Positions 1 to 64,000 of a stretch of 64,000 nt of DNA are shown piece by piece. The stretch is from an uncultured Planctomycetota bacterium. Its GTDB lineage: Bacteria; Planctomycetota; PUPC01. The position numbers and the translations under genes were made by a program. Numbering within the stretch: the first letter of the stretch is position 1; each line of letters starts with the position of its first letter. The notes beneath the pieces were generated by a model. It was given only the letters and a program-made list of their open reading frames with translations, ran no database searches and had not been told where the DNA came from. Location of the stretch: positions 29,397-93,396 of the forward strand of contig CAYLQD010000004.1 in assembly GCA_964385685.1 (NCBI GenBank), written 5' to 3'.

Positions 1-283
1 TGGAATGTCTGTGCCGCCGCGCGCCGGGATCGCGGGGCCCGCGGACCGCATGCCGACGTCGTCGCGATAGAGCGTGATGTCCATCGTGCCGAGCGGCGCG
101 TCCATATCTTCCGCGTCGTTGATGGCCGCTGCGATGCGCTGTGCGATGAAAACCCCTTGGGTGTGAACGCCGACAATAACGAGATCTTCGGCGCCGCCGT
201 TGAATTCGACGACCTGCTGGGCGATCCGCCGGATCGCTCGCTGGATGTCGTCCGCGTCGAGGATCGCTTTCGGTTCCGCCATT
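1..283 (-). CDS. pyrR: PyrR bifunctional pyrimidine operon regulator/uracil phosphoribosyltransferase (N-terminal part; gene continues past window start)
   Basis: Reverse-complement translation from ATG at 283 gives MAEPKAILDADDIQRAIRRIAQQVVEFNGGAEDLVIVGVHTQGVFIAQRIAAAI...DITLYRDD, matching the conserved PyrR N-terminus (…ILxxxxIxRxxxRIAHEIxExN…LVGIxTRGxxLAxRL…ITLYRDDL). Not in the ORF track because it is truncated by the window edge. Confidence 0.75.
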
Positions 284-347
284 AGCGCGTCACCTTATCA
301 GATCACTTGGCGCGTTGCAAGCGGTTTCAGGCCGATCGCGACCGCGG

Positions 348-1466
348 TCAGCGCCGGTCAATTGTGACCTGCCGCCGGTGCAGTGTCTTGCCGCGGACGA
401 AGGTCACGGTGACCGTCGTCCCGGGCTCGGTCGTCAGGACGGCTCGTGCGAGCGTTCGCGCCCGGTCGATCTCGAGAGCCCCGTAACGCACGATGACGTC
501 GCCGGGCTCCAGCCCCGCGTTCGCCGCAGGCGAGAACAGCGCGGCTCGCGGCGGTGAGAACTCCCAGATGCACGCTCCGGTCTTTGCCTCGAGGGCGAAC
601 TTCTTCGCGGCTCGCGCTGTCACATCCTTGATGTGCACGCCGAGGAAGCCCCGCGTTACCTTCCCGTGTTTCTTGAGCTGGCCGAGACCCTCCTCGACCG
701 AGTCGATGGGAACGGAGAACGTGACGCCGCCGGCGGGTTGGAACGCGCCGCCGATCATCGCCGTCGTGATGCCGATGACCTCGCCGCGCCCGTTGAAAAG
801 CGGCCCGCCGCTCGACCCCTGGCCGATCGTGAGGTCGGTCTGGATGTAGTCCTGAAACGGGCCGCCGAGGTCGCGGCGGTCGAGCCCGGCGACGATGCCG
901 GCGCTCACGGTCTGGTGCAGCCGCAGCGGGCTCCCGATCGCCGCGACACGGTCGCCCGCACGGAGTGTCGACGAGTCGCCCAGCGTGGCCGGCACGACCT
1001 TTTCGCCCTCCTTGAGTTCGAGTTTCAGGAGAGCGTAGTCCTCGTGCTCGTCAGATCCGATGAACTTCGCCCGGATGAGACGGCGGTCGCTCATCGTCGC
1101 CCAATACACGTTGCCCGGCTTGATGACGTGGTGGTTGGTCAGGAAGTGGCCCTTCTCATCGATGACGACCCCGCTTCCGCCGTACTTGAGCGGCCCGCCG
1201 CTCACGAGAATCAGCAGCGGATACGTCGCGAAGCTGATGACGTTGCCGGGGATTTCGAGGATCGGGAACGGCTTGAGCAGCCGCAGCGTCCGGCGCCCGA
1301 ACCCGTACGGGATCGTCTCGACCGTCGTGACCATGACGACGGACGGTGCGCACTTGTCGTAGAGGGCGTCCGGTTCGAGATCTTCGGCTGGCTCCGCGGC
1401 CAGGGCGTCGGCGGACAGCAGCAGCATCGCGAGAACGACGGCGCACATCCTCTGGTACGGTCTCAT
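348..1466 (-). CDS. HtrA/DegP-family periplasmic serine protease with C-terminal PDZ domain
   Basis: 372 aa. N-terminal signal peptide (MRPYQRMCAVVLAMLLLSADALAA). Trypsin-fold motifs HH…D…GSSGGPL and a PDZ-like C-terminus. GGAGTGAG Shine-Dalgarno ahead of ATG 1466. Its ATG overlaps the stop of the upstream gene (ATGA). Confidence 0.85.
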   Translation of the reverse strand: MRPYQRMCAVVLAMLLLSADALAAEPAEDLEPDALYDKCAPSVVMVTTVETIPYGFGRRTLRLLKPFPILEIPGNVISFATYPLLILVSGGPLKYGGSGVVIDEKGHFLTNHHVIKPGNVYWATMSDRRLIRAKFIGSDEHEDYALLKLELKEGEKVVPATLGDSSTLRAGDRVAAIGSPLRLHQTVSAGIVAGLDRRDLGGPFQDYIQTDLTIGQGSSGGPLFNGRGEVIGITTAMIGGAFQPAGGVTFSVPIDSVEEGLGQLKKHGKVTRGFLGVHIKDVTARAAKKFALEAKTGACIWEFSPPRAALFSPAANAGLEPGDVIVRYGALEIDRARTLARAVLTTEPGTTVTVTFVRGKTLHRRQVTIDRR

Positions 1467-4321
1467 TCCTTCTCACTCCGGATCAGGTCTTCCACGTGCT
1501 TGCCCAGGGCCTTGACCTTGGCCTCGGGGACAAGGAACACGGCGGGGATGCCGCCGCAGGTCGCATAGTAGTATTTCTGATCGCGGGGCGCCCTCCGTGA
1601 GCGCAGGCCCGGGCGTTCGCTTGCCTCGTCGCCAATGCGAAACCCTGTGGCGGCCTTGCCCCTGCGGCCGATGGTGACGGTCAGGCGCGGCTTCGCCAGC
1701 CCGTAATGCTCGAGCCCCTTCTGGTCGTAGCGCACGTAGCCGTCGGTGACGACCAGGCCCGCCTCGCGAACGAGACGGTCGATGGCGAGCACGTCGGGCT
1801 TGACGTCGCGGTGACTCGTGACTTCCCAGCCGGCGCCTTCCCGCTCGACGGCGACCTGCGCCCCGTCGCGATGGACGATCCGGACGTCAGTGATCTCGCT
1901 CTTGAGCACGTTGACGACGCTTCGTGTAAGAAGCTCCGCCTCGAGTCGCTTGATGTCCTCGGCCCCCATCACGAAAACGATACCGTCCTCGCGGACCGCG
2001 GCGTAGCGGCCGCCGCGCTCTTTGCCGGGGGCCGGCTCGCCAACGACGAGTGTCTTCGACACGAGGACGGTCTCCGGCTTGGCGCCCTTCGCGTCCGCGG
2101 GCGCCGGCGGCGCGGCCTTAATGATGAGAGCGATCAGATGAGCCGGCTGGACGAGACCGTACTTCGGACTCGCAGCGTCGTCTTCCGCGATCAGTTCCAC
2201 GGCGCTCAGGCCGTTGAGCATCGCGATCAGCTCTCGCACGCTCGCGAAATCTGCGGGGGCGAGCAGCGGCCGCGTCAGCAGCCACCGTCCGCCCGGTGCC
2301 TTCTGAGCGGCGTAGTCGGCGCGGCCGCCCTCGAGCCGTAGCGACTTCACGGCACGCGGCTCGAAAGAAAGCACCTTCTTTTGGCGGAAGAGAAGCGGCC
2401 CGCGTTCGGCCTTCGTCAGCACATCGGCGTCGATCTCATATACGTTCGACTCCGAAGGCAGCCGGGCGTAGCATCGACTCCCGTCACCCGTTCTTGCCCC
2501 GAGGTGAAGCATGAACGTCTTTGCATCTTGCGGTGCGGCGGCTGCGTTGAGCGTGGTCTTGATCCGCAGCACCGCCCGCGGCTTGTCGAGTCCGAATCGC
2601 GCCAGGTCCTGCGGCTTGTCGGCCGTCCACGCCCTGATCTTGAGGGCCGCGACCTGAGCCAGGAAGTTGCTCGGGGCCGCGAAGTCGAGCCGAAGCCCCT
2701 CCGGCGATGCCGCTTTCCATTGGAGTCGGCCCTGCCGGACGAGCTTGGTCGTGCGGCCGCCGGCCGTGACCTCCAGCTCGAACGCCGACCACCGGTCGAA
2801 CCCTTCGAACAGTTCGGCGCTGCGAAGGGCCGCTGGATCCGCCGTGAAGTCCTCGACCGCCTGGCTCGGCACAAGCACGACCGACGGCTCCGCTGCGTTC
2901 TTCGCGTATACCACGTCGGCGCGATCGGGCGGCGAACCGCCAATGAGAATCTCTGCGGGAGGGCGCCCCTTCTCCGTCACCGTGATGACGATCTGAGGCG
3001 AGTCGAGACCATAGGGCTTGAGGTCGCCTGGCGCCTCGGCAACGAACCCCCCCTGCGCCACTGTCAGCGTGACGACCTGTCGGACCAGGGGCACGGCGGG
3101 GGCGCCCGCGCGCCCCGTCATCGCTCCCAGCAACCGCCATCTCGACGGATCGTCCGTGCGGCGCGCGATCGTCAGCCCCGGCCGACCGCCCGTGTATGCG
3201 AACGAAACGGACTGGAGATCGGCCAGAGACACGTCGGCGACGCGGCGGTTTCTGAAGAACTCGACCGAGCTTCGGAGCGCCTTCGCGACCGCCGCCGCTC
3301 TGACGACGAGCACAGCCGCCCGCGAAGTGCTTTGAGCGTACAGGACTTCCTTCGATTCCGGCGGCGCCGTCCCAAAGCGGACGACGCGGGGAAGAGAACG
3401 GTTCGGCGACGTGAACTCGACCGTCACGCCCGGTTCGTCGAGTCCGAAAGCGGCGAGGTCCGAGGGCGCATCGGCGGCGAAGGCAGTCGGGCCCTCGGCG
3501 CGGAGCGCCAGCATGTGCTTGAGAACCCCGTTGATGAGAGCATGATTGGCCCGCGCCTTGACGGGCGCCGCGATGACCCAGCGCCCATCTCGTTTTGCGA
3601 ACTCGATCGTTCGCACGTCGTCGGCCTCGCGCACGGCGACCGTCACTCCCGTCACGGCAGACGCCGCAAGTGGCACGACCTCGTCGACCGTCTCGCTGAA
3701 CAGAAGCTGTCTTTCACGGAAGGCCGACGGGGCCCGGTCGATCAGCGGGCAGAGCGTGTCGGGAGCGATCAGCACCTCGGCCCGGCCGCCGACCCGCGCG
3801 TATCGCTGCGGGACGGTTTCTTCGCTGCCGCCGCGCTGTTCGAGCGTGTAGCGGTCGACATACTCCGGTCCGGCGTCACCGGCGACCTCCGCGACACGCG
3901 TTCCGAACGCGATCGTGAGCGTCTCCCCGTCCTCGCTGGCGACGGTCATTCGGAGCAGCGGCTTGGCGAGTTCATATTCCTCGAACCGCCGCGTCTTGTA
4001 GCCGCGCGCGGCCGTGAGCGCTGCAAGCTGCTCGAGGACTTCGCGGACCGCCGTGGCGGACGCGAGGACGTCGACGGGGCGCGTCATTCGCCACTTCCGG
4101 GCGCCGACGCGCTCGAGTACGATGCCGCCCTCCCCCGCGCCCGGGCTGTGGATCTCGATCCGCTTGATCCGCTCGGGCTCCAACTCGGGGAACAGTGTCT
4201 GCTCCGCGAACGTGCGCAGTTCATCCGTGGTCGGGGGCTCGTAGGTCGCGACGAGCGCGGCGAGCGCGCCGATGACGACGGCGAACACACAGAGCATTAT
4301 GATCGCGGGTTTGAGGCGCAT
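1463..4321 (-). CDS. DUF4340-domain protein (GldG-associated, repeated 'YGLD.P' modules)
   Basis: 952 aa. N-terminal transmembrane anchor. Recurring motifs (FGLDEP, YGLDSP, FGLDKP, YGLVQP, YGLAKP) typical of DUF4340 proteins found next to GldG-type ABC auxiliary components. Confidence 0.7.
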   Translation of the reverse strand: MRLKPAIIMLCVFAVVIGALAALVATYEPPTTDELRTFAEQTLFPELEPERIKRIEIHSPGAGEGGIVLERVGARKWRMTRPVDVLASATAVREVLEQLAALTAARGYKTRRFEEYELAKPLLRMTVASEDGETLTIAFGTRVAEVAGDAGPEYVDRYTLEQRGGSEETVPQRYARVGGRAEVLIAPDTLCPLIDRAPSAFRERQLLFSETVDEVVPLAASAVTGVTVAVREADDVRTIEFAKRDGRWVIAAPVKARANHALINGVLKHMLALRAEGPTAFAADAPSDLAAFGLDEPGVTVEFTSPNRSLPRVVRFGTAPPESKEVLYAQSTSRAAVLVVRAAAVAKALRSSVEFFRNRRVADVSLADLQSVSFAYTGGRPGLTIARRTDDPSRWRLLGAMTGRAGAPAVPLVRQVVTLTVAQGGFVAEAPGDLKPYGLDSPQIVITVTEKGRPPAEILIGGSPPDRADVVYAKNAAEPSVVLVPSQAVEDFTADPAALRSAELFEGFDRWSAFELEVTAGGRTTKLVRQGRLQWKAASPEGLRLDFAAPSNFLAQVAALKIRAWTADKPQDLARFGLDKPRAVLRIKTTLNAAAAPQDAKTFMLHLGARTGDGSRCYARLPSESNVYEIDADVLTKAERGPLLFRQKKVLSFEPRAVKSLRLEGGRADYAAQKAPGGRWLLTRPLLAPADFASVRELIAMLNGLSAVELIAEDDAASPKYGLVQPAHLIALIIKAAPPAPADAKGAKPETVLVSKTLVVGEPAPGKERGGRYAAVREDGIVFVMGAEDIKRLEAELLTRSVVNVLKSEITDVRIVHRDGAQVAVEREGAGWEVTSHRDVKPDVLAIDRLVREAGLVVTDGYVRYDQKGLEHYGLAKPRLTVTIGRRGKAATGFRIGDEASERPGLRSRRAPRDQKYYYATCGGIPAVFLVPEAKVKALGKHVEDLIRSEKE

Positions 4322-4338
4322 TCAGGTCTCCCGGATCG

Positions 4339-6390
4339 TCAATTTCGGCGCCCCAGCCAGACAACGGCGCCGGCCAGCACAAAGATAGATGGCAGCACGA
4401 AGACGGAGACGAAGCGGACCGTCCGGATCGCGGACGCGTCGGCCTTGCCGTACGCCGAACGGGCCGCTCTGGGCTGCACGGCAAGCAGTTGGGTGTTGCC
4501 CGTCAGCCACGCGAGCGTCTTGTGAGCGAACTCCTCGTTATTGGCCACCTTTCCGAAGCGAATCATCTGCGCGACGAACATGTTCGACGAGCCGACCACG
4601 ACCATGACGGGCGCCCCGGTCTGCTCGTCTTCGACTGCAACAGCCACCACGCGCCGCCGGCGTTCCTTTTGCTTCACTTCCGCCATCGGTTGGCCCGGCG
4701 GCGGCAGCGGCTGAACCCACGCGTTCGCGCTGCTCGTGAGCAGGCGGGTCGATCGGAACCCTGGAACGGATGCGGTATGAATCTCTGAGGATTCCACAGC
4801 GAGGATTGGCCGCTCCCTGAGCGCGCGGATGCTCGGGTGCAGCTCGGCCGGCGCTTCGGGGTCTGCGTGCGGCGGCCGGTATTCCTGAATGAAGTCGGCG
4901 AAGAACAGCGACGACGGCTCCGCCTGCTCGACCTCCTGGCCGAGCCGCACGGTTCGCCGGACGACCCGGTCGTCGGCCACCACGCTGTCGACGTCGACTT
5001 CGATGCCGTAGCGTCGCAACATGGCGAGCAGCGGCTCGATCTTCGGTCGGTAGTGGGCGCCGGTGGGGTCCAGCATGACCAACGCCCGGCCGCCACGCTC
5101 GAGGTACGACCGGACCACGCTGGCGTGACGCGCTGAGAACGGCGCGAGCGCCTGGGGCGGCCACGTCCGAACAATATGGGAGCACCACGGCCCCGCGATG
5201 ACGAGCACGTCGCAGTCGGCCGGGATGCCTTCGTCGGAGCCCAGGTCGTCGAGGTCGAGGGTCTTGAGCCGGAAGTACTGGCGACGGAGCCCCTCTTCCA
5301 GGAGGCGAATGCTCATAATCTCGACAAGCTGTTTGCGGACCTCGGGTTTGACGAGCGGGCTGGGCGGCCCGACCGAGTTCGGTTTCTCGCCGTGGCCGAC
5401 GACGAAATAGAGCGTGAGGGGGCGGCGCTCCGTGACGGTCGCGAGCGCCCGGTGGAAGACGGCGTCGCCCATGAAGCGGAACGCCGCGTTGGATGCGTCG
5501 GCGGCGGAAGCGGCGCTCGGCAGGCCGCCGGAGTGTGACGCGGGCGCGGCCTCGAGAAGCTCGTGTGACGGCACGGCGACGACGCGGCCCGTCTCCGCGC
5601 ATTCGAGGAAGACCGCGTTCTTCTGAAGCTTGAGTCCCCTTGCCTTGAGCCGGCGCTCCAGCGCTTTCGCCGGCTTGACGTCGCCCTCGCGGCGCAAGTC
5701 GAGGTGGTCGACTTGGATTCGGGGCGAGAGCCGCTCGTACTCGTCGAGGATGGCGGTCACCTCGCGACGCAGCACGTCGTCGGCGACGTCCTCCATGAAG
5801 AAGAGCGTGCTGATGCGGACACTCCTGTTGAGCTTGCCAAGCAGCTCGATGGTCGGTTCCGGGAGCTTGTAGCGGCCGGCCCGAGTGTAGTCGACGCGAG
5901 CGTAGTGCCGGGCGCTGAGGGAGCCGATGAGGGCGAAGCCGAGCGCGGCGAGCGGCAAGGCAACGGCATAGACCAGCACGACGGGCGCCTTCGGGCTGAG
6001 CGCTTTGCTCAGGAGCGCATCGAGGTTGAGGCCAATTCCGCCAAGCAGGAGGAGCGCTCCGAGAGCGGCGACGGTCATCTCGGGCGGCGCGAACCGGGGC
6101 CCGTCGCCGAGGAACCAGACAGCGCCCGCGGCCAGCCCGATCTCGAGGAGCCCAAGCCACGCGGCCAGCCCAGTCAGGCGGCTCGCGAGCCGCTCGCCCC
6201 CGGTGAACACGGTCAGGCCGAGCACACCCAACAGAAACAGAAGGTGGACGGCCGCGAGAATCTCGCGGGCCCACCCGGCCGACGGCTCGAAGAAGCGAAA
6301 CTGATCGGGACCCGATTGAGCCGCTCCGACGAGGTAAACGGGCGCGAGCGCCAATACGGCCGCGACGAGCAACAGGGCGAGCGCCCACAT
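4339..6390 (-). CDS. GldG-like ABC-type transport auxiliary component (membrane-anchored, large extracytoplasmic domain)
   Basis: Maximal ORF is 4339..6672, but its first 94 codons are an Arg/Ser-rich low-complexity stretch overlapping the upstream permease. ATG at 6390 (alternative GTG at 6426) gives a protein starting MWALALLLVAAVLALAPVY with N- and C-terminal transmembrane segments, consistent with GldG-family topology. Confidence 0.65.
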   Translation of the reverse strand: MWALALLLVAAVLALAPVYLVGAAQSGPDQFRFFEPSAGWAREILAAVHLLFLLGVLGLTVFTGGERLASRLTGLAAWLGLLEIGLAAGAVWFLGDGPRFAPPEMTVAALGALLLLGGIGLNLDALLSKALSPKAPVVLVYAVALPLAALGFALIGSLSARHYARVDYTRAGRYKLPEPTIELLGKLNRSVRISTLFFMEDVADDVLRREVTAILDEYERLSPRIQVDHLDLRREGDVKPAKALERRLKARGLKLQKNAVFLECAETGRVVAVPSHELLEAAPASHSGGLPSAASAADASNAAFRFMGDAVFHRALATVTERRPLTLYFVVGHGEKPNSVGPPSPLVKPEVRKQLVEIMSIRLLEEGLRRQYFRLKTLDLDDLGSDEGIPADCDVLVIAGPWCSHIVRTWPPQALAPFSARHASVVRSYLERGGRALVMLDPTGAHYRPKIEPLLAMLRRYGIEVDVDSVVADDRVVRRTVRLGQEVEQAEPSSLFFADFIQEYRPPHADPEAPAELHPSIRALRERPILAVESSEIHTASVPGFRSTRLLTSSANAWVQPLPPPGQPMAEVKQKERRRRVVAVAVEDEQTGAPVMVVVGSSNMFVAQMIRFGKVANNEEFAHKTLAWLTGNTQLLAVQPRAARSAYGKADASAIRTVRFVSVFVLPSIFVLAGAVVWLGRRN

Positions 6391-6430
6391 CACGGCGGTC
6401 GTCAGGGCAGAAGCTCGTTTGGCCACTGGC

Positions 6431-7150
6431 TTACCTCCACCGCCGCACGGCGAGAACGCCGACCGCCGCGAACAGAAAGAACGCGGTCGCGGACACGAAG
6501 TAGAGCACGTCGCGCGTGTCGATGACGCCCTTGACGAAGCTCTCGAAGTGGTCGAGCACGCCGATGTATCGGACGGCGGGCGCCCGCGCCGAACCGAACA
6601 CCCACAGCAGCGCGAGCGCGAGTGTCGTCGCGACGGTCGCGGCGATCTGGCTTCGCGCACCGGCCGAGACAAACACCCCGACCGAGATGGCCGTCATGCC
6701 AAGGAGGAGCAGACCGAAGTAGCCGGAGATCACGGGGCCTGCATCCGGCGGGGCATCGCCCGACATTACGTGCGTCATGACGGGATACGCGAGCGTCGGA
6801 ATCAGCATCAGCGCGAAGAAGCAGAACGTGCCGAGGAATTTCGACAGGACGACGGCCGTGCTCGAGACGGGCGCGGTCAGGAGCGTCTCGATCGTGCCCG
6901 TGCGGATTTCGTCGGCCAAGAGACGCATTGTGAGGAGCGGCGTCAGGCACAACACGAGTATGCCCATCACGCGGGGCAGCGCCGCGGCCGCGTCGCGCGC
7001 GAACAGGCCCGATTCGACGGAGAAGTACCGTTGGCCGAACGCGAACCAGAGCCCGAGAATCACGAGGAAGACGGTGGCGACGATATAGGCCATGGGCGAG
7101 ATGAAGAACGCGGCGAGTTCGCGGCGGACCAGTGCAGGGATCTTGCTCAT
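6431..7150 (-). CDS. ABC-2 family permease (GldF-like)
   Basis: Maximal ORF is 6431..7780, but its upstream 209 codons overlap the ATPase gene out of frame. ATG at 7150 overlaps the ATPase stop (ATGA) and yields the 240-aa polytopic membrane protein MSKIPALVRRELAAFFISPMAYIVATVFLV…. Confidence 0.7.
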   Translation of the reverse strand: MSKIPALVRRELAAFFISPMAYIVATVFLVILGLWFAFGQRYFSVESGLFARDAAAALPRVMGILVLCLTPLLTMRLLADEIRTGTIETLLTAPVSSTAVVLSKFLGTFCFFALMLIPTLAYPVMTHVMSGDAPPDAGPVISGYFGLLLLGMTAISVGVFVSAGARSQIAATVATTLALALLWVFGSARAPAVRYIGVLDHFESFVKGVIDTRDVLYFVSATAFFLFAAVGVLAVRRWR

Positions 7151-7881
7151 GTCGCCTCCCCTCCCCGCTCGCGTGTCAGGCGCACGAAGACGTCTTCGAG
7201 GCGCTCGTCGCCGTGCGACTCCTTGATCAGGTCCGCGGTCGGTGCGTCGGCGATGATGCTGCCCTCGTCGATGATGATCGTGCGGCCACAGATCATCTCG
7301 ACCTCGGGCAGGATGTGTGTGGAGAGAAGGACAGTCCGCGTCTCGCCGAGTTCGCGTATCAGTTCGCGCGCTTCGCGCACCTGGTTCGGGTCGAGCCCGA
7401 CGGTCGGCTCGTCGAGGATGAGGACTCTTGGGTCTCCGACGAGCGCGTCGGCCAGGCCGGCCCGCTGGCGGAAGCCCTTCGAGAGCTGGCCAATGAGGCG
7501 GCGGCGCACCTCGGGTAGCCCGCAGCGGTCGATGCACTCGGCGACGCGCCGCTTGCGCAGGCACGCAGGCACGCCTTTGACCCGGGCGCGGAACATCAAG
7601 TACTCGTGCACCCGCATCTCGCCGTAGAGCGGTGTGTTCTCGGGCAGATAGCCCACGAGCCGCCGGACGTCGTCGGCGCCCCAAAACACGTGATGTCCGC
7701 CAACGTAGGCGTCGCCGCTGCTTGCCGCGACAAAAGATGTCAGGATCCGCATCGTTGTCGTCTTGCCCGCGCCGTTGCATCCGACAAACCCGACGACCTC
7801 GCCGCTCGCGACCTCGAACGACGCGCGGTTGACGGCGACCGTGTCGCCATACGTCTTTGTCAGGTTCCGGACCTCAATCAC
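7147..7881 (-). CDS. ABC transporter ATP-binding protein
   Basis: Walker A GCNGAGKTT, signature LSKGFRQR, Walker B ILILDEPT. 244 aa. Confidence 0.9.
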   Translation of the reverse strand: MIEVRNLTKTYGDTVAVNRASFEVASGEVVGFVGCNGAGKTTTMRILTSFVAASSGDAYVGGHHVFWGADDVRRLVGYLPENTPLYGEMRVHEYLMFRARVKGVPACLRKRRVAECIDRCGLPEVRRRLIGQLSKGFRQRAGLADALVGDPRVLILDEPTVGLDPNQVREARELIRELGETRTVLLSTHILPEVEMICGRTIIIDEGSIIADAPTADLIKESHGDERLEDVFVRLTRERGGEAT

Positions 7882-7902
7882 GCGTGGCTCCGTCCGTCTG
7901 AT

Positions 7903-8682
7903 TCATGATTCATACGCGCGGAAATGCCGGTAGCTCGCGTCCCCGCCAAGAGCGATCAATTGGAGCACAAGCCCAAGCAGCGACAGCCCGCCGAGACCGA
8001 TGGCCAGCGCCGGCGCAACCGCCGTCCCGCCCGCGCCTACGCCGCCAACTGCGCACGCAAGCAGAATCGTTGCGATGAAAATGGTCGCGAGCGTCGGCCG
8101 CGCCCACTCACGCAGCTCCATCACCGCCTGGCACACATACCAGAGCACGAGGAAGTATCCGGCCGTGACGGTCAGGCCGAGGAGCAATTCCCCCTTGCCG
8201 ATGTCGGTGGCCCAGAGGGTCTCGGTCAGTTCGAGGAAGAGGGTTTTCGAACAGACGGCAAACATCATCAGCGCGAGCGTCGTCGCGGCAAGCGATGCGG
8301 CGAGCGCTGAGCCGCCTGCGGCGAAGAGCTTGACGCGGAGCGGGACTTCGAGAGCGACCCGCCAATCGGGCAGCGTTCGGAATCCGTGCCAGACTCGCGC
8401 CACGAACAGGGCGAGCGCCAGGCCGACCGCGGCGGCAAAGAGGCGCTCGCCCGCAAGCGGGCGTCCGGCAACGAGGTCGTTCATGGCGAAGACGAGCACG
8501 GCAAGTAAGACGAGGGCGACGAGGACTGCCGCGCCGACGATTGTCCAGCCAGCGACGCTGATGACCGTCGGCCTCGGGCCGTTGAACACGGGGCGGCATT
8601 GCGCCCGGAGTCCGGCGCGCCGGGCCTCCGGGGATTCCTCGGCCTCGGACGCAGGGGCACGATGTGTGTTCGGCCTTGGCAT
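7903..8682 (-). CDS. hypothetical polytopic membrane protein (first gene of ABC/GldG operon)
   Basis: ATG at 8682 is preceded by GGAGGAG. Multiple hydrophobic helices. No recognisable domain. Confidence 0.5.
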   Translation of the reverse strand: MPRPNTHRAPASEAEESPEARRAGLRAQCRPVFNGPRPTVISVAGWTIVGAAVLVALVLLAVLVFAMNDLVAGRPLAGERLFAAAVGLALALFVARVWHGFRTLPDWRVALEVPLRVKLFAAGGSALAASLAATTLALMMFAVCSKTLFLELTETLWATDIGKGELLLGLTVTAGYFLVLWYVCQAVMELREWARPTLATIFIATILLACAVGGVGAGGTAVAPALAIGLGGLSLLGLVLQLIALGGDASYRHFRAYES

Positions 8683-8809
8683 CTCTCCTCCGCGGGCCGA
8701 CCGGGCGAGAAAACGATGACGGCCGTCACGAGCCGTCTTCCCCACCTACATGTAGCAAATCGGTGCGGGGGGTGTCAAGCCGACTCGAGAGGCGTCACCA
8801 ACTTTGGCC

Positions 8810-8839
8810 TTGACGCTCGGCGCGTCGCCCGACTAGAAT
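8810..8839 (+). promoter_or_regulatory. sigma-70-like promoter candidate (TTGACG-N18-TAGAAT) upstream of response-regulator gene
   Basis: TTGACG at 8810-8815 and TAGAAT at 8834-8839 in the divergent intergenic region, ~65 nt upstream of the start at 8904. Confidence 0.3.
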
Positions 8840-8903
8840 GAGGAGAGGAAGGTAGCGAAGCCACATCGTCTCGAACCCCCGAGAGTCTCATCGGAGTGCT
8901 GGT

Positions 8904-10304
8904 GTGGAAGCCCTGCAGTTGCTCGTCGTGGACGACGACATCCTGATCCGCCGGAAGCTTGAGGACGAGCTTGCCAAGCGCGGATTCTGCGTCGACACGG
9001 CCAGCGCCGGGCAAGAAGCGCTCGAACGGCTCCGGGACAAGGCGTATGACGTCGTCCTTTTGGACCAGCGGCTGGAGGAGGGACCGAGCGGGCTCGAGGT
9101 GCTCAAGCAGGTTCGCGCCTTGGCCGATCCGCCCGAGGTCGTGCTGCTCACCGCCCACGGTTCTGTCAAAGACGCCGTCAGGGCGATGCAGCTTGGGGCC
9201 CGGGACTATGTCGAGAAGCCGTGCGATTTCGACCAGCTCGAGCTGGTGCTGAAGCGGGCGGGCGAGGTCCGCCGGCTGTCGTCGGAGGTCTCGCTGTTGC
9301 GCGGGGCGCTCGGCCGGCAGTCCGTGCCGCCCCTCACGGTCGGCTCCGCCGAAATGCAGAAGGTGATGGCCATCATCGAGCGGGCGGCACCGACCGACTC
9401 GACGGTCCTGATCGAGGGCGAGACGGGGACGGGAAAGGAGCTGGTCGCCCACGAACTCTATCGCCGCAGCCGGCGCCGGGACAAGCCGTTCTTGCCGGTC
9501 AATTGCGGAGCGCTACAGGAGCAGCTTCTTGAAAGCGAGCTTTTCGGGCACGAGAAAGGCGCGTTCACCGGCGCGGCCGAGATGAGACATGGCCTCTTCG
9601 AGGTGGCCGATGGGGGCACCTTGTTCCTCGACGAAATCGGTGAGATGCACCCGAACACACAGGTGCGACTGCTGCGCGTACTCCAGTCCGGCGAAGTGCG
9701 TCGCGTCGGCGGCAATCAGGTTCGGCATGTCAATGTGCGCGTCATTGCCTCAACGAACAAGGACCTCTCGGCGGAGACGAGTAAGGGGATGTTCCGCGAA
9801 GACCTGTTCTATCGGCTGAGCGTGCTGACGTTGACGGTGCCGCCGCTACGTGACCGGAAGGAAGAGATCCCGGCTCTCGCCGAGTGCTTCGTGCGGAACG
9901 CGTGCGCGCGGCTCGGCGTCATGCCGAAGGACGTGTCGGACGAGGCGCTGGCCGTGCTTCTTGCGCACGACTGGCCCGGCAATGTGCGCGAGTTGGAGAA
10001 CGTCATCGAGCTGGCCGTCGTGTTCACCGACGGCGACGTGATCGGCCCGCTGGAGCTTTCCTCGCACGTCGAGCCGACCGGACAGGTGATTCCGTTGGGC
10101 GACTCCCCGCTGTCGCTGGAGCAGGTCGAGGCTCAGCATCTGCTGCGGGTCCTGAAAAAGAACGAGGGCAACAAGCGCAAGACGGCGCGGGACCTCGGGA
10201 TCGACACGAAGACGCTCTATAACAAGCTCAAGAAGTTCGAAGCTGCAGGTGTTAGGACCGAGTTTGGCAACGGCAAAAGTCCACGCCCGAAGCAGGGAGC
10301 GTAG
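8904..10304 (+). CDS. sigma-54-dependent response regulator (NtrC family: receiver + AAA+ sigma-54 activator + Fis-type HTH)
   Basis: GTG start. Receiver domain (LLVVDDD…D…K). GETGTGKE Walker A, GAFTGA sigma-54 contact motif, C-terminal HTH (RKTARDLGIDTKTLYNKLKK). Confidence 0.9.
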   Translation: MEALQLLVVDDDILIRRKLEDELAKRGFCVDTASAGQEALERLRDKAYDVVLLDQRLEEGPSGLEVLKQVRALADPPEVVLLTAHGSVKDAVRAMQLGARDYVEKPCDFDQLELVLKRAGEVRRLSSEVSLLRGALGRQSVPPLTVGSAEMQKVMAIIERAAPTDSTVLIEGETGTGKELVAHELYRRSRRRDKPFLPVNCGALQEQLLESELFGHEKGAFTGAAEMRHGLFEVADGGTLFLDEIGEMHPNTQVRLLRVLQSGEVRRVGGNQVRHVNVRVIASTNKDLSAETSKGMFREDLFYRLSVLTLTVPPLRDRKEEIPALAECFVRNACARLGVMPKDVSDEALAVLLAHDWPGNVRELENVIELAVVFTDGDVIGPLELSSHVEPTGQVIPLGDSPLSLEQVEAQHLLRVLKKNEGNKRKTARDLGIDTKTLYNKLKKFEAAGVRTEFGNGKSPRPKQGA

Positions 10305-10504
10305 GGATTTTCCTTGCTGGCACGAGTTGCCTCGGCAAAGACCCTGAAATCGTAGGTGGTTATAACTCTCGCGCCCACAGAGAATTGAGGCAGTTTTTCG
10401 GTTTTGTGCCCGGATTTCTGCATCAATCGGCACAGAATGTGCTTTGGGAGAGCCGTCAGGCCCCTGTTTTCAGCCTGTTCTCCCTGGCCTTAGCGGTGGA
10501 GGCG

Positions 10505-10948
10505 ATGGAGGAAGAGACAGATAGAATGACGCTGGACGAGCTCTTTCGGGAGGTCGTCTCGCAGATGGCCGTCGGACTTGGCCGTTTTGCCCAGGCCGTT
10601 CGCTCCGGGGCTCCCAGCCCCGACAGTTGCGAAGAGGCCCACGGAATCGCCCACAGTCTGCACGGGTCCGGCAAGCTATACGGCTATCCCTGCGTCAGCG
10701 AGTTGGGGGCCGCTCTCGAAAAGCTCGTCAATGCCGTGCGACAGGGATATGCAGATCCGACCGCCGCGCTCGCAAGTCTATTCGATGCCTGTTCGGCCGC
10801 ACTGCTCGCGCTCTGCGAGGAGGACGCGTCGAACGAAGACGCCCGCTCGCGAGTTCGTGATCTGACGTGGGAGTCTGAGTGCGTCCTGCACGCGAGCCCC
10901 GCCCGCCCGGGCGCGTCGGGCTCACCCGCCTCTACATCTTCGGTCTGA
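10505..10948 (+). CDS. Hpt (histidine phosphotransfer) domain protein
   Basis: EAHGIAHSLHGSGKLYGYPCVSELGAALEKL matches the Hpt HxLKGSS…LGA…L motif. Maximal ORF starts at 10385, but its first ~40 codons look non-coding; start placed at ATG 10505 (alternative 10526). Confidence 0.5.
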   Translation: MEEETDRMTLDELFREVVSQMAVGLGRFAQAVRSGAPSPDSCEEAHGIAHSLHGSGKLYGYPCVSELGAALEKLVNAVRQGYADPTAALASLFDACSAALLALCEEDASNEDARSRVRDLTWESECVLHASPARPGASGSPASTSSV

Positions 10949-12008
10949 AGTCCGTCTTGCCTTTCATCCCGACGACGGTCGCCGCCAGCAGCTTGGCCGA
11001 GTTCTCAACGTCCTTGAGTCCGACGACTTCGACCGGCGTGTGCATGTAGCGATTGGGTACGCTGACGAGCGCCGCCGCGACACCCGCCCGTGTCATCTGG
11101 ATCACGTTCGCGTCGGTTCCGGTCGCGCGCGAAATCCCCTCGATCTGATACGGGATCTTGTGTTTCTTGGCAGCATCGACCAGCATCTTGCCGAGCACGG
11201 CGTTGATGTTCGGGCCCTTCGCGATGACGGGTCCCTTTCCGATGGCTATGTCACCTGTCAGGTTCTTGTCGGCCGTGGGGTAGTCGGTGGCGAATCCCAT
11301 GTCGACCGCGATGCCGGCGTGCGGGTCGATGCCGTGGGCGCTCACCTTCGCGCCGCGCAGCCCCAGTTCCTCCTGCGTCGTTGCCACGCCATAGGCCGCG
11401 ACACGAAGCTTCTTCTTCTGGCGGGCGAGCAGCCGCATGGCCTCGGCGACGATAAAGGCCCCCACGCGGTCGTCGCACGCTCGCCCGACGACGAGATCGT
11501 TTCGGAGCCGCCGGAAGTTGGCCTCGACGGTGACGTAGTCGCCAATGGCGACGGCCTTCTCCGCGTCCTTCCGGTTCCTGGCTCCGATGTCGATCCAGAG
11601 CTCGTGGAGTTTCGGCCCCTCGTTCGGCTTGGCGCCGCTCTTCGAGATGAGGTGGATGGCGGGCCGCCCGACGACGCCGCACACCGGCCCACGCTCGTTG
11701 TGAATCAGGACCCGCTGCCCGAGCACGGTGATGGGCTCGAACCCACCGACGGCGCTGAAGTAGATGTACCCCTCGTTCGTGATGTTCGTGATCATCATGC
11801 CGATCTCGTCGCAGTGCCCCGCGAGCATCACGCGCGTCTCGGCGTCGGGGTTGATCACGCCGATAACGTTGCCGAGCACGTCGGCCCGCACGTCGTCGCA
11901 GAACGTGCGCAGGCGCTGAGCGATCAGCCGGCCGACCGGTTGCTCGAACCCGGACGGGCTCGGAGCATCGAGTATCCTCTGGAGGAGCGTCAGGGAGTCC
12001 TTGTTCAT
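10932..12008 (-). CDS. M42-family metallopeptidase (FrvX/aminopeptidase/endoglucanase-like)
   Basis: Motifs HCDEIG, CDDRVG, EE…G, typical of M42. AAGGAG Shine-Dalgarno 7 nt ahead of ATG 12008. Confidence 0.85.
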   Translation of the reverse strand: MNKDSLTLLQRILDAPSPSGFEQPVGRLIAQRLRTFCDDVRADVLGNVIGVINPDAETRVMLAGHCDEIGMMITNITNEGYIYFSAVGGFEPITVLGQRVLIHNERGPVCGVVGRPAIHLISKSGAKPNEGPKLHELWIDIGARNRKDAEKAVAIGDYVTVEANFRRLRNDLVVGRACDDRVGAFIVAEAMRLLARQKKKLRVAAYGVATTQEELGLRGAKVSAHGIDPHAGIAVDMGFATDYPTADKNLTGDIAIGKGPVIAKGPNINAVLGKMLVDAAKKHKIPYQIEGISRATGTDANVIQMTRAGVAAALVSVPNRYMHTPVEVVGLKDVENSAKLLAATVVGMKGKTDFRPKM

Positions 12009-12035
12009 CGGGTTCTCCTTGCGTGGCACACGTGT

Positions 12036-12803
12036 TCACTGACCCGTCAACAGGCGGGTGCCGCACCAGTCGGGCAGTCCCTTGATGTTCTTGACCTTCT
12101 CGCATGTGGCTTCCGCGTCGTAGGGCACGCGGTGATGCTCAATCGTGTCGCCGTCGAAGACCGCGTAACACGCGTCCCGGTTGCGGTCGCGCGGTTGGCC
12201 GACGCTTCCGACGTTGCAGATAACCTTTTCTTTGTCGGGCAGTCGGAAGACGCCGTCGACCTCCTCGGGGGACAGGAACTCTCCGCCCTCGGTGAAGACT
12301 CCGGCGAGGTGTGTGTGGCCGACAAAGCAGACGCGCTCGACAAGCTCAAAGCAGGCGAGCAGCTTCTCGGAGATCTCGCCCAGCAGCGGGTCGACCTCTG
12401 AAGGGAGCAGGTACTCGCTCGTCGGCTCGCGGGGCGACGCGTGTACGAGCAGCATCCCGTCCTCTTCGTGCCGAAGCGGGAGCGCCTCCATGAATTCCCA
12501 GTTCGCCTGCTTGTCCCTGGCGCCGCGTCCTTCCGGTTTCAGCACGGAGTTCGTCCACACCGCGGCCTCGGCTGCGACGGGGTTGAACCCGATCGGCTCG
12601 TGCAGCACGGCCTCCTCGTGGTTGCCCATCAGAGCCAGGTCGAGGCGGCGGACGATATCGAGGCACTCCGCGGGGTTCGGGCCATAGTTGACGACGTCGC
12701 CGAGGCATAGGACGCGGTCCACGCCGCGGGGCTCGACGTCGGCGAGCACGGCCTGGAGCGCCTCGATGTTCGAGTGGATATCGGAGATGAACGCGGTCTT
12801 CAT
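12036..12803 (-). CDS. metallophosphoesterase (calcineurin-like phosphodiesterase, YfcE-like)
   Basis: DIHSN…GDVVNYGP…GNHE…GHTH motifs. Start overlaps the kdsA stop (ATGA). Confidence 0.8.
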   Translation of the reverse strand: MKTAFISDIHSNIEALQAVLADVEPRGVDRVLCLGDVVNYGPNPAECLDIVRRLDLALMGNHEEAVLHEPIGFNPVAAEAAVWTNSVLKPEGRGARDKQANWEFMEALPLRHEEDGMLLVHASPREPTSEYLLPSEVDPLLGEISEKLLACFELVERVCFVGHTHLAGVFTEGGEFLSPEEVDGVFRLPDKEKVICNVGSVGQPRDRNRDACYAVFDGDTIEHHRVPYDAEATCEKVKNIKGLPDWCGTRLLTGQ

Positions 12804-13639
12804 TCGGAGATTCCGCCGGTGGGAGTGATCGCAGCACGGATGCGAACGGCCTCGGCCAGGAGCGCCGCCAGGTCGTCGAGTGGGAGCATGCTCGCCGCGT
12901 CGCTAAGGGCCTTCTCCGGCTCGGGATGGACCTCGAGGAAGAGCGCGTCGGCACCGGCGGCGACGGCCGCCCGAGCGAGCGTCGGGATCATCTCGCGCTG
13001 CCCGCCCGACGCACTGCCCGCGCCGCCCGGAAGCTGCACGCTGTGGGTCGCGTCGTAGACAACGGGATAGCCGAGGGCCTGCATCATCGGGATCGACCGG
13101 AGATCGCTCACAAGGTTGTTGTACCCGAAGGACGAGCCGCGCTCCGTCAGCAGCAGTTGCCTGTTGCCGGTCGACTCGGCCTTGGCGACAACATGCTTCA
13201 TATCCCACGGGGCAAGGAACTGACCTTTCTTCAGGTTGACCGGCTTGCCGGTTTGCGCTGCGGCGACAACGAGGTCCGTCTGGCGGCACAGGAACGCGGG
13301 GATCTGCAGCACGTCGAGCACCTCGGCAGCCCGCTGCGCCTCAGCCGGCTCGTGCACGTCGGAAAGCACCGGGCAGCCGACGGCATCGCGCACGTTCGCG
13401 AGGACGTCGAGCCCCGCGTCGATGCCCGGTCCCCGGTACGAATCAATGGCGGTCCGGTTCGCCTTGTCGTATGACGCCTTGAAGATGAATGGCACGTTCG
13501 CGTCGGCGCAGATCGCAGCCAGACGCTTCGCGATCTCCATCGTCAGCGTGGCGTCTTCAATCACGCACGGGCCCGCGATGAGAGCGAGCGAGTCGCCGCC
13601 AAATTGCACGCCCGACACATCCACCGTCTGCATCCGCAC
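12800..13639 (-). CDS. kdsA: 3-deoxy-8-phosphooctulonate (KDO-8-P) synthase
   Basis: 279 aa. LIAGPCVIE, ASYDKANRT, PAFLCRQTDL and TERG motifs characteristic of KdsA. Confidence 0.9.
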   Translation of the reverse strand: MRMQTVDVSGVQFGGDSLALIAGPCVIEDATLTMEIAKRLAAICADANVPFIFKASYDKANRTAIDSYRGPGIDAGLDVLANVRDAVGCPVLSDVHEPAEAQRAAEVLDVLQIPAFLCRQTDLVVAAAQTGKPVNLKKGQFLAPWDMKHVVAKAESTGNRQLLLTERGSSFGYNNLVSDLRSIPMMQALGYPVVYDATHSVQLPGGAGSASGGQREMIPTLARAAVAAGADALFLEVHPEPEKALSDAASMLPLDDLAALLAEAVRIRAAITPTGGISE

Positions 13640-13643
13640 CTCC

Positions 13644-15425
13644 TCAGCGGCGCTGGAACTGCCGTTCGAGTTCGGAGAACGGAAAGAATATACACACCGG
13701 CCGCCCGTGCGGACAAGTGTCTCTTTCAGTTAATCCCCTGCTCTTCTCAAGGAGCGACCGCATCTCGGAGTCGGTCAGCCGGTCGCCGGCCTTCACGGCC
13801 GCTTTGCAGGCGATGAGTTTCGCGGCCGCGAGGCGCTTCTCCTCGACGGGTGTTTCGCGTTTGTCGCCGCCGAACTCCGCGAGAAAATCGTGCAGAAGTC
13901 CTTCGGAGCTGCCTTCCCCCAGCACGGCCGGAACGGCGCTCACCGCGACCGCGTCCTGACCGAACGCCGCGAGGTGGACTCCGAGTGCGGCAAGGTTGTC
14001 TTTCTCGGCGGTCAGCAGCGCGACCTCGGGCTTGCTGAGATCGACGACGGCCGGGATGAGAAGCTGTTGGCTCTCGAGCGGCGCCCGTTCGAGCCGCTCC
14101 TGAATCTCCTCGAAGATGACGCGTTCGTGGAGCGCGTGCTGATCGATCAGTGCGATGCCGTCGGAGCGCTCCTCGCAGATATAGGTGTTCGCGATCTGGA
14201 AAAGGGGCGGCCTGCTGTCGACGGGCGGCTGAGGTCCGAAGGACGGTGCGGGGGCCGCGAGCCGTTCGGAGCCCGTCGAGCCCGCGACCGCTGACGTTCG
14301 GGCGCCGCGGCGCCGGGATACGTCAAGGAGCGGCCCATCCGCCCCTGAGAGCGGCAGCTCGGGCTGCGTCCGGCGCTCGGGCCAGGTCGGAGCCGTACCT
14401 CGCGGAGCGACTGCGTCTTCGAACACGGGCTCGAGGTCCGCACCGCGCAGCGCCTCTCGTACCGCGTTCAACACGGTCTTGTAGACAACTTGGCCCTGCT
14501 GGAACCGCACCTCAATCTTCGTGGGATGCACGTTCACGTCGACTTCGCGCGGGTCGGCCTGCAGGAAGATGAAAGCGACCGGATAGCGGCCGCGGATGAG
14601 CACGCCTTCGTAAGCCGACGCGATCGCGTGCGAGATGCGACGGTCGCGGACGTAGCGTCCGTTGACGAACGTGAGCTGCATCTTTGCGTTCGAACGCGCC
14701 TGCGACGGCGGAGCCGCGAACCCCGTCACGTGGACCGGCCCCTCGCCCGAGTCCACCTCGATGAGCGCGTCGGCCAACTCGCGGCCGTACAGCTCGGCGA
14801 GCCGGCGGCGGCGTTCGGTCGTCGCGTGGACGCCAAGCGTCTCGCGCCCGTTGTGACTCAGCTTGAACGCAACGGCGGGATTCGCGAGCGCGACACGCGA
14901 GACGAAGTCGACGATGTGGGCGTACTCCGTGCTCGCGCTCTTGAGGAACTTGCGCCGGGCGGGGACGTTGAAGAAGAGATCGGCGACCTCGACCGTCGTG
15001 CCTTCCGGGGCGCCGACCGCCCGCGCCGCCTCGGCGGCGCCGCCGTTGACCTCGACTTCGGCCCCTTCGACCGCGTCCTGGAGCCGCGAGACGATCCGCG
15101 CGTGGCCGACGGCGCCGATGCTGGCGAGCGCCTCGCCGCGGAAGCCGAGCGTACCGATGAAAAAAAGGTCCTCGCCCGTCTTCAGCTTGCTGGTCGCGTG
15201 GCTGCCGAAGGCGAGCGCCACGTCGTCGGGCGCCATGCCGAATCCGTCATCGATCACGCGGATGAGCTTCTTGCCGCCGTCCTCGATCTCGATCGTGACG
15301 GACGCCGCCTGCGCGTCGAGCGAGTTCTCGACCAGCTCCTTGACGACGGAGGCCGGCCGCTCGATCACCTCACCGGCCGCGATCTTGTTGATGACCGTCT
15401 GTGGGAGAACGTTGATGACGCCCAT
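13644..15425 (-). CDS. mutL: DNA mismatch repair protein MutL
   Basis: N-terminal GHKL ATPase motifs (IAAGEVIERPASVVKELVENSLDA, DDGFGM) and a MutL C-terminal dimerisation region. 593 aa. Confidence 0.9.
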   Translation of the reverse strand: MGVINVLPQTVINKIAAGEVIERPASVVKELVENSLDAQAASVTIEIEDGGKKLIRVIDDGFGMAPDDVALAFGSHATSKLKTGEDLFFIGTLGFRGEALASIGAVGHARIVSRLQDAVEGAEVEVNGGAAEAARAVGAPEGTTVEVADLFFNVPARRKFLKSASTEYAHIVDFVSRVALANPAVAFKLSHNGRETLGVHATTERRRRLAELYGRELADALIEVDSGEGPVHVTGFAAPPSQARSNAKMQLTFVNGRYVRDRRISHAIASAYEGVLIRGRYPVAFIFLQADPREVDVNVHPTKIEVRFQQGQVVYKTVLNAVREALRGADLEPVFEDAVAPRGTAPTWPERRTQPELPLSGADGPLLDVSRRRGARTSAVAGSTGSERLAAPAPSFGPQPPVDSRPPLFQIANTYICEERSDGIALIDQHALHERVIFEEIQERLERAPLESQQLLIPAVVDLSKPEVALLTAEKDNLAALGVHLAAFGQDAVAVSAVPAVLGEGSSEGLLHDFLAEFGGDKRETPVEEKRLAAAKLIACKAAVKAGDRLTDSEMRSLLEKSRGLTERDTCPHGRPVCIFFPFSELERQFQRR

Positions 15426-15473
15426 GCGGCGATTCTACGCGATGGCCGCGCGGCGGTCAAGGGCGGCAATAAC

Positions 15474-15502
15474 TTGACGTGGGGCCGCCCGAAGCCCATA
15501 AT
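15474..15502 (+). promoter_or_regulatory. sigma-70-like promoter candidate (TTGACG-N17-CATAAT)
   Basis: TTGACG at 15474-15479 and CATAAT at 15497-15502, ~30 nt upstream of the small ORF at 15532. Confidence 0.3.
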
Positions 15503-15531
15503 CAGGTAGGGGCAGATTCAGGCGGTCTGGA

Positions 15532-15879
15532 ATGAACACTCGCATCAGCCGGGCTCTTGCAGTTCTTGCGGCGCTGAACGCGCTATTCCTTGCGCATGCG
15601 ACGCATCCGCTGATTCACCGCCAATGCCGTCCCTCCGCGAATGACCTGCCGGTCCGCGTTCGAGCCACGTCTGCGACGGAGGCAGTTCACGACCACGACG
15701 CGGCCGACAACCGGTGCCCGATCTGTCACTTCCTCGATTCGTCGAAGGCTGCGGAACCGCTCGACGCTCGCGCGGTCACTGCCACACAGATCGAGCGCCG
15801 CCGGCTGCCGGCAACTCCCGCGGCTCGCGTTCGTGCTGTCCCCTCTCCTCTCGGTCCCCGCGCCCCACCCCACGCCTAG
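15532..15879 (+). CDS. hypothetical small secreted protein with a single CXXCH motif
   Basis: 115 aa. N-terminal signal-like segment MNTRISRALAVLAALNALFLAHA. CPICH (CXXCH) at residues ~62-66. A promoter-like element sits just upstream. Codon bias is weaker than in neighbouring genes. Confidence 0.3.
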   Translation: MNTRISRALAVLAALNALFLAHATHPLIHRQCRPSANDLPVRVRATSATEAVHDHDAADNRCPICHFLDSSKAAEPLDARAVTATQIERRRLPATPAARVRAVPSPLGPRAPPHA

Positions 15880-15953
15880 TCGCCCCCGGATCAAGATGAT
15901 TCCATGCAGGCGCACTGCGCTCGCGTGCGCCGACCACGGAAGGAGAAAGGACA

Positions 15954-16628
15954 ATGTCGCCAGAGCGCTTGTTCACGACAATCAGAACGGGCTTCACGAT
16001 CATCGAGCTGCTCGTCGTTATCGCCATCATCGCCATTCTGGCCGGGCTGCTCATTCCGGCACTGGGCAAGGCACGCGCCATGGCTCGGCAGACGACCTGC
16101 ATAAACAATATGAAGCAAATCGGTGTCTCGATGCAGATGTACAGGAACCTTTGGGAGGGATACTTCCCGGTTGTCCATGGCGGGACCTACGACGCGCCGA
16201 CATCCTTGGGCTACGAGTGGTGGCACCTTATGGAGCCCGTGGGTCTCGAACGAGAACACATGCTGTGCCCGGGCGACCCCTTCCACAAGCAGGAGGACGT
16301 GGAGAGTTACATCTACAATGGCATGTTCGCGTTTTCCAAGAAAGAGGACTCGGTCAGGAACCTTTCCGGCCAGATCATTGTGTCGGAACGGGGCGACGAG
16401 GGCGACGTCCTCGCCCACCACGGCTACCCGGCCTGGAAGCCAGTGTCCGACTGGCAAGGCAAGATCAAGCACGACCGGCACGAGGGTACCGCGAACTATC
16501 TCTTCGCCGACGGACACGTCACGTCATATCTGTTCGAGGAGACGATCGGCCAAGAAGAAGACGGCGACGGCCACTGCAACGGCTCGAACATGCATTACGT
16601 CGCCGAGTTCGTTGGGTCCGCGGAATAG
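15954..16628 (+). CDS. prepilin-type N-terminal cleavage/methylation domain protein with DUF1559 (H-X9-DG) C-terminal domain
   Basis: [21 protein letters not shown] class-III signal/pilin motif right after a short leader. C-terminal [10 protein letters not shown] (H-X9-DG-type). GGAGAAAGG Shine-Dalgarno before the ATG. Confidence 0.85.
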
Positions 16629-16661
16629 GGCCTTCGGGCGGAGCAATTGAGCCGCTGCTCA

Positions 16662-17411
16662 CTACTTGCCGAGCTTCTTGGCTCTCGCGGCCGCGACCTT
16701 TGCGAGATCGGTGAGTGCCTTCCGCCGGGCCTCGAATTCGAGGTCTTCCTCGTCGATCAGCGCGACGGCCGTGACCTCGCTGTGCTCTCCGTAGCTCTCG
16801 AGGACGTGGTAGACGTAGCCGGTCTTCACGTCGAGGAGTACGGCCTGCGACACGGCCAGCGCCGAGCCCCGGCTCCCGGGCACGAAGAACGCCCCTACGA
16901 CGGTCATGTAGAAGAGCGAGAGGGCGTTTGGCTCATACTCGTAGCCCGCTTCGGTCGAGTAGATCAGCAGAGCATCCGCCTGCGCCCGTGCGGCCGCAAT
17001 CCGCAGCGTCTTCAGGTCCATATCGGCCGGCAGGTAGATGTCCGGAAGAAAATCGATCTCATCGAAGAGCCCGGTCTCTTCCAGGGCCGATTTCATCGCC
17101 TCGGCCGTCTCCTTGTGTAGAAGCAGTTGCTTGCGGGCGCTGCTGATGTTTGTCATCCCCGTGCTCGGGACCTCGTACAGCAGCACTCGCTTCGGCACGG
17201 GCCGCGACGGCCGCAGAGCCCGCAGCCGGTCGACCTCGGCCTGCGTATCCTTCTCCGTCAACCTGGCGCCCGGTTTTACCGGCCGCGTCTCCGCTGCGAC
17301 AATTCTCTTGAACGCCGAGCCCTTGTACGTCGGCTGGTGCGCGTAACCAGCACACCCGGCCGCAAGTCCCGACAGCACCAGCACAACCCCCAGCATTCGC
17401 CTTGCGATCAT
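16662..17411 (-). CDS. hypothetical lipoprotein
   Basis: Signal peptide with lipobox LAAGC. 249 aa. No recognisable catalytic motifs. Confidence 0.6.
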   Translation of the reverse strand: MIARRMLGVVLVLSGLAAGCAGYAHQPTYKGSAFKRIVAAETRPVKPGARLTEKDTQAEVDRLRALRPSRPVPKRVLLYEVPSTGMTNISSARKQLLLHKETAEAMKSALEETGLFDEIDFLPDIYLPADMDLKTLRIAAARAQADALLIYSTEAGYEYEPNALSLFYMTVVGAFFVPGSRGSALAVSQAVLLDVKTGYVYHVLESYGEHSEVTAVALIDEEDLEFEARRKALTDLAKVAAARAKKLGK

Positions 17412-17502
17412 CGTCTTCCCCTCCTAACTGCGAACAAACGTGTCATGCTCCCGCGCCTTCTTATACCCGCGCGCCCCCATCATGCGCAGAAATTGTCGGC
17501 GA

Positions 17503-18450
17503 TTACTCCGCGGCGGTCAGGATCCGTACGTGCGCGACGACGTCCTCCGCAAGCGAATCGAGGTCGTATCCCCCCTCGAGGACCGACACGAGCCGCCCGT
17601 CACAATATTTCGCGGCGATTCCGAGCACGACGTCCGTCAGCGCCTCGAAGTGGTCGGTCGTCACCATCAAGCCGCCGAGGTGATCTCGCTCGTCGGTGTC
17701 GAATCCCGCCGACACGACGACGAGGTCCGGCTTGAACGCGTCCGCCGCCGGCACGAGCTTCTCCTTGAACGCAGCGACGATATCGCGGCCAGGCGCCCCC
17801 GCCGGGAACGGGACGTTGATCGTTGATCCTTTGCCCTCGCCTCGGCCGGTCTCGTCCTCCCAGCCCGTGCCCGGATACCAGCCGGCTTGGTGCGTGCTGA
17901 AATACAGGACCGAGCCGTCCTCATAGAAGATGTCCTGGGTCCCGTTGCCGTGGTGCACGTCCCAGTCGGCGATGAGGACGCGCTCGAGCCCGTGTCGCTG
18001 CTGGGCGTAGCGGGCGGCGATGGCGGCGTTGTTGAAGATGCAGAAGCCCATCCCGCGGCTGCGGGTTGCGTGGTGCCCCGGCGGGCGGACGCAGCAGAAC
18101 GCATTCTTCACCTCGCCCGCGACGACCGCGTCGACGGCCCTCAGCCCTGCGCCCGCGGAGTAGAGAGCGACAGCGAACGAATCGCTCCGAATGCGTGTGT
18201 CGCCCGTGCTCAGGACGGGGCGGCCCGACTCCGCCTCGCGCTCGACCAGTTCGATGTAGCTGCGGTCGTGGCAGAGGGCGACCTCGTCGACGGTCGCCGG
18301 TGTCACGTCGATCGCCTTGATGTACGGATCCAGGGCCGCTCGACCGAGCGCCTCGACAATCGCGTCGCAACGGTCGGCGCGCTCCGGATGCCCCGCGCCC
18401 GTGTCGTGCGCTCGAAAGATCGGATCGTCAAGCCAGCCGGTCTTGCTCAC
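17503..18450 (-). CDS. histone deacetylase-family (acetoin utilisation/acetylpolyamine amidohydrolase-like) protein
   Basis: PPGHHA…, DWDVHHGNGTQ and GGY motifs of the arginase/deacetylase superfamily. Confidence 0.85.
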   Translation of the reverse strand: MSKTGWLDDPIFRAHDTGAGHPERADRCDAIVEALGRAALDPYIKAIDVTPATVDEVALCHDRSYIELVEREAESGRPVLSTGDTRIRSDSFAVALYSAGAGLRAVDAVVAGEVKNAFCCVRPPGHHATRSRGMGFCIFNNAAIAARYAQQRHGLERVLIADWDVHHGNGTQDIFYEDGSVLYFSTHQAGWYPGTGWEDETGRGEGKGSTINVPFPAGAPGRDIVAAFKEKLVPAADAFKPDLVVVSAGFDTDERDHLGGLMVTTDHFEALTDVVLGIAAKYCDGRLVSVLEGGYDLDSLAEDVVAHVRILTAAE

Positions 18451-18533
18451 CTCTGTCCTCGATAGGCGTCCTAATCGTAATCACAGTCCGAGTCATAGAC
18501 AAGGGTGATCCCGACGAGAGGCCGCCCAAACCC

Positions 18534-19676
18534 TCAGCCCGGCCCGTCCCACCAATACGCCCTGAACTCCTCGAGGGCCCTGCAGACCGCCTCCACGTTC
18601 TCGGGCGGCGTCGGCGGGTAGATGCCGCAGACAAACGACAGGCCGCCCTCGGGCGCCCCAAGCGTCCGCACTTCTTGTTCGATCAGGTCGTGGATCTCTC
18701 TCGGCGTCCCGAACGGCACGATCGTCTGGCGGTCGATGTCCAGGTTGATGCAGCAACGGCCCTTCATCGTCCTCGCGATCTCGTCGATCCCGTTACACAG
18801 GTCCTGCGGGTTCAGGATGTCGACCCCGCAGTCGAGCAGGTCGTCGACCAGTTCGATGATGTGACCGTCGGTGTGGGTGTCGATGATGATGCCCGCCTCG
18901 CGGACCGGCCCCATCATCCGCTGGTACGCGGGCACGATCCACGTGCGGAAGCCGGCCGGGCTCAGAATTGATGCTGTCTGTGTGCCGATGTCCTCGGGGA
19001 ACGAGATCACGTCGACGCCGGCCTTGATGAACTCGCCGACGATGACGTTGTTCCGCTCGACGATCATGTCGATCAGATCGTGGAGGCGCGGCTCGCCGGT
19101 CGCGATGTCCAGCATCAGGTTCTCGAATCCGCGGAGGTACCAGAGCCGCATCAGGAGGCAGCCGTGGTCGAGCCCGACCCGCGTCAGTTCGCCATTCGCC
19201 TTGCGGTCTGAGATGCCGCCGAGCAATTCAACGAGATCGCGCTCGCGGCGGTCAGAATAGCGGTAGGGATCCGGCGCGCGGAAGCCATCGAACTTCGCCC
19301 AGTCGTCAAGCGGATGCTCAGTCACCCAACCCTCGATCCCGGGCACGTCGAACTGCCAGACCGCCCCCCAGGGGTCCGGCTGTTGCGACCCGGGTTCCGG
19401 CCCCGGTTCCCACGTATCCCAGTCGCGGCTTGGCGTCTTGAAGTCCGGGAAGATGTGCGGATGGCGGGCGCAGATATCGTCCAACTCACGGCCCAGCTCG
19501 TGCCACGACGCGTGGGAGATGCTGACCGACGCCGGGATCCATTCGGGCCCTGTGCGGCGGACGTTGCGGATGAAATTCTCGCGGTGCGAAAGCAAGCTGC
19601 CGTCTCCAGTTGGCGGGTGTTGCTGGTTGGCGAGATTGTAGCGGCGAGCCACCCGGTCTGCAAGCCGGAGGGACAA
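18534..19676 (-). CDS. uroporphyrinogen-decarboxylase (URO-D)-like family protein
   Basis: 380 aa with overall URO-D/MtaA-like TIM-barrel signature regions (…FPEDIGTQ…, C-terminal GG…F). The assignment is by general resemblance only. Confidence 0.5.
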
Positions 19677-19700
19677 CTCGCCGCACGACCACGGCTCGCT

Positions 19701-20021
19701 TCAATTGATCGTGACACATCGCAAGAAGGGAATTCCGGGCACAACGATGATCTGGGCGACCATCAGGGCCAGGTTGAGCCATCCCAGGAGGAGAAGCGGC
19801 CACGCCGCCTCTTGCGGGTCGCGCTCGGCCCACCAGGTCCAGATAACCCAGGCCACGATGCCGCACGAGTGGAACGCGCAGGCGAAGAACCAGCCCATCA
19901 TTCCTCCGGGGCAGGTCCCGGTTTTCGTCGCCCAACGAGCGGCCACGGCGACGACGAGCCACAGGGTCACGTTGACGACGACCTGCAAAGCGGTCAAGAT
20001 GGACAGGGGCCTGGTGGTCAT
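19701..20021 (-). CDS. hypothetical small membrane protein (3 predicted TM helices, Trp-rich)
   Basis: 106 aa. Sits 24 nt upstream of the URO-D-like gene on the same strand. Confidence 0.4.
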
Positions 20022-20098
20022 CGCATTCGGCGCCTCTTGTCGACGTCTAATTGTTCGCGTGCCCGCCGCCCGTTGTCAACCCCCGCTCGACGCTTCGC

Positions 20099-20127
20099 TT
20101 GACGGCCCGGAGCGGACGGGGTATATT
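20099..20127 (+). promoter_or_regulatory. sigma-70-like promoter candidate for argG (TTGACG-N17-TATATT), preceded by GTTGTCAAC palindrome
   Basis: TTGACG at 20099-20104 and TATATT at 20122-20127, ~30 nt upstream of the argG ATG. A 9-bp palindrome at 20072-20080 could be an operator. Confidence 0.35.
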
Positions 20128-20157
20128 GCTCGCTCCCTGCTTTACGCGAGGTGTGTG

Positions 20158-21357
20158 ATGAACGACGTGAAGAAGATCGTGCTGGCCTACTCCGGCGGGC
20201 TCGATACGTCCGTCATTCTCAAGTGGCTGATCGAGACGTATGGTGCCGAGGTGATCGCGTTCGCCGCCGATCTCGGCCAGGGCGAGGAACTCGACCCCGT
20301 CGAGGAGAAGGGCCTCCAGACCGGCGCAAGCAAGGTCTATATCGACGACCTCCGCGAGGAGTTCGTGCGCGATTTCGTTTTTCCCGCGCTTCGGGCGAAC
20401 GCGGTCTATGAGGGAACTTATTTGCTCGGGACGTCGCTCGCGCGGCCCCTCATCGCGAAGCGGCAGATCGAGATCGCGGAGGCCGAGGGCGCCGACGCCG
20501 TCTCGCACGGTGCGACCGGCAAGGGCAACGACCAGGTCCGCTTCGAGCTGACATACTACGCGCTCAAGCCGGACATCACCGTCATCGCGCCGTGGCGCGA
20601 GTGGGACTTCAAGTCGCGGACCGACCTCATCGAATACGCGAAGCAGCACGGCATCCCGGTACCCGTTACGGCCGCGAAGCCGTACAGCAGCGACCGCAAT
20701 CTGCTGCACATCAGCTTCGAGGGCGGCATCCTCGAGGACCCGTGGGCGGAGCCGCCGGCGGACATGTTCGCGCTCTCGGTCTCGCCGGAGGACGCGCCCG
20801 ACAAGCCGACGACGGTCGAGGTCGAGTTCGAGCGCGGTACGCCCGTGGCCGTCGACGGCGAGAAGCTCTCGCCCGCGGCGCTGCTCGCGAAGCTGAACGA
20901 GCTTGGTGGCGCGAACGGCGTGGGCCGCGTCGACATGGTCGAGAACCGGTTCGTCGGGATGAAGAGTCGCGGGGTCTACGAGACGCCGGGCGGGACGATC
21001 CTCCATGCGGCGCACCGCGCGGTCGAGTCGATCACGATGGACCGCGAGGTGATGCACATCCGCGACGGCCTCATCCCGAAGTTCGCTGAACTCGTGTACT
21101 ACGGCTTCTGGTACTCGCCCGAGATGCGGGCTCTGCAGGCCCTCATCGACGAGAGCCAAGCGAACGTGTCGGGGACCGTGCGCCTCAAGCTCTATAAGGG
21201 CAACGCGACCGTGACGGGCCGCAAGTCGGACCAGTCGCTCTACGATTCGGACGTCGCGACGTTCGAGGAGGACGCGGTCTACAACCAGGCCGATGCCGCG
21301 GGCTTCATCAAGCTCAACGCACTGCGGCTGCGGATTCGGAAAGCGTTGGACCGGTAG
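20158..21357 (+). CDS. argG: argininosuccinate synthase
   Basis: [11 protein letters not shown]-loop, conserved [13 protein letters not shown] motif, ~400 aa. The maximal ORF from 19705 is an upstream in-frame extension. Confidence 0.95.
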
Positions 21358-21378
21358 CGACAGGAGCCAGGGGCATCG

Positions 21379-22197
21379 ATGGGCAAGCTGGGATTGATGG
21401 CGACGGTCGGGCGCGGCACCGATCTGGCCGCGGCGTTCAAGCGGATTCAGAGCTTCGGCATCCCGACGTGCCAGCTCCTTTGCGATTCGGGGGAGGTCGA
21501 CGAGGTCTTCGATCCCGAGAAGGTCGGGGCCGCGGTCACCGAGACCGGAATGGCGATCACGGCGGTCACGGCCGGGTTCCGGGGCCAGGCGTATAACAAC
21601 GTGGACGGCCCGGCGACGCTCGGGCTTGTGCCGCCCGACCTCCGCGAGAAGCGGGTTGCACTCGTCAAGCACTTCTCCGACGCCGTCAAGCCGCTCGGTG
21701 TGCCGAACCTCGTGCTCCACATCGGCTTCATTCCCGACGACGAGACGGACCCGGTCTATGTGTCGTTCATCGAGATGATGCAGGACCTATGCGCACACCT
21801 CGCGGCGAACGGGCAGCATGCGCTTGTCGAGACGGGCTCGGAGGTCGCGTCGGTGTTGCGGCGAACGATCGACGACATCGAGGCGGACAACTTCGGCATC
21901 AACTTCGACACGGCGAACGTGATCCTGTACGGGAAGTCGAACCCGCTCGATTGCGTCGAGCTGTTCGGCGAGCGGATCCGCGCGTGTCACCTGAAGGACG
22001 GCGTGTGGCCGGGCCCGGGCGAGGCGATCGGGCACGAGACCCCGCTCGGCGAGGGGCTCGTCAATTTCCCCGTACTCATTCGTCGAATGCGCGAGAAGGG
22101 GTTCGAAGGGCCGTGGACGATCGAGCGCGAGGTGTCCGGCGCGGAGCAGGATGCCGGCATTCGCCAGGCGATCGAGCTGCTCACCCCGCTGTTATAG
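21379..22197 (+). CDS. sugar phosphate isomerase/epimerase (xylose isomerase-like TIM barrel)
   Basis: 272 aa. Conserved Glu/His/Asp pattern (…LVLHIGF…, …HLKD…) typical of AP-endonuclease 2/xylose-isomerase-like TIM-barrel proteins. Confidence 0.8.
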   Translation: MGKLGLMATVGRGTDLAAAFKRIQSFGIPTCQLLCDSGEVDEVFDPEKVGAAVTETGMAITAVTAGFRGQAYNNVDGPATLGLVPPDLREKRVALVKHFSDAVKPLGVPNLVLHIGFIPDDETDPVYVSFIEMMQDLCAHLAANGQHALVETGSEVASVLRRTIDDIEADNFGINFDTANVILYGKSNPLDCVELFGERIRACHLKDGVWPGPGEAIGHETPLGEGLVNFPVLIRRMREKGFEGPWTIEREVSGAEQDAGIRQAIELLTPLL

Positions 22198-22253
22198 CAG
22201 GTCGCCCCCTCCGTCAGAGCCACAACCCGCGCAGGGCGTTGAGTTGAACGCCT

Positions 22254-22688
22254 CTACTCGCGTGCCGCATCGGGCTTCGTCACATGCACCCCTGCCGGCT
22301 CGGTCGCGGGCGTGCTTCTCGCGCCCGGCGTCGAGGTGAGTTCCCCCTGCTTCCTCGCCTGCTCGCGAATCCGGGACATGACACGGATGCTGTATTTCAC
22401 CCGAAGCGGCGGATTCACCGATTCCACAGCCTCGCGGACGGCCAGCGCCGCCCTTTCATCCGGAACGGTCCCGAGCACCCACAGGGTGCCGCCCTCCCCT
22501 GTGTAGCTGCCCACGGTCAGATCAGAAAGGCCGCGCACGCTGAGCGCGCTACGCACCGCCGGCTTCCATTCCTCGGCCAGGGCGAGATTGCGGGCCTGCC
22601 GCCACGCGGGGCTGTGATGGTAGAGGACGAAGAAGACCGCGAAAACAAGACCAACCGTCACGCCGATGATCTTCAGCCAACGTTCCAT
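22254..22688 (-). CDS. hypothetical membrane-anchored protein
   Basis: N-terminal TM segment IIGVTVGLVFAVFFVLY followed by a soluble domain. 144 aa. Confidence 0.45.
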   Translation of the reverse strand: MERWLKIIGVTVGLVFAVFFVLYHHSPAWRQARNLALAEEWKPAVRSALSVRGLSDLTVGSYTGEGGTLWVLGTVPDERAALAVREAVESVNPPLRVKYSIRVMSRIREQARKQGELTSTPGARSTPATEPAGVHVTKPDAARE

Positions 22689-22703
22689 GGTTTCCCTCCG
22701 GGC

Positions 22704-23081
22704 TCAGCCCGCCGTTCCGCCGTCGCCCTGCGCCGGCTCACCGCGGCTCTGGCCGTGTGCTCTCCTGTTCCGTGCGGCGATGGCGAACTGCGTGAAGTAT
22801 CGGTCGAGGTCTTCGAGGGTCGTCGAGTAGGAGTTGGCGCCGAAGATGATGTCGCAGAAGACCTCTCTCGCGCGGCAGATTTCCTTGAGCCGACCGCGCC
22901 AGCGCGGATCGGCAAGCGTGAGGTCGAAGAGTTCGAGGGCGCGCTCGACCGCGCCCATGAACAGCTTGTCGTCGCGCCCCCGCCATCGGGCGGCTCGGCT
23001 GACCTCGCTGCCGATGTTGCCGAGCTGCTCCATCAGCGTCAACTCGTACCACCGACCCGCGGCGAGTTCCGAGTGGATCAT
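22704..23081 (-). CDS. hypothetical protein (all-alpha; weak resemblance to MazG-like NTP-pyrophosphohydrolase helices)
   Basis: 125 aa. LMEQLGNIGSEVSRA and REVFCDIIFGANSY resemble the paired helices of small MazG-like proteins but lack the canonical EExxE. The function call is not secure. Confidence 0.4.
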   Translation of the reverse strand: MIHSELAAGRWYELTLMEQLGNIGSEVSRAARWRGRDDKLFMGAVERALELFDLTLADPRWRGRLKEICRAREVFCDIIFGANSYSTTLEDLDRYFTQFAIAARNRRAHGQSRGEPAQGDGGTAG

Positions 23082-23085
23082 GCCG

Positions 23086-23430
23086 CTACCTCACGAGCTT
23101 CTGGACAACGGCGACCACCTGCTCCCGGGCTCGCGGGTCGTCGACGCCTCTGGACCGGTTTCCGTGCGAGGGACGCAGATTGATCATCGAATCGAACTCG
23201 ATAAACTCGTCCCCGGTCTTGCCGGGGTACAGGTTGATGCCCCACAGATTTCGCTGGTTCGATCCCCGGTCGAGGAGGACGGCCTCCTCGTCGGCGTGCA
23301 ACTCGCCGCCGATCGCCATCACGCCTTCTTCAACGTCGACCACGGCCTTCACCATATCAAGGAAATGTGGGCTCGCCATCGCCGCCAAATCGCCCTGGGA
23401 GGTCGGCTCTGATATGATCCGAATATCCAT
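23086..23430 (-). CDS. conserved hypothetical protein
   Basis: 114 aa. Motifs MAIGGELHADEEAVLL and NLWGINLYP. It is the first gene of a three-gene minus-strand mini-operon (4- and 15-nt gaps). Confidence 0.5.
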   Translation of the reverse strand: MDIRIISEPTSQGDLAAMASPHFLDMVKAVVDVEEGVMAIGGELHADEEAVLLDRGSNQRNLWGINLYPGKTGDEFIEFDSMINLRPSHGNRSRGVDDPRAREQVVAVVQKLVR

Positions 23431-23525
23431 GCGGCGGCCAGTCTACGATGTGATCGACCGTTTCGCAAGGTCCTTGACGCGCGCGGGTCGGCCGAGGCCT
23501 GATCCTTCAGCCGCCAAATCAACGG

Positions 23526-23553
23526 TTGCCGAGCGCCGACCAGGAAGTATAAT
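23526..23553 (+). promoter_or_regulatory. sigma-70-like promoter candidate for trxA (TTGCCG-N16-TATAAT)
   Basis: TTGCCG at 23526-23531 and TATAAT at 23548-23553. An AGGAGG Shine-Dalgarno precedes ATG 23594. Confidence 0.4.
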
Positions 23554-23593
23554 CACGGTACGCCGGAAGAAATGAGCAAGGAGGAGAACTCAG

Positions 23594-23905
23594 ATGGCTC
23601 TCGAAGTAACAGATGCTAGTTTCAACGAGACGATCCAGTCGGGCGTGGCGCTGGTCGATTTCTGGGCGCCCTGGTGCGGTCCGTGCAGGACGCAGGGGCC
23701 GATCATCGACAAGGTCGCCCAGGACTATGAGGGCAAGGCGACGGTCGGCAAGCTGAACGTCGACGACAATCCCGACACCGCGGCCAAGTTCGGCGTGATG
23801 AGCATCCCGACCCTCATCGTCTTCAAGGACGGCGAGAAGGTCGAGCAGCTCACGGGTGTCCAGAGCGAAGACAAGCTGCGAGCCGCGCTCGACGCGCAGT
23901 TGTGA
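23594..23905 (+). CDS. trxA: thioredoxin
   Basis: 103 aa. WCGPC active site. Canonical thioredoxin fold length. Confidence 0.9.
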   Translation: MALEVTDASFNETIQSGVALVDFWAPWCGPCRTQGPIIDKVAQDYEGKATVGKLNVDDNPDTAAKFGVMSIPTLIVFKDGEKVEQLTGVQSEDKLRAALDAQL

Positions 23906-23923
23906 GGCGCGGCCGCTGACAAT

Positions 23924-25291
23924 TCACTTGTTCAGCTCGCGGAGCTTCTTCTCGAGCAGAATCTCGTCGTCGCGGATGAGCACGTAGCGTTCGCGACCGA
24001 TCAGCTTGATTAGCCGGCGGATCGCCTGCTCGCGGGTCTCATCGGCATTCGCCTCGTAGCGCTTCCAAAACTGGTCCCACCAGTCGGGCGGCTCGAACTT
24101 CGGGCCGTCGTGTTCTGTCGGGCGGCCGGTCTCCCCTTCCACAACGAGGCTGCCAACGTAATCGGCATCGCGGTATGTCCGGTCGATCTGCGCCCGAACG
24201 GCGGCGATGTCGCGCTCGTTCACGACGCCGTTGCTCGTTGCTTTGTAGTATTGCACGGTCACGCGGATGGGATACTTCGGATCGCGCTCGATCGCCAGGT
24301 TGTCGATCTCCGTGAACGGGCCTTCGACGCGACCGTGGCCGATGACGGCCTCTTCCACATCACTGTCGGACCTTCGGACCACGGCGCTCTCCGCGAGCGC
24401 CATCACCTTGGGCTGTGGCCGCCGCTTGTGCTTTAGCGGCACCTGAATGAGCATCACCATGTTGAGACCGGCCGGGACGGTGGCCTGGTCGCCGCCGGCC
24501 TTTTCTTCACGCACCGGTGGGCCGAAGTCGCTAAGCCGCTGCCCCGTCAAGCTCGCGCGCTGGCCGCCCTGGTTGAAGAACAACCGCTGACCCCACGTGC
24601 GGCCCGCCGCAAAACCATCGCGGACGTTGTCGATCACGGTCGCGCTCGTGCCCTCGCGCGTGGCGAGGACCGTCAGCACCGCGGGATTGCCCCTATACGA
24701 CTGATAATTAAAGACAACGGGATTGAACTCCGCCTTGCCTCGTCTGGGCACGGGAAGGAAGCAGGCCTGGGCGCTAACGAGCGCGTGCGTGTCGCGCTTG
24801 GCGAGCAGCGACGCGCCCTTCCCTTTCCACGAGCCCGGCTTGCTCAGGTGCTTCTGGAAGTTACCGAGGTATTCGCGGAGTGCGACGCGGCGGAGCGAAC
24901 GGCCGGCCTCGTTGCCGACGAGCACGAAGAACTTCTCCATACGGATGTCGGCCGTCTTGTCGGAGAAGTTCGGGTGGCGGATGACGGGCATGCACGTAAG
25001 CCGGTACTTCTCGGTCCGCGGGTCCATGTACTGCACCTGTATTGTCATGTCGGAGATATTGGGCCCGACGGCCGAGTTCTTGAAACGCCCCGTGTCCTCC
25101 CACGTGAGGTTGATGAGGTTAAGCTGATGTTTGCGGACGAGCGCCTGGGCGCGCCGGTCGCGGACCATGTTGGCCGTCGCCTGGATGACGTGCCAGTGGT
25201 CGCGTTCCGGCGCAACCCTCGCTTCTCCGGCGGACGCCGTCGCCCCTGCGACAAGGATCAGCACAACGACAAGGTATCGTTTGGCGAACAT
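23924..25291 (-). CDS. hypothetical secreted protein
   Basis: 455 aa. N-terminal signal peptide (LVVVLILVAGATASAGEA). No recognisable domain. Confidence 0.55.
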   Translation of the reverse strand: MFAKRYLVVVLILVAGATASAGEARVAPERDHWHVIQATANMVRDRRAQALVRKHQLNLINLTWEDTGRFKNSAVGPNISDMTIQVQYMDPRTEKYRLTCMPVIRHPNFSDKTADIRMEKFFVLVGNEAGRSLRRVALREYLGNFQKHLSKPGSWKGKGASLLAKRDTHALVSAQACFLPVPRRGKAEFNPVVFNYQSYRGNPAVLTVLATREGTSATVIDNVRDGFAAGRTWGQRLFFNQGGQRASLTGQRLSDFGPPVREEKAGGDQATVPAGLNMVMLIQVPLKHKRRPQPKVMALAESAVVRRSDSDVEEAVIGHGRVEGPFTEIDNLAIERDPKYPIRVTVQYYKATSNGVVNERDIAAVRAQIDRTYRDADYVGSLVVEGETGRPTEHDGPKFEPPDWWDQFWKRYEANADETREQAIRRLIKLIGRERYVLIRDDEILLEKKLRELNK

Positions 25292-25375
25292 CGCTCGTTT
25301 CTCCTTAACTTCATGGACGGTGCTCTACCCTCTTAGACGCGAGCACGACGACGAAGTTCCGACTTCTTCGCGGCT

Positions 25376-25412
25376 ACATGTTGATGAAAATGCGGAAGGT
25401 TTCGCGGCCGAA
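25376..25412. repeat. 37-bp direct repeat, left copy (ACATGTTGATGAAAATGCGGAAGGTTTCGCGGCCGAA)
   Basis: Matches 29951-29987 at 35/37 positions. On the minus strand it encodes a duplicated C-terminus …FGRETFRIFINM plus stop, identical to the end of the membrane-protein gene at 29949-30569. Confidence 0.85.
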
Positions 25413-25521
25413 GAGCGACCGAACGTGCTTGCCAAGAGCCGAGGGGGCCTCTACAATACTCCCGTCCGGCGCGACGCTGGGGCGCCCGAGTCGACAACCC
25501 ATTACGCAGGGAAGCAGTTCA

Positions 25522-28251
25522 TTGCCTGAGCAGATCAAGGACCTCGACAACCTCGAGCCCATCGATCATGCGGTGATCGCGAAGCCGCACACGCCGGCCT
25601 ACAAGATGCACCGCTACTTCGCACGGCGGCCGTGGAGCGTCTTCCGAGCGCTCATCGAGCACTACTCCAATCCTGGCAGCATTGTGCTCGACCCCTTCTG
25701 CGGCGGCGGGGTGACCGTCGTCGAGGGACTTCGGCTCGGCCGCAAGGTTATCGGCGTGGACTTGAACTCGCTGGCGACGTTCATCACGCGCATGGAGGCG
25801 ACCGACGTTGACCTCGATGAATTGCAGGCGGCCTTCGACGCGGTCGAGGCGGCCTGCCGCGAGAAGATCGAAGCGCTCTACATGACCACCTGCCCGAAGT
25901 GCGGCGAGCGTGTCGCAGCCGACTGGTTTGAGTGGAGCAACGTCGTCGAATGTCGAGAGTGCGGCCGGGTCGTGGAACTCCACCGGGCCGAGCGGGTGCG
26001 CAAGGGCGAGAAGATCGCTGGTGTGTCGGCAGGGGAGTACAAGTGCTACCACAAAGGTTGCGAGGCCGCTTGGCGCCCCTCGCAGTGTGACCGAGTCGAT
26101 CCAGTGCTCGTCCGCGTACACGTCAGGTGTCCGAGATGCAAACACCGGGGGGACTTTGGCCCAGCGGCGGATGATCTGCGATTGGCGGATTCCATTCGTA
26201 GCGACCTCGATGCGTGCATGAGGCGCGAGAGACTGTGGTACCCGGACATCGAGATGCCGGATTGGTGGGATCTGCGCCGTCCGTACAATGCGCACATCAA
26301 GCGGTTCGCCCACCTGTTCACACCTCGGAATCTGCTGGCGAACGCTGTCCTTGCAAAGAGCGTGACGGAGGGCCCTTTCGAGGGTCAGGTGCAGAACCTT
26401 CTTGTGTTTGCCTTCAGCGCGTCGCTCCGATTCACCAACCGGATGGTCTTCCGCAACCCGGGCTGGCAAGGCGGAAAGCCCATCGAATGGGCGAGCAGTA
26501 CGTACTGGCTGCCGGAAGTCTTCTGCGAAATAAACACATGGGCCGCATGGGAGAACAGACGAAGGTCGGTAACCCGGGGCAAGCAGTACTCCTGTGAGGA
26601 AATCGGGGACAAATCGGTTCTATGCGACCGCTACGAAGACCTGCGCACCGACGGAACAGCGTTTGTGTGGGCGGGCAGTTCGACCGACCTTCCGCTGCCC
26701 GACAACTCAGCGGACGTGGTCATCACCGACCCGCCTTACGGGAACAACGTCCTGTACGCCGAACTCTGCAATTTCTACTGGGCATGGGTCGGGCGTATGC
26801 TGGAATCGAACGGCCTGATCGACGACTCGGAGGAGGCCATTGTCAGCAAGAAGCATGACAAGGGACTCGCGGAGTATCGGGACCTGCTTTTCCGGGTCTT
26901 CAAGGAATGTCATCGCGTCCTCAAGCCGGGCCGATGGATGGTCATGACGTTCCACAACAAGGAGTTCCAGGTCTGGAATGCCATCCATCTTGCGGCACAC
27001 GACGCCGGGTTTGTCCTGGCCGAGCACGATGGGATGATCTACCAGCCGCCGATCAAGAACTACACGCAGACGATCCAGACCCGAAGAAGCGGTTCGATGC
27101 TCGGCGATTTCATCCTCTCATTCCAGAAGGTGGAGGGGCCGCCGGCGTTCAGGCAGATCGAGCACGCAGAGATCGGGCGGCAGGTCGAGCGCCTGGCGTC
27201 AGAAGCGGTCATGCACCATCACGGCGCCACGCTTTCGATGATATACATGAAGCTGATGCCGTGGCTTCTGAACAACAACCTGCTCGACCAAATCGGCGAG
27301 AAAGAGGTGGTTCCGTTCCTCCGCGGGAACTTCGAGGAGCGGGACGGTGTGTGGCACGTGAAGGAGGTGCAGGGGGCAGAGCTGCGGCAGGCGATGGAGG
27401 AATACAGCCGTCAGCACTACAAGGCATCCTACGAAGAACTGAACTTCGTGCCGGTTGAGGCGCGCATCGAGTACCTCGTCAAGCGCCTGCTCTACGGAAA
27501 GGGCTACGCGACCCAGGACGAGGTCCTGAACACGATCTACACGAACCTCATCAACTCAAACATGGCTGAGGCGCGCGAAATCCACTTGGTGCTCAACAGC
27601 ATAGCCCAGCTCGTGCCCCTGTCCGACGTAACGGGCGGCGGGCGGAAGAAAAAAAGCGGCCGGAAGGTCTGGCGCCTCAAGGAAGACATCGAGCGCGACT
27701 CGCTTTTCCGCGACGTAGAGGGCGCCGACGTTCAGTATCGGCTCGCAAGCTCGGAGGAATCCGACCACGACCTGGCAATCGCGCGCCTGGTCGAAATGGC
27801 GGCGATGCAAGGCATGAAAGCGCACATCGGCAAGACGGAGCAGACGAAGTACACCGAGTTCCGCATCATGACGAGCGACCTGCCGCAGCGCGTGGCGGGA
27901 ATGCCGAAGGCGGCGCGCGAAATCGTGGAGCAGATCGACGTCCTCTGGCACAATGGCGGGAAGGGGGTCGTCGCCGCGTTCGAGGTCGAGCGGACGACGA
28001 CCATCACGAGCGGGATTGACCGCTTTCGCAACCTCCTCGCGGCGGCGCCGGACATCGAGGTCGAACTGTACCTCGTTGTGCCCAAATCCCGCGCGAGGGA
28101 AGTACGGGCCAAGATTGGCTCGCCCGCCAATCGCAAGGACGGCCTTGACAAGAGAATCGGCTACATCTTTCTGGAAGACTTGAACATTCGGAATCGCAGC
28201 GCGTCCAAGGTCGATTTCGAGAAAATCAAGCACAAGGTCAACGGCAAATGA
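25522..28251 (+). CDS. DUF1156-like N6-adenine/N4-cytosine DNA methyltransferase with Cys-rich insert and ~450-aa C-terminal extension
   Basis: MHRYFARRPWSVFRALIEHYSNPGSIVLDPFCGGGVT (DUF1156-like 'WWARRP' segment plus FxGxG motif I). Downstream VVITDPPYGNNV (DPPY motif IV). Several CxxC pairs lie between (CPKCG…CRECG, CPRCKH). The maximal ORF begins at 25378, inside the direct repeat; a likelier start is TTG 25522 (GGGAAG upstream). Start uncertain. Confidence 0.75.
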   Translation: MPEQIKDLDNLEPIDHAVIAKPHTPAYKMHRYFARRPWSVFRALIEHYSNPGSIVLDPFCGGGVTVVEGLRLGRKVIGVDLNSLATFITRMEATDVDLDELQAAFDAVEAACREKIEALYMTTCPKCGERVAADWFEWSNVVECRECGRVVELHRAERVRKGEKIAGVSAGEYKCYHKGCEAAWRPSQCDRVDPVLVRVHVRCPRCKHRGDFGPAADDLRLADSIRSDLDACMRRERLWYPDIEMPDWWDLRRPYNAHIKRFAHLFTPRNLLANAVLAKSVTEGPFEGQVQNLLVFAFSASLRFTNRMVFRNPGWQGGKPIEWASSTYWLPEVFCEINTWAAWENRRRSVTRGKQYSCEEIGDKSVLCDRYEDLRTDGTAFVWAGSSTDLPLPDNSADVVITDPPYGNNVLYAELCNFYWAWVGRMLESNGLIDDSEEAIVSKKHDKGLAEYRDLLFRVFKECHRVLKPGRWMVMTFHNKEFQVWNAIHLAAHDAGFVLAEHDGMIYQPPIKNYTQTIQTRRSGSMLGDFILSFQKVEGPPAFRQIEHAEIGRQVERLASEAVMHHHGATLSMIYMKLMPWLLNNNLLDQIGEKEVVPFLRGNFEERDGVWHVKEVQGAELRQAMEEYSRQHYKASYEELNFVPVEARIEYLVKRLLYGKGYATQDEVLNTIYTNLINSNMAEAREIHLVLNSIAQLVPLSDVTGGGRKKKSGRKVWRLKEDIERDSLFRDVEGADVQYRLASSEESDHDLAIARLVEMAAMQGMKAHIGKTEQTKYTEFRIMTSDLPQRVAGMPKAAREIVEQIDVLWHNGGKGVVAAFEVERTTTITSGIDRFRNLLAAAPDIEVELYLVVPKSRAREVRAKIGSPANRKDGLDKRIGYIFLEDLNIRNRSASKVDFEKIKHKVNGK

Positions 28252-29942
28252 GCGGACTTCTGTCGCCAGACCAGGTTGATGAGCGCCGGGAGTTGTTTCG
28301 GCGGTGCCTGAACATGGACATCCTTCGAGCGCAGCGCTATGCGGTAGAACTCTCCGAAGAGAAGTTCCTCGAAGCCATCAACGGCACGGCGCGAGACCTG
28401 CTCGGGATGAACATGAAGGTTCCGGCTGATTTCCCTGACAACTATTTCGGCCAGTACTACACGATTCAGAACCGGACGCTCGCCGCCGGCAACATCTGGG
28501 ATCAGTTGGAAAACGACATCGTGCAGTGTCTCACGGCTGAGCGGGAGACGCGCGAAGCCCTGGAGTACTTCCTGAATCAGCCGGGATACGAAGCAGACTT
28601 CACTGGGATCAAGGCGCGATTCAACCGATGGCGGAATACACTGGATGTCCTCCTCGGCTTCCGCCTTATCCGCAAGATGCCAAGCCGGACCCGGGACGTC
28701 ACGACCTACGCTCTCTATAACGAGATGGCCCCCTTGCTGAGACGGGTCCTTTCGTCTTCGGCGGCCGACGACCTGCCGGTCATCAACTCGGAAGCGGCGC
28801 AGGCCGAGCTTGCGAACGTCCACGAAATGGAGCGCGAATACGAGCAGTACCTCGAAGGACTGGTCGAGCAGCGCCTGGACGAGACCGTCGAGTTCGGACG
28901 GCAGCACATGAGCTTAGGACTCGTCGCCACGTACTTCAAGGAACTCTTCGGCGGCCTGCTTTATTTCGACGTGCTGCTCTCGTTGGCCCAGCAGTACGGC
29001 ATGACCGCCACGGACATCGTGAATCCCGAGGGCACCAAGGCCGGCTCGACGGGCTTTCATCTGGCGCTCTTCGGCGCTCCGGGAACCGGGAAGACTTTTG
29101 CCATCAAAGACATGATTATGGGCGATGAAAGCAGGACCATACGGCCCCACGGGCTCCCGGGCCTCAACCGGTACTGCGGCGGGATGACGGCGGCAAACTT
29201 CATCCGCATCGGCGAAGCGTACCAGGGCAAGCGTTTCAACTTCGTTGTCACCGAGTTCAACGACTGGTTCCGGTACAAAGGGATGGTCGAACCGCTCAAG
29301 TTAGCCCTTGAGCAGGGCACCATCCGTTACGAGACAAAGACCGAGACTATCGGACCGTACAAATTCAGTTGCTATTTCTCCACCAACTACAACACGAAAA
29401 CAGACAAGGAAGCAGGCTACAGGGTCACGGTTGCTGATCCGAACTTCAACGCCATAGAGGACAGGATGCTCGTTCGGATGCACCGTATGACGAAGGAACG
29501 GCTCGGAGAACTAAGCCGCAGCCAGCGCGATCTCGCGATGGGACGCATGAAGATGCGCCTGGCGGACCAGATAAGAGATCACCTGACCCTTGTATACGCT
29601 GTCCAGACGGAACATCCCCTGGTGAGTGCGCGGTTCCCCAGAAAGCAAGTGGTCTTGAGAGAGGGCTTCTTTGACGCGCTGGAGCACGCCCAGGAAGCTC
29701 TTCTTCGCCAGATAGAGGGGCGTATCCTCTTCAGCATCCGCGTGCGGCAAAACGCCATCAAGTTGGCCGGGGCGTTGGCACTCCTATCCTCTTTCCGGGG
29801 CGACCTCGCACGGCTCGAGATTCCCGATGAGGCGCGCGACCTTGCGCTCCGCTTCTTCGTGGAGGAGATCGCCGTCCGACAGAAGGTTGCCGTAGACGTC
29901 AACGCTGTTCTCGGCGAGCTGCCTGCCGGGCTCGCCAAGTGA
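28248..29942 (+). CDS. P-loop (AAA+-like) ATPase with ~270-aa N-terminal domain of unknown function
   Basis: Walker A LALFGAPGTGKTF, Walker B-like FNFVVTEFNDW, sensor-like CYFSTNYNT. The ATG overlaps the MTase stop (ATGA), implying translational coupling. Confidence 0.7.
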   Translation: MSGLLSPDQVDERRELFRRCLNMDILRAQRYAVELSEEKFLEAINGTARDLLGMNMKVPADFPDNYFGQYYTIQNRTLAAGNIWDQLENDIVQCLTAERETREALEYFLNQPGYEADFTGIKARFNRWRNTLDVLLGFRLIRKMPSRTRDVTTYALYNEMAPLLRRVLSSSAADDLPVINSEAAQAELANVHEMEREYEQYLEGLVEQRLDETVEFGRQHMSLGLVATYFKELFGGLLYFDVLLSLAQQYGMTATDIVNPEGTKAGSTGFHLALFGAPGTGKTFAIKDMIMGDESRTIRPHGLPGLNRYCGGMTAANFIRIGEAYQGKRFNFVVTEFNDWFRYKGMVEPLKLALEQGTIRYETKTETIGPYKFSCYFSTNYNTKTDKEAGYRVTVADPNFNAIEDRMLVRMHRMTKERLGELSRSQRDLAMGRMKMRLADQIRDHLTLVYAVQTEHPLVSARFPRKQVVLREGFFDALEHAQEALLRQIEGRILFSIRVRQNAIKLAGALALLSSFRGDLARLEIPDEARDLALRFFVEEIAVRQKVAVDVNAVLGELPAGLAK

Positions 29943-29948
29943 CCCAAT

Positions 29949-30569
29949 TCACATATTGATGAAAATGCGGAAGGTCTCGCGGCCGAACAATGTAACGAGA
30001 GTCACAACAACGCCCGCGAGCAGCACGCCGGCGAGGATGCCGGGGAACGCCCGCCGCGCCCGCACGTGCATCAGGAACGCGAGCAGCGAGCCGGTCCATG
30101 CGCCCGTCACGGGCAAGGGAATCGCCACGAAGATCGCGAGCCCGAGCGCTTCGTACTTCTCGACAAGGTCCCCTCCCCGCCGCCGCGATCGCTCGAAGAC
30201 CCATGTGAAGAACCGGTGCCAGAGCTTCGACCGCTTCATCAGAAAGCTTGAGACGGGGCCGATCAGCAGGATGATGGGGATGATGGGGATCAGGTTGCCG
30301 ATGACGGACAACACGTATGCCTGCCACCACGGCATCTTGTAGTACAGGATCGCGACGGGGATCGAGCCGCGGAGTTCGAGGATCGGAAGGGTCGCGAGGA
30401 TAACGACCACGGCCGACGGCCCGGCGCCCTGCCCCTCCAGCCATCGGACCAGCTTCGGCGGCTCACTCGTCGCCTCGTCGGCGGCGCTCAGGGCGGCCTG
30501 CAGCGGGCCTGCGAGAAGGACGACGCAGAGAAGAACGGCCGCACAGAGGGATGCTCGGGGCGTTCGCAT
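29949..30569 (-). CDS. small multidrug-export-like membrane protein (COG2426/Sm_multidrug_ex-like)
   Basis: Maximal ORF runs to 30707, but ATG at 30569 overlaps the bioA stop (TGATG). LPILELRGSIPVAI…LGLAIFVAIPLPVTGAWTGSLLAF resembles the Sm_multidrug_ex family. Confidence 0.65.
   Translation of the reverse strand: MRTPRASLCAAVLLCVVLLAGPLQAALSAADEATSEPPKLVRWLEGQGAGPSAVVVILATLPILELRGSIPVAILYYKMPWWQAYVLSVIGNLIPIIPIILLIGPVSSFLMKRSKLWHRFFTWVFERSRRRGGDLVEKYEALGLAIFVAIPLPVTGAWTGSLLAFLMHVRARRAFPGILAGVLLAGVVVTLVTLFGRETFRIFINM
29951..29987. repeat. 37-bp direct repeat, right copy (ACATATTGATGAAAATGCGGAAGGTCTCGCGGCCGAA)
   Basis: It is the authentic 3' end (last 12 codons + TGA) of the membrane-protein gene 29949-30569. 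Confidence 0.85.
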
Positions 30570-31930
30570 CAGTCGTGTTGCTCCGTCACTTCGCGGATCG
30601 AGTCGTAGAGGATATCGAGCATCCGGTCGAGGACGTCCTCCGTCATGCACAGAGCGGGCATAATGACGATTACGTTGCCGAGCGGCCGCGTGATGAGACC
30701 GCGACACCGCGCCGCCTGCGTCACGCGGATGCCGATCTTGTCGGCCGGTTCGTATTCCTCCTTCGTATCGCGGTCGCGGACAAGCTCGATCCCTGCGATC
30801 AGGCCGCGTTGGCGGATGTCGCCGACATGCGTCAGCTCGCGGAATCCCTCCAGCCGCTGCGCCAGTTGCTCAATTCTCGGTTGGATCGCATCGAGCGTTC
30901 GGTCTTTTTCGAAGATGCCGAGCGTCGCCAGCGCGGCCGCGCAGCCGAGTGCGTTGCCCGTGTAGGTGTGGCCGTGGAAAAACGTCTTTGATTCCTCATA
31001 CTCCCCGAGGAACGCGGCGTAGATCTCATCGGTCGTGAGGGTCGCCGCGAGCGGCAGGTACCCGCCCGTCAGGCCCTTGGCGAGCGCCAGAATGTCGGGC
31101 GACACGTCCTCGTGCTCGCACGCGAACATCTTCCCCGTGCGGCCGAAGCCCACAGCGACCTCGTCGCAGATAAGGAGGACGTCGTACTTGTCGCACAGCG
31201 CCCGAACGCCGGCGAGGTAACCGAGCGGGTGCACGATCATACCGCCTGCGCCCTGCACCAGCGGCTCCATCACAACGGCGATAACCTCGTCGGCGCGGTC
31301 TTCGAGCAGCTCGTCCATCGCGCCGAGGCACGCCATCGAGCACGTCTCCGGCTCGCGGCCGAGTGAACAGCGATAGCAATACGGCGCCGGGGCTCGCAGC
31401 GTCTCAAAGAGCAACGGGCCATAGAGGCCCTGGAAGACCGGGATGCCGCCGACGCTGACGGCGCCGACCGTGTCGCCGTGATAAGCGAGGTCGAGGGCGA
31501 CGAACTTCGTCCGTCCCTCTTCCCCCTTGAGCCGCCAGTATTGGAACGCGATCTTGAGAGCGATCTCCACCGCCTCCGAACCGCTGTCGGAGTAGAAGAC
31601 CTTGTTGAGTTCGCCGGGGGCAAGCCGGGCGAGCCGCTCGGCAAGCTCGATCGGCGGCGGTGCCGTCGTGCCCAGCATAGTCGCGTGTGCGATCCGGCCG
31701 AGCTGGTCGCGGACGGCCGCGTCGATCTCCGGGCGGCGATGCCCGAACAGATTGCACCAAAGCGACGACACGCCGTCGATGTAGGCGTTGCCGTCAGTGT
31801 CGTAGAGCGTCGTGCCCTCGCCGCGCTCGATGACAAGCGGTTCCTCCGCGAGCCAGTCCCGCATCTGAGTGAAGGGATGCCAGAAGTGTTCCTTGTCCTT
31901 CTCGGCGAGTTCGCGCGTGCGATCGGTCAT
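30569..31930 (-). CDS. bioA: adenosylmethionine-8-amino-7-oxononanoate aminotransferase
   Basis: FWHPFTQM, SSLWCNLFGH, AFQYWRLKGEE, YHGDTVGAVSVGG and a CDEVAVGFGRTG (PLP-Lys region) closely parallel E. coli BioA. Confidence 0.9.
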   Translation of the reverse strand: MTDRTRELAEKDKEHFWHPFTQMRDWLAEEPLVIERGEGTTLYDTDGNAYIDGVSSLWCNLFGHRRPEIDAAVRDQLGRIAHATMLGTTAPPPIELAERLARLAPGELNKVFYSDSGSEAVEIALKIAFQYWRLKGEEGRTKFVALDLAYHGDTVGAVSVGGIPVFQGLYGPLLFETLRAPAPYCYRCSLGREPETCSMACLGAMDELLEDRADEVIAVVMEPLVQGAGGMIVHPLGYLAGVRALCDKYDVLLICDEVAVGFGRTGKMFACEHEDVSPDILALAKGLTGGYLPLAATLTTDEIYAAFLGEYEESKTFFHGHTYTGNALGCAAALATLGIFEKDRTLDAIQPRIEQLAQRLEGFRELTHVGDIRQRGLIAGIELVRDRDTKEEYEPADKIGIRVTQAARCRGLITRPLGNVIVIMPALCMTEDVLDRMLDILYDSIREVTEQHD

Positions 31931-31936
31931 TGGTGG

Positions 31937-32680
31937 TCACGCCTGGCTGTCGGCGGCGAGCTTCACGGCCTCGGCCAGGTCGATGGCCTCCGCGTAGAGC
32001 GCCTTGCCGATGATGATGCCTTCAAGCGGCAGTTCGGTCAGGCGGCGGACGTCGTCGAGTGTCGAGACACCGCCCGAGGCGATAACGGGAACGTCGATCT
32101 TCTCCGCGAGTTGGCGCGTCGCCTCCACGTTCGGCCCGGTCATCATCCCGTCGGTCGCGATGTCGGTGAAGACGATGGCGGCAACGCCGCTGCCGGCCAA
32201 GCGTTCGGCCACGTCGAGCGCCTCCAACCCGGAATCGCGCGTCCAGCCCTCGATGGCGACACGTCCGTCGCGTGCATCGACGCCGCCGACGATGCGGCCC
32301 GGATAGCGCTCGCAGACGGAGGCGAGCCAGGTGAGGTCGGCGACGGCCTGCGTGCCGACGACAACACGCTTCGCGCCGATCTTCTCGAGCACGTTCTCGA
32401 CGGAGTCGTCGTCCCGGATGCCGCCGCCGATCTGGACGTTGCCCCCAAAGGCGGCGACGATTTCCGCGATCGTGTTGGCGTTGACGGGTTGCCCGCCGAA
32501 CGCGCCGTCGAGATCGACCACGTGCAGCCACTGCGCGCCGGCGCCGGCCCATCGGCGGGCGATGGCGGGCGGGTCGTCGGAGAACTCGGTCTCGGCGTCG
32601 GCGCGGCCCTGGAGCAGGCGGACGCAGCGGCAGCGCCCGCACTCGTCCTGTTTGAGGTCAATGGCAGGAAAGATGTGCAT
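31937..32680 (-). CDS. hisA: phosphoribosylformimino-5-aminoimidazole carboxamide ribotide isomerase
   Basis: MHIFPAIDLK…VVDLDGA…GGGIR…ASGGV (HisA/HisF fold). Maximal ORF extends to 32821; start placed at ATG 32680. Confidence 0.85.
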   Translation of the reverse strand: MHIFPAIDLKQDECGRCRCVRLLQGRADAETEFSDDPPAIARRWAGAGAQWLHVVDLDGAFGGQPVNANTIAEIVAAFGGNVQIGGGIRDDDSVENVLEKIGAKRVVVGTQAVADLTWLASVCERYPGRIVGGVDARDGRVAIEGWTRDSGLEALDVAERLAGSGVAAIVFTDIATDGMMTGPNVEATRQLAEKIDVPVIASGGVSTLDDVRRLTELPLEGIIIGKALYAEAIDLAEAVKLAADSQA

Positions 32681-32681
32681 G

Positions 32682-33347
32682 CTATTCTTTGATCTTTGCG
32701 ATATCGTTTTCGCGGCCGACGATGAAGAGCGTGTCGCCTGCCCGGATTTCGCGATCCGCCGACGGAATACTCTCGAGTTCGCCGCTCTCGTCGGCCGTCG
32801 CGGCGCCATGACGGATGGCAATCACGTCGAGCCGCATCTCGCGCCGCAGGTCGAGCTGGCGAAGCGTCTTGCCGACGAACTGCGACGGGGCCTTGATTCC
32901 CCAGACGCTGAATCCATCGGCGAGCGGAAGCGAGTCGAGCACGTTCGGCCGCACGAGGCTCGCGACGACGCGCTTTGCCTGCTCCTCGGACGGCGACACG
33001 ACCTGCGTCGCTCCGACGCGGTCGAGAATCTTCGCGTGGTCCTTCGAGTTCGCCTTGACGACAATCTCCCGGACGCCCGCCTCCTTCGCGTAGAGCGTGG
33101 CGAGGACCGAGGCCTCGATCTGCGGCCCGAGGCTGATGATGACGCAGTCGATCCCTTCGCCGAGGAACTTGACCATCGTCGAGCGATCGGTCGCCTCGCC
33201 GACAACGGCCGTCGTGGCCCGGCTCTTGATCTCGTTGACGAGGTCCGAATCAGAATCGATCACGAGCACCTCGCACCCGTACCGCAGCAGGTTCTCGGTC
33301 ACGGCCCGGCCGAACTGGCCCAGCCCCAACACCGCAAACTGCTTCAC
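32682..33347 (-). CDS. trkA: Trk/Ktr potassium uptake system NAD-binding subunit
   Basis: VLGLGQFG Rossmann motif. 221 aa KtrA/TrkA-N plus TrkA-C layout. Confidence 0.85.
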   Translation of the reverse strand: MKQFAVLGLGQFGRAVTENLLRYGCEVLVIDSDSDLVNEIKSRATTAVVGEATDRSTMVKFLGEGIDCVIISLGPQIEASVLATLYAKEAGVREIVVKANSKDHAKILDRVGATQVVSPSEEQAKRVVASLVRPNVLDSLPLADGFSVWGIKAPSQFVGKTLRQLDLRREMRLDVIAIRHGAATADESGELESIPSADREIRAGDTLFIVGRENDIAKIKE

Positions 33348-33359
33348 GTGTTCCCCCTT

Positions 33360-34769
33360 TCAACCGACGAGGAGGTATTCCTCCGGGTACTGATACCGGT
33401 TCGACTTGTCCGCCGTGAAAACCATCTGCGCAAGCGCAAGCGGCCCGAGCCGGCCCAGATACATCACACATATGATGATGAGCTTGCCGCCCCATGTCAA
33501 GGCGCCCGTCTCGGCCGTGGTCAACATGCTGAGCCCGACGGTCCCGAACGCCGACACGACCTCGAACAGCAGTTCAACGAATTCCAGATCCTGGCCGCCT
33601 GCCCGTGCGGGGCCGTCGGTTATGAGGAGCAGCATCGTGGCGAACACGACCAGCAACACGCCAAGCACGGCGACGACGAGCGCCTTTGTGATTACGGCGG
33701 CCGGAATGGTCCGCCGGCCGACCTCCACGCGCTCGTGACCGCGCAGCCGAGCCAGCACGACCAGGAGGATGACGACGAGCGTCGTCGTCTTGATCCCGCC
33801 GGCCGTCGAGCCCGGCGAGCCGCCGATGACCATCAGGACCAGAGCCAGAAAGCCCGTCGCGTCGGACGCTTCGCCGAAGTCGAGCGTGTTGAAGCCCGCG
33901 GTGCGAGTCGTTACCGACTGGAACCACGCCACAGTGGCGCGTTCGCTCACCGATGCCTCTTCCGGACCAATCCTCGGCCGCTGGAACGCGAAGAAACCGG
34001 CCGTGCCCAGGACAAGGAGCACGATGGTCGCGATGAAGACGATCTTCGCGTGCAAGCTCAGCTTAACGCGGATGCCGCGCAGCCGCAGCCGGAACTTGTT
34101 GTAGACGTCGATGAGGGCCGGGAAGCCGATGCCGCCGAAGATGATCAGGCCCGGGACCATGAGGTTGATCGTCAGGTCGGCCCGGTATTCCTGAAAACTC
34201 GTCTGAAACAGCGAGAAACCCGCGTTGCAGAACGCCGAGATCGAGTGGAAAATGCCCGCCCACACGTGATGGTGTTCGAGCCCCTCGACGCCGCCGAACC
34301 GGCGGCTCAGCACAAACGCCCCGGCCACCTCCGCAATGAGCGTGAACCCGCCGACGATCAGGAGCAGGCGTCTCGCGGACCCGACGCCCGAGACCGTATA
34401 CTCGCCGCGCAGCATGATCAGGTTACGCAGCGACGAGCGATTCCCGAGCGTCAGCAGCACGAACGTCGACGTGGCCATGATGCCCAGCCCGCCGAACTGG
34501 ATGAGCAGCAGAACCACACCCTGGCCGAACGGCGTGAACCGCGATCCGGTCTCGACGACGATCAGGCCCGTCACACAGACGGCGGACGTCGCCGTGAAGG
34601 CCGCATCGACGAGCGAAATCGGTTCGGTGGTGGAGAACGGCAGCAGTAGAAGGACCGTGCCGACGCAGATGGCCGCGACGAAGAAGAGAGCCAGAAGCTG
34701 GACAGGGCCGAGCCCGGCCAGCCACCCTCGCACTCGTTCGACCACGCATGGCTCCCGTCGCGGGCTCAT
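33360..34769 (-). CDS. trkH: Trk/Ktr potassium transporter membrane subunit (TrkH/KtrB family)
   Basis: 469 aa polytopic protein with repeated pore-loop motifs (…TGL…, GGLG, GFS, SAFGTVG). Confidence 0.85.
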   Translation of the reverse strand: MSPRREPCVVERVRGWLAGLGPVQLLALFFVAAICVGTVLLLLPFSTTEPISLVDAAFTATSAVCVTGLIVVETGSRFTPFGQGVVLLLIQFGGLGIMATSTFVLLTLGNRSSLRNLIMLRGEYTVSGVGSARRLLLIVGGFTLIAEVAGAFVLSRRFGGVEGLEHHHVWAGIFHSISAFCNAGFSLFQTSFQEYRADLTINLMVPGLIIFGGIGFPALIDVYNKFRLRLRGIRVKLSLHAKIVFIATIVLLVLGTAGFFAFQRPRIGPEEASVSERATVAWFQSVTTRTAGFNTLDFGEASDATGFLALVLMVIGGSPGSTAGGIKTTTLVVILLVVLARLRGHERVEVGRRTIPAAVITKALVVAVLGVLLVVFATMLLLITDGPARAGGQDLEFVELLFEVVSAFGTVGLSMLTTAETGALTWGGKLIIICVMYLGRLGPLALAQMVFTADKSNRYQYPEEYLLVG

Positions 34770-34915
34770 GGGGCTCGCGCGGGCATGCCGCCCACGCCGT
34801 TCGCGCGGGCATTATAGCATTTTGCGCGCCGCCGCTTCAACCGACACCCCCGCCCTTCGAGCGGTGGCCGGCGGGCTCCGTGTGTTTCGTGGCAAGCAAG
34901 CCACCGCTCACTGAC

Positions 34916-35160
34916 CGCTGATCACTGCTTTCTTGTGCCTTGCTTGCCCTGAGCTTGTCGAAGGGGTGCCTTGGTGGCTGCAGAAGCCGTTGCCGTTCTT
35001 CGTGCTCTTCGTGAGCTTCGTGGTTGCTGAGGCCGTTGCCGCTCACCCCTGTTCCCTGCCCCCTGATCACTGCTTCTTTGTGCCTTTGTGCCTTGGTGGT
35101 AAGGAAGCCGTTGCCGTTCGCCTCCGTTCCCTGCTCCCTGATCACTGCTTCATTCGGTTC
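34916..35160. repeat. imperfect tandem repeats (~75-bp unit, ~2.3 copies, first copy with internal ~70-bp expansion) in 1.1-kb non-coding region
   Basis: The unit starts CTGATCACTGCTT(C/T)… and contains CCTTGGTGG…GAAGCCGTTGCCGTT…GTTCCCTGC(C/T)CC. Copies begin at 34916, 35061 and 35136. A GAAGCCGTTGC fragment recurs at 35597. Confidence 0.6.
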
Positions 35161-35908
35161 AGGGCGGATGTCCGGTCCTATGTCACGTCATCGCAGGACG
35201 GCGAAACTCCTTTCCGCGTTTGGCTCGAGGAAGTGCGAATGCGCGAGGTCGCGACGGGGTCGCTCGCCCGGTCGCTCCGCTTGCCAGACGGCCCAGACGT
35301 GGCCGGAAAAATCGGCCCGCCCAAACAAACCGTGCTCATCCGGCAGCAGACTCCCAGGCATCCTTCCACAAGCGGCCCGTACGCAGAAAACCGGGACTGG
35401 CACACCGTTGCCTGTCCCGTTTTCTGCCGGGCCGCCTCGCGTCGCTCTTTCAGACGCGCGCTCCTTCCAGGCGTCATCCCTTTCTACCCAACCCGCACGC
35501 TTTGAACCTCCATCCTCAGAAACACTCACCGCCGAGATCGCTGAGGACGCAGAGAGGAACATGAGCCGGTCTCTGCGATCTCTGCGTCCTCCGCGGTGAA
35601 GAAGCCGTTGCAGCGGGAAACCGTCCCCGTAGAATGCATACACCACAAATCGCCCCAATGCAAGCCCTCCAGCAAGAAATACCACACATTTCTTCGCAAG
35701 ATCTGGCTAACGGATGTTGTGGGCGTATGATACGCCGATGTCGATTGTGTGGCCTTTTTTGGCCAGGACGGAGATTCACGGCCTTTAGACGCAGATAAAC
35801 GCAGAGCGCGCAGACCCGGAAAGGGCCAGGGGGCCGCTTTTGGAGTGCGGCGGCACGACGCCGCTTTCAGTGCGCCCGGAGGGTGGAATTAGGTAAGACG
35901 TCCCCCGA

Positions 35909-36601
35909 TTAGGCCAGTCCCGTCTTCACATCCTTGAACCCGGGCGTAAGCGCTCGGGGGTCAGATTTGGCAAGTTGGACAAACGCCTTGAGGATATCTA
36001 TCGCGGCTACGCGGGCCGGGGCTCGTCGTGTCTTCTTCTTTTTCAGTCGGCCCAGCCATCCGTGGCTGAAGTTCTTGTGCCAGTCCACGAACTCGTCCCA
36101 GGTCCACCATTTCCCGGGTTTGGCGAAAGGCTCACACAGCACAAAGGCCATCCGATCCTTCTTGTCATCGGCATCTTGGTAGCCTGCGATGATCGCATCT
36201 TCCATCCACGGCGCTCTTGCCGGCGTACCTGAGTCGAGAGCTCTCTTCAGTGCCTGCCACGCTCCCTCAGGAGTCTTATACCGACGCCAATCCCACGCCG
36301 CCCCGGTGGAGTCTTTCACGCGCTGCCAAAGACCTTCCGGCGGCGTGCAGAACGCATAATCATTCAAGGGCTGGTGTTTCATCGGTTTGTAGACGAAGCT
36401 AGACCCAAAACCAGACATCGTCATCAGCGTCTCATAGTCCATCTTATTCCAGCCGGCCGCCTTCATACACACCAGGTCGCACATGATCCGTGTCATCGGC
36501 TGCCAGTACGTCTTGTCTGTATACTCGTTGACCCGATCAAAGATGTTCGATACGCGTTTCAGCAACACACGCTTCTGTTTCGTGTGCTTTGACTTGCTCA
36601 T
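35909..36601 (-). CDS. hypothetical protein (paralog 1 of a two-member family; Trp-rich C-terminal domain)
   Basis: 230 aa. Shares a conserved ~80-aa domain with the next gene (AWDWRRYKTPEGAWQALKRALDSGTP…EDAIIAGYQDADDKKDR…WWTWDEFVDW). Codon usage differs from neighbours (AAA/TTT/TAT/GAT codons). Confidence 0.5.
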   Translation of the reverse strand: MSKSKHTKQKRVLLKRVSNIFDRVNEYTDKTYWQPMTRIMCDLVCMKAAGWNKMDYETLMTMSGFGSSFVYKPMKHQPLNDYAFCTPPEGLWQRVKDSTGAAWDWRRYKTPEGAWQALKRALDSGTPARAPWMEDAIIAGYQDADDKKDRMAFVLCEPFAKPGKWWTWDEFVDWHKNFSHGWLGRLKKKKTRRAPARVAAIDILKAFVQLAKSDPRALTPGFKDVKTGLA

Positions 36602-36674
36602 TTGCTCACCTCCTGTTCCCTTTTCTAACCATTCGCTTCAGGCGCGGCTCCCAGCCGTCGCCTGGAAGCGGTTG

Positions 36675-37676
36675 TTAGCCAACGGCCAGTTTCTCCATGC
36701 TTGCCAGAATCTTCTTCTCGGCCTCAAGAGCCGTGCCAACAGTGTCTCTGATAGCTTGCCGACCCGACTCGGTATCGCGCCTATTGCCGAACCCCTCGCT
36801 GGCAAACCGCCCCAAGCTCTCGGCGGCAGTGCGATAGTTCCCGGCGATATCGCCCACCAGGGCGGCCACGTCGCCATTTAGCTTCTCTGCCGCATCGCCG
36901 AAGTAATCGGCGAGGGCCGCGCGCGCGTTATGCTGGAAGTTGATCGCGATGCAGTCGATGTATTCATTCGGGATTTCGATATCCGGCTGCAGCAAGTCGG
37001 CCAGGAACCGCTCGAGGGCGCTGATGCCGTAGTTGGCCGAGACGCCAAAGCGTCCCACGGCGTGGTGGTTGTCCTGCCAATCAACAACCCGATTGGCCAG
37101 AATCCTCACGGCCTCCTCGCGCTGGGGCTTCCGCGTCTTCTCCGCCGCAAAGTACATGCCGCCCCCAGGAAGCGGCACCCATTGGGGAACCCACTCCGAA
37201 AACTTCTCCCAAGGCACCTCGCCGTCCAGGGCTGGGCCGCCTACGCCGCGTGCGCGCACGGACCTGTCTGCAACGTCATCGGCATCCGTGTAGGCATACA
37301 CGACCGAGTCTTCCGGGCCGGCCATCTTCACTGGGTTGCCTGCATCCAGCCCGGTCTTGATGAAATCCCACGCTTCCTGTGGGTCGGCGGTCCACGTGGC
37401 CTCAAAGCGGCACCCCAGCAAGCCGCCGGCGCGCTGTGGCAGGTCGATGTTGGACGAGTAGACACTGGCGAACTGGCCGCGCATGTAACAGAATGCCAGC
37501 CCAAGCCCGTCCGCGGCATGCGTTTCGCCCCAGGCGGTATCGGTATGCCCTGCTGCCTGCACCAGCAGATGCAGCACCTTAACGCCGCTGATGTTATGGG
37601 TATCGAGAATCGCTCTGTTGGCATCAAACAGCGCGTCCAGATTCAGTTCCATACGACCTTGGCTCTGGTGGGACAT
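36675..37676 (-). CDS. hypothetical protein (paralog 2; homologous to 35909-36601 over most of its length)
   Basis: 333 aa. EATWTADPQEAWDFIKTGLDAGNP…EDSVVYAYTDADDVADR…VPWEKFSEWVPQW aligns with paralog 1. Confidence 0.5.
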   Translation of the reverse strand: MSHQSQGRMELNLDALFDANRAILDTHNISGVKVLHLLVQAAGHTDTAWGETHAADGLGLAFCYMRGQFASVYSSNIDLPQRAGGLLGCRFEATWTADPQEAWDFIKTGLDAGNPVKMAGPEDSVVYAYTDADDVADRSVRARGVGGPALDGEVPWEKFSEWVPQWVPLPGGGMYFAAEKTRKPQREEAVRILANRVVDWQDNHHAVGRFGVSANYGISALERFLADLLQPDIEIPNEYIDCIAINFQHNARAALADYFGDAAEKLNGDVAALVGDIAGNYRTAAESLGRFASEGFGNRRDTESGRQAIRDTVGTALEAEKKILASMEKLAVG

Positions 37677-37746
37677 GTGCTCTTCCTCCTTCTGTCCATT
37701 GCGCTAACGCGAAGCTAAGCCGCGGCGTGTTCGCCGTCGGCTACGG

Positions 37747-38175
37747 CTACTTGTTGGCTGTTTCCCTGTATGCCTCCAGCAAGGCAGAAAGAAGAACTCC
37801 GTCGATTGTGGCGCTCTCGAGGTCGCAGCCCTTGATAGCGATGCCGGACAGGTCGCAATCCGTGAACGTGCTGCGGTTGAGATCGCACTCAACGAACTCC
37901 AAGGGCTCCTGCTTCGGAATGTTCCCGTCTTCGTCGGGGTGAAGTGAGAGATGCTTGAACTTCGCTCCACCCATTGTGACGGAGTGCATCGTGATGTTGG
38001 ACAGATTCACGTCCGCGAACGACGCGTTGACCATGTTGACGTGGTCGAACCTGGCTTCGGCCAACGCGACCTGCTGGAACGAACTGCGCGACATGTTGAG
38101 GTCTTCGAACTCGGACCCGGGGATGCCGCCGTATTTCACGACGAGCTTCTCGTCATTCTGAGGCTTCACTTCCAT
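37747..38175 (-). CDS. pentapeptide-repeat protein
   Basis: Tandem A(D/N)LSxx pentapeptide units (FQQVALAEARFDHVNMVNASFADVNLSNITMHSV…DCDLSGIAIKGCDLESA). AAAGGAG Shine-Dalgarno before the ATG. Confidence 0.7.
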   Translation of the reverse strand: MEVKPQNDEKLVVKYGGIPGSEFEDLNMSRSSFQQVALAEARFDHVNMVNASFADVNLSNITMHSVTMGGAKFKHLSLHPDEDGNIPKQEPLEFVECDLNRSTFTDCDLSGIAIKGCDLESATIDGVLLSALLEAYRETANK

Positions 38176-38713
38176 TTCGATCTCCTTTCATTCAGCCAAC
38201 GCTTGGGCTGAGGTGCGCGGTCCCCCCGTGCATCATGACCGGCCTGCGCGCTCAAGACAGCCCTTCCGCCGACGATGAAGGTCCCTGATGCCGATTCGGG
38301 GGAGTACCTGATTATGCGCCGCCCCCGGTGAAGTGTCAAACGCTTTCCACCCTCAAGGAGGTGACCCATGACGAAAGACAAAGAGACCGAAAAGAAGCCT
38401 CTGAAGAGGAATCGCGTCGCCCCTCATGGCATCCCCCTCGGGCCCAGCAAGCAGGTCGAGGTGATAGCTCTGGGGACACAATACTCAACTCCGCCCGGGT
38501 TTCTTCGCCGAGGGTCTCGGTCCGGGCTTCCGCCTGCGAAGTACACGGCCCCAGCGATCGGCACGATCATGCCCCCATCGAACCGTCCTGTCAAGGACGA
38601 TAGTCTGATGTCTCCAGACTCCCGCGCCGCATCCCATCTTGACCACCGCGCCGCCCCCTGATAGACTGCTTCGACCGAATCGGACGCCGCAACTCACTGG
38701 GAACCGAAGACCT

Positions 38714-39904
38714 ATGAAAGCCGTCATTCTTGCCGCCGGAAGGGGCACGCGGATGCGGGGGCTCTGCGAGTCCACCCCGAAACCGCTGCTGCCCATCGCC
38801 AACCGGTCCATCGTCTCACTCCTGTTCTCGCGCCTGAAGGGAGCCGGCATCCGCGATGTCGCTCTCGTCGTCGGATTCGAGGGCGAGAAGCTTCAGGCCC
38901 TCATCGGAGACGGCTCGCGGTACGGCGTCAACGTCGCGTACGTCTGGCAGAAGGAACAGCTCGGCACCGGCCACGCGGCGATGCTTTGCGAGGAGTTCGT
39001 CGGCGGTGAGCCGTTCGTCCTGATCTTCGGCGACATCCTGACGCCCGCCGAGAACCTCGCCGAGATGGTCCGGCTGTTCGGCCAGGACTCGTGCGACGCC
39101 GTCTTGAGCGTCTTTCCCGTCGAGGACCCGAGCAACGGCGCCGCGGTGACGACCGAGGGCGGGCTTGTCACGAACGTCATCGAGAAACCCCCGCCCGGCT
39201 CCATCCGAAACGCCTACTGCAACGCCGGCGTCTTCGTCTGGCCCGCGCGGATGTTCGATTTGATTCGCGACCTCGAGAAGTCGCCGCGCGGCGAGTACGA
39301 GTTCAGCGACGGCATCACGCGGTTCATCGAACAGGGCGGGCAGCTTGCGGCGTTCGAGCTGCGCGGCTACTGGGAGAACATCACGGATCCCGAGACGTGC
39401 ATCCGGATGAACCGCAACGTGCTCGGCGAACTGCTGCCGCCGGCCGAGCCGGCCGTGGATCCGTCGGCCGAGGTCGGCAAGGACGCGATCATCGAGAACT
39501 GCCGCATCGGGGCCGGCGCCGTCATCGGCCGCGGGTGCAAGTTGATCGGGTGCTGCGTCGGCGCGGGCGCTCGAATCGCCGGGCACGTGAGCGCCGACTA
39601 CGCGGAGATTCAGGCGAACGCGACGGTCGGCGGCGGCTCGATCCTCGGGCCGGGTGCGTCCATTGCCGAAGATGCCGTCATCGGATCCGGCGTACGCGTC
39701 GGCCCGAACGCCTCGGTCGGCCGCGAGTGCAGCGTCGGCGACAACGCGACGCTCTCCTCCGCCATCCTGCTGGACAGCTCCACCGTCGGCGCGGGGGCTG
39801 CGCTCGTCAACGCCGTCGTCGACTGCGGCATGACGGTGCCGGAGGGAGAGCGGGTCACGGGCATGCCGGAGGAGGTGGTCACCCTCCTCGCCCGCCGGGA
39901 CTGA
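38714..39904 (+). CDS. sugar-phosphate nucleotidyltransferase (NDP-sugar pyrophosphorylase N-domain + left-handed beta-helix C-domain)
   Basis: MKAVILAAGRGTRM…(GxGTRxxP family). C-terminal hexapeptide repeats (IGAGAVIG, VGAGARIAG). Maximal ORF from 38639 is an upstream extension. Confidence 0.8.
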   Translation: MKAVILAAGRGTRMRGLCESTPKPLLPIANRSIVSLLFSRLKGAGIRDVALVVGFEGEKLQALIGDGSRYGVNVAYVWQKEQLGTGHAAMLCEEFVGGEPFVLIFGDILTPAENLAEMVRLFGQDSCDAVLSVFPVEDPSNGAAVTTEGGLVTNVIEKPPPGSIRNAYCNAGVFVWPARMFDLIRDLEKSPRGEYEFSDGITRFIEQGGQLAAFELRGYWENITDPETCIRMNRNVLGELLPPAEPAVDPSAEVGKDAIIENCRIGAGAVIGRGCKLIGCCVGAGARIAGHVSADYAEIQANATVGGGSILGPGASIAEDAVIGSGVRVGPNASVGRECSVGDNATLSSAILLDSSTVGAGAALVNAVVDCGMTVPEGERVTGMPEEVVTLLARRD

Positions 39905-39906
39905 CC

Positions 39907-40977
39907 ATGCAAGAGCGGCGAATGCGAACGGCGTGTCGCGTCGGCTCCCTCGACGAACTGACGGCGTCCTTTCCGCAAGTCGAGGTGACGGACATCATGC
40001 GGCGCGCGGCCGAGCGATATCCGTTCGCCGTGACGCCCTACTACCTGTCCCTCATCGAGAATCCGTCGCCCACCGATCCAATCTACCGGCAGTGCGTGCC
40101 GGACGGGGCGGAACTTGGGGATGGCGGCCTGCGGGCGGACGAGTTGGGCGAGGACTCACAGTTCTCGCCGGTGCCGGGCCTCATTCATCGCTATCCCGAC
40201 CGCGTCGTCTGCCTCGCAACGACGCGCTGCCCGACGTACTGCCGCCACTGCACGCGGAAGCGACTTGTCGGGCGCCCCGCAGACACGGAACCGGACTTTG
40301 ACGCGCACGCCGACTACGTGCGTGCACATCCGGCTGTGCGGGATGTCATCATTTCGGGCGGCGACCCGCTGACGATGACGACCGAGCGACTCGACGACAT
40401 CATCCGGCGCTTTCGCGACGTCCCGAGCGTTGACATCATCCGCATCCACACGCGGGCACCCGTCACGCTTCCGACGAGGCTTGACGACGCGCTCTGCGAG
40501 ATGCTCAAGCGCCACCACCCGGTCTGGGTCAACACGCAGTTCAACCATCCGCGCGAGATCACGCGCGCGAGCGCCGCGGCGTGCGATCGGCTTCTGCGGC
40601 GCGGCATCCCCGTCGGAAACCAGACGGTGTTGCTCCGAGGTGTGAACGACGAGCCGGCGGTGATGGAGGAGTTGTGTCGGGCGCTCCTCCGCATACGCGT
40701 CCGCCCGTACTACATGCTCCAGTGCGATCCAGTCGCCGGCACCGAACACTTCCACACGCCCATCGAGCGCGGGATCGACATCCTGCGCCACCTCCACCGG
40801 ACCGTCGGCGGGCTGGGCGTCCCGCGATTCGTCGTCGATGCGATCAATGGCGGCGGGAAAGTTCCCATCGATCCCGGGTTCGTCGCCGAGCGGCGGCCCG
40901 GCACGTTTATGATCGAGAACTTCGACGGGGAGATCGTCAGCTACCCGGACCCAGCCGGTTGCAGTGAATTACCTTGA
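39907..40977 (+). CDS. KamA-family radical SAM protein (lysine 2,3-aminomutase-like)
   Basis: CPTYCRHCTRK (CxxxCxxC radical-SAM cluster in the KamA context), IISGGDPL, and a PLP/Zn region. Maximal ORF from 39091 reads through the upstream gene in frame; ATG 39907 is the real start. Confidence 0.85.
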   Translation: MQERRMRTACRVGSLDELTASFPQVEVTDIMRRAAERYPFAVTPYYLSLIENPSPTDPIYRQCVPDGAELGDGGLRADELGEDSQFSPVPGLIHRYPDRVVCLATTRCPTYCRHCTRKRLVGRPADTEPDFDAHADYVRAHPAVRDVIISGGDPLTMTTERLDDIIRRFRDVPSVDIIRIHTRAPVTLPTRLDDALCEMLKRHHPVWVNTQFNHPREITRASAAACDRLLRRGIPVGNQTVLLRGVNDEPAVMEELCRALLRIRVRPYYMLQCDPVAGTEHFHTPIERGIDILRHLHRTVGGLGVPRFVVDAINGGGKVPIDPGFVAERRPGTFMIENFDGEIVSYPDPAGCSELP

Positions 40978-43390
40978 GCGCGGCCGGCAGTTGCTCCGGC
41001 GGGAAGCCCTCGGGCAGAGCGACGGTCACATCACGGCTGACGTACGGCACGAGGTCGAAGGCATTGTCGCCGAACTCGACGTCCTGCCCCGGCACGGTCA
41101 ACCAGACCCCCTTCACGAATACGGGAGCGGTCAGACGCAGGCGCGTCTCGCCGTCGAATTCGTCGGTCTCGGTTTCGACGGTGATGTCCGGCTCCGGCAG
41201 GTCAAGGTCCTTGGGCCGGGCGAAGAACCACGTTGCCTGCGACTCGTAGACGCCGCTGTAGAACGTGATCCAGAGGAACTGGCGGGCGGGGTCGATGTCT
41301 GGGAGGCCGTCGCGCGGGATCGCGCAGAGGCGGCAGGCGCTGTCGGCAGGGGTCGCAACGCCGTCGGTGTGCACAAGGTGCGCCTCGCCGCAGACGTCGA
41401 AGACCTCGACATCGAGCGTGCCGGCGACGGGATGCTCCGTATCGTTGATCCCCGAGACGACGATCTCCCCGTCCTCTTCGTGCGTCGTTACGAGCACCGG
41501 CTTGAAGGCGCGCCGCACGGCATAGTACGCCGGCTTCCGGCGAAGCGCACCGTCGACGGTCGACCAACTGATTACGGGCCAGCAGTCGTTGAGCTGCCAG
41601 ACGAGCGCTCCGGCCGTGTGCCATTTGCTCCGCCGCCAGTGTTCGATGCCCGTCCGGAGCGCCTCGGCCTGGACGATCTGCGAGAGAAGGACAGAGCGTT
41701 CGAAGTTCTCGGGCCTGCGGAAGAACAGCTCGCGGGCCGCGTCGAGCTTCGCGGTGCCGCCGTCGCACTTCTGGTGCGCCCGCATCACCTCGCCGTCGAC
41801 GACGAGGTCTTCCGGTTCCGCGAACTCGAGGATCGTGTCCATCGTCGGGAACGCCTGGAACCCGAACTCGCTGACGAATCGCGGGCGGCGGTCGAGATAC
41901 CCCGCAGGATCGGGGCCGCCGTGCCAGACGCTCCAGTCGTGCATGTCGCCGTGGCTCTCGGCGTTTGCGCCGGGCCCGCCGTATGGGCTGCCGGGCCAGT
42001 AGAACCGAGCCGGATCGAGCCGGCGGCAGATCGCGGGCAGCAGTTCGTCGTAGATTGCGCGGGCGTGGAAGGCATCGCCCCAGCCCCATTCCTCAGCCCC
42101 CCAGTGGTTTTCGTTGTTCCCGCAGTAGAGCGCGATGCACGGATGGTTCCGCAGGCGCCGCACGGCCTTCTCCGCCTCGTCGGCCGCGAGGTCGCGGAAC
42201 CACTCGGCGTCCGGATAATCGGCGCACGCGAACATGAAATCCTGCCAGACGAGGATGCCCTTCTCGTCGCAGATGTCGTAGAACGCGTCGGACTCGTAGA
42301 TCCCGCCGCCCCACACGCGGAGCATGTTCATGTTCTGGTCGACGGCCATCTCGATCAGGCGGCGGACCTTGTCGTCCGTGACGCGCGACGCAAAGGCGTC
42401 GGCCGGGATCCAGTTCGCTCCCTTCGCGAACAGCCGGCGCCCGTTGATCTTCAGGATGAACGACTCGCCGATGTCGTCCGGCTCGCGTTCGATCTCACAC
42501 GTGCGGAAGCCGATGCGAACCTCGCGCACGTCCAGCTCGTCGCCGCGGTCGCGCAGCCGGACAGACAGGTCGTACAAGCTCGGCTCGCCCAGCCCCACCG
42601 GCCACCATAACTCCGGCGCCCCGACCTCGATCACGGCCTCGGCGCGGTCGCCCACATCGTGCAGCTCGACCTCCCCCACGGTTCGCTCGTCGAGCGCGAG
42701 CGTCGCGTTCAAGCTGAGCGGCGTCGCGTTCGTCCGGGCGAGGTCGACGGCGAGGTGCAGGCGCCCTGCCCCGTCGACCACTTCCGCCTGTGCGAACACG
42801 CTGTCGATGCGGGCCGTGCTGAACGCGCGGATGAAGGCCGACCGCCAGAGCCCGCAGGTCGGGAGCGTCGGACCCCAGTCCCAACCGGTTGCGTACTGCG
42901 GCTTGCGCGCGTAGACACGCGGCCCGCCGGGCAGCGCGCCGGACAACATCTCGCGCTCGGCACAGACACGGTCCGACGATTCGAATCGAACGGCCAGGGT
43001 GTTCGGCCCCACGGCGAGCGCGCCGGCGATGTCGAAGACGTGCTCGACGAACGCGTTCTCGGTCCGGCCGATTTCGGCTCCGTTGACCAGGAGCGTGGCG
43101 AACGTGTCGAGTCCTTCGCATACCAGCTCGATCCGCTCGTGCGCGAGCAGCGACTCGCCAACGTCGAACGCGCGAACATAGAGCCAGTCGCGCTCGGCGA
43201 CCCATGTCACCGCGGCCTCGTTCAGCCGGTAGAACGGATCGGGGATCTTCTCCGCGGCCATCAGATCGGTATGGACGCAGCCGGGCACGGCGGCGGGCAG
43301 CCAGTCGGCGGCGCCGAGTTGGTCGGTCAGGTCGCAGTCGGGAGCGACCTCGCGGAACCTCCATTCACCGTTGAGAGGCAGCGTCTGCAT
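40937..43390 (-). CDS. glycoside hydrolase family 2 protein (beta-mannosidase-like)
   Basis: 817 aa from ATG 43390 (MQTLPLNGEWRFR…). GH2 sugar-binding, Ig-like and TIM-barrel regions (…NAFRTSHYP-like CGNNENHW…, WQDFMFA). 3' end overlaps kamA convergently by 41 nt. Confidence 0.8.
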   Translation of the reverse strand: MQTLPLNGEWRFREVAPDCDLTDQLGAADWLPAAVPGCVHTDLMAAEKIPDPFYRLNEAAVTWVAERDWLYVRAFDVGESLLAHERIELVCEGLDTFATLLVNGAEIGRTENAFVEHVFDIAGALAVGPNTLAVRFESSDRVCAEREMLSGALPGGPRVYARKPQYATGWDWGPTLPTCGLWRSAFIRAFSTARIDSVFAQAEVVDGAGRLHLAVDLARTNATPLSLNATLALDERTVGEVELHDVGDRAEAVIEVGAPELWWPVGLGEPSLYDLSVRLRDRGDELDVREVRIGFRTCEIEREPDDIGESFILKINGRRLFAKGANWIPADAFASRVTDDKVRRLIEMAVDQNMNMLRVWGGGIYESDAFYDICDEKGILVWQDFMFACADYPDAEWFRDLAADEAEKAVRRLRNHPCIALYCGNNENHWGAEEWGWGDAFHARAIYDELLPAICRRLDPARFYWPGSPYGGPGANAESHGDMHDWSVWHGGPDPAGYLDRRPRFVSEFGFQAFPTMDTILEFAEPEDLVVDGEVMRAHQKCDGGTAKLDAARELFFRRPENFERSVLLSQIVQAEALRTGIEHWRRSKWHTAGALVWQLNDCWPVISWSTVDGALRRKPAYYAVRRAFKPVLVTTHEEDGEIVVSGINDTEHPVAGTLDVEVFDVCGEAHLVHTDGVATPADSACRLCAIPRDGLPDIDPARQFLWITFYSGVYESQATWFFARPKDLDLPEPDITVETETDEFDGETRLRLTAPVFVKGVWLTVPGQDVEFGDNAFDLVPYVSRDVTVALPEGFPPEQLPAALKVIHCNRLGPGS

Positions 43391-43523
43391 TGCTTGCTCC
43401 AATGGCCCGCGTTCGCGCCGGATGATACGAGTGGCCCGGCGTAGTGTCAAGCTCGGCCCGCACCCCACTCGACCCTCGGCCCGGCCCCGGCTATAATGTT
43501 TGGAGAGTTCGTGGAGGAACGGT

Positions 43524-44555
43524 GTGAGAGCATTTGCGCTGACGGCGCCGTCGACGTTCGGGTGGGCCGATGTGCCGGACGACCCGCCGCCCGGCCCCGG
43601 CGAGGCCGTCGTCCAGCCCAAGGCCTGCGGCATCTGCGCGTCGGACGTGCATTACTGGCTGCACGGCCGCATCGGCAGCCAGGTCGTCCGGGAGTATCCG
43701 TTCGCGCTCGGGCACGAGCCCAGCGGCGTTGTGGTCGAGGTCGGCGAAGGCGTGACGAACGTGAAGCCGGGCGACCGCGTCGCGATCGAGCCCGCGATCG
43801 CGTGCGGCGAGTGCACCTGCTGCAAGGCGGGCCGCGAGAACATCTGCCCGAACGTGATCTTCCTCGCGACGCCGCCCGTCCAGGGCGTCCTGCGCGAAAC
43901 GATGGTGACACGGGCGCGGAACCTCGAGCCCATCCCCGATTCCGTCTCGTTCGAGGCGGCCGCTCTGTGCGAACCGTTTGGCGTCGGCATCCACGCCGCG
44001 CGGCTGCCCGACCTCGCCGAGGGCGAGACGGTCGCGGTGTTCGGAGCCGGCCCGATCGGCTTGTCGACCGCGGTCGCCGCGCGGTGCCGCGGCGCGGGGC
44101 GTGTCCTCGTCGCCGAGCCCGTGCCCGAGCGCCGCGATGTCGCCGAGTCGATGGGCTTCGAGACGATCGACATCGACGATGATCCGGTGGAGCGGATTCA
44201 CGAGATGACGGGCGGCGGCGTCGACGTCGCATTCGAGGCTGCGGGCGATCCTCGGGCGATGGACTGGGCGACGCGCTCGCCGCGGCTCGGCGCCCGGGCC
44301 GTCATCATCGGCATCCCGGTCGAAGACACGATCTCGTTCGACATCCACACGATTCGTCGAATGGAGCTGACGATCTACAACTGTCGGCGGTCGAACCACG
44401 TGCTTGCCGAGGCAGTGCGCTTGCTTGAGGGGGCCGGGGCCGATATCGTCAAGATGTGCACGCACCGATTCCCGCTCGAGCAGGCGGAGCAGGCGTTTGA
44501 GATGGTCAACGACCGCCGCGACGGGGTCGTCAAGGCGATGCTGATGTGTGATTGA
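43524..44555 (+). CDS. zinc-dependent alcohol/polyol dehydrogenase (MDR superfamily; sorbitol/threonine dehydrogenase-like)
   Basis: GICASDVH…GHEPSGVV…CGECTCC (structural Zn), GAGPIGL Rossmann. Start placed at GTG 43524 behind GGAGGA; maximal ORF has a TTG at 43500. Confidence 0.85.
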   Translation: MRAFALTAPSTFGWADVPDDPPPGPGEAVVQPKACGICASDVHYWLHGRIGSQVVREYPFALGHEPSGVVVEVGEGVTNVKPGDRVAIEPAIACGECTCCKAGRENICPNVIFLATPPVQGVLRETMVTRARNLEPIPDSVSFEAAALCEPFGVGIHAARLPDLAEGETVAVFGAGPIGLSTAVAARCRGAGRVLVAEPVPERRDVAESMGFETIDIDDDPVERIHEMTGGGVDVAFEAAGDPRAMDWATRSPRLGARAVIIGIPVEDTISFDIHTIRRMELTIYNCRRSNHVLAEAVRLLEGAGADIVKMCTHRFPLEQAEQAFEMVNDRRDGVVKAMLMCD

Positions 44556-44600
44556 TGCGGCGTCGCGATGGTGGAGGCAGACATTCGCCTGTGCCCGCTT

Positions 44601-44620
44601 GGCGGACAAGAATGTCCGCC
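44601..44620 (+). terminator. perfect 8-bp stem/4-nt loop hairpin (GGCGGACA-AGAA-TGTCCGCC) 45 nt after the dehydrogenase stop
   Basis: Seen directly. No U-tract follows, so it could equally be an operator for the downstream regulator gene. Confidence 0.3.
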
Positions 44621-44635
44621 CCACCAGTTTGAGGT

Positions 44636-45994
44636 GTGTCCGCTCAGGAGCGTGATGTGGCTCGGAAGCCGAAACGTGGTTCCGGCCTGGCCGTGCTCGT
44701 GCTCGATGACGAGGACGGCATCCGGACGATGTGCCGCGAATACCTCGACTCCGTCGGCTGCGAGGTCGAGGAGGCCGCGACGATTGCGGCTGCTCGGGCG
44801 GCGCTCGAGAGCCACACGTTCGGCCTCGCGATCTTCGACGTGCGCCTGCCCGACGGCTCGGGGCTCGACCTGTTCCGCTCGGTGCGCGAGAGCCGGCCCG
44901 ACTTGCCCATCGCCATCATCACGGGCCACGCCTCGGTCGAAGACGCCATCGACGCGGTCAAGGCCGGCGCGCTCGACTACATCACGAAGCCCTTCGACCT
45001 CGACCGCCTGAAGGAGGTCGTCGCGCTCGCGGCCGCCCAGATGCCGGCCGACGCCGCCGACCGCCGCAGCGGCACGTTCGATTTCCACGGCATCGTCGGC
45101 GCGTCGACGCCGATGCGATCCGTCTGCCAGCTCATCGAGCGCGCCGCGCAGACGCCGTCGACCGTGCTGATCCAGGGCGAGAGCGGGACCGGCAAGGAAC
45201 TGGTCGCCAAGGCCATCCACCTGGCCGGACCGAACACGCGCGAGCCCTTCGTGCCCGTCGACTGCAGCTCGATGCCCGAGGGCTTGATCGAGAGCGAGCT
45301 GTTCGGGCACGTGAAAGGAGCGTTCACCGGCGCCCACGTCGACAAGGTCGGGCTGTTTCCGTCGGCCGGCAAGGGCACGGTGTTTCTCGATGAGATCGGC
45401 GAGCTGCCCCAGCCGCTGCAAGCGAAACTCCTGAGGGCGCTCCAGGAACGCGAGGTCCGGCCCGTCGGCTCGACCGACACCACCCCGTTCCACGCGCGCG
45501 TGATCGTCGCAACCAATCGCGACCTGCGGTCCGCGATGGCCGACGGCGAGTTCCGCCGCGACCTCTTCTACCGGCTGCACGTCATCCCCGTCTACCTGCC
45601 GCCGCTGCGGTCTCGCCGCGCCGACATCGCGCCGCTCGCCGCGCACTTCCTCGAGGAACTCAATGCCGCCGCGGGCCGCACGTGCACGCTCGCGCGCGGC
45701 GCGCTCGACGTGCTCGAGCGCCGCAACTGGGCGGGCAACGTCCGCGAGCTTCAAAACGCCATCGAACGCGCGTTCGCGCTCGCGACCGGGGACATGATCG
45801 GCCCGGAAGAGTTCGGGGAGCCCGAGCAGAAACCGGAGCCGCCACGTCAGGGCGACCGGCTCGAGGACTACGAGCGGCAGGCCATCCAGACCGCGTTGGA
45901 GAAGGCCGGGGGCAATCGGGAGAAGGCGGCCGAGATCCTCAAGATCGGCGTCGCCACCCTCTTCCGCAAGCTGAAGAAATACGATCTGAAGTAG
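44636..45994 (+). CDS. sigma-54-dependent response regulator (NtrC family)
   Basis: Receiver (VLVLDDEDG…D…K), GESGTGKE, GAFTGA, C-terminal Fis-type HTH. Start GTG 44636 or GTG ~44660 (AGGAG upstream). Confidence 0.9.
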   Translation: MSAQERDVARKPKRGSGLAVLVLDDEDGIRTMCREYLDSVGCEVEEAATIAAARAALESHTFGLAIFDVRLPDGSGLDLFRSVRESRPDLPIAIITGHASVEDAIDAVKAGALDYITKPFDLDRLKEVVALAAAQMPADAADRRSGTFDFHGIVGASTPMRSVCQLIERAAQTPSTVLIQGESGTGKELVAKAIHLAGPNTREPFVPVDCSSMPEGLIESELFGHVKGAFTGAHVDKVGLFPSAGKGTVFLDEIGELPQPLQAKLLRALQEREVRPVGSTDTTPFHARVIVATNRDLRSAMADGEFRRDLFYRLHVIPVYLPPLRSRRADIAPLAAHFLEELNAAAGRTCTLARGALDVLERRNWAGNVRELQNAIERAFALATGDMIGPEEFGEPEQKPEPPRQGDRLEDYERQAIQTALEKAGGNREKAAEILKIGVATLFRKLKKYDLK

Positions 45995-46037
45995 CCGCCG
46001 TCGGGAACTGAATCGCCGTGGGGAAGTGGGAGCAGGT

Positions 46038-47444
46038 ATGCGGACGGGAATGAAGGCGTCGATCATCCCGTTGGTGCTGGCCGCCGTGACCGTGGCCGGT
46101 TGTCGGTCGGCGCCGACGCCAGAGACACCCGCCTGGCGGACACAGATCGAGGCGGCTCTCGACAGCCCCATGACCTTCGATTTCGTCACTACCCCGTTGG
46201 ATGATTGTGTCGCGTTTTTCAGGTCGAGGTTGCGCGTGAATATCGTGGCGGACAAGGAGGAGCTATTCGACCGCGACGACATCGACGTCACGCTCAAGGT
46301 CGCCAAGACACCGTTCCGAGACGCGCTTCAGCAGATCTGCGATAAGCTCGGGCTTGTCTACACAATCGAGCACGGGGCTATCTTCATCACGACACAAGAA
46401 GCTCTCGCCACGCGCCGGCCGCCGGGTACCCCGGCCGACGGCTGGCCCCGGACGATGCTCGAGCTGCGGCACGGTACGTCCGCCGAGAGGCGCCTTGCCG
46501 CCGCGCTTGATCAACCCGTTTCCTTTGAGTTCGTGACTGAACCGTTCGTCGGCGTAATCGGCGGAATCTGCCAAGCCACGAGGATCAAGTGCACCCTCGA
46601 CGGCGAGGCGGTGGTCTCCTCGCAGGGCGCTCGGCTGACGGCAACGGCCAAGAACATGAAGCTGAAGAGCTCACTGGAGTTCGTGTGCGATCACTTCGGT
46701 CTCGACTTCACCGTTCGCGGCGCAGCAATCTACATCGCCGACCGTGAAAGGGTCGCCGACGAGAACCGCGTGAACAAGCGCGTGTACGAGGAGCGCGCGC
46801 GGACGCGCCGCCGCGCGGCCGACGCGCTGCGCGACCCGGAAGCCGAGCGGTACATCGCTGTTCGACTGAGCGAACTTGTATCTTTTGACTTCGTCGTGAC
46901 GCCACTCGAGGACGTGGTCGGGTTCCTGAGCGGCCTCAAGAAGGTCAACATGGTGATCGACGAGAGGGGCATGAAGGAGCGCGAGCACCTCGACGTGACC
47001 CTGCGCCTGAAGGAGGTCCGCCTCGAGGACGCCCTGCACTGGATCACCGTCTTGCTCGACCTCCACCATGTTGTCCGCGATGGCGCCATCTTCATATCGA
47101 CAAGGGAGGGCATCCGTGCTCGCGACTTCACGACGATGACCCGCTACGACCGGAGGGAGTGGCGGCGAACGAAGGGGGCGATGAAGAAACGCATCTCTGT
47201 TCGCTTCGTCGGGACATCGCTCAGGGACGTCGCCAAGGCGGTGAGCGATCAAGCGGGCGTTCCGGTGCGTATTGGCCCGGAACTCCCGAAGGACCATCTG
47301 CCAGACATCACGCTCCGTCTCGAAAACGTCAAGGTAGCATCGTTTCTCGCGCACATGTGCTATCTACACGACCTCGCCTACACGGTCCGCGACGGGGTGG
47401 TGATCATCACCAGTCGCGACCGGCTGCTGGAGCCGGAGGAATAG
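46038..47444 (+). CDS. lipoprotein with four tandem secretin-N/STN-like domains
   Basis: Lipobox LAAVTVAGC. The module …SFDFVxTPLxDVVxFLxxxxxVNIVxD…DVTLxLxxVxLxDALxxI…LxYxVxxGAIxIxT is repeated four times. Confidence 0.55.
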   Translation: MRTGMKASIIPLVLAAVTVAGCRSAPTPETPAWRTQIEAALDSPMTFDFVTTPLDDCVAFFRSRLRVNIVADKEELFDRDDIDVTLKVAKTPFRDALQQICDKLGLVYTIEHGAIFITTQEALATRRPPGTPADGWPRTMLELRHGTSAERRLAAALDQPVSFEFVTEPFVGVIGGICQATRIKCTLDGEAVVSSQGARLTATAKNMKLKSSLEFVCDHFGLDFTVRGAAIYIADRERVADENRVNKRVYEERARTRRRAADALRDPEAERYIAVRLSELVSFDFVVTPLEDVVGFLSGLKKVNMVIDERGMKEREHLDVTLRLKEVRLEDALHWITVLLDLHHVVRDGAIFISTREGIRARDFTTMTRYDRREWRRTKGAMKKRISVRFVGTSLRDVAKAVSDQAGVPVRIGPELPKDHLPDITLRLENVKVASFLAHMCYLHDLAYTVRDGVVIITSRDRLLEPEE

Positions 47445-47460
47445 CTGCGGGCCGCCGGCC

Positions 47461-48267
47461 CTACGCGACGCTCTGGCCGTCGATGGTGCCGGCGTGGATC
47501 TCGATCTGGTCGCGATCCTTGATGCTCGCGATCTGCCCGTCCGTCAGGTAGACGACCCGGTCGGACGCGGCGAGCATCTTGTGGTCGTGGGTCGCGCTCA
47601 TGATCGTGACGTGAAAGTCCTCCTTGAGCCCCTCGAGCATGTCGATGATCTCCTCGCCGGTGTGCAGGTCGAGATTGCCCGTCGGCTCGTCGGCGAGGAC
47701 GATGGCGGGATCGTTGGCGAGCGCCCGGGCGACGGCGACCCGCTGCTGCTGCCCGCCGGACAACTCGGACGGCTTGTGGAACCGTCGATCACCCAGGCCG
47801 ACCCGGTCGAGCAGGTCGGCGGCCTTGTCCTGGGCGTCCGCCTGCGACAGCCCGGCGAACAGCATCGGGAACATCACGTTCTCCAGCGCCGTCGCGACCG
47901 TGATCAGGTTGAACGTCTGGAAGATGTAGCCGATCTTGTGGCAGCGGAGCCACGCCAGCTCGAACGTGTCGAGCGCGGCGATGTCGACCTCGTCGATGTA
48001 GACGTGTCCCTCGTCGGGCTTGTCGAGCCCGCCGATCATGTTGAAGAGCGTCGTCTTGCCCGAGCCGCTCGGGCCCATGATCGAGACGTACTCGCCGCGC
48101 TTGACGCTCAGGTCGACGCCTCGGAGCGCGTGCACCTCTTCCTCGCCGACCTGGAAGACGCGCCGGACGCCGACGGAGCGGATCACGTGCACCGCGAGCA
48201 GTCCGCTCTTCTCAAGGGCCTGCTCGTCCGGCAGCGCGGCGTTCGCGTTGTCTGTCGCGTCCGTCAT
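47461..48267 (-). CDS. ABC transporter ATP-binding protein (MacB/LolD/FtsE-like, type VII ABC)
   Basis: Maximal ORF to 48873 has a non-coding-looking Arg/Gly-rich extension. ATG 48267 gives MTDATDNA… with Walker A GPSGSGKTT, LSGGQQQR and ADEPTGNLD. Confidence 0.85.
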   Translation of the reverse strand: MTDATDNANAALPDEQALEKSGLLAVHVIRSVGVRRVFQVGEEEVHALRGVDLSVKRGEYVSIMGPSGSGKTTLFNMIGGLDKPDEGHVYIDEVDIAALDTFELAWLRCHKIGYIFQTFNLITVATALENVMFPMLFAGLSQADAQDKAADLLDRVGLGDRRFHKPSELSGGQQQRVAVARALANDPAIVLADEPTGNLDLHTGEEIIDMLEGLKEDFHVTIMSATHDHKMLAASDRVVYLTDGQIASIKDRDQIEIHAGTIDGQSVA

Positions 48268-48269
48268 AC

Positions 48270-49016
48270 TCACACTTCCGACCGCATCGCGTCGACCGGC
48301 TGCATGCGGGCCGCGCGCCACGCGGGATAGAGCGCCCCGACGACCGTCAGGGCGGTGCCCGTGAGCAGGCAGATGCCGACCCACTTGAGCATCTCGAGCG
48401 CGGGCAGGACGTCGCGGCCCAGAACCGACGGACCGAAGACGACCGTGGCCTCGGCCAGGGCCAGCACGACGCCGATCACAATGCCGATCGCCGTGCCCAC
48501 AATTCCCTGAAACGTGCTCTCCAACAGAAACAACTCGACGATGAGGCCATCGAGCGCGCCGAGACACTTCATCGTGCCGATTTCCTGGAATCGCTCCGTG
48601 ACACTCAGCAGCATCGCGTTCAGAATCCCGACGAAGCTGACCAGGAGCGCGAGCCCGACGAGCCACCGGGTCTGCGACTTCGCCGTCTCGTCGCTCACGC
48701 GCGACAGCGCCCCCTCGTTTTCCAGCCGCTGCTTGATCTTGGGCGGACCATTCTCGACGAAGCTCCGCGTCAGGCTGTCGGAGCAGAGGATGTACGTCAG
48801 GAACGCGAGGGCGAGGATGATGCCGCTCGTGACGAGCAGCGACCGGACCAGGCGAACGCGGATGTTCCTCCATGCGATCTCGAGGGCCTTCCGGAGCGGC
48901 AGTTGGACCTGCTGCTCGATTGTGCCGTGCAGCGACGGCCGGCGGCCCGATGTCGCGTCCTCGTTCTGGCTCGTCAAATTACTTCCCGCCCTTCTGCGGC
49001 TCCCGGTCGACGGCAA
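48270..49016 (-). CDS. FtsX-family ABC permease (short, 4-TM type)
   Basis: N-terminal LRKALEIAWRNIRVRLVRSLLVTSGIILALAF (FtsX TM1 signature), then a periplasmic segment and three C-terminal TMs. ATG 49016 overlaps the upstream gene by 38 nt; an internal GTG at ~48908 is an alternative start. Confidence 0.65.
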   Translation of the reverse strand: MPSTGSRRRAGSNLTSQNEDATSGRRPSLHGTIEQQVQLPLRKALEIAWRNIRVRLVRSLLVTSGIILALAFLTYILCSDSLTRSFVENGPPKIKQRLENEGALSRVSDETAKSQTRWLVGLALLVSFVGILNAMLLSVTERFQEIGTMKCLGALDGLIVELFLLESTFQGIVGTAIGIVIGVVLALAEATVVFGPSVLGRDVLPALEMLKWVGICLLTGTALTVVGALYPAWRAARMQPVDAMRSEV

Positions 49017-49365
49017 CCACGACCAGACCCTTCGAGACGAGCGTCCTCAAATACTGCGTCACCGATATCTCCGCCTCCGCAACGCTGATCTCATGCTTCT
49101 TCGCGAACTGCCGCACCATCGACCGCGTGGTCGTCTTGCCGTCGCACGCATCGTAGACTTCCGCGCCGAGCTTGTCGAGCCGGAACGAGCGGCGGACGGT
49201 CTTCGATCCGGCCAGCCAGCCCAGCCATTTTCGCGGCTCGAGTTCGATGACGATCGTCACGCCGCCGTCGTCGCTCTCCTCGCGGCCGACGGCCGGCGCG
49301 TGCTCGGGCCGGGCCCTGAGCGCCCGGTCGCGGTCGAACGCCGGTTTCGGCTTCGAGAAAGCCAT
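48979..49365 (-). CDS. PqqD-like protein (RiPP precursor-recognition element / peptide chaperone family)
   Basis: From ATG 49365: …SFRLDKLGAEVYDACDGKTTTRSMVRQFAKKHEISVAEAEISVTQYLRTLVSKGLVVV matches the PqqD winged-helix pattern (…G…W.L.DG.…T..EI…L…Y.V……D…FL..L…GL). Confidence 0.6.
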   Translation of the reverse strand: MAFSKPKPAFDRDRALRARPEHAPAVGREESDDGGVTIVIELEPRKWLGWLAGSKTVRRSFRLDKLGAEVYDACDGKTTTRSMVRQFAKKHEISVAEAEISVTQYLRTLVSKGLVVVAVDREPQKGGK

Positions 49366-50300
49366 CACGCTCCTGCGCCCTCGCCCAAGAGCGCCCAGTT
49401 CATTCGCCCGATTGCCGCGGCCAGCATCGATTCGTCGGGCCGGCCCGGCGCATCGTGTTCCGCCAGCAGCAGGCGGTCGAGTTCCGTGTCGACGACGGCG
49501 ACGGACAGGACCTCTCGCGGCGAGCAGGACCCGAGCGGGAACGCGAGCCGCTTTCGCCCGGGCTGCCGCGTGCCCTCGAGCGTGCGCCCGAACGATTCCG
49601 CGCTCCACGGCCCGCCCTTGCCGGCGTCTTTGTATCTCCGGTGCTCCTTGAACGGCCACGTGCGCATCCAACGCTCGACCGGCCGCCGCGCGAGCGCCGT
49701 CTCCGCAGGGTAGACTTGCCTCAGCCAGAGGCAAGAGCCGTCGCCGCCGCGGAATCGCAGCGCCAGGTCGCCCAGCACGAGCTTGTGGTCGAGCGGACGA
49801 CAGCCCGCGGGCGACTCGAAGCTCGCCCCGAACACGGACCAGGCGATTGCCCTGCCCGTCTCCGAGACGACAAGCGAGGGCAGGACTTCCGCGGCCACGG
49901 TCCGTCGCGTCCGTTTCGCCGCGTCGAGGTTGACGGTCACCTCGATCACGAGCCCGGCCGCGGGCGCGTAGCCGTGCCAGAGCCGCAGCGGCGTCCGGCC
50001 GCTGCCGCTCTCGTCGCGCACCCAGGCCGTCTCGGAGAACCCACCGGGCCCCGGTGCGCCGGGCCCGGCGTCACGAGCTTTCAATGAGCGGAGCCGCCGC
50101 CGTATCCAGCGCCCGGCGTCGAATCGCTCTTTGCCCGGGCGCCACCACCGGATCTGAAACGCCGGCTCGTCGCCGCTGCCAAGAATCATGTTTCCCTGTC
50201 GCCAGCGGCCACTGATGCGCAGTGGGCGCCAGTCGGATGGGACACGTACCTGCCAGCCCATCCACGCCACACAAGTTGCACCCGTCCGCCCGCTGTCCAT
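49365..50300 (-). CDS. hypothetical protein (unknown function, Trp/Arg-rich)
   Basis: Maximal ORF to 50705 overlaps the 3' end of the upstream transporter gene; ATG 50300 is the first start beyond it. Its stop overlaps the PqqD-like ATG. No recognisable motifs. Weak call. Confidence 0.35.
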   Translation of the reverse strand: MDSGRTGATCVAWMGWQVRVPSDWRPLRISGRWRQGNMILGSGDEPAFQIRWWRPGKERFDAGRWIRRRLRSLKARDAGPGAPGPGGFSETAWVRDESGSGRTPLRLWHGYAPAAGLVIEVTVNLDAAKRTRRTVAAEVLPSLVVSETGRAIAWSVFGASFESPAGCRPLDHKLVLGDLALRFRGGDGSCLWLRQVYPAETALARRPVERWMRTWPFKEHRRYKDAGKGGPWSAESFGRTLEGTRQPGRKRLAFPLGSCSPREVLSVAVVDTELDRLLLAEHDAPGRPDESMLAAAIGRMNWALLGEGAGA

Positions 50301-50341
50301 CACCGTACTGTGCCTATCCCTCCTTTGCGGTCGGCGCACGA

Positions 50342-52339
50342 TCAGACCGGCAGCTTGATGACGCTCTTGGCCATGAGCACAATGCCCATGCTGAACATGG
50401 CGATCAATCCCACCCCCGCGCCGAAGCCCGCCGTGAATACGATGCGGTAGCGCGGCCAGTTGTCGCCGAACCGCTTTCGGAAGACAAACCGCCCCATGAC
50501 GGCGCCGAGCACGAGCGGAATCGTCGACGACGGATCCGTCTGGTTCAGCCCGTAGACGACCCCGTAGACGAGGAAGATGGGCAGGCCGAATCGGTCGAGC
50601 ACGAAATACACGGAGAGCGCCAGGCCGAGCGCGGCGGCGATGACCTCGGGCCGGAATGCCTCGCGGAACGGGCTGGCCGACTCGCCCGGCAGCGTCGCCG
50701 ACCACATCAGGCCCTCCCGATACGCTTGCAGTTCCCAGAATTCGTTGGCGTACGGAAACAGTTCACTCGGCACGGGCCCGATAGACCAGATGAACTGGCT
50801 GAACAGGATCGTTCCGACGAACATCACCGGGAAGATGATCAACTCGGCCTTGATGAGCGACGTGAACCTCGTGCCGGTCAGTTCGGTTTGCCGGAACATG
50901 ACGACCTGGTTGGCGTAGGCGTGCAGCGGAATGGGCGCGAACCAGATGGCGGCGCCCTTGTAACCCGAGAGAACGAAGGTCGCCTCGCGCACGTACGGAA
51001 TCGCCGCCTGCTGCCCGACGATCCCCTCGAGCCGCGCCGACACATAGCTCATCACGGGCGTGTAGACGAAGCCGTAGAAGATGAGGATCCACAGCGGGAA
51101 GCTCCCGCCGCGCAGCGGACCCGAGGCGTGGTTGACCAGCCAATACGACAGCACAACATATGACGTCGTGGAGAAGAAATAGATCCCGATGCTGATCCAG
51201 ATCGGAATATCGCCGCGGGTCGTCGGCGGCTTGAACAGATTCTTCCACGTCACCTCCGACGTCGACAGTTCCTTCATCGCGCCGGCCTTCTTTCGGAAGG
51301 AACTGAAGACGTGGATGAAGCCGATGATGGCGACGGCGAGCGACAGCCCGATGGTGAAGCTGAAATAGAAGTCCATCGTGTTCGACTGGATCGTCTGGAT
51401 TGCGCCGATCCCCTCGCGCCAACTGTCGAGCACGCCCGTGTGGTGCAGGATGGGGTTGGCGATCATCGTGACGATCAGCCCGACGAGGGTTCCCATGACG
51501 GCCCAGAACGGCATGACCATCCCCGTCATGAAGAGCCCGAGGTTGAAGCTGATCATGACGGGCATCGCGGGCAGTAACTTCTCGGTGAACGACGTGAGAT
51601 CGACGAAGGGGAGCGGGAGGATCTGGATGCCTTCGGTGAAGACCGCAGCGGTGATGTTCGGAATGGCGAGGTAGACGGCGCCGAAGACGATCCCCGTCAT
51701 GGCGCCGAGCGCGAACGTCCGCCAGCGCCACGTCTCCTTCTGGCTCGATGCGTCGGCCAGCGCCGTGATGCCCATCGCGCCGACGGGGGCCATCGGGAAC
51801 GGCAGCCGCTCCACGTCGGACGTCAGCCGGAACATCAGGTAGCCCAGGCCGAACCGGTCGATGCGCGTGATGAGCCACGTCAGCAGCATGAGGCCGAGCG
51901 GCATCAGCCACGGCCCTACGAGAAAACTCCGCTGGTTCAGCACGTTCTCGTCCGTCGGCGCGTACCACGCCGGGATGTAGTCGGTCAGCCCGATCTTCCG
52001 GATCTCTTCGCTCTGCGCGAGGAACTGCCGCCAGAGAAGTCCCTGGCCCGCCGTCACCATCACCGCGCTGCACATGTACCAGAGGACGAAGATCTCGGGC
52101 CGCCGGAGCCGCTTGAACGCGCGGCGGGAGATCTCGACATAGAGGATCACGGTCACCCAGTTCGCCGCCCCGCCGGTCCCGGCGTTCCCCGCGACGAGCC
52201 CCACGTACAACTGCGACGGGGCCATCACGAGCCCGACGAACAGGGCCATGAAGACGGCACCCCACCCGAACCCGCTCTCGAACCGCTCGGGCGGCCTCAT
52301 CAGGTCCCGGAATTCCTGGAGTTCCCTGTCCTCACGCAT
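50342..52339 (-). CDS. polytopic membrane transporter (~16 TM; possibly OPT-superfamily oligopeptide transporter)
   Basis: 665 aa, highly hydrophobic throughout. Length and topology resemble OPT-family transporters. No diagnostic motif could be verified by eye. Confidence 0.5.
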   Translation of the reverse strand: MREDRELQEFRDLMRPPERFESGFGWGAVFMALFVGLVMAPSQLYVGLVAGNAGTGGAANWVTVILYVEISRRAFKRLRRPEIFVLWYMCSAVMVTAGQGLLWRQFLAQSEEIRKIGLTDYIPAWYAPTDENVLNQRSFLVGPWLMPLGLMLLTWLITRIDRFGLGYLMFRLTSDVERLPFPMAPVGAMGITALADASSQKETWRWRTFALGAMTGIVFGAVYLAIPNITAAVFTEGIQILPLPFVDLTSFTEKLLPAMPVMISFNLGLFMTGMVMPFWAVMGTLVGLIVTMIANPILHHTGVLDSWREGIGAIQTIQSNTMDFYFSFTIGLSLAVAIIGFIHVFSSFRKKAGAMKELSTSEVTWKNLFKPPTTRGDIPIWISIGIYFFSTTSYVVLSYWLVNHASGPLRGGSFPLWILIFYGFVYTPVMSYVSARLEGIVGQQAAIPYVREATFVLSGYKGAAIWFAPIPLHAYANQVVMFRQTELTGTRFTSLIKAELIIFPVMFVGTILFSQFIWSIGPVPSELFPYANEFWELQAYREGLMWSATLPGESASPFREAFRPEVIAAALGLALSVYFVLDRFGLPIFLVYGVVYGLNQTDPSSTIPLVLGAVMGRFVFRKRFGDNWPRYRIVFTAGFGAGVGLIAMFSMGIVLMAKSVIKLPV

Positions 52340-52354
52340 GGCTTTGCCTGTCCC

Positions 52355-55300
52355 TTATGCCTCGAGCGGCATGCCGCTCTCGGTCGCGCGGGCGATGTAT
52401 TCCAGTACGCGGTCGATCTTGAGCTTTCGCCAGCCGAGCAGTTGCCGGCGCAGGTCGCCCAGCAGCACCCGGTTCAGTTTTCGCCACGTCCGAATCTGGC
52501 CCGAGCGTCGCACCAGTTCGACGTCAATCTCATACACGTCCGGCTCGGTCGCAGACACGTGGACGGTGATCGTGACGTCTTGCCGCACACCGAGGTCGTA
52601 GGGAGCCAGCCAGACCGTGCCGCGCACGATGTGCACCTCGCGTCCGTCGTCGTCGGTGTCGCAGGACTTCTCGAGGTTGTCGGCGCTGAAAACGCCGATG
52701 GTCCCACCCCGGTGCGCGTCCATGTATTCATAGATGAACACGAGGATGCCGCCGGCCGTCCTCGGCGTCGCGGTGAAAGGAAGTCGGTCGCGGATGGTGT
52801 CGCCGTCCGGCAGGGGCACCTTCCAGGTCATCTCGTTGCTCGGGGTGGCCAGCTTGCCCGCGAGAAACGCGGGCACGAGCGACGAGACGATGACGGTCGC
52901 CAGCACGATGAGCATTGTAAAGATGGCCTGGCCGCCGGAGTAGTTGAGCGTCACGCCCGTCATGAGCCCCATGCTGGAGAAGAGCTTGGCGGCGCCCTGC
53001 CCGACGACGTATCCGAAGACGGAGCCCATCAGCCCGTAGGTGAGGGCCTCGGCAAGGAACAGGAAGCCAACGTGGAGCGGGGCCAGCCCCAAGCTCGTGT
53101 AGATGTAAATCTCGCGCTTGCGCTCGGCGATGGAGCTGAGCATCGTGTTGAAGATGATCAGGCCCGCGATGGCGAGCGGGATGACGAGCGCCTTTGGCGG
53201 CTTCGGGATCGGCAGCGTCGACGCCATCACCTTGACCTTGCGCCTAGGGGCGCCGTAGTAGACGGGGAACGCCAGCCGGTCGGCAAGGCGCTCTGCAAGC
53301 TCTTTCGCTTTTTCATACGAGCCAACCGGCACGGTCAGGTGCCGCAAGCTGCCCGCGTAGAGCCCGCGGAGCAGCGAGGCGTGGACGATGACGACCTGGT
53401 CGCCGGGCGCGTGCGGCGAGTCCTCGACGCTCACAAGCGCCGACCCCGACGTCATCTCACGCGTCATCTCGGTCAGGTCCTGCCGCGTGACGCGGGTCCG
53501 TTGCTTGTCATCCAGGATCGTGAAGTCGAACGGCAGGATCGACCGACCGTCGAGACGCTGGACCTGCTGGTCGAAGACCTTCGGCTTGAACGTGCCGAGC
53601 AGTTCGAGCGACCGCCCTGCGATGACGACTCGGCCGCCCGGCTCGACACCCAACCGCTCGGCGGTGTCGGCGGAAAGGTAGCAGCCGTTGCCCGAGTCGA
53701 ACCGCGACCAGTTCGGACAGAACCGGTCTATGCCGGAGCAGTCGGCCTCGCGCCCCACTAGCCCGAGCGCTGCGCTGAGCGATACCTGATCGCCCGTCAC
53801 GGGATTCCGCGCGTGGACGCGCCACTTCGGGTCGTTGCTCACCCACCAGTACCGTGGCACGACGGCGCGCGGCCCCGGCACGATCGTCTCCAGACTCTCG
53901 AGCGCTTCGTCCGGCATGGCGCGCGACGAGGGCTGAGCGACCAGTACGCCCGTGAACGGAGCCGTGGTGTCCAGCTCCATCTCCTTCTTGTCGTCGTACG
54001 TGCTCGTCGACATGTAGCACAGGAGCGCGAACGTGATCAGCACGATCGTGATGCCCGTCAGGGCGGTCCGCAACTTGCGCTTGCGCATGTTGGCGATGCC
54101 GAGCCGAATGGCCGTGTAGGCGAGGCCGATGCGCGACGTGCGGGCGCCGCTCGCCTCGGCGCGCCCGCTCCGGAACTCCTCGAGCAGCCCCTCGAACTTC
54201 GAGAAGATCATCCCCATGACGAGCACGCTCATCCCGAGCGCTGCGAACGCCATGATGACCATCAGCGGCTGGCCGGTGATCCGAAATGCCGGGTGGAAGC
54301 TCCACAGCGCGGCCGCCATCAGGACGAACACCCCGAGGACCGCGCCGATCTGCTTGTAGATGTTCGGTGATGCGAACAGGAGCCGCTCCATGACGAACGC
54401 GAACGGCACGGCCATCAGCAGGAGGAAGATGGCTCCCCTGACGACGTCGTTGGCCGTCTCGCGGATGGCCTTGTAGGCGCGGACCTCGTTTGCGAGCGCG
54501 GCCGTGGCGGCGGCCGTGAACGCGCGGCCGTCGTCGCGGTCTGCAGCCGCGGCCTCGTCGGCGGCGTCGAGTAATCCTTTGGTCTCCGCCTGCATCGCCT
54601 CGATGTGCTCGCTCGCGATCCCGGCACGCTTGTACTTCTCGACGCGCCGGCGGTCGAGGCGGTAGAAGTCGCGGGCGGCCTGAAGCACCGGGCGCTCCGG
54701 CGACCGTTCTTCGGCGCTGAACCCCCGCATGGCCTTGCGCATCGAGAGAGCGGCGGCGCCGGGGTCGTCGGGGTCGACCACGTTCAGCAGCGCCATCCGG
54801 TTCTCGGTGATCCCGTGCCGCAGGAGGAGCTGCCACCGGACGCTCGGCTCGACGAACATGACCATGTGCCCCGTCTGCCGCGTGAAGTTGAGTCGCTGCG
54901 GCTGGCTCCCGCGTCGCGCGTCGTGCACCTTGCCGTCGGGCAGCATCAGGAGGAACCGCGGGTCGAAGAAATCCACGACGGTCACCTCGGTGCAGTCGAA
55001 CATGACGGCCCGGAGTTCGTTGGGGTTGCGGTCGTTGATGTTCACTTGGAGCGATCCGCCGCGCTCGCCCTTGAGGAGATCGGCCCGGCGAACGAGACGT
55101 CCGTCCTCCGCGGCCAGTGACGGCTGGATCGTGTAGTAGTGGCTCCACCCCGACAACGGAATGAGGTCGAAGCGGAAGCGCCCGTCGACGCGCGTGAATG
55201 CGAACTCGAGACGCCGTACGCCGGGCACTGGATCATGCCACGCGACGGTCGATCCAGAGAGCGCCCACCCCGGCACGTAGGCGACGAGGTATCCCTCCAT

Positions 55301-57775
55301 CGGCACGCTCGGGACGGGCTCGCCGGGCGACCGGTCGACGATGACGCCGTGCACCCGCGTCCACTTGACCGGCGACTGCGCAATCGGCACAAACGTTGTG
55401 TCGCCGAGCACGGTCGTCAGGAGGAAGAACGTGGCGTCGATCTGCGGCGCGAGCCGCCGCCAGTCGAGCCGCTCGGCGAGATCGTTCGGCGTGTCGACGT
55501 AGAGCCGCTCGGCGTCGAGGGTGTTCCACGCCATGCCGGCCGTGGCGAAGCTCGCCGCGGGCGCCGAGATGTTCGCCACGCGGCCCACGACCTCCGACCA
55601 CGGCGACTCCGTGCCTTCATGTGCGTTCAGGCTGACAGCCGGCCGCAACGTCTCGGGCCAGAACTTCCCGTCCGCCTGCGCGTCCTTCATCTGGAGCCAG
55701 TTCGTGAGCGAGCCGGCGTCGCGCCTCCCGTCCCACTGCATGAAGCTCCCGACGAGACAGGGGCCGGCGACAACGCCTGCATCGGACAGGTCAAGCCCGA
55801 GGAGGAATCCAAGCGGGCGGTCGAGCCGATCCGTCAGGCCGAGCAGGTCGAGCATCTCACGGCGGCGGGCCTCCCGCTGACGGTATTGCGCGACAACATG
55901 CCCGGTGGCAGCGAGTTGCCTTCGGATGCGACTCCGCGCCAACTGCCACAACTCGTCCGCGATACGGCTGGACGCGATCGCATTGAAGTCCTCGTCGGTG
56001 AACTTGCTCCCGTCGGCGAGGAGGGTGGAGTCGACCGTCTTGCACGCCTCGACCAACGCTCGCGCAACATCCGCGGCCGGGCGGGTCCCGTCGGCAAGCT
56101 CTAACGATCCCGGCGGCCGCTGCCCACCGGCGAGGGCCGCGATGTCGACCGGTGTCAGCTTGCCGCCGCCAGCGAGGGTGATCGATGCCAGGAGAGAGCG
56201 GGCGCGCTTCATCGACCGGAAGTCCGCCTCCGTCATCGCCCGTCCGCCGGCGAGCTTGAACGAGTCGATGTCCTTCAGCGGCGCGTCGGTGTGGAGGCGG
56301 CGCTGGGCGCCATAGTAGTGGATGCGCTCCGTGTCGAGCCGTGTGGCCTCGTCCTGAAGCGCGTATGTCCGAAGCGACAGCTCCCGAACCTCTCGCTTCT
56401 TCTCGGCGATCAGTGTCGCCGATCCCCCGGTTGATGTTTCCTCGAGCGACTCGATCTCGGCCTCGAGAGCGGTTCGCTCGCCCCGTAGGCGCGACAGCTC
56501 GGTTCGCTTCGGATACAGGATCGTCTCGATGGCGACGACGCGGCGGGCGACCTCATCCTTGAGGTAGCGGCGCAGGTCGCGATACCTCGACTCGTGCAGC
56601 CGGCCCATCGCGTCACGGCGGGCGAGCATCCTTGCCTCTTCCGTCGCCGCGCTGCCGGACTTCCCGACCCGGCTCGCCAGAGCGCTCTCGTATTCGGTGT
56701 CGATCTCCTGGGCCAGCAGCTCATGCGCCCCGTAATCCTCGGCCACATCGAAATCGTCCGAGAGGTGCGCCTCGTAGTCCTTGGGGACCGTCGCGAACGC
56801 TCCAAGCATCTCGCGGACGCCGCGCTGGCCGAGCCCATACGCATCGGTGAACGCAACCAGCAGCGGCCGCTTGGGCGGATGGCGGGTCGTGTGGCGGAGG
56901 AGAGTGAGCCCGAACGCCACGTCGATGGCGGCGTCGGCGCCGGGAGCAAGCCCCGGCACCAGGCTCATCGAGTCGTAGTGCACTCCGACGACGAACGCTT
57001 GGCGATTCTGCGGGCGCCTCGCCGGTTCCGCGGGCAGCACGAGAGCGTAGATGTTCCGAGCCGTCTTCCGCTCCCAGCGGGCGCGGCACACCACCGTTCC
57101 GTTGTGCAGCTCGCCGGCCCGGAGCGCCCTGGCAAGTTTTCCGTCGGGCACGTAGAACCGCGGGATGTTGATCGGAATGCTGAGCAGGTGGGAGCGGAGG
57201 TCGCGGTACGTCACGTCCGGCGAGCCGAGCACGATGATCGCGCGGGCGCCGGCGTTGTACGCGTTCATCCAGCGTTTCCCGCCCGTGGCTTCCATCACGG
57301 CGATCTGCCCGCTGACGCCGCTCGCCGGCAAGTGGCCCGGCGCTCGGCCCGGCCTTCCCTCGCCGATGTAGACCAGTCGCCCGCTGATGCCGCCGGACGG
57401 CGTCGTGACCAGCCGTGAACCCGACGGCCAGAAGGGATAGACGGGGTGCTCTCCCGAGCCGGGTGCCGTCAGCGTGGCCTCAAGAACTTCGGGAAGAACG
57501 ACGGAGAATTCGTGGGTGCGAACGATGACGCCGGGGATCGCTTTGATCCGTTCGAGCAGCGCGGCGCCGGCCGCATCGTGCGACTCCGTGCCGACAACAC
57601 GCGTCGGAAAGCTCGCGAGCCACTCGGTGTCACGGCGTACCGACGCCACCAGGTCGGATGCGTCCGGTTCGGCCGCAACGGCCGCGCCGGCGGCCAGAAG
57701 GAACGCGGTGAGCCCGGCGCAGAGGCGAGCCAGCATAATCCCGTCCCGGTGCTTGCCAGGGGAATCGGCAGCCAC
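52355..57775 (-). CDS. giant secreted/membrane fusion protein: signal peptide + PA/degenerate M28-peptidase-like ectodomain + coiled coil + unknown domains + MacB/FtsX-type permease module
   Basis: 1806 aa. Signal MLARLCAGLTAFLLAAGAAVAA. M28-like segment NIYALVLP…AFVVGVHYDSMS…GADAAIDVA…LLVAFTDAYGLG with metal ligands altered (HYDS for HxD, DA for EE). FtsX TM1 signature RIGLAYTAIRLGIANMRKRKLRTALTGITIVLITFALL, a ~370-aa periplasmic domain, then an FtsX C-terminal 3-TM bundle (…LSSIAERKREIYIYTSLGL…). Confidence 0.7.
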   Translation of the reverse strand: MAADSPGKHRDGIMLARLCAGLTAFLLAAGAAVAAEPDASDLVASVRRDTEWLASFPTRVVGTESHDAAGAALLERIKAIPGVIVRTHEFSVVLPEVLEATLTAPGSGEHPVYPFWPSGSRLVTTPSGGISGRLVYIGEGRPGRAPGHLPASGVSGQIAVMEATGGKRWMNAYNAGARAIIVLGSPDVTYRDLRSHLLSIPINIPRFYVPDGKLARALRAGELHNGTVVCRARWERKTARNIYALVLPAEPARRPQNRQAFVVGVHYDSMSLVPGLAPGADAAIDVAFGLTLLRHTTRHPPKRPLLVAFTDAYGLGQRGVREMLGAFATVPKDYEAHLSDDFDVAEDYGAHELLAQEIDTEYESALASRVGKSGSAATEEARMLARRDAMGRLHESRYRDLRRYLKDEVARRVVAIETILYPKRTELSRLRGERTALEAEIESLEETSTGGSATLIAEKKREVRELSLRTYALQDEATRLDTERIHYYGAQRRLHTDAPLKDIDSFKLAGGRAMTEADFRSMKRARSLLASITLAGGGKLTPVDIAALAGGQRPPGSLELADGTRPAADVARALVEACKTVDSTLLADGSKFTDEDFNAIASSRIADELWQLARSRIRRQLAATGHVVAQYRQREARRREMLDLLGLTDRLDRPLGFLLGLDLSDAGVVAGPCLVGSFMQWDGRRDAGSLTNWLQMKDAQADGKFWPETLRPAVSLNAHEGTESPWSEVVGRVANISAPAASFATAGMAWNTLDAERLYVDTPNDLAERLDWRRLAPQIDATFFLLTTVLGDTTFVPIAQSPVKWTRVHGVIVDRSPGEPVPSVPMEGYLVAYVPGWALSGSTVAWHDPVPGVRRLEFAFTRVDGRFRFDLIPLSGWSHYYTIQPSLAAEDGRLVRRADLLKGERGGSLQVNINDRNPNELRAVMFDCTEVTVVDFFDPRFLLMLPDGKVHDARRGSQPQRLNFTRQTGHMVMFVEPSVRWQLLLRHGITENRMALLNVVDPDDPGAAALSMRKAMRGFSAEERSPERPVLQAARDFYRLDRRRVEKYKRAGIASEHIEAMQAETKGLLDAADEAAAADRDDGRAFTAAATAALANEVRAYKAIRETANDVVRGAIFLLLMAVPFAFVMERLLFASPNIYKQIGAVLGVFVLMAAALWSFHPAFRITGQPLMVIMAFAALGMSVLVMGMIFSKFEGLLEEFRSGRAEASGARTSRIGLAYTAIRLGIANMRKRKLRTALTGITIVLITFALLCYMSTSTYDDKKEMELDTTAPFTGVLVAQPSSRAMPDEALESLETIVPGPRAVVPRYWWVSNDPKWRVHARNPVTGDQVSLSAALGLVGREADCSGIDRFCPNWSRFDSGNGCYLSADTAERLGVEPGGRVVIAGRSLELLGTFKPKVFDQQVQRLDGRSILPFDFTILDDKQRTRVTRQDLTEMTREMTSGSALVSVEDSPHAPGDQVVIVHASLLRGLYAGSLRHLTVPVGSYEKAKELAERLADRLAFPVYYGAPRRKVKVMASTLPIPKPPKALVIPLAIAGLIIFNTMLSSIAERKREIYIYTSLGLAPLHVGFLFLAEALTYGLMGSVFGYVVGQGAAKLFSSMGLMTGVTLNYSGGQAIFTMLIVLATVIVSSLVPAFLAGKLATPSNEMTWKVPLPDGDTIRDRLPFTATPRTAGGILVFIYEYMDAHRGGTIGVFSADNLEKSCDTDDDGREVHIVRGTVWLAPYDLGVRQDVTITVHVSATEPDVYEIDVELVRRSGQIRTWRKLNRVLLGDLRRQLLGWRKLKIDRVLEYIARATESGMPLEA

Positions 57776-57884
57776 TTCGCGCCACGAGGCGCTCCGCCAT
57801 TCCCCCGGTCCTGCCGGGGAACGGGCGGTGGAGGGTTTATATCAGCCCCCAACGGCCAAGTCAAGATGAGGCGAGGCCGCGCGG

Positions 57885-58901
57885 TTACAGCGCACGCACC
57901 GGCACCCGGCGCCCCTTCTTCGAGCTTTCGATCACGGCGAAGACCATCGCGAGCGACTTGATGTTGTCGTGGCACTCGCACTGCGATGCGCGGCCGGTCC
58001 GCAGGAACCGCAGCATCTCGCGCAGCCCGCCGTGCATGGCGCCGTGCTTTATCGACGCCTTCGGCACGCTGACGTCCTTGAGCGGCCGGCAGAACCCGTC
58101 CTTCTTCGCGATGGCTTGGCCGTGCGGATCGCCGTCTCGCTCGTAGAGCAGCGTCCCCTTGTCGCCGATGAGACGCCAGTCGCCGTTCCAGCTCGTGTGA
58201 CATCCCTCGCTGCACCAGCTCCCGCGGTAGGTGAAGACGACACCGTTCGTCATCTCGAAGATGCAGCTCGCCGACACGTCGCCCTTGTACCACGAGCCCT
58301 TCGGGTTGAACTCTTTCGCGTAGACGGCGACCGGGTCTTCGCCGCTCAGGAACCGGGCGAGGTCGAAATGGTGAATGGCCATGTCGAGAATGAGGGGGCT
58401 GGGCATCAGGTCGCGGAACCCGCCGAAGTGCGCCCCGACGTAGAAGTCGCAGTTGAGCGTCGTCAGCGTGCCGACCTTGCCGCCTGCAACCGCGCGGCGG
58501 ACGCGCTCATGCTTCGCGTCCCACCGCCGCGACTGGCTCACCATGTACATCTTGCCCGTCTGCTCCGACGTGCGGACCATCCGGCGCGCCTCGGCCATGC
58601 TGTTCGCCATCGGCTTCTCGCCGACGACGTGGCACCCGGCCCGGAGCGCCGTGCACGTGACGCCGCAGTGCGCCTCGGGCACGGTCAGGTCTGCGACGAA
58701 GTCGGGCTTCGTCTTCTTGAGGGTCGCCTTGAGATCCTTCGACGCTTTGCAGGCGAGTTCGTAGCGCTCGATCGCATCGGCGGCCCGCTTCACGTCGAGA
58801 TCCACGACGCCGACGACTTCAACCTTTTCTTGCTTCAGCGGCGGGAACCACGCGTTCGAAATCCCGCCGGCCCCGACCACAACGGCTCGTATCTTGGCCA
58901 T
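57885..58901 (-). CDS. Gfo/Idh/MocA-family NAD(P)-dependent oxidoreductase
   Basis: MAKIRAVVVGAGGIS Rossmann N-terminus. EKPMA motif. GGAGTG Shine-Dalgarno before ATG 58901; maximal ORF extends to 58955. Confidence 0.85.
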   Translation of the reverse strand: MAKIRAVVVGAGGISNAWFPPLKQEKVEVVGVVDLDVKRAADAIERYELACKASKDLKATLKKTKPDFVADLTVPEAHCGVTCTALRAGCHVVGEKPMANSMAEARRMVRTSEQTGKMYMVSQSRRWDAKHERVRRAVAGGKVGTLTTLNCDFYVGAHFGGFRDLMPSPLILDMAIHHFDLARFLSGEDPVAVYAKEFNPKGSWYKGDVSASCIFEMTNGVVFTYRGSWCSEGCHTSWNGDWRLIGDKGTLLYERDGDPHGQAIAKKDGFCRPLKDVSVPKASIKHGAMHGGLREMLRFLRTGRASQCECHDNIKSLAMVFAVIESSKKGRRVPVRAL

Positions 58902-59006
58902 TCTTCTCACTCCGTCAGTCAGGCAACTCTTGATGCAGTTCCCCGCGGCAGCCATTCGCCGCGATTTGGCGCGAGATGATAGCGAATACAGACGGCGCCC
59001 GCAACA

Positions 59007-59912
59007 TCATTCGGCAAGGCGGCTCTTAGAGGCCGACCGGAACATCGGCTGGAGGAAGAGGCGGCCCGAGGCGCCCTTCCCTTCGAAGCGGACGTAGGAT
59101 TCGTCGCCGACGGTGTGCTCGAACCGCGTGCCGTCGGTCGCCGACAGGATCGCTCCGCCCGGCCCGATGAAGCGCCCGGTGCACGGTTCGGCGGTGACCA
59201 CTTCGATTCGCCCGTCGTCCACGCCGACGCTGTCGAGCAGCAGCCCGGTTGATGCGTAGACGCGCCCGCTCTTCGCGGCCTCGATGATGGCACGCTCCGT
59301 CACGTCTTCGACCAGGACCATGTTGAACGCGTTGTCGAAGTCGGCGGGCTCGTGGAAGTCGTCGTTCGCGAACCCCCAAACGCAAACGCCGGCGGTCAGG
59401 AACTCGTCCCACAGGCGCGTGTAGATCGGCTGGCAACCGGCCTCGGCCATGCGGTCGATCCCGTAGTGGCCGTTGTAGACCTCGATGCCGTCGGGCGTCC
59501 GCTCAAGGAGCGACCGCATCTTGTCGATGGTCCAGTACTCATCGCCGGGCCGCGGCTCGGGGTGGCAGAGGATCGTCAAGAGATCGCCCGCTCGCGCGGC
59601 CGCTTCCGGCAAAGGCCGCTCGAGCACATCCCTTGCCCCCTGGCCGACGAAGAGGATATTTTCGCCGCGGCTGTACTCGAAGCCGTCAAGGAGGAGGATG
59701 TCGGGGTGCGCGGCTCGAAACGCCGCGAGATCGGTCACGTGGTCGTGGTCGGTGACCGCGAGGAACCGCGCACCGATGCGGTCGTAATCGCGAACGCTCT
59801 CGGCGAGCGGGACGGACGAGCAGCCGCTGTGCTCAGTGCAGTGCCCGTGGAAGCTCCCGCGGATCCACGTGCCTCGCTTGTCGGCATACGGATTGAGTAG
59901 TGTGTCGGCCAC
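59007..59912 (-). CDS. PHP-domain metal-dependent phosphoesterase
   Basis: GSFHGHCTEHS…VTDHDH…LCHP…NGHYG His/Asp pattern of polymerase/histidinol-phosphatase-type domains. Confidence 0.65.
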   Translation of the reverse strand: MADTLLNPYADKRGTWIRGSFHGHCTEHSGCSSVPLAESVRDYDRIGARFLAVTDHDHVTDLAAFRAAHPDILLLDGFEYSRGENILFVGQGARDVLERPLPEAAARAGDLLTILCHPEPRPGDEYWTIDKMRSLLERTPDGIEVYNGHYGIDRMAEAGCQPIYTRLWDEFLTAGVCVWGFANDDFHEPADFDNAFNMVLVEDVTERAIIEAAKSGRVYASTGLLLDSVGVDDGRIEVVTAEPCTGRFIGPGGAILSATDGTRFEHTVGDESYVRFEGKGASGRLFLQPMFRSASKSRLAE

Positions 59913-59919
59913 GGATCCC

Positions 59920-63000
<3,081 letters not shown>

Positions 63001-63190
63001 CTACCAAGCCACATGTTCGAATTGGAACTCCGTCGAAAGACCATGGAGGTCCTTCGCTTCGCTCAGGATGACACCATGACGCACCTACGGATAAAGTTTG
63101 TCATTCTGAGCGTCAGCGAAGAATCTCCTGAATGCACCAACCATTCCCGTTGTCAACGCTGAACTCCATAACGCAGTCCGGCGTCCGCCG

Positions 63191-64000
63191 CTACGAGTTC
63201 CGCCAGAGGGAAATGAGATCCTCGCTCGCGCCGTGCTCGGCGAGGTGGTCGAGAAGGGCCTGATGCAGGTTGTCGGCCTCGGGCTCGGCGTCCGCGATGA
63301 TGTTCTTCTCCGCCAACGGATCGTCCGTCAGGTCATACAATTCGCGCTCGCCGTCCGGTCCGACGGGCGTGTATCCCCACTTCTCCGTCGCGACGAACGG
63401 CGTGACGGTGGTCCGGGCGTCGTTGCAGACGGTCGACTTGCCCTCCGCGTCGATGAAGCTGCCCGAGACGGCAACGTCGCGGTGGGCGCCCTCACCCGCC
63501 AGAATCGCGGAGGCGAACGACCTGCCCTCGAACGGGACATCCGGCTCGACCTCGACACCCGCCAGTTCGCAGAGCGTCGGCAGAATGTCGATCGGCTGAG
63601 CCATAAGGTCGAGGGTGTTCCCAGCCGGGACGCCTCCGCCCGCGATCAGGAACGGCACGCGCCCGATCTCCGGGTAGATCGGCCAGAAGCGGCCGTCGTT
63701 GTCGTTGATGTTGCACTTCCCCGTGCGCTCGTGCTCGCCGATCGACGTGCCGTGGTCGGCGGTGAAGAGCACGATGGTGTCGTCCCAGAGCTGGAGGTCG
63801 TCGATCTTCTGGAGGACGCGGCCGACGTGGCGATCGACGAGCTCCGACTCGGCGGCGTAGTGGGCCCACAGGTTGTGGAGTTCCTCGGGCGTGTAGTCCG
63901 ACGAGCGGCCGTAGTTCGGATGGATCATGGGCGTGCCGTCGTAGTCGGGGTCGTAGCGGCGGACCATGTACTCGGGCGGGTCCCACGGCTCGTGCGGATC
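63191..64000 (-). CDS. sulfatase (C-terminal portion; gene continues past window end)
   Basis: LFTADHGTSIGEHERTGKC and C-terminal sulfatase-fold segments. The N-terminal CxPxR region is beyond the window. Confidence 0.75.
   Translation of the reverse strand, partial: DPHEPWDPPEYMVRRYDPDYDGTPMIHPNYGRSSDYTPEELHNLWAHYAAESELVDRHVGRVLQKIDDLQLWDDTIVLFTADHGTSIGEHERTGKCNINDNDGRFWPIYPEIGRVPFLIAGGGVPAGNTLDLMAQPIDILPTLCELAGVEVEPDVPFEGRSFASAILAGEGAHRDVAVSGSFIDAEGKSTVCNDARTTVTPFVATEKWGYTPVGPDGERELYDLTDDPLAEKNIIADAEPEADNLHQALLDHLAEHGASEDLISLWRNS

Follow-up and report, generated by a model that had tools for sequence, protein, structure and literature searches.

Organization of the locus

The locus holds three ORFs within the 64-kb stretch of DNA that was analyzed (the window): a gene encoding a pentapeptide-repeat protein (PRP), followed on the same strand by two genes that we refer to as B and A (Table 1). 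The original prediction had proposed three ORFs here, and we recovered all of them with exactly the same boundaries. The gaps between PRP and B and between B and A are 70 and 73 nt. A promoter-like site lies ~135 nt upstream of the PRP gene and, as a consensus match rather than evidence of function, could drive all three genes.

Table 1. Features of the islet and its borders (positions in the window)
Feature	Position	Strand	Length	Basis or remark
PRP gene	37747-38175	-	142 aa	ORF; first of the co-oriented trio
Gene B	36675-37676	-	333 aa	ORF with AGGAGG ribosome-binding site
Gene A	35909-36601	-	230 aa	ORF
Breakpoint truncating A	35909-35914	-		DNA alignment with orthologue loci L003 and L010
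Non-coding spacer	34770-35908	.	1.1 kb	Between islet and trkH/trkA; adjoins truncated end of A
Promoter-like site, TTGACA-17-CATAAT	38311-38339	-		11/12 matches; consensus scan only

The three genes (the islet) are flanked by trkH/trkA on one side and by genes for a sugar-nucleotidyltransferase (NTP-transferase) and KamA on the other. The spacer on the trkH/trkA side contains degenerate repeats of ~75 nt (34900-35160) and a hairpin (inverted repeat I4, 35539-35595). No second copy of the spacer was found within the window, and two assemblies break inside its repeats. A repeat-bearing spacer had been expected from the original prediction and is present, but the small low-GC3 ORF placed on the far side of the islet (38368-38661, + strand) found no support as a gene. 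Its product is low-complexity and Pro-rich, and it sits in the intergenic region between the PRP and NTP-transferase genes. Scans of the 64-kb window for tRNAs and for Rfam families were empty, and a six-frame examination of the window found no additional copies of the A/B family.

Relationship and distribution of A and B

The products of A and B share 27% identity over 172 aa (BLASTP, E=2e-10), and likeness at the DNA level persists as a 40-nt stretch of 70% identity at the DADD motif. The paralogy and the motif string of the Trp-rich domain claimed earlier are thus present, but the description of that domain as C-terminal is wrong. To judge from these comparisons, A and B are true paralogues that diverged anciently and represent two subfamilies. 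A recent tandem duplication was considered and rejected, given their low mutual identity compared with 78% and 84% identity to orthologues outside the window.

Homologues of B (50-100% identity) form 26 clusters at 90% identity, and those of A form 6. The relatives of B are labelled Planctomycetota, and an A orthologue with 78% identity is labelled Verrucomicrobiota; the few close homologues with a taxon label come from metagenome bins of these two phyla. A scan of genome representatives with a single peptide pattern matched one species among 185,579, and a word-indexed protein search with a broad family profile returned 11 matches only, none with a useful name. Both the A-type and the B-type families are rare and patchy. 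The wider A/B family is uncurated; clustering at 50% identity divides it into 313 or more clusters.

Gene A is what remains of an A-type gene after truncation at the 3' end. The products of its orthologues, P0028-31 and P0033, have lengths of 343-352 aa and extend beyond ..KDVKTGLA, the point at which A stops. Homology to the orthologue DNA (L003 and L010) ends after codon 230 (GCC), with TAA immediately next, and blastn and tblastn matches stop at 35912/35913. Retained are the N-domain and the first C-domain helices of a ~350-aa A-type paralogue. Lacking are seven conserved polar residues (D227, C242, Q248, R252, Y281, R306 and E320 in B numbering), and the missing 120 aa (the 3' part) are absent across the window. 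Directly beyond the point where A is cut off lies the 1.1-kb spacer, which is foreign DNA. Because the same junction occurs in four assemblies from different samples (L014-L017, 99.6-100% identity), we rejected an assembly chimera as the cause. Gene A has a good ribosome-binding site (GGAGGTGAGCAAATG) and may still be expressed, as this site and the open frame are kept. Most likely, however, the product is non-functional, having lost its C-terminal third at the breakpoint.

Predicted fold and conserved residues

AlphaFold2 models are of high confidence both for B (pLDDT 94.4, pTM 0.91) and for a full-length A-type protein (pLDDT 94.3). In the model of B, a papain-like alpha/beta N-domain (residues ~28-180) is followed by a helical-bundle C-domain (186-332). 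B is a stand-alone, intact protein with no signal peptide. At Foldseek E<=0.001 both models match only AziU3/U2 (1e-7 to 1e-6; about 1e-6 for B) and CtaG (1e-4 to 1e-3). Scores for the Pfam family BtrH_N (PF14399) are 28.1 bits for A and 23.5 bits for B, both under the gathering cut-off of 29.7, and weak matches occur in 24 of 51 family members (best E 2.7e-6). Sequence searches against solved structures using B-family, mixed-family and single-protein queries returned nothing meaningful. A papain-like or BtrH_N fold, as had been guessed for these proteins, is borne out by the models and Foldseek, with Pfam remaining sub-threshold. On these models, A-type and B proteins have the bipartite BtrH/CtaG/AziU fold, which is that of the butirosin/closthioamide transacylases.

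This bipartite fold and the catalytic triad of CtaG (Cys11-His128-Asp144) have been described (PMC12865890). We compiled column statistics for 151 full-length units of the A/B family. The nucleophile is expected 13 residues before the invariant G43, where the first long helix has its N-cap. Of the 151 residues at this position, 60 are Ser, 26 are Thr, 17 are Val, 13 are Gly and 9 are Ala; Ser or Thr is found in ~57% of units, including Ser30 in B and Thr37 in A. None of the Cys or His residues of the N-domain is conserved across the 151 units. Judged from these alignment columns, the Cys-His-Asp triad is not conserved in the family. The strongly conserved E122 and R138 appear to hold the positions of the triad His and Asp. 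This mapping of Ser30, E122 and R138 uses secondary-structure position, motif analogy (E-x-hhhh-G-Y-x-D in the family vs H-x-hhhh-G-Y-D) and spacing (16 residues between E122 and R138, as between His128 and Asp144 in CtaG), and not a structural superposition. The full set of conserved polar residues is Y64, R82, E122, R138, D227, C242, Q248, R252, Y281, R306 and E320. The conserved Cys242(-His243) of the C-domain and the many conserved charged residues would suit an enzyme no less than a sensor.

A and B could in principle be C39-type papain-like cysteine peptidases that process a peptide substrate, and NCBI annotates two B homologues (P0012 and P0017) as 'cysteine peptidase family C39 domain-containing protein'. 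The N-domain is indeed papain-like and gives weaker Foldseek matches to SpeB, UfSP and C39-like peptidase chains. We regard this as very unlikely, however: Pfam gives neither a C39 nor a C39_2 match at E<=1 (BtrH_N being the sub-threshold match), the residues found at the nucleophile position and the lack of a conserved N-domain Cys or His do not fit such an enzyme, and the full-length structural matches, CtaG and AziU, are non-proteolytic.

Other members of the family carry the A/B-type unit in fusions. It is placed after the M56 membrane domain in BlaR1/M56 proteins (P0051, P0054, P0061 and P0114), and after the DNA-binding parts of ECF sigma factors (P0074, P0092 and P0105), a MerR protein (P0046) and ArsR proteins (P0083 and P0131). 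Secretory variants with a signal peptide and lipoprotein variants also occur. Among the long members of the family, roughly every second one has a canonical unit arranged in tandem with a divergent one. The location of the unit in the sensor position of BlaR1/M56, ECF, MerR and ArsR proteins suggests a role in binding a ligand or handling a small molecule, rather than proteolysis.

The PRP gene and the linkage of the three genes

The assignment of the third gene as a pentapeptide-repeat gene was correct, its tandem A(D/N)LXX repeats being recognized by Pfam: the product scores 52.5 bits for Pfam Pentapeptide_4 (PF13599; cut-off 38, E=5e-14), and is also above the cut-off for PF00805 (42.3 vs 20.2) and PF13576 (42 vs 27). 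Identification as Qnr, MfpA or HetL is not supported, as NCBIfam scores are 18-31 bits (best 30.7) against cut-offs of 240-500. A homologue in GCA_004196275.1 (86% identical) has an SDR gene, not B, following it.

The original prediction regarded the islet as a module. This did not hold, since in five distinct contexts of B, two of A and one of PRP, all from outside this population, resemblance to the window extends no further than the gene itself. At loci L001-L013 similarity is restricted to the gene bodies, and the neighbors, unrelated housekeeping or glycoside-hydrolase genes in the case of the A/B homologues, are different every time with none in common. No PRP gene was found near any B or A in the other loci examined. 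A-type and B-type units are close together twice, in the window (where they are adjacent and A is truncated) and at L004 (within 7 kb), and are non-adjacent at L001, L003, L006, L009 and L010. The two cases of proximity could point to a functional pairing.

A stronger form of such a pairing would have the trio as a working unit on the pattern of natural-product clusters, in which A and B pair as a heterodimeric enzyme like AziU2/AziU3 that makes or modifies a small molecule, and PRP provides self-protection. The closest solved structure is a complex of two paralogous chains, the tandem canonical and divergent units of long family members and the occurrence of an A-like unit with a B orthologue at L004 are in keeping with paired units, and the co-oriented trio has short gaps and a single promoter-like site. 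Pentapeptide proteins are able to act as immunity factors; McbG, AlbG and Qnr-type proteins, for example, protect gyrase. Even so, we consider a working unit improbable. A is without its C-terminal third, including the seven conserved polar residues; none of the other genomes examined shows linkage between A, B and PRP; no genes for a carrier protein, ATP-grasp, NRPS/PKS, sulfotransferase or exporter adjoin the islet; and PRP is far under the Qnr and MfpA cut-offs.

Base composition, gene order and origin

The lower GC content reported for this block was confirmed, at 0.576-0.614 in 1-kb windows compared with ~0.65-0.69 on either side. Quantitative analysis of GC and codon usage, named in the original prediction as part of what could refute the proposal, does show a deviation. 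Relative to the 41 other genes of the window (GC 0.655±0.025, GC3 0.847±0.044), A has a GC of 0.558, a GC3 of 0.697 and a codon z of -7.5, and is the most deviant of the 44 genes. Values for B are 0.622, 0.751 and -6.2, and for PRP 0.566, 0.797 and -2.75. The GC3 shortfall is 3.4 SD for A, 2.2 SD for B and only ~1.1 SD for PRP, so the low total GC of the latter is largely an effect of its amino-acid composition. Three further genes (28248-29942, 10385-10948 and 25378-28251) deviate comparably. Thus, the compositional deviation of the islet is graded and not unique, and base composition by itself cannot prove transfer. B orthologues elsewhere match the GC of their own hosts (0.60-0.70), whereas B in the window is below its host and resembles the genomes of 0.60-0.64 GC that carry B orthologues.

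The synteny comparison that had been suggested showed that gene order to the right of the islet is conserved in relatives and ends at the islet. The right-hand block is kept in L018-L021 at 58-61% protein identity, with a GHMP kinase at the islet position; the left flank of these loci is not in common with the window, so the comparison concerns the right side, and an insertion between two conserved neighbors is at most a candidate explanation. Three relatives have the order kinase-NTPtransferase-KamA-GH2, and the window is without the kinase and has the islet in its place. The presence of a sugar kinase at this position in three relatives indicates that the islet marks a synteny break.

Horizontal acquisition, as first proposed, is consistent with the atypical composition, the rare families and the synteny break, but neither a module nor the marks of a classical island were found. 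Among the criteria for classical genomic islands, deviant composition and codon usage are present; lacking are an integrase, a tRNA target and direct repeats flanking the islet. A defense-system or phage origin of A and B was dropped because PADLOC and PHROG searches with both proteins gave no matches and the BFVD search of viral folds returned nothing at E<=0.001. A horizontal origin of the islet is probable.

The trio may instead be long-resident, vertically inherited and weakly expressed, with low GC3 reflecting relaxed codon selection and amino-acid composition, and with neighborhoods that differ through scrambled gene order. The near-background GC3 of PRP, the equally low codon scores of unrelated genes in the window and the finding of no mobility genes or insertion scars are all compatible with this, and the match of B orthologues to host composition suggests a long stay in the lineage group. 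Set against these points are the low GC3 of A and B (A being the extreme of the window), the great sparsity of the family among sequenced genomes, the synteny that ends exactly at the islet, the clean breakpoint that cuts A, and the Verrucomicrobiota label of the A orthologue versus the Planctomycetota labels of the B relatives. Vertical residence therefore seems rather doubtful.

Interpretation and significance

Taken as a whole, the islet is probably best explained as an accessory one, consisting of three independent genes, among them a triad-less, ligand-handling B and a remnant A. It would occupy a rearrangement-prone spot of the chromosome and probably was acquired or shuffled in from related lower-GC genomes. 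The three genes would be independent of one another and not a co-evolving module. B would act in the cytoplasm, where it may bind or chemically handle a small, probably anionic molecule, and is probably not a protease; A, cut short at the breakpoint by the loss of its C-terminal third, most likely has no function. As a genome feature such an islet is ordinary: where gene order breaks, it brings together independent accessory genes, one of them a leftover fragment, and this points to a small variable spot and not to a conserved functional module.

Tentatively, we propose a further possibility, which we hold with less than even confidence: that A and B stand for a so far undescribed offshoot of the BtrH/CtaG/AziU fold, devoid of the triad and recruited as a small-molecule sensor module in stand-alone, secreted and regulator-fused forms, often as a pseudo-heterodimer of canonical and divergent units like AziU2/U3. 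The ligand site might then comprise R82, E122, R138, D227, C242, Q248 and R252. The recently defined CtaG/BtrH/AziU fold has, in the 313 or more clusters mentioned above, a sizeable unannotated branch that lacks the Cys-His-Asp triad. If the sensor reading is true, BlaR1-like and ECF-sigma signaling would gain a new input domain in this branch, and the pipeline label 'C39 cysteine peptidase' would be corrected for A/B-type proteins.

Comparison with known systems

The best structural match of both models is AziU3/AziU2 of the azinomycin pathway of Streptomyces sahachiroi (PDB 7WUW and 8GS1). The matches have a probability of 1.0 over ~330-360 alignment columns, and the proteins have the same length (~330 aa) and two-domain layout. 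However, identity is only 14-16%, with a TM of 0.43-0.50 and an rmsd of 7-8 A, and there is no link to the A/B family at the sequence level, even with profiles. The aziridine-forming complex of AziU2 with AziU3 joins two chains that are paralogous, which echoes the adjacent A and B and the tandem units of long members. Unlike in that pathway, genes for the azabicycle or an amino-carrier protein are absent near the islet, A is truncated, and the adjacency of A and B is not conserved.

CtaG, BtrH and AsbE (PDB 9QUZ and others), papain-like transacylases that depend on a carrier protein, have the bipartite architecture in common with A-type and B proteins, and CtaG matches the A-type model with E values of 1e-4 to 1e-3 and a TM of 0.50-0.57. 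These enzymes depend on a catalytic Cys-His-Asp triad that the A/B family does not conserve. Carrier-protein genes are not found near the islet, and the family is fused to signal-transduction, not biosynthetic, modules.

PRP, like the Qnr, MfpA and HetL-type proteins, has pentapeptide repeats above Pfam thresholds. Those proteins are ~180-220 aa long, whereas PRP has 142 aa and is without a conserved partner gene.

The sensor of BlaR1, which derives from an enzyme and is joined to an M56 membrane protease, is a penicillin-binding domain. Compared with BlaR1/MecR1-type transducers, the A/B family has an unrelated fold, and A and B of the window are stand-alone and cytoplasmic. The analogy is architectural only, in that fused family members carry an A/B-type unit where BlaR1 has its sensor.

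Locus organization and composition

The islet comprises genes for two related proteins, A and B, and for a pentapeptide-repeat protein (PRP), all three co-oriented and separated by gaps of 73 and 70 nt. Ribosome-binding sites are clear for both B and A, and a sigma-70-like site is predicted upstream of PRP (consensus match only). The spacer on the left adjoins the point at which gene A is truncated and has no second copy within the window; trkH/trkA are the next genes beyond it. The right flank, divergent from the trio, encodes a sugar-1-phosphate nucleotidyltransferase, a KamA-like radical-SAM aminomutase and a GH2 mannosidase-like protein. The remainder of the window is ordinary chromosome (e.g., mutL, argG, hisF, sigma-54 activators and beta-galactosidase), and tRNA and Rfam scans of the window gave zero matches.

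Coordinates of the islet, of other features of the window and of features on compared contigs (L numbers)
Feature	Position	Strand	Remarks
A, 230 aa	35909-36601	minus	ORF
B, 333 aa	36675-37676	minus	ORF
PRP, pentapeptide-repeat protein, 142 aa	37747-38175	minus	ORF
Non-coding spacer, 1.1 kb	34770-35908		left of islet
Degenerate ~75-nt repeats	34900-35160		in spacer
17-bp hairpin	35539-35595		in spacer
Second low-GC block	25378-29942	plus	DNA-methylase gene and neighbour
187-aa ORF	10385-10948	plus
GHMP sugar kinase	L018 2465-3664; L019 2154-3323; L020 650-1774		compared with window 38176-38713
Acetyltransf_3 protein (593 aa), then 747-aa A-like-unit protein	L004 598-4624

The original prediction of a compositionally atypical islet is borne out by GC and codon usage, but the degree of deviation differs by gene and the islet is not unique in the window. 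Against the 41 other window genes (GC 0.655±0.025, GC3 0.847±0.044), A has a GC of 0.558, a GC3 of 0.697 and a codon z of -7.5, the lowest among all 44 genes; the values are 0.622, 0.751 and -6.2 for B, and 0.566, 0.797 and -2.75 for PRP. Comparable deviation is found in the 187-aa ORF (GC3 0.70, codon z -6.5) and in the second low-GC block, where GC is 0.59-0.61 and the codon z values of the two genes are -5.1 and -6.6. The first of these genes encodes a 957-aa DNA methyltransferase (N6_N4_Mtase; PHROG DNA methyltransferase, 1.6e-46); the second overlaps it, and its 564-aa product is without family match. The block is probably a restriction-modification-type island.

Relationship of A and B and truncation of gene A

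The homology of A and B proposed from the sequence was confirmed by BLASTP (27% identity across 172 aa, E=2e-10) and by 40 nt at the DADD motif that are still similar at the DNA level. The shared Trp-rich region had been placed at the C-terminus; it actually belongs to the N-terminal domain, of which it forms the second half, and full-length A-type proteins (the subfamily of A) align end to end with B. Local duplication as the origin of the pair is ruled out because both have orthologues elsewhere (78% identical for A, 84% for B) that are far closer to them than they are to each other. A and B are full-length paralogues of two old subfamilies.

All A orthologues are 343-352 aa long. The window protein ends ..KDVKTGLA*, where the orthologues run on with GIAAYADDIAEG.., and DNA homology to the A-bearing contigs L003 and L010 ceases directly after codon 230, with TAA next. 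The missing 120 residues are encoded nowhere in the 64 kb. An assembly artefact is excluded: four assemblies (L014-L017), obtained from different samples, contain this junction and the spacer with 99.6-100% identity, and two of these assemblies break inside the spacer repeats. Thus, the truncation is biological, and gene A is a remnant, lacking the family residues D227, C242, Q248, R252, Y281, R306 and E320 (B numbering).

Genomic context and origin of the islet

Every longer contig bearing a homologue was compared with the window. B occurs in five distinct contexts (the window, L001, L004, L006/L013 and L009), A in two more (L003, L010) and PRP in one other (L011). These share no neighbour genes, and blastn similarity to the window covers gene bodies only (68-85% identity), ending at gene borders. 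PRP is not near any other A or B in the contigs compared. The trio had been read as a module; with different neighbours in every other context, it is not a conserved one. Outside the window, both subfamilies lie within 10 kb of each other only in L004, where a gene ~7 kb from the B orthologue encodes a 747-aa protein whose A-like unit is 30% identical to A (E 6e-24). Five contigs end close to their B orthologue, at a distance of 0.2-0.6 kb in L001, L004, L006 and L013 and of 2.9 kb in L009, and L011 ends 146 bp from the close PRP homologue. These positions may reflect strain-variable or repeat-rich surroundings.

Four relatives (L018-L021) encode a nucleotidyltransferase 55-61% identical to that of the window and retain the nucleotidyltransferase-KamA order, plus GH2 where the contig extends that far. 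In L018-L020, a GHMP (galactokinase-like) sugar kinase is directly upstream of the nucleotidyltransferase; it is absent from all 64 kb of the window, in which this presumed pair is split. With the kinase missing and the islet in its place, the islet marks a synteny break, as judged from the right flank.

Horizontal acquisition, as originally suggested, is in keeping with this break and with the GC deviation, but there is no integrase, tRNA or flanking repeat in the window, which counts against a classical island. B orthologues in other genomes match their hosts in GC (gene/host 0.617/0.602, 0.632/0.643, 0.623/0.630 and 0.702/0.703), while the GC of the window B (0.622) is lower than its host's, consistent with arrival from a relative of 60-63% GC. 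One 78%-identity A orthologue is labelled Verrucomicrobiota, and the B relatives Planctomycetota. Overall, we consider horizontal or recombinational acquisition of the islet fairly likely, not proven, and the islet an ordinary variable locus.

The pentapeptide-repeat protein

Three Pfam models above threshold confirm that PRP is a pentapeptide-repeat protein. Against the Qnr, MfpA and HetL models it scores far under the cut-offs, and by its sequence PRP appears assignable to a fold class only.

Family size, domain architectures and possible function

When 1.84 billion cluster representatives were searched with a profile, 313 family clusters were recovered at E<=1e-3, of which 120 reach E<=1e-30; almost all of them span the entire ~300-aa unit. 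Some units stand alone without signal peptide, as do A and B, and others carry a signal-peptide or lipoprotein signal. The unit is also C-terminal to BlaR1-type M56 membrane domains (P0051, P0054, P0061, P0114), ECF sigma factors (P0074, P0092, P0105), MerR (P0046) and ArsR-type HTH domains (P0083, P0131), or joined with HEAT, FGE-sulfatase or DUF1080 domains. Giant proteins contain 5-6 units (P0041, 2501 aa; P0060, 2590 aa; P0174, 2969 aa; P0044, 1549 aa), and about half of the 52 members of at least 560 aa have one strongly matching unit and at least one divergent unit. The N-termini of P0041 and P0060 have several TM-like segments. Eight members (P0038, P0048, P0085, P0087, P0098, P0103, P0121, P0158) share a ~90-aa module before the unit, with a consensus of roughly PSLEHLRKQAKDLLKAH..GD..C..LR.LRRF and no Pfam match in the two scanned (P0048, P0087).

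Four kinds of regulator have the unit at their input position, which suggests a module that senses or processes ligands. Over 151 full-length units, conserved residues (B numbering) are G43, G57, F62, Y64, R82, G88, W103, D111, G113, E122, G128, Y129, R138, W153, W156, F159, G217, D227, C242 (H243), Q248, R252, Y281, W288, R306 and E320. In papain-like enzymes, the N-cap residue of the first long helix is the nucleophilic Cys; in the family it is Ser in 60 of the 151 units, Thr in 26, Val in 17, Gly in 13 and Ala in 9, with Ser30 in B and Thr37 in A. No conserved His was found in the N-domain among the 151 units. The family motif E-x-hhhh-G-Y-x-D is similar to H-x-hhhh-G-Y-D, the motif that C39_2/BtrH_N-type domains carry. 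Given this resemblance and the E122-R138 spacing of 16 residues, equal to that of His128-Asp144 in CtaG, we infer that E122 and R138 would occupy the triad His and Asp positions. The triad given for CtaG is Cys11-His128-Asp144 (PMC12865890). Its loss in the A/B family argues against a role as protease or CtaG-type thioester transacylase. The best estimate for B, a tentative one, is that it is cytoplasmic and would bind or modify a small molecule; the three conserved arginines hint that this ligand may be anionic.

Relationship to known folds

A and B have zero matches in NCBIfam, PADLOC and PHROGs, and match Pfam BtrH_N below its cut-off of 29.7 bits (A, 28.1; B, 23.5). Sequence-profile searches with the family reached no PDB entry. 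AlphaFold2 models of B (29 aligned sequences; pLDDT 94.4, pTM 0.91) and of the full-length A-type protein P0028 (50 sequences; pLDDT 94.3, pTM 0.92) both combine an alpha/beta N-domain with a helical bundle C-terminal to it. In Foldseek searches of the PDB, only AziU3/AziU2 (7WUW, 8GS1; E 1e-7 to 1e-6) and, for the A-type model, CtaG (9QUZ and variants; E 1e-4 to 1e-3, TM 0.50-0.57) reach E<=0.001; the next matches, papain-like SpeB, UfSP and a C39-like peptidase, cover the N-domain only. AziU2/U3 have a fold in common with CtaG, BtrH and AsbE and a different function (PMC12865890). The A/B protein family is a new variant of this known fold, and its predicted models have exactly the bipartite architecture that is reported for CtaG, BtrH and AsbE (PMC12865890).

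Follow-up and report, generated by a model that had tools for sequence, protein, structure and literature searches.

A conserved six-gene operon predicted to encode a type VII ABC machine with a pseudo-peptidase ectodomain and an OPT-like partner

We propose that six adjacent genes of an uncultured Planctomycetota bacterium, here called A to F, encode a self-contained inner-membrane machine, in which a heteromeric type VII ABC mechanotransmitter would move a non-catalytic periplasmic binding domain and would work together with the OPT-like protein B and the adaptors C and D. This reading is tentative, and we put its probability at roughly 45%. What we describe here from sequence is the parts list of the system, its topology, its fold assignments and its conservation as a set across phyla; the gene set of this uncharacterized membrane machine recurs in hundreds of genomes, drawn from many little-studied phyla. 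The operon lies within a 64,000-nucleotide stretch of DNA (the window) and has the following features.

57836-57864, minus strand: promoter-like site (TTGACT at 57864-57859, 17 nt, TATAAA at 57841-57836), read by eye
52355-57775, minus strand: gene A, giant permease of the FtsX type, 1806 aa when started at a GTG
50342-52339, minus strand: gene B, putative permease of 665 aa, polytopic and a divergent representative of the OPT (oligopeptide transporter) superfamily
49365-50300, minus strand: gene C, cytoplasmic protein of 311 aa with two Mog1/PsbP/DUF1795(Eag)-like alpha-beta domains in tandem
48979-49365, minus strand: gene D, cytoplasmic protein of 128 aa, PqqD-like winged helix (RRE-type fold) preceded by an N-terminal extension of ~50 aa
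48270-48977, minus strand: gene E, 235-aa short FtsX-type permease with four TM helices (Pfam FtsX E=4e-16; TM scan)
47461-48267, minus strand: gene F, 268-aa LolD/MacB/FtsE-type ABC ATPase (Pfam ABC_tran E=5e-34)

The six ORFs are tightly packed on the minus strand at 47461-57775, as the initial annotation had it when it called them a single tight operon, with 15 nt between A and B, 41 nt between B and C, 1 nt between D and E, 2 nt between E and F, and a 1-nt overlap of C and D that likely couples their translation. The true start of A is likely the ATG at 57736, which gives 1793 aa and is also the start called for two independent assemblies. The gene call also makes E 235 aa long; for C, public gene calls start later and give 274 aa, and its N-terminus is kept in orthologues. 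The promoter-like site, a consensus match only, falls within the 110-nt gap upstream of A and is absent from our automatic promoter scan because that scan demands a T at position 6 of the -10 hexamer. No Rfam element was found between 46000 and 60000.

Homologues of A reach E=0 and the gene order is kept across phyla, which places the six-gene set far beyond chance and confirms the unit as a real operon of non-random composition. The order A-B-C-D-E-F, in many cases with a seventh gene, G, occurs in Planctomycetota (Phycisphaerae, Brocadiia), Sumerlaeota, Lentisphaerae/Victivallis, Verrucomicrobia and Armatimonadota, and rearranged orders are seen in Desulfobacterota (E-F-A-G-B, with or without C-D), Poribacteria (A-B-C-D-F) and Desantisbacteria (C-D-E-F-G-A-B). 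Among the 46 loci with full 10-kb flanks, B is present in 42, F in 34, D in 31, C in 30, E in 24 and G in 19. Species-representative genomes hold at least 583 related loci, and the C-terminal module of A is matched at E<=1e-30 by 1144 clusters (50% identity). No further gene family common across phyla was found near the operon in the loci compared, so the gene set is self-contained. E is missing from the Poribacterial form and several loci show A and B alone, implying that in such cases the ATPase is encoded elsewhere or A homodimerizes. The flanking genes vary by lineage (glycoside hydrolases and a sulfatase in the window, glycosyltransferases in Desulfobacterota loci) and therefore offer no consistent clue to the ligand. 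Neither the literature nor the curated families yielded a description of a system with the composition A-F, in keeping with the earlier impression that the combination was not a described one.

The giant protein A is laid out as follows (residues in the numbering of the ORF).

~13-31: signal peptide or anchor
~45-330 and ~650-790: PA/M28-like pseudo-peptidase, split by an insertion
~330-645: helical insertion of ~320 aa
~800-1000: beta-sandwich domains
~1030-1110: helical stalk
1111-1191: three extra TM helices, highly conserved
1237-1640: canonical FtsX unit (TM 1237-1255; MacB_PCD-like periplasmic domain ~1270-1525; TM2-4 1529-1640)
1641-1806: cytoplasmic C-terminal domain of ~165 aa, conserved

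The extracytoplasmic region of more than 1000 aa with a degenerate, transferrin-receptor-like PA/M28 domain, already noticed in the initial annotation, is borne out by the alignment of 13 diverse homologues, all of which lack the Glu-Glu catalytic/metal motif. In the same alignment D268, R757, D765 and Q778 are invariant, and D662, L663 and S664 vary little or not at all. The ectodomain thus appears to be a PA/M28 aminopeptidase that has lost its catalytic function but retained a conserved pocket of acidic and basic residues. The three extra helices and the C-terminal domain of ~165 aa had escaped the initial annotation. These helices are joined by short loops, and the long TM2-TM3 loop typical of FtsX occurs in one unit of A only; a symmetric ATPase dimer would thus need a second FtsX protein. 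We propose that this second half of the permease dimer is E, in which merely ~35-40 periplasmic residues run from TM1 to TM2. Against the NCBIfam LolC/E, MacB and FtsX families both A and E score far below the cut-offs, and the giant protein is thus no routine member of any of them. The motifs of F, as read from the translation, are intact (Walker A GPSGSGKT, signature LSGGQQQR, Walker B LADEPT, H-loop THD), and in NCBIfam F comes closest to LolD and MacB, LolD scoring 226 bits (cut-off 308) and MacB and FtsE being likewise sub-threshold. F is duplicated in several Lentisphaerae and Phycisphaerae loci. The claim of two different FtsX-type permeases served by one MacB/LolD-type ATPase therefore holds.

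Such an architecture could conceivably also belong to an FtsEX-like regulator of envelope remodelling, whose ABC part would serve no transporter but mechanically switch an extracytoplasmic activity at the peptidoglycan or the outer membrane; it might, for instance, recruit or activate a hydrolase whose gene lies elsewhere. The helical insertion and the pseudo-peptidase would then form a docking platform, and B would at most salvage released peptides. That FtsX proteins can work without transporting anything is established for FtsEX-EnvC/PcsB/CwlO, the ~320-aa insertion of A is reminiscent of the coiled-coil adaptors of FtsEX systems, and the lineage-variable context genes fit a housekeeping envelope role. 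A weak LysM match at the N-terminus of the Poribacterial giants (25 bits, cut-off 20.9) hints at peptidoglycan contact, but it is partial and confined to that one lineage. We nevertheless consider this explanation unlikely, as no hydrolase, LytM or amidase gene conserved with the system was found among the compared loci, and as it would leave both the near-obligate pairing with B and the existence of the C·D pair unexplained.

That pairing is the most constant feature of the system, B adjoining A in the 42 full-flank loci that carry it; the initial annotation had overlooked A-B as the most conserved partnership. It had rightly called B OPT-like. In the window B has at least eight hydrophobic segments in a crude scan and matches Pfam OPT at E=0.005, under the Pfam cut-off. 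The assignment is upheld by the Sumerlaeota orthologue, which spans positions 120-622 of the 623 in the profile above the gathering score (E=6e-12, 45.4 bits, cut-off 25.8). G, a DUF6785/DUF6784 protein, is absent from this window and is a seventh component in many lineages, likewise missed earlier; a remote homology links B and G (hhalign probability 83-86%, collinear across 557 columns).

C and D co-occur nearly always. D is PqqD-like, as initially annotated: it matches Pfam PqqD (PF05402) at E=8e-9 with 36.1 bits (cut-off 23.4), it stays linked to the ABC genes in different phyla (31 of the 46 loci), and the consensus of 50 orthologues retains the typical LD..G..Vw..cDG motif. It nevertheless falls outside both curated PqqD families, with 24.9 bits for lasso_PqqD (cut-off 80) and 18.7 for PQQ_PqqD (cut-off 46), and its match in the PDB, to a lasso-peptide PqqD chaperone, is weak (E=0.9). 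No catalytic signature was found in C, whose fold we read as a non-enzymatic binding fold. It had also been suggested that an RRE of the PqqD type points to a peptide substrate, even though no precursor, cyclase or protease was in sight. The latter observation stands, none being conserved nearby; the step to a RiPP-like substrate finds no support. Among the loci compared no small ORF common across phyla accompanies D, the sole recurrent one being a ~60-aa 2-TM protein in Poribacteria and one other locus. With no precursor peptide, modifying enzyme or conserved small ORF found in these loci, and no intergenic room in the operon of the window, a RiPP biosynthetic cluster lacks support.

A related scheme, towards which the initial annotation leaned, is the export or maturation of a peptide or small protein encoded elsewhere: D and the Eag-like C would hold the client in the cytoplasm, B would export it, and the ABC-driven ectodomain would receive or expel it in the manner of MacB. 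PqqD folds are known above all as leader-peptide recognition elements of RiPP pathways, the fold relatives of C include SciW/Eag chaperones that hold secreted effectors, and type VII ABC systems act outward. However, besides the missing precursor and the curated scores of D, neither a radical SAM nor a YcaO gene was found conserved nearby, and the characterized OPT proteins import, all of which makes this scheme distinctly improbable.

The C-terminal ~700 residues of A (the extra helices, the FtsX unit and the start of the C-terminal domain) match PADLOC PDLC01991 ('CARF_m8--CARF_LolE_TM') at E=3e-47, scoring three times as high as the generic FtsX model does. The companion profile PDLC01990 ('CARF_Beta-galactosidase_LolE_TM') has 1791 positions, the length of A, and is collinear with it. 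PDLC01991, catalogued with a CARF sensor label, represents a sister family of the membrane module of A, which suggests that the cytoplasmic tail of this module can be a regulatory position. Such a role would suit a BceAB-like sensor or detoxification system, in which the ectodomain would sense or sequester a compound acting on the envelope and the signal would be relayed by the cytoplasmic parts, namely C, D and the C-terminal domain of A; BceAB-type FtsX permeases with large extracellular domains do unite sensing and resistance, and a sigma-54 response regulator is encoded 1.5 kb downstream of the operon in the window. Yet in every protein tested the match to the CARF_m8 profile (from ~9, 154-196 bits) ends at ~600-684 of 810 positions; the missing last part is probably the CARF-bearing end, and by their sequences the A proteins are relatives rather than members of the CARF_LolE_TM families. 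As the C-terminal domain of A by itself has no match, no two-component system conserved with the operon was found, and the role of B would go unexplained, we regard such a sensor as very improbable.

In the mechanotransmitter model that we favor, the canonical FtsX unit of A would pair with E, and two copies of F would dock on the pair, giving by analogy with LolCDE a stoichiometry of A:E:F2 (two F paralogues exist in certain lineages). The FtsX helices would relay the binding and hydrolysis of cytoplasmic ATP to the MacB-like periplasmic domain of A and on to the ~1100-residue ectodomain, and, as in MacB, LolCDE and FtsEX, no substrate would pass the membrane via the ABC part. The dead M28 ectodomain would act as a binding or gating module, not as an enzyme, and B, joined in many lineages by G, would be the membrane conduit for the ligand that it handles. 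The adaptor pair C·D would bind an extended peptide segment belonging either to the ligand being transported or to a tail of the machine itself; this might take place close to the conserved C-terminal domain of A, and the pair would deliver, receive or regulate. As to direction, we would favor an ATP-assisted step in which a peptide-like ligand is captured and passed to B, to be taken up or recycled, because characterized OPT transporters are importers and the ectodomain derives from an enzyme that grips peptide N-termini. This runs against precedent, since all type VII ABC systems characterized so far either work outward or switch on periplasmic enzymes, and we know of none that assists a secondary importer.

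Among known systems, D shares with PqqD-type RREs (PqqD, lasso-peptide B1) the Pfam domain and motif, but it has neither precursor nor partner enzyme (PqqE, B2 protease, YcaO etc.) and is instead associated with C and membrane transport genes. C resembles Eag/DUF1795 (SciW) and the Mog1/PsbP fold (PsbP, DcrB, LpqN, Tsi3) at just 4-16% identity in the top 15 matches; unlike Eag/SciW, it is a cytoplasmic tandem of two such domains in another genetic context, with no T6SS. B is polytopic and similar in size to the OPT family (PF03169 / TC 2.A.67), yet very divergent and a constant neighbor of the giant FtsX protein, and to our knowledge no OPT protein works with an ABC system. The four-helix FtsX-type units of A and E, the MacB_PCD-like domain and the ATPase recall MacB(-MacA-TolC), LolCDE and FtsEX, and two different permeases with one ATPase recall LolCDE in particular. 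Unlike these, the system misses the curated cut-offs by a wide margin, lacks a MacA/HlyD adaptor, LolA/LolB logic and an EnvC-like partner, and has in A an added ectodomain, three TM helices and a cytoplasmic domain, and in E next to no periplasmic domain; obligate OPT-like and PqqD/Mog1-like partners are, as far as we know, foreign to all three. Finally, dead M28/PA ectodomains occur in nicastrin (gamma-secretase), nicalin (BOS complex), GPAA1 (GPI transamidase) and the transferrin receptor, to which A is alike in fold and logic without direct descent being implied: these are eukaryotic and not ATP-driven, whereas the domain in A is bacterial, carries a long helical insertion and is fused to an ABC permease.

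The initial annotation described six genes running in the same direction on the minus strand at 47461-57775, and all six ORFs were found at those coordinates; its anatomy of the operon is accurate.

Genes of the operon, with coordinates in the window and best domain matches

A: 52355..57775, minus strand, giant FtsX permease of 1806 aa from GTG; FtsX domain (E=1e-13), weak M28 match (E=0.006)
B: 50342..52339, minus strand, OPT-like permease of 665 aa; weak OPT match (E=0.005)
C: 49365..50300, minus strand, cytoplasmic protein of 311 aa; no Pfam or NCBIfam match
D: 48979..49365, minus strand, PqqD-like protein of 128 aa; PqqD (E=8e-9, over cut-off)
E: 48270..48977, minus strand, short FtsX permease of 235 aa; FtsX domain (E=4e-16)
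F: 47461..48267, minus strand, ATPase of 268 aa; ABC_tran (E=5e-34), with LolD, MacB, YbbA, DevA and FtsE as the closest of the curated families

Neighbouring genes are separated by 15 nt (A-B), 41 nt (B-C), 1 nt (D-E) and 2 nt (E-F), and C overlaps D by 1 nt, which is likely to couple their translation. Residues of A are numbered here from the GTG; the start is most likely the ATG at 57736, giving 1793 aa; the identical operon in two independent metagenome assemblies uses that codon. The 110-nt gap 5' of A contains TTGACT-17 nt-TATAAA at 57836-57864, promoter-like by consensus match only, and an Rfam search of the operon and its upstream region returned no riboswitch or other RNA element at E≤0.1. 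C, D and F have no hydrophobic segments and are cytoplasmic, and A starts with a signal-like segment and later passes through three close-set TM helices (residues 1111-1191) into its FtsX unit.

By its sequence features, the operon belongs to the type VII ABC superfamily. Both A and E carry the FtsX-type permease domain (Pfam PF02687), and F, the cognate MacB/LolD/FtsE-type ATPase, has its Walker A, signature, Walker B and H-loop motifs all intact. E exposes only ~35-40 periplasmic residues and so has no MacB_PCD domain. The membrane part of A consists of one canonical FtsX unit with a MacB_PCD-like domain, which scores under the cut-off in the window (E=0.003) and over it in homologues (E=7e-9 and 1e-6), and is preceded by three highly conserved extra helices with invariant E1130, R1131 and H1161-P-A-F, whose loops are too short to accommodate an ATPase-coupling helix. 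With a single coupling-competent FtsX unit to offer to a dimeric ATPase, A would probably pair with E and two copies of F, like LolC/LolE/LolD2. In structurally characterised type VII systems the helices pass ATP-driven motion to periplasmic domains and form no pore, and the helices of A and E would likewise convey movement to the periplasmic side and not build a pore. In several loci of Phycisphaerae, Lentisphaerae and Verrucomicrobia, two paralogous F genes lie side by side (L003:20462-21250; L016:19866-20636; also L015, L018, L020 and L021), as would suit an ATPase heterodimer seated on a permease heterodimer.

What the machine moves would be an inactive aminopeptidase whose pocket is conserved. 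A profile of 13 diverse A homologues matches the PA-domain aminopeptidase 2ek8 (E=1e-21) and YwaD, and also MacB, YtrF, LolF, LolC/E, nicalin, nicastrin and the transferrin receptor in the PDB, and the ectodomain has the M28 fold. AlphaFold2 modelled residues 14-1110 from 68 sequences with a pLDDT of 93.7 and a pTM of 0.90, as an M28/PA body with a ~320-residue helical insertion (helices up to ~50 residues), beta-sandwich domains and a helical stalk; a Pfam search of the insertion, beta-sandwich and stalk regions yielded no extra domains. An active M28 site is built from co-catalytic zinc ligands and a catalytic Glu (His, Asp, Glu-Glu, Asp and His in the Aeromonas aminopeptidase). When these positions are assigned by eye from knowledge of M28 enzymes, without structure-based alignment, the Glu-Glu pair (catalytic base and zinc ligand) is replaced by AY, GH, GD and the like in 13/13 diverse homologues, the first His is not conserved in the family, and GAD becomes GAS or GAE in subfamilies. 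D268, R757, D765 and Q778 do not vary, and D662, part of a highly conserved LDLS motif, hardly does. We read the ectodomain as a conserved binding pocket without catalysis. We considered that A might join a permease to a secreted and catalytically active aminopeptidase or glutaminyl cyclase, and rejected this because the Glu-Glu motif is missing in all subfamilies. In nicastrin, nicalin, GPAA1 and TfR a dead aminopeptidase is used for binding or gating in membrane complexes.

Giants of the Poribacteria type (L050:8912-16309 and P0101; ~2100-2300 aa), whose loci have no E, show a partial, weak N-terminal LysM match (~25 bits, cut-off 20.9) as well as a weak PA-domain match, and the former hints that the ectodomain may touch peptidoglycan in this lineage. 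An FtsEX-like switch for envelope remodelling is a rival reading, which this LysM match and the coiled-coil insertion in A would support; it leaves B and the C·D pair unexplained, and no conserved hydrolase was found near the system.

The last ~165 residues of A form a conserved cytoplasmic domain, for which an 11-sequence profile detected no relative in the PDB or Pfam. Residues 1100-1806 (window 52358-54478) match PADLOC profile PDLC01991, 'CARF_m8--CARF_LolE_TM', at E=3e-47, and the membrane module matches PDLC01990, 'CARF_Beta-galactosidase_LolE_TM' (1791 positions), more weakly and partially. The A-family matches to PDLC01991 reach only positions ~9-684 of 810 (154-196 bits), and the C-terminal domain by itself gave no match to this profile at E≤1. 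Membership in the CARF_m8 'LolE TM' family was rejected on this account, the match not extending over the full length with the CARF-bearing part. An anti-phage defence system was discarded as well, as PADLOC matches are limited to these profiles and cover them only in part; B, C and D gave none. The profiles do point to a sister giant-FtsX family that would carry a CARF sensor and to another with a different ectodomain. It is this CARF_m8 label that makes a BceAB-like sensor conceivable for our operon; against it, no conserved signalling partner was found.

B, a near-obligate neighbour of A, would be the only plausible membrane conduit. The window protein scores 16.1 bits against Pfam OPT (PF03169; gathering score 25.8), its L003 orthologue 23.8 bits, and its Sumerlaeota orthologue (L004) 45.4 bits over positions 120-622, which is almost end to end and over the gathering score; on these profile matches the B family is a divergent OPT relative. 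Many related loci encode a further protein, G, of ~630-690 aa with Pfam domains DUF6785 and DUF6784 (E down to 1e-82); the window has no G.

Examples of G (DUF6785+DUF6784 protein)

L003:7930-9939
L004:7616-9688
L006:14380-16284

G precedes A in Phycisphaerae and Sumerlaeota loci and adjoins it in 19 of the 46 loci with full flanks. B and G are collinear remote homologues (hhalign probability 83-86%) with a common ERL(P/A)FP motif, and this homology, together with the OPT match of B, gives a system with one or two OPT-superfamily permeases.

D reaches 36.1 bits against PF05402 (cut-off 23.4), thus carrying an RRE/PqqD-like domain, and is predicted to be a typical PqqD-like winged helix; it scores under the curated lasso and PQQ family cut-offs, and a homologue search returned only 4 close orthologues. 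C has a Mog1/PsbP-like binding fold and is not a RiPP modifying enzyme. From the PqqD-like gene the initial annotation had taken a hint of a peptide substrate, and this proved its weak part. The operon, with gaps of at most 41 nt, has no room for a RiPP precursor and contains none; a short-ORF search, in which ATG-initiated ORFs of 20-100 aa within and up to 1.5 kb from related gene sets were clustered, gave none common across phyla; and no cyclase, protease, radical SAM, YcaO or other enzyme family that partners an RRE is conserved with the set in 86 loci. A RiPP cluster was accordingly rejected as the primary reading. At 39091-40977 on the plus strand, 6.5 kb from the operon, the window does encode a radical-SAM protein of 628 aa that has a long extension at its N-terminus and a lysine-2,3-aminomutase domain (LAM_C) at its C-terminus; given this distance and the lack of conservation with the system, it probably has nothing to do with D. 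A further rival, in which the machine exports or matures a peptide whose gene lies elsewhere, would draw on the outward bias of type VII systems and on the PqqD fold and the Eag-like fold; against it, neither a precursor nor an enzyme was found.

The gene set is widely conserved. The matches listed include 138 homologues of A at ~28-66% identity, found in Planctomycetota, Kiritimatiellae, Sumerlaeota, Hydrogenedentes, Gemmatimonadota, Desulfobacterales and Anaerolineae; every one is annotated as 'hypothetical' or 'FtsX-like permease' and nothing more specific. A scan of one genome per species counted at least 583 related loci, and an exhaustive HMMER search with the last 707 residues of A yielded, at E≤1e-30, 1144 clusters formed at 50% identity, of which all but a few are giants of 1450-1800 aa that end just past the A-type C-terminal domain. 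Neighbourhoods were analysed by running HMMs of B-F and G against six-frame ORFs of 86 loci, with one round of iteration and score thresholds of our own choosing. The order (G)ABCDEF(F) recurs in Planctomycetota, Brocadiia, Sumerlaeota, Lentisphaerae/Victivallis and Armatimonadota, EFAGB(CD) in Desulfobacterota (E-F-A-G-B-C-D in the isolate Desulfopila sp. IMCC35008), ABCDF in Poribacteria and CDEFGAB in Desantisbacteria; a Verrucomicrobia locus (L015) has all seven families as ABEFFG with D and C on the other strand, and some genomes, such as that of Fontivita pretiosa, have AB by itself. In the 46 loci with 10-kb flanks B is present in 42, F in 34, C in 30, E in 24 and G in 19, and C and D co-occur almost constantly. 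The association of D with the ABC genes, whose absence would have counted against the initial annotation, holds across phyla (31/46 loci).

Two further observations concern individual lineages. In a Kiritimatiellae contig, a second, partial set lies ~5 kb downstream of the A-B pair (L001:20291-24968) and comprises proteins of 334 aa, 618 aa (DUF6785/DUF6784) and >1219 aa (faint M28 match), so that the system may have been paralogously duplicated within one genome. In Poribacteria and one unclassified bacterium, A and B are separated by a conserved ORF of ~58-62 aa that encodes two hydrophobic helices (L043:14198-14383, L045:16566-16751, L050:16435-16620, L034:5565-5738 and others); it is missing from the window, is not precursor-like and may be a lineage-specific small membrane subunit.

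Among the 86 loci no other gene family near the system was common across phyla, the remaining neighbours being lineage-specific, and no lineage-independent context gene pointing to a substrate was found. In the window the operon lies amid genes for glycan degradation.

Genes surrounding the operon

57885-58955, minus strand, GFO/IDH/MocA oxidoreductase
59007-59912, minus strand, 301-aa protein without family match
59920-62988, minus strand, GH2 beta-galactosidase
63191-63967, minus strand, sulfatase
40937-43633, minus strand, GH2 mannosidase-like enzyme

Comparable genes (GH10, fucosidase, GHL10) flank other PVC loci and are not seen in Desulfobacterota, where the neighbours are GT4/GT28-like glycosyltransferases and a histidine phosphatase, or in Poribacteria, where they are dehydrogenase, PLP-enzyme and MBL-fold genes. 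Convergent with the operon end lies a gene for a 472-aa secreted protein (46026-47444, plus strand) with about four ~115-aa repeats and weak FecR_C/STN similarity, preceded by one for a sigma-54-dependent response regulator (44636-45994, plus strand); the two are adjacent in independent assemblies too and are not conserved with the system in other phyla.

We propose that A, E and F together move the pseudo-peptidase ectodomain beside the conduit B, and that C and D act as an adaptor or chaperone pair, possibly at the C-terminal domain of A, since their genes overlap by one base and both proteins are cytoplasmic with peptide- or segment-binding folds. To this architecture, which builds on the observed composition, topology, folds and conservation, we assign a probability of about 0.7. 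The direction and the ligand of transport are weakly supported. We favour ATP-assisted capture of a peptide-like ligand and its hand-over to B, leading to uptake or recycling, because characterised OPT proteins carry out import and the ectodomain goes back to an N-terminus-binding enzyme; uptake specifically is, even so, a tentative and rather doubtful choice. Unlikely, though conceivable, is the complete scheme of a hybrid transporter in which a type VII ABC module, powered by ATP hydrolysis in the cytoplasm, drives a nicastrin-like pseudo-peptidase receptor; the receptor would catch environmental oligopeptides or cell-wall peptides and pass them to the OPT permease, and the PqqD/Eag-like pair would take them up on the cytoplasmic side.

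Type VII ABC systems (MacB, LolCDE, FtsEX, BceAB) are the model for mechanical work done by bacteria outside the cytoplasmic membrane, and with every new set of partners another envelope process has come to light. The present family spans at least a dozen phyla that dominate in sediments, sponges and soils and are barely studied experimentally, and it unites components that are not known to have been described in one system before: an inactive M28/PA ectodomain, OPT-like permeases and proteins of the PqqD-like and Eag/Mog1-like kinds. A literature search found no paper mentioning DUF6785/DUF6784 and none combining FtsX, M28, OPT and PqqD in this sense. Characterising the system would show at one stroke what several 'hypothetical' families do (the giant A, protein C, DUF6785/DUF6784 and the domain at the C-terminus of A) and could uncover a bacterial use of the nicastrin/nicalin-type pseudo-peptidase principle. 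Coupling of an ABC module to an OPT permease, if real, could be categorically new, and the hybrid transporter, if true, would be without precedent both as a secondary importer assisted by an ABC system and as a bacterial counterpart of the dead-M28 'substrate receptor' principle. The existence of cultured hosts (Desulfopila sp. IMCC35008 and Fontivita pretiosa) makes the question testable. Genome-mining software that looks for 'RRE-containing' regions would probably score the operon as peptide natural-product potential, a reading that the present evidence does not support.

Compared with RiPP clusters, the operon has the RRE and lacks both precursor and modifying enzyme; compared with M28 peptidases, A shares the fold without a complete zinc site or catalytic Glu and is not a functional peptidase. 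BceAB permeases have ten helices, a large domain between TM7 and TM8 and an adjacent BceRS-type two-component system, whereas A has ~8 hydrophobic segments and an N-terminal large domain, and no two-component system is conserved with the operon among related loci. Against the LolCDE models, E scores 70 bits (lolCE cut-off 362) and F 226 (LolD cut-off 308), and A has no LolC/E match, its sole NCBIfam match being ADOP at 29 bits; against those of FtsEX, E scores 23-29 bits (cut-offs 225-255) and F 195 (cut-off 265). Scores stay below the 966-bit cut-off of the MacB model, and a MacA/HlyD-type adaptor, the partner expected in MacAB-TolC, is neither conserved near the system in the 86 loci nor present in the window flanks. 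A routine LolCDE, FtsEX or MacAB system was rejected on these grounds; a giant of a routine family would have counted against the initial annotation. Taken together, the system is real, conserved and undescribed, and alongside LolCDE, FtsEX, MacAB and BceAB we rate it as a large new family of type VII ABC machines that is spread over several phyla and whose set of partners is unprecedented.

Follow-up and report, generated by a model that had tools for sequence, protein, structure and literature searches.

A giant FtsX-type permease with a putatively non-catalytic M28/PA-like head, encoded in a widespread bacterial gene cassette

Can a secreted peptidase-like domain and a full ABC permease module be parts of one bacterial polypeptide and, if so, what kind of envelope machine would they form? 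This question is raised by a locus of an uncultured Planctomycetota bacterium, for which a preliminary description had claimed exactly such a protein. The locus lies within a stretch of 64,000 nucleotides, referred to as the window.

The type VII ABC systems that are understood are few, namely MacAB, LolCDE, FtsEX, BceAB, HrtBA and YbbAP, and each of them runs a distinct envelope process. The gene investigated here, whose product we call the giant, marks an uncharacterised envelope gene cassette of wide distribution. It comes with a fixed partner set in hundreds of species from mostly uncultured phyla whose envelopes are poorly understood, and seems to be a bacterial case of an M28/PA peptidase fold turned into a non-catalytic head on a membrane complex. 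A high-confidence model and Fontivita pretiosa, the one cultured host met among the carriers, make the question accessible to experiment.

The giant gene and its cassette

The giant ORF was confirmed as one gene. Its GC3 lies between 0.8 and 0.96 in a single frame over the whole length, so that a frameshift is absent. An identical protein is carried by five contigs, with three samples among the places shown, and collinear full-length homologues with 66% to 29% identity were found across many phyla, in at least 597 species genomes of mostly uncultured bacteria (170 clusters at 50% identity, E<=1e-30). Each of these three observations argues against an assembly or annotation artefact, be it two genes fused by a frameshift or a chimeric contig. 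This reading, which the preliminary description had named as a possible objection, was rejected and retains practically no probability.

The identical protein in the database has 1793 aa and begins at M14 (ATG 57736). The hydropathy profile shows a hydrophobic stretch at residues 14–37, and the signal peptide is presumably cleaved between AVA and AEP. The 109 bp that separate the gene from its upstream neighbourhood contain a promoter-like site (Table 1); a scan for promoters and terminators gave nothing useful and did not flag this site because its -10 hexamer lacks the terminal T. An Rfam search of positions 46000–59000 gave no match.

The cassette consists, in this order, of the giant, an OPT-like permease of ~660 aa, an orphan protein of ~300 aa (U300), a PqqD-like protein, a short FtsX and a LolD/MacB-type ATPase. 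The intergenic gaps measure at most 15 bp or are replaced by overlaps, such as that of the U300 stop with the following start (TGATG), apart from one gap of ~150 bp.

Table 1. Features of the giant gene and its cassette (positions in the window; residues are those of the 1806-aa reading)
Feature	Position	Strand	Basis or remark
Giant ORF	52355-57775	(-)	one intact gene, 1806 aa
Promoter-like site TTGACT, 17 nt, TATAAA	57836..57864	(-)	read from sequence; pattern match only
Likely start codon (ATG, M14) with Sec-type signal peptide at residues 14-35	57671..57736	(-)	start of database protein P0001
N-terminal half of M28-like fold with probable embedded PA domain, residues 36-330	56786..57670	(-)	family profile against PDB, AF2, Foldseek
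Long alpha-helical arm within M28 fold, residues ~331-645	55841..56785	(-)	AF2 helices of 40-72 residues
C-terminal half of M28-like fold, residues 646-795	55391..55840	(-)	alignments, AF2
Beta-rich domain, residues ~796-1000	54776..55390	(-)	AF2 strands, pLDDT >85
Three-helix stalk into membrane, residues ~1001-1111	54443..54775	(-)	AF2; conserved
Three extra TM helices before FtsX module, 1113-1133, 1141-1162, 1168-1192	54191..54442	(-)	hydropathy, AF2
Cytoplasmic linker and elbow helix, residues 1196-1233	54077..54190	(-)	AF2 helix 1215-1232
MacB/FtsX-type permease module, residues 1234-1645	52841..54076	(-)	Pfam, PDB, Foldseek
C-terminal cytoplasmic alpha/beta domain, residues 1646-1806	52358..52840	(-)	AF2; conserved
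OPT-superfamily-like polytopic membrane protein, 665 aa	50342..52339	(-)	sub-threshold Pfam OPT, synteny
Orphan cytoplasmic protein U300, ~300 aa	49365..50189	(-)	start maybe 50228
PqqD-like small cytoplasmic protein, 128 aa	48979..49365	(-)	Pfam PqqD 2.9e-8
Short FtsX-type permease, 235 aa	48270..48977	(-)	4 TM; coupling motif ERFQEIG
LolD/MacB/FtsE-class ABC ATPase, 268 aa	47461..48267	(-)	motifs in translation

The OPT-like protein scored below the Pfam OPT cut-off of 25.8 bits, both in the window (16.1 bits) and in its homologue P0125 (19.6 bits), with E-values of 4e-4 to 5e-3. The alignment of P0125 covers model positions 121–620 of 623, and some homologues bear the NCBI name 'OPT/YSL family transporter'. 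A PDB search found no relative. The family is remotely homologous to DUF6785 (hhalign probability 92%, E 6e-7), a paralogue which stands beside the OPT-like gene in many lineages and is absent from the window. U300 gave no Pfam, PDB, fused-domain or enzyme-family clue, and all NCBIfam matches of the PqqD-like protein were below cut-off. The short FtsX has only ~33 aa from TM1 to TM2 and thus no periplasmic domain. In the ATPase, Walker A, Q-loop, signature, Walker B and H-loop are all there; among NCBIfam models it matches LolD, MacB and FtsE best, LolD above the others.

The cassette gene order is common to Planctomycetota through Armatimonadota and was also seen in Phycisphaerae; Desulfobacterales contain the components in another order, with a giant of ~29% and an ATPase of 66% identity. 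This recurrence makes it very probable that the giant has the short FtsX and the ATPase as its partners, as the preliminary description had proposed. In the 42 loci with full flanks, the OPT-like gene adjoins the giant in 40, and an ABC ATPase (31), a PqqD-like gene (27), U300 (17), a short FtsX (16) or a DUF6785 gene (16) was found nearby; these are undercounts because at least 50% query cover was demanded. The short FtsX was undetected in many lineages, e.g. Poribacteria and Latescibacterota, and several loci had no ABC ATPase within 10 kb of the giant. The heterodimer of giant and short FtsX may be lineage-specific, with the motor encoded elsewhere or missing in some lineages. In the loci read, the genes called within 10 kb of the giant included no HlyD-type membrane-fusion Pfam family, and a MacAB-TolC-type pump was therefore rejected. 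Literature searches on M28 with FtsX, on DUF6785, and on PqqD with FtsX and OPT brought up no account of the giant family.

The peptidase-like head

The homology of the head to PA/M28 peptidases is firm by family profile and AF2 model, which bears out the claimed PA/M28-like domain. Single sequences did not suffice: the giant scored below threshold with Pfam M28 (16.8 bits against a cut-off of 21.3) and Pfam PA (PF02225; 14.3 against 23.9), and PDB searches with the giant or its homologue P0119 matched the FtsX part and did not reach M28. Once a spliced family profile was used as query, the relationship was detectable in the PDB (2EK8, E=1.7e-23; BSAP, 1e-14), and the alignments with PA-containing aminopeptidases, by profile as well as by fold, cover ~300 residues, the probable PA insert among them. 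The AF2 model of the head (pLDDT 94) found 2EK8 at 1.4e-14 and the transferrin receptor and GCPII at ~1e-10 in Foldseek. Relatives in sequence-profile and fold searches also include nicalin and nicastrin.

The N-terminal half of the fold contains H266, D268, D281 and Y313-G314, the C-terminal half D662, A740 and an R..DTP.D motif. Three of the five zinc ligands, H266, D281 and D662, which we take to be the Zn2 triad of Vibrio aminopeptidase, are present in the giant, and G314 and A740 occupy the other two positions. The claim that the metal ligands had been replaced thus holds only for the Glu-Glu pair and the last His; the HYDS and GADAAIDVA motifs, also said to be altered, still carry their His and Asp (H266, D268, D281). 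By HMM alignment, Glu-Glu corresponds to Y313-G314 and not to D311-A312, while A740 was placed at the fifth-ligand His by hand, starting from the 'HT..DT' motif in a second, weak part of the HMM alignment.

Conservation of these residues had been suggested as a check, and the catalytic residues proved not to be intact. None of 117 homologues has all five zinc ligands (His, Asp, Glu, Asp, His) together, and the Glu-Glu pair (catalytic and ligand Glu) as well as the last His are missing in all 117, with no His in the A740 column of any family member. In the column of the general-base Glu, the giant has Y313 and members of the close clade have Tyr, Asp, Phe or Gln; Glu never occurs there. A distant clade has an invariant His at this position and His/Tyr/Phe, Glu/Asp and mostly Asp at three other ligand positions. 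H266 is replaced by Pro, Gln or Ala in most close relatives and is therefore not under constraint. An active canonical M28 aminopeptidase was rejected, and the alignments support the view that the domain lacks the canonical di-zinc catalytic site. Of the non-catalytic binding module proposed earlier, the non-catalytic part is backed by the 117 homologues and by non-catalytic structural relatives such as the transferrin receptor, nicalin and nicastrin, and the head may bind a ligand.

A coiled-coil linker had been placed after the M28-like domain. AF2 and alignment occupancy show instead that this helical region, of ~315 aa, interrupts the M28 fold, which picks up again at ~646–795. Family occupancy is low at residues 351–600, and the tip of the insertion (~505–605), with LAGG/LADG repeats, is peculiar to the giant's closest relatives. 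A crude score of heptad periodicity picked out a single weak segment at 453–483 (4.7 against a shuffle maximum of 3.9 +/- 0.7). As this is not significant, we speak of a long helical arm and not of a proven coiled coil. The beta-rich domain that follows the fold is kept across the family (occupancy ~1.0) and had no Pfam or PDB sequence match.

The membrane module

The permease module claimed for the giant was recovered by Pfam FtsX (PF02687; 51.7 bits against a cut-off of 25.5, 1.1e-13, residues 1531–1641), by PDB sequence matches to YtrF, MacB and LolC, and by Foldseek, which returned LolC/E, 5XU1, MacB, HrtB, YtrF and FtsX at E 1e-9 to 1e-3, with LolC/LolE and MacB as closest folds. Weak MacB_PCD matches occur among the homologues. 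The module is arranged as TM1, periplasmic core domain, TM2, coupling helix (ERKREI), TM3 and TM4; the core domain measures ~270 aa (residues 1260–1528; hydropathy, AF2) and not ~370 aa as had been estimated. E, R, E and I of the coupling helix are invariant or nearly so across the family and are found in the short FtsX too. With its Pfam FtsX match, four TM helices with a large domain, coupling helix and cognate ATPase, the giant would be a type VII ABC permease of the FtsX/MacB fold by sequence and predicted structure, presumably acting in mechanotransmission. It is neither an FtsX orthologue (14.3 bits with the NCBIfam FtsX equivalog against cut-offs of 225 and above) nor a LolCE orthologue (13.9 bits for the giant and 70.6 for the short FtsX against a lolCE cut-off of 362), and both assignments were rejected.

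The preliminary description had overlooked the three extra TM helices and the C-terminal cytoplasmic domain. The region of the extra helices contains invariant MER and HPAF motifs, and the loop ahead of the elbow helix has low confidence in AF2. Hydropathy and AF2 give a topology of signal peptide plus seven TM helices, which leaves the N-terminus of the FtsX module cytoplasmic, as the FtsX fold requires. The C-terminal domain (~160 aa) gave weak START/SRPBCC-like Foldseek matches (E ~0.04). It is located where the ATPase docks.

Possible functions and comparison with known systems

We think it rather probable that the giant is the large subunit of an asymmetric LolCDE-like type VII ABC mechanotransmitter which moves a non-catalytic head and works with the OPT-like permease. 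Around 1,075 residues, comprising head, inserted arm, beta-rich domain and stalk, would be extracytoplasmic; the three extra TM helices would return the chain to the cytoplasm ahead of the four-TM FtsX module and the cytoplasmic C-terminal domain. Together with the short FtsX and two LolD-like ATPases, the giant would form the asymmetric complex. As in MacB, LolCDE and FtsEX, ATP binding and hydrolysis would push the TM1/TM2 stalk and the coupling helices, and the periplasmic core domain set in motion in this way would in turn move the receptor head. The near-constant neighbour, the OPT-like 665-aa permease, would be part of this machine, with the PqqD-like and ~300-aa cytoplasmic proteins as possible adaptors. 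Against this reading stand the lineages with no detected short FtsX, the loci with no ATPase within 10 kb, the sub-threshold OPT assignment and the position of the C-terminal domain at the docking site of the ATPase. Speculatively, the dead peptidase head might capture a peptide-like ligand, followed by ATP-driven hand-off to, or gating of, the OPT-like permease; that the ligand is peptide-like is a speculation drawn solely from the ancestry of the M28, OPT and PqqD components. We regard as possible, though doubtful, the full version, an unrecognised envelope machine with an ABC motor, a dead-peptidase receptor, a peptide-like and possibly peptidoglycan-derived ligand and an OPT/DUF6785 permease. 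If true, it would represent a hybrid ABC-energised uptake or recycling system in Planctomycetota, Verrucomicrobiota, Armatimonadota, Poribacteria, Latescibacterota and others. To our knowledge, a type VII ABC motor normally never carries substrate across the membrane itself.

Other functions were weighed against this mechanotransmitter. EnvC has a degenerate LytM domain, and the giant could be an FtsEX-EnvC in cis, whose fused arm and dead metallopeptidase would detect or bind peptidoglycan and activate a cell-wall hydrolase that is a separate protein, with the released stem peptides imported by the OPT-like protein. The type VII ABC, long helical arm and degenerate metallopeptidase domain common to both speak for this, as do LysM peptidoglycan-binding inserts in the head of Poribacteria members. 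Those inserts were, however, met only in the Poribacteria locus and one unplaced 2,326-aa homologue; the head is M28 and not M23/LytM, the arm is not a significant classical coiled coil, the NCBIfam FtsX scores are far too low, and no conserved hydrolase gene belongs to the cassette in the loci read, all of which makes this reading unlikely. A head that is still enzymatic, i.e. a tethered aminopeptidase with a non-canonical single-metal site feeding amino acids or peptides to the OPT-like transporter, is very improbable: the three ligands kept in the giant and the residues of the distant clade are in its favour, but H266 is lost in most close relatives, general-base Glu, ligand Glu and last His occur in no homologue, and the Pfam M28 score is sub-threshold.

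An extractor or exporter of the LolCDE/MacB/YbbAP type would instead transfer a lipid-anchored or peptide product from the inner membrane to the ectodomain, with the PqqD-like protein binding the leader of a peptide substrate, as happens in RiPP pathways. LolC/LolE and MacB are the closest folds, MacB-type exporters serve peptide products (the darobactin exporter model is among the ATPase matches), and NCBIfam describes the PqqD family as peptide chaperones. There is also the precedent of YbbAP-TesA, in which a type VII ABC complex holds a periplasmic hydrolase and extracts hydrophobic compounds (PMC12646458), and the START-like matches of the C-terminal domain concern a lipid-binding fold. 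These matches are weak, though, and among the called genes in the loci read no maturase family was found, nor, in an unsystematic look, a conserved precursor-size ORF; the ~300-aa orphan has no detectable enzyme family, and an outer-membrane or adaptor partner is absent. This alternative is likewise improbable, and we retain the mechanotransmitter as the preferred reading.

Among the known systems, LolCDE resembles the cassette in that two different FtsX-fold permeases and a LolD-class ATPase are encoded together, in the best Foldseek matches of the membrane module and in the best NCBIfam match of the ATPase. In the cassette, however, only one permease subunit has a periplasmic core domain, the giant adds the ectodomain, three TM helices and the cytoplasmic C-terminal domain, and there is neither a LolA-like partner nor a convincing match to the lolCE model. 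The giant resembles FtsEX-EnvC (the EnvC-FtsX complex is described in PMC7668044) and FtsEX-PcsB, which regulate cell-wall hydrolases, in that a type VII ABC motor would be coupled to a long-helix arm outside the cytoplasm and to a domain from a peptidase family whose catalysis is dispensable. It differs in having arm and dead peptidase in the permease polypeptide itself, in its M28/PA head instead of M23, CHAP or NlpC, in not being an FtsX orthologue, and in conserved partners that are polytopic permease-like proteins and not hydrolases. YbbAP-TesA likewise joins a type VII ABC complex to a periplasmic hydrolase-fold protein (PMC12646458), but YbbP combines two FtsX units in a 10-TM fusion, whereas the giant has a single unit and three additional TM helices. 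TesA is an active lipid hydrolase and a protein of its own, whereas the corresponding domain of the giant is fused and probably dead.

By sequence and by structure, the head is closest to the PA-domain M28 aminopeptidases of Aneurinibacillus (AM-1, 2EK8), B. subtilis (BSAP/YwaD) and P. aeruginosa (PaAP), in which the PA domain is inserted where the giant probably has its own. They possess the full H-D-E(E)-D-H site never seen in the giant family, which in turn has the helical insertion, located after the Glu-Glu strand and ahead of the fourth-ligand strand. GCPII is an active relative among the M28/PA matches. In the transferrin receptor, nicalin and nicastrin, the non-catalytic M28/PA fold is reused as a membrane-anchored receptor or scaffold head; these proteins are eukaryotic, single-pass and unrelated to ABC machinery, and what they share with the giant is a common principle and fold ancestry, not orthology.

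A survey of the MacB superfamily describes MacB and FtsX homodimers, the LolCE heterodimer and the BceB and YbbP fusions (PMC5985334, section 17). Like the giant, these contain an FtsX unit of four TM helices whose periplasmic domain is placed between TM1 and TM2. None of the forms in that section has an N-terminal ectodomain followed by three TM helices ahead of the FtsX unit. The fusion had been called unusual, which does not apply to its frequency, given its wide distribution, but does apply to its architecture: measured against the same section of the survey, the combination of ectodomain, three extra TM helices, one FtsX unit, cytoplasmic domain and short FtsX partner is new.

Integrity and architecture of the giant protein

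The preliminary description had placed an M28-like head and an FtsX permease in one 1806-aa protein (the giant; residues are numbered from the ORF start) and had raised the possibility that two genes had been joined by a frameshift. The ORF was confirmed, and its GC3 lies at about 0.8-0.96 in one frame throughout, with lower values in the other two; as it is high in a single frame along the whole length, no frameshift is hidden in it. An identical product is present in a public protein collection (starting at Met14, ATG at 57736; 1793 aa) and was read on five contigs, the places shown being two ENA samples and one JGI sample. Together with collinear full-length homologues of 66% down to about 29% identity, this rules out a fusion artefact. 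In the 117-sequence alignment of the family, occupancy is near 1.0 everywhere but at residues ~330-650.

A near-consensus match to a sigma-70-like promoter (TTGACT, 17 nt, TATAAA) lies upstream of the giant, in the 109-bp gap that separates it from a GFO/IDH/MocA oxidoreductase gene; the promoter scan did not flag it because of the final base that its rule requires in the -10 hexamer. Long ORFs (278-399 aa) antisense to the operon were rejected as genes, since the GC3 coding frame is that of the minus strand throughout; they arise from the 66% G+C content.

FtsX was the only Pfam model above its cut-off in the giant (51.7 against 25.5 bits). The permease module is further borne out by PDB sequence searches, which matched YtrF, MacB, LolC and LolF, and by Foldseek with the membrane model, which found LolC/LolE, the pneumococcal Spr0694-0695 (5XU1), MacB, HrtB, YtrF, BceB and FtsX. 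M28 and PA stay under the Pfam threshold in the single sequence; the family profile of the head domain matched the PA-containing M28 aminopeptidases 2EK8 (1.7e-23) and BSAP (1e-14), then nicalin (1e-9), nicastrin (3e-4) and the transferrin receptor (0.013), in agreement with Foldseek on the ectodomain model (2EK8 at 1.4e-14, followed by BSAP, PaAP, TfR and GCPII). Sequence and fold searches matched the beta-rich domain, the stalk, the three extra TM helices and the C-terminal domain to nothing known, and no reliance is placed on weak START/SRPBCC-like Foldseek matches of the last (E ~0.04).

By hydropathy, no hydrophobic helix occurs between the signal-peptide-like segment and residue 1113. 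The three leading TM helices, together with the extracytoplasmic N-terminal region, are exactly what places the N-terminus of FtsX in the cytoplasm. The ectodomain (residues 36-1112) was modelled with AlphaFold2 from a family alignment of 67 sequences (pLDDT 94.1, pTM 0.91); a PA/M28 alpha/beta domain leads into helices of 40, 72, 43 and 51 residues, between which sits a small variable tip; the M28 fold then resumes, and a beta-rich domain and a three-helix stalk follow. A crude heptad test of this helical arm gave no significant coiled-coil signal. The AlphaFold2 membrane model (residues 1095-1806, pLDDT 83.8) comprises the three extra helices, an elbow helix, a four-helix FtsX unit with a periplasmic core domain, a short coupling helix past TM2 (ERKREI) and an alpha/beta domain at the C-terminus.

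Features of the giant, its cassette and the adjoining DNA (window positions; TM, signal-peptide-like and remainder segments by hydropathy)
Feature	Window	Strand	Residues	Remark
Giant ORF	52355-57775	-		1806 aa
Signal-peptide-like segment			14-37	ends AVA|AEP
Tip of helical insertion	55961-56263	-	~505-605	repeats
Three leading TM helices	54191-54442	-	1113-1133, 1141-1162, 1168-1192	region 1112-1195
FtsX-unit TM1			1237-1258
TM1-TM2 loop			1260-1528	270 residues
FtsX-unit TM2 to TM4			1529-1641
Remainder beyond TM4				160 residues
C-terminal alpha/beta domain	52358-52840	-	1646-1806	conserved, cytoplasmic
OPT-like polytopic membrane protein	50342-52339	-		665 aa; 15-bp gap from giant
U300	49365-50228	-		~300 aa; no detectable family
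PqqD-like protein		-		128 aa; start overlaps preceding stop (TGATG)
Short FtsX-type permease		-		235 aa; TM1-TM2 spacing just ~33 residues
LolD/MacB/FtsE-class ATPase		-		all motifs intact
Promoter-like site	57836-57864	-
Antisense ORFs	47494-49713	+		e.g. 48514-49713
Sigma-54 activator and 472-aa protein	44636-47444	+		convergent to operon end

The tip contains four or five copies of a repeat about 13-26 residues long, 'h-L-A-(G/D)-G-x-x-(M/L)-T-x-x-D', and is confined to the closest relatives, its occupancy in the family being <0.2. The extra TM helices are conserved to the same degree as the FtsX helices and carry, in or near the membrane, the invariant polar motifs M-E-R-L-L-F and F-H-P-A-F, a possible site for docking or coupling. 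The C-terminal domain lies where docking of the ATPase is expected. LysM (peptidoglycan-binding) inserts are located inside the head of a Poribacteria giant (2,442 aa, L068:5081-12406) and of P0101, a homologous database protein of 2,326 aa and unplaced origin.

The metal site of the head

Ligands were mapped by HMM alignment to 2EK8 and compared with those of the Vibrio aminopeptidase, which we take to be His97, Asp99, Asp117, Glu151-Glu152, Asp179 and His256. Their equivalents are H266, D268, D281, Y313-G314, D662 and A740, the last by a hand alignment begun from a weak second HMM stretch on the 'HT..DT' motif. In the alignment columns, neither the Glu-Glu pair, whose equivalents lie two residues downstream of where they had been sought, nor the final His is present in any of the 117 homologues, and the proposal of a non-catalytic M28-like domain therefore stands. 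The wider statement that the ligands are replaced applies to these residues, but not to the HxD motif and the bridging Asp, which the giant has kept.

Position 268 is Asp in 114/117 sequences and Glu in 3/117, position 281 is Asp (Glu in the distant clade), D662 is conserved, and position 313 is invariably His in the distant clade. At 266 the close clade has Pro in 50, Gln in 11, Ala in 9 and His in 4 of 82 sequences, and the distant clade His, Tyr or Phe; His is thus unconstrained within the clade. H266, D281 and D662 are kept in the giant and its three nearest relatives and, judged from the alignment, may form a relic single-metal site.

A conserved cassette and its distribution

Five genes follow the giant on the same strand, an order repeated in Phycisphaerae, Sumerlaeota, Lentisphaerota, Verrucomicrobiota, Armatimonadota, Nitrospirota and Desantisbacteria; one Desulfobacterales locus has every component in a different order. 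In detail, among 42 loci with full 10-kb flanks the OPT-like permease was counted in 40, the ABC ATPase in 31, the PqqD-like protein in 27, U300 in 17, and the short FtsX and a DUF6785/DUF6784 protein in 16 each, all of them undercounts because at least 50% query cover was demanded. No conserved membrane-fusion adaptor or hydrolase was found in the neighbourhoods read. The ATPases of the window and Desulfobacterales are 66% identical, the giants of the same pair only ~29%, a pattern that would be expected of a dedicated motor; the ATPase is absent within 10 kb at several loci, which makes this assignment less general. In the Poribacteria locus L068 the cassette runs giant, OPT-like protein, a 365-aa protein, PqqD-like protein and ATPase; in Poribacteria and in Latescibacterota, which likewise lack the short FtsX, a giant homodimer is presumably used.

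Homologues of the OPT-like protein number more than 3,000, and NCBI labels some of them 'OPT/YSL family transporter' or 'peptide transporter'. Pfam OPT matches the protein itself below threshold, and in one homologue the match covers nearly the whole model. Sequence comparison (hhalign probability 92%, E 6e-7; common ERLPFP motif) indicates that it and the DUF6785/DUF6784 proteins are remote homologues; many cassettes contain both genes, the window the OPT-like one only. The U300 family has 141 database matches at E<=0.001, all of about 270-390 aa; no Pfam or PDB match to U300 was found. Its gene appears translationally coupled to the PqqD-like gene through the TGATG overlap, and alignment of homologues suggests that it may start at 50228 instead of 50189.

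In a Kiritimatiellota contig the first set is followed, 5 kb further downstream, by a paralogous second one (L006:20291-24968), with a 334-aa protein, a DUF6785 protein and an M28-like protein (1,219 aa as read, continuing past the locus end). The 472-aa protein beyond the operon end has FecR_C/STN-like repeats; its neighbour, a sigma-54 activator (452 aa), also has a counterpart adjoining the cassette in a related contig.

When one genome per species was scanned, at least 597 proved to carry a relative of the giant. Among the matches listed, carriers include Phycisphaerae, Brocadiia and Tepidisphaerales within Planctomycetota, and Sumerlaeota, Lentisphaerota, Verrucomicrobiota, Desulfobacterales, Nitrospirota, Latescibacterota, Armatimonadota, Omnitrophota, Desantisbacteria and Poribacteria; almost all of these genomes were assembled from metagenomes, Fontivita pretiosa being the sole named species and two Planctomycetota MAGs the closest (74% and 66% identity), which makes a planctomycetal origin of the window very probable. 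An exhaustive ectodomain search against 1.84 billion cluster representatives yielded 170 clusters at E<=1e-30, rising to 948 at E<=1e-10. Full-length matches measure 1,450-1,780 aa almost without exception; the head thus rarely occurs unfused to the permease.

Possible function and comparison with known permeases

The giant is a type VII ABC permease in the features tested; tests of membership placed it neither among FtsX or LolC/E orthologues nor among active M28 peptidases. With its architecture, topology, loss of catalytic residues, coupling-helix conservation and synteny established, we propose that the giant, the short FtsX and two copies of the ATPase would form an asymmetric LolCDE-like complex, in which ATP-driven motion of the TM1/TM2 stalk would be passed through the periplasmic core domain to the head, and that this machine would operate jointly with the OPT-like permease.

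For the ligand of the head we tentatively favour something peptide-like, because the M28, OPT and PqqD components descend from peptide-handling families. Given the LysM inserts of the Poribacteria orthologues, the giant may, less probably, have a peptidoglycan-related role, as a cis analogue of FtsEX-EnvC or in the recycling of stem peptides. A role as exporter or extractor like LolCDE, MacB or YbbAP is a further, less probable alternative.

Our literature search found no paper on the giant family or DUF6785, homologues being named 'FtsX-like permease family protein' or 'hypothetical' in databases, and the conserved cassette seems to be undescribed. The architectures listed in a published survey of the MacB superfamily (PMC5985334) are homodimers, the LolCE heterodimer and the BceB and YbbP fusions; no form like the giant, in which an ectodomain at the N-terminus and three TM helices precede the FtsX unit, appears among them. 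We therefore regard the giant as a new variant architecture of the known type VII ABC permease kind, placed within a conserved cassette.
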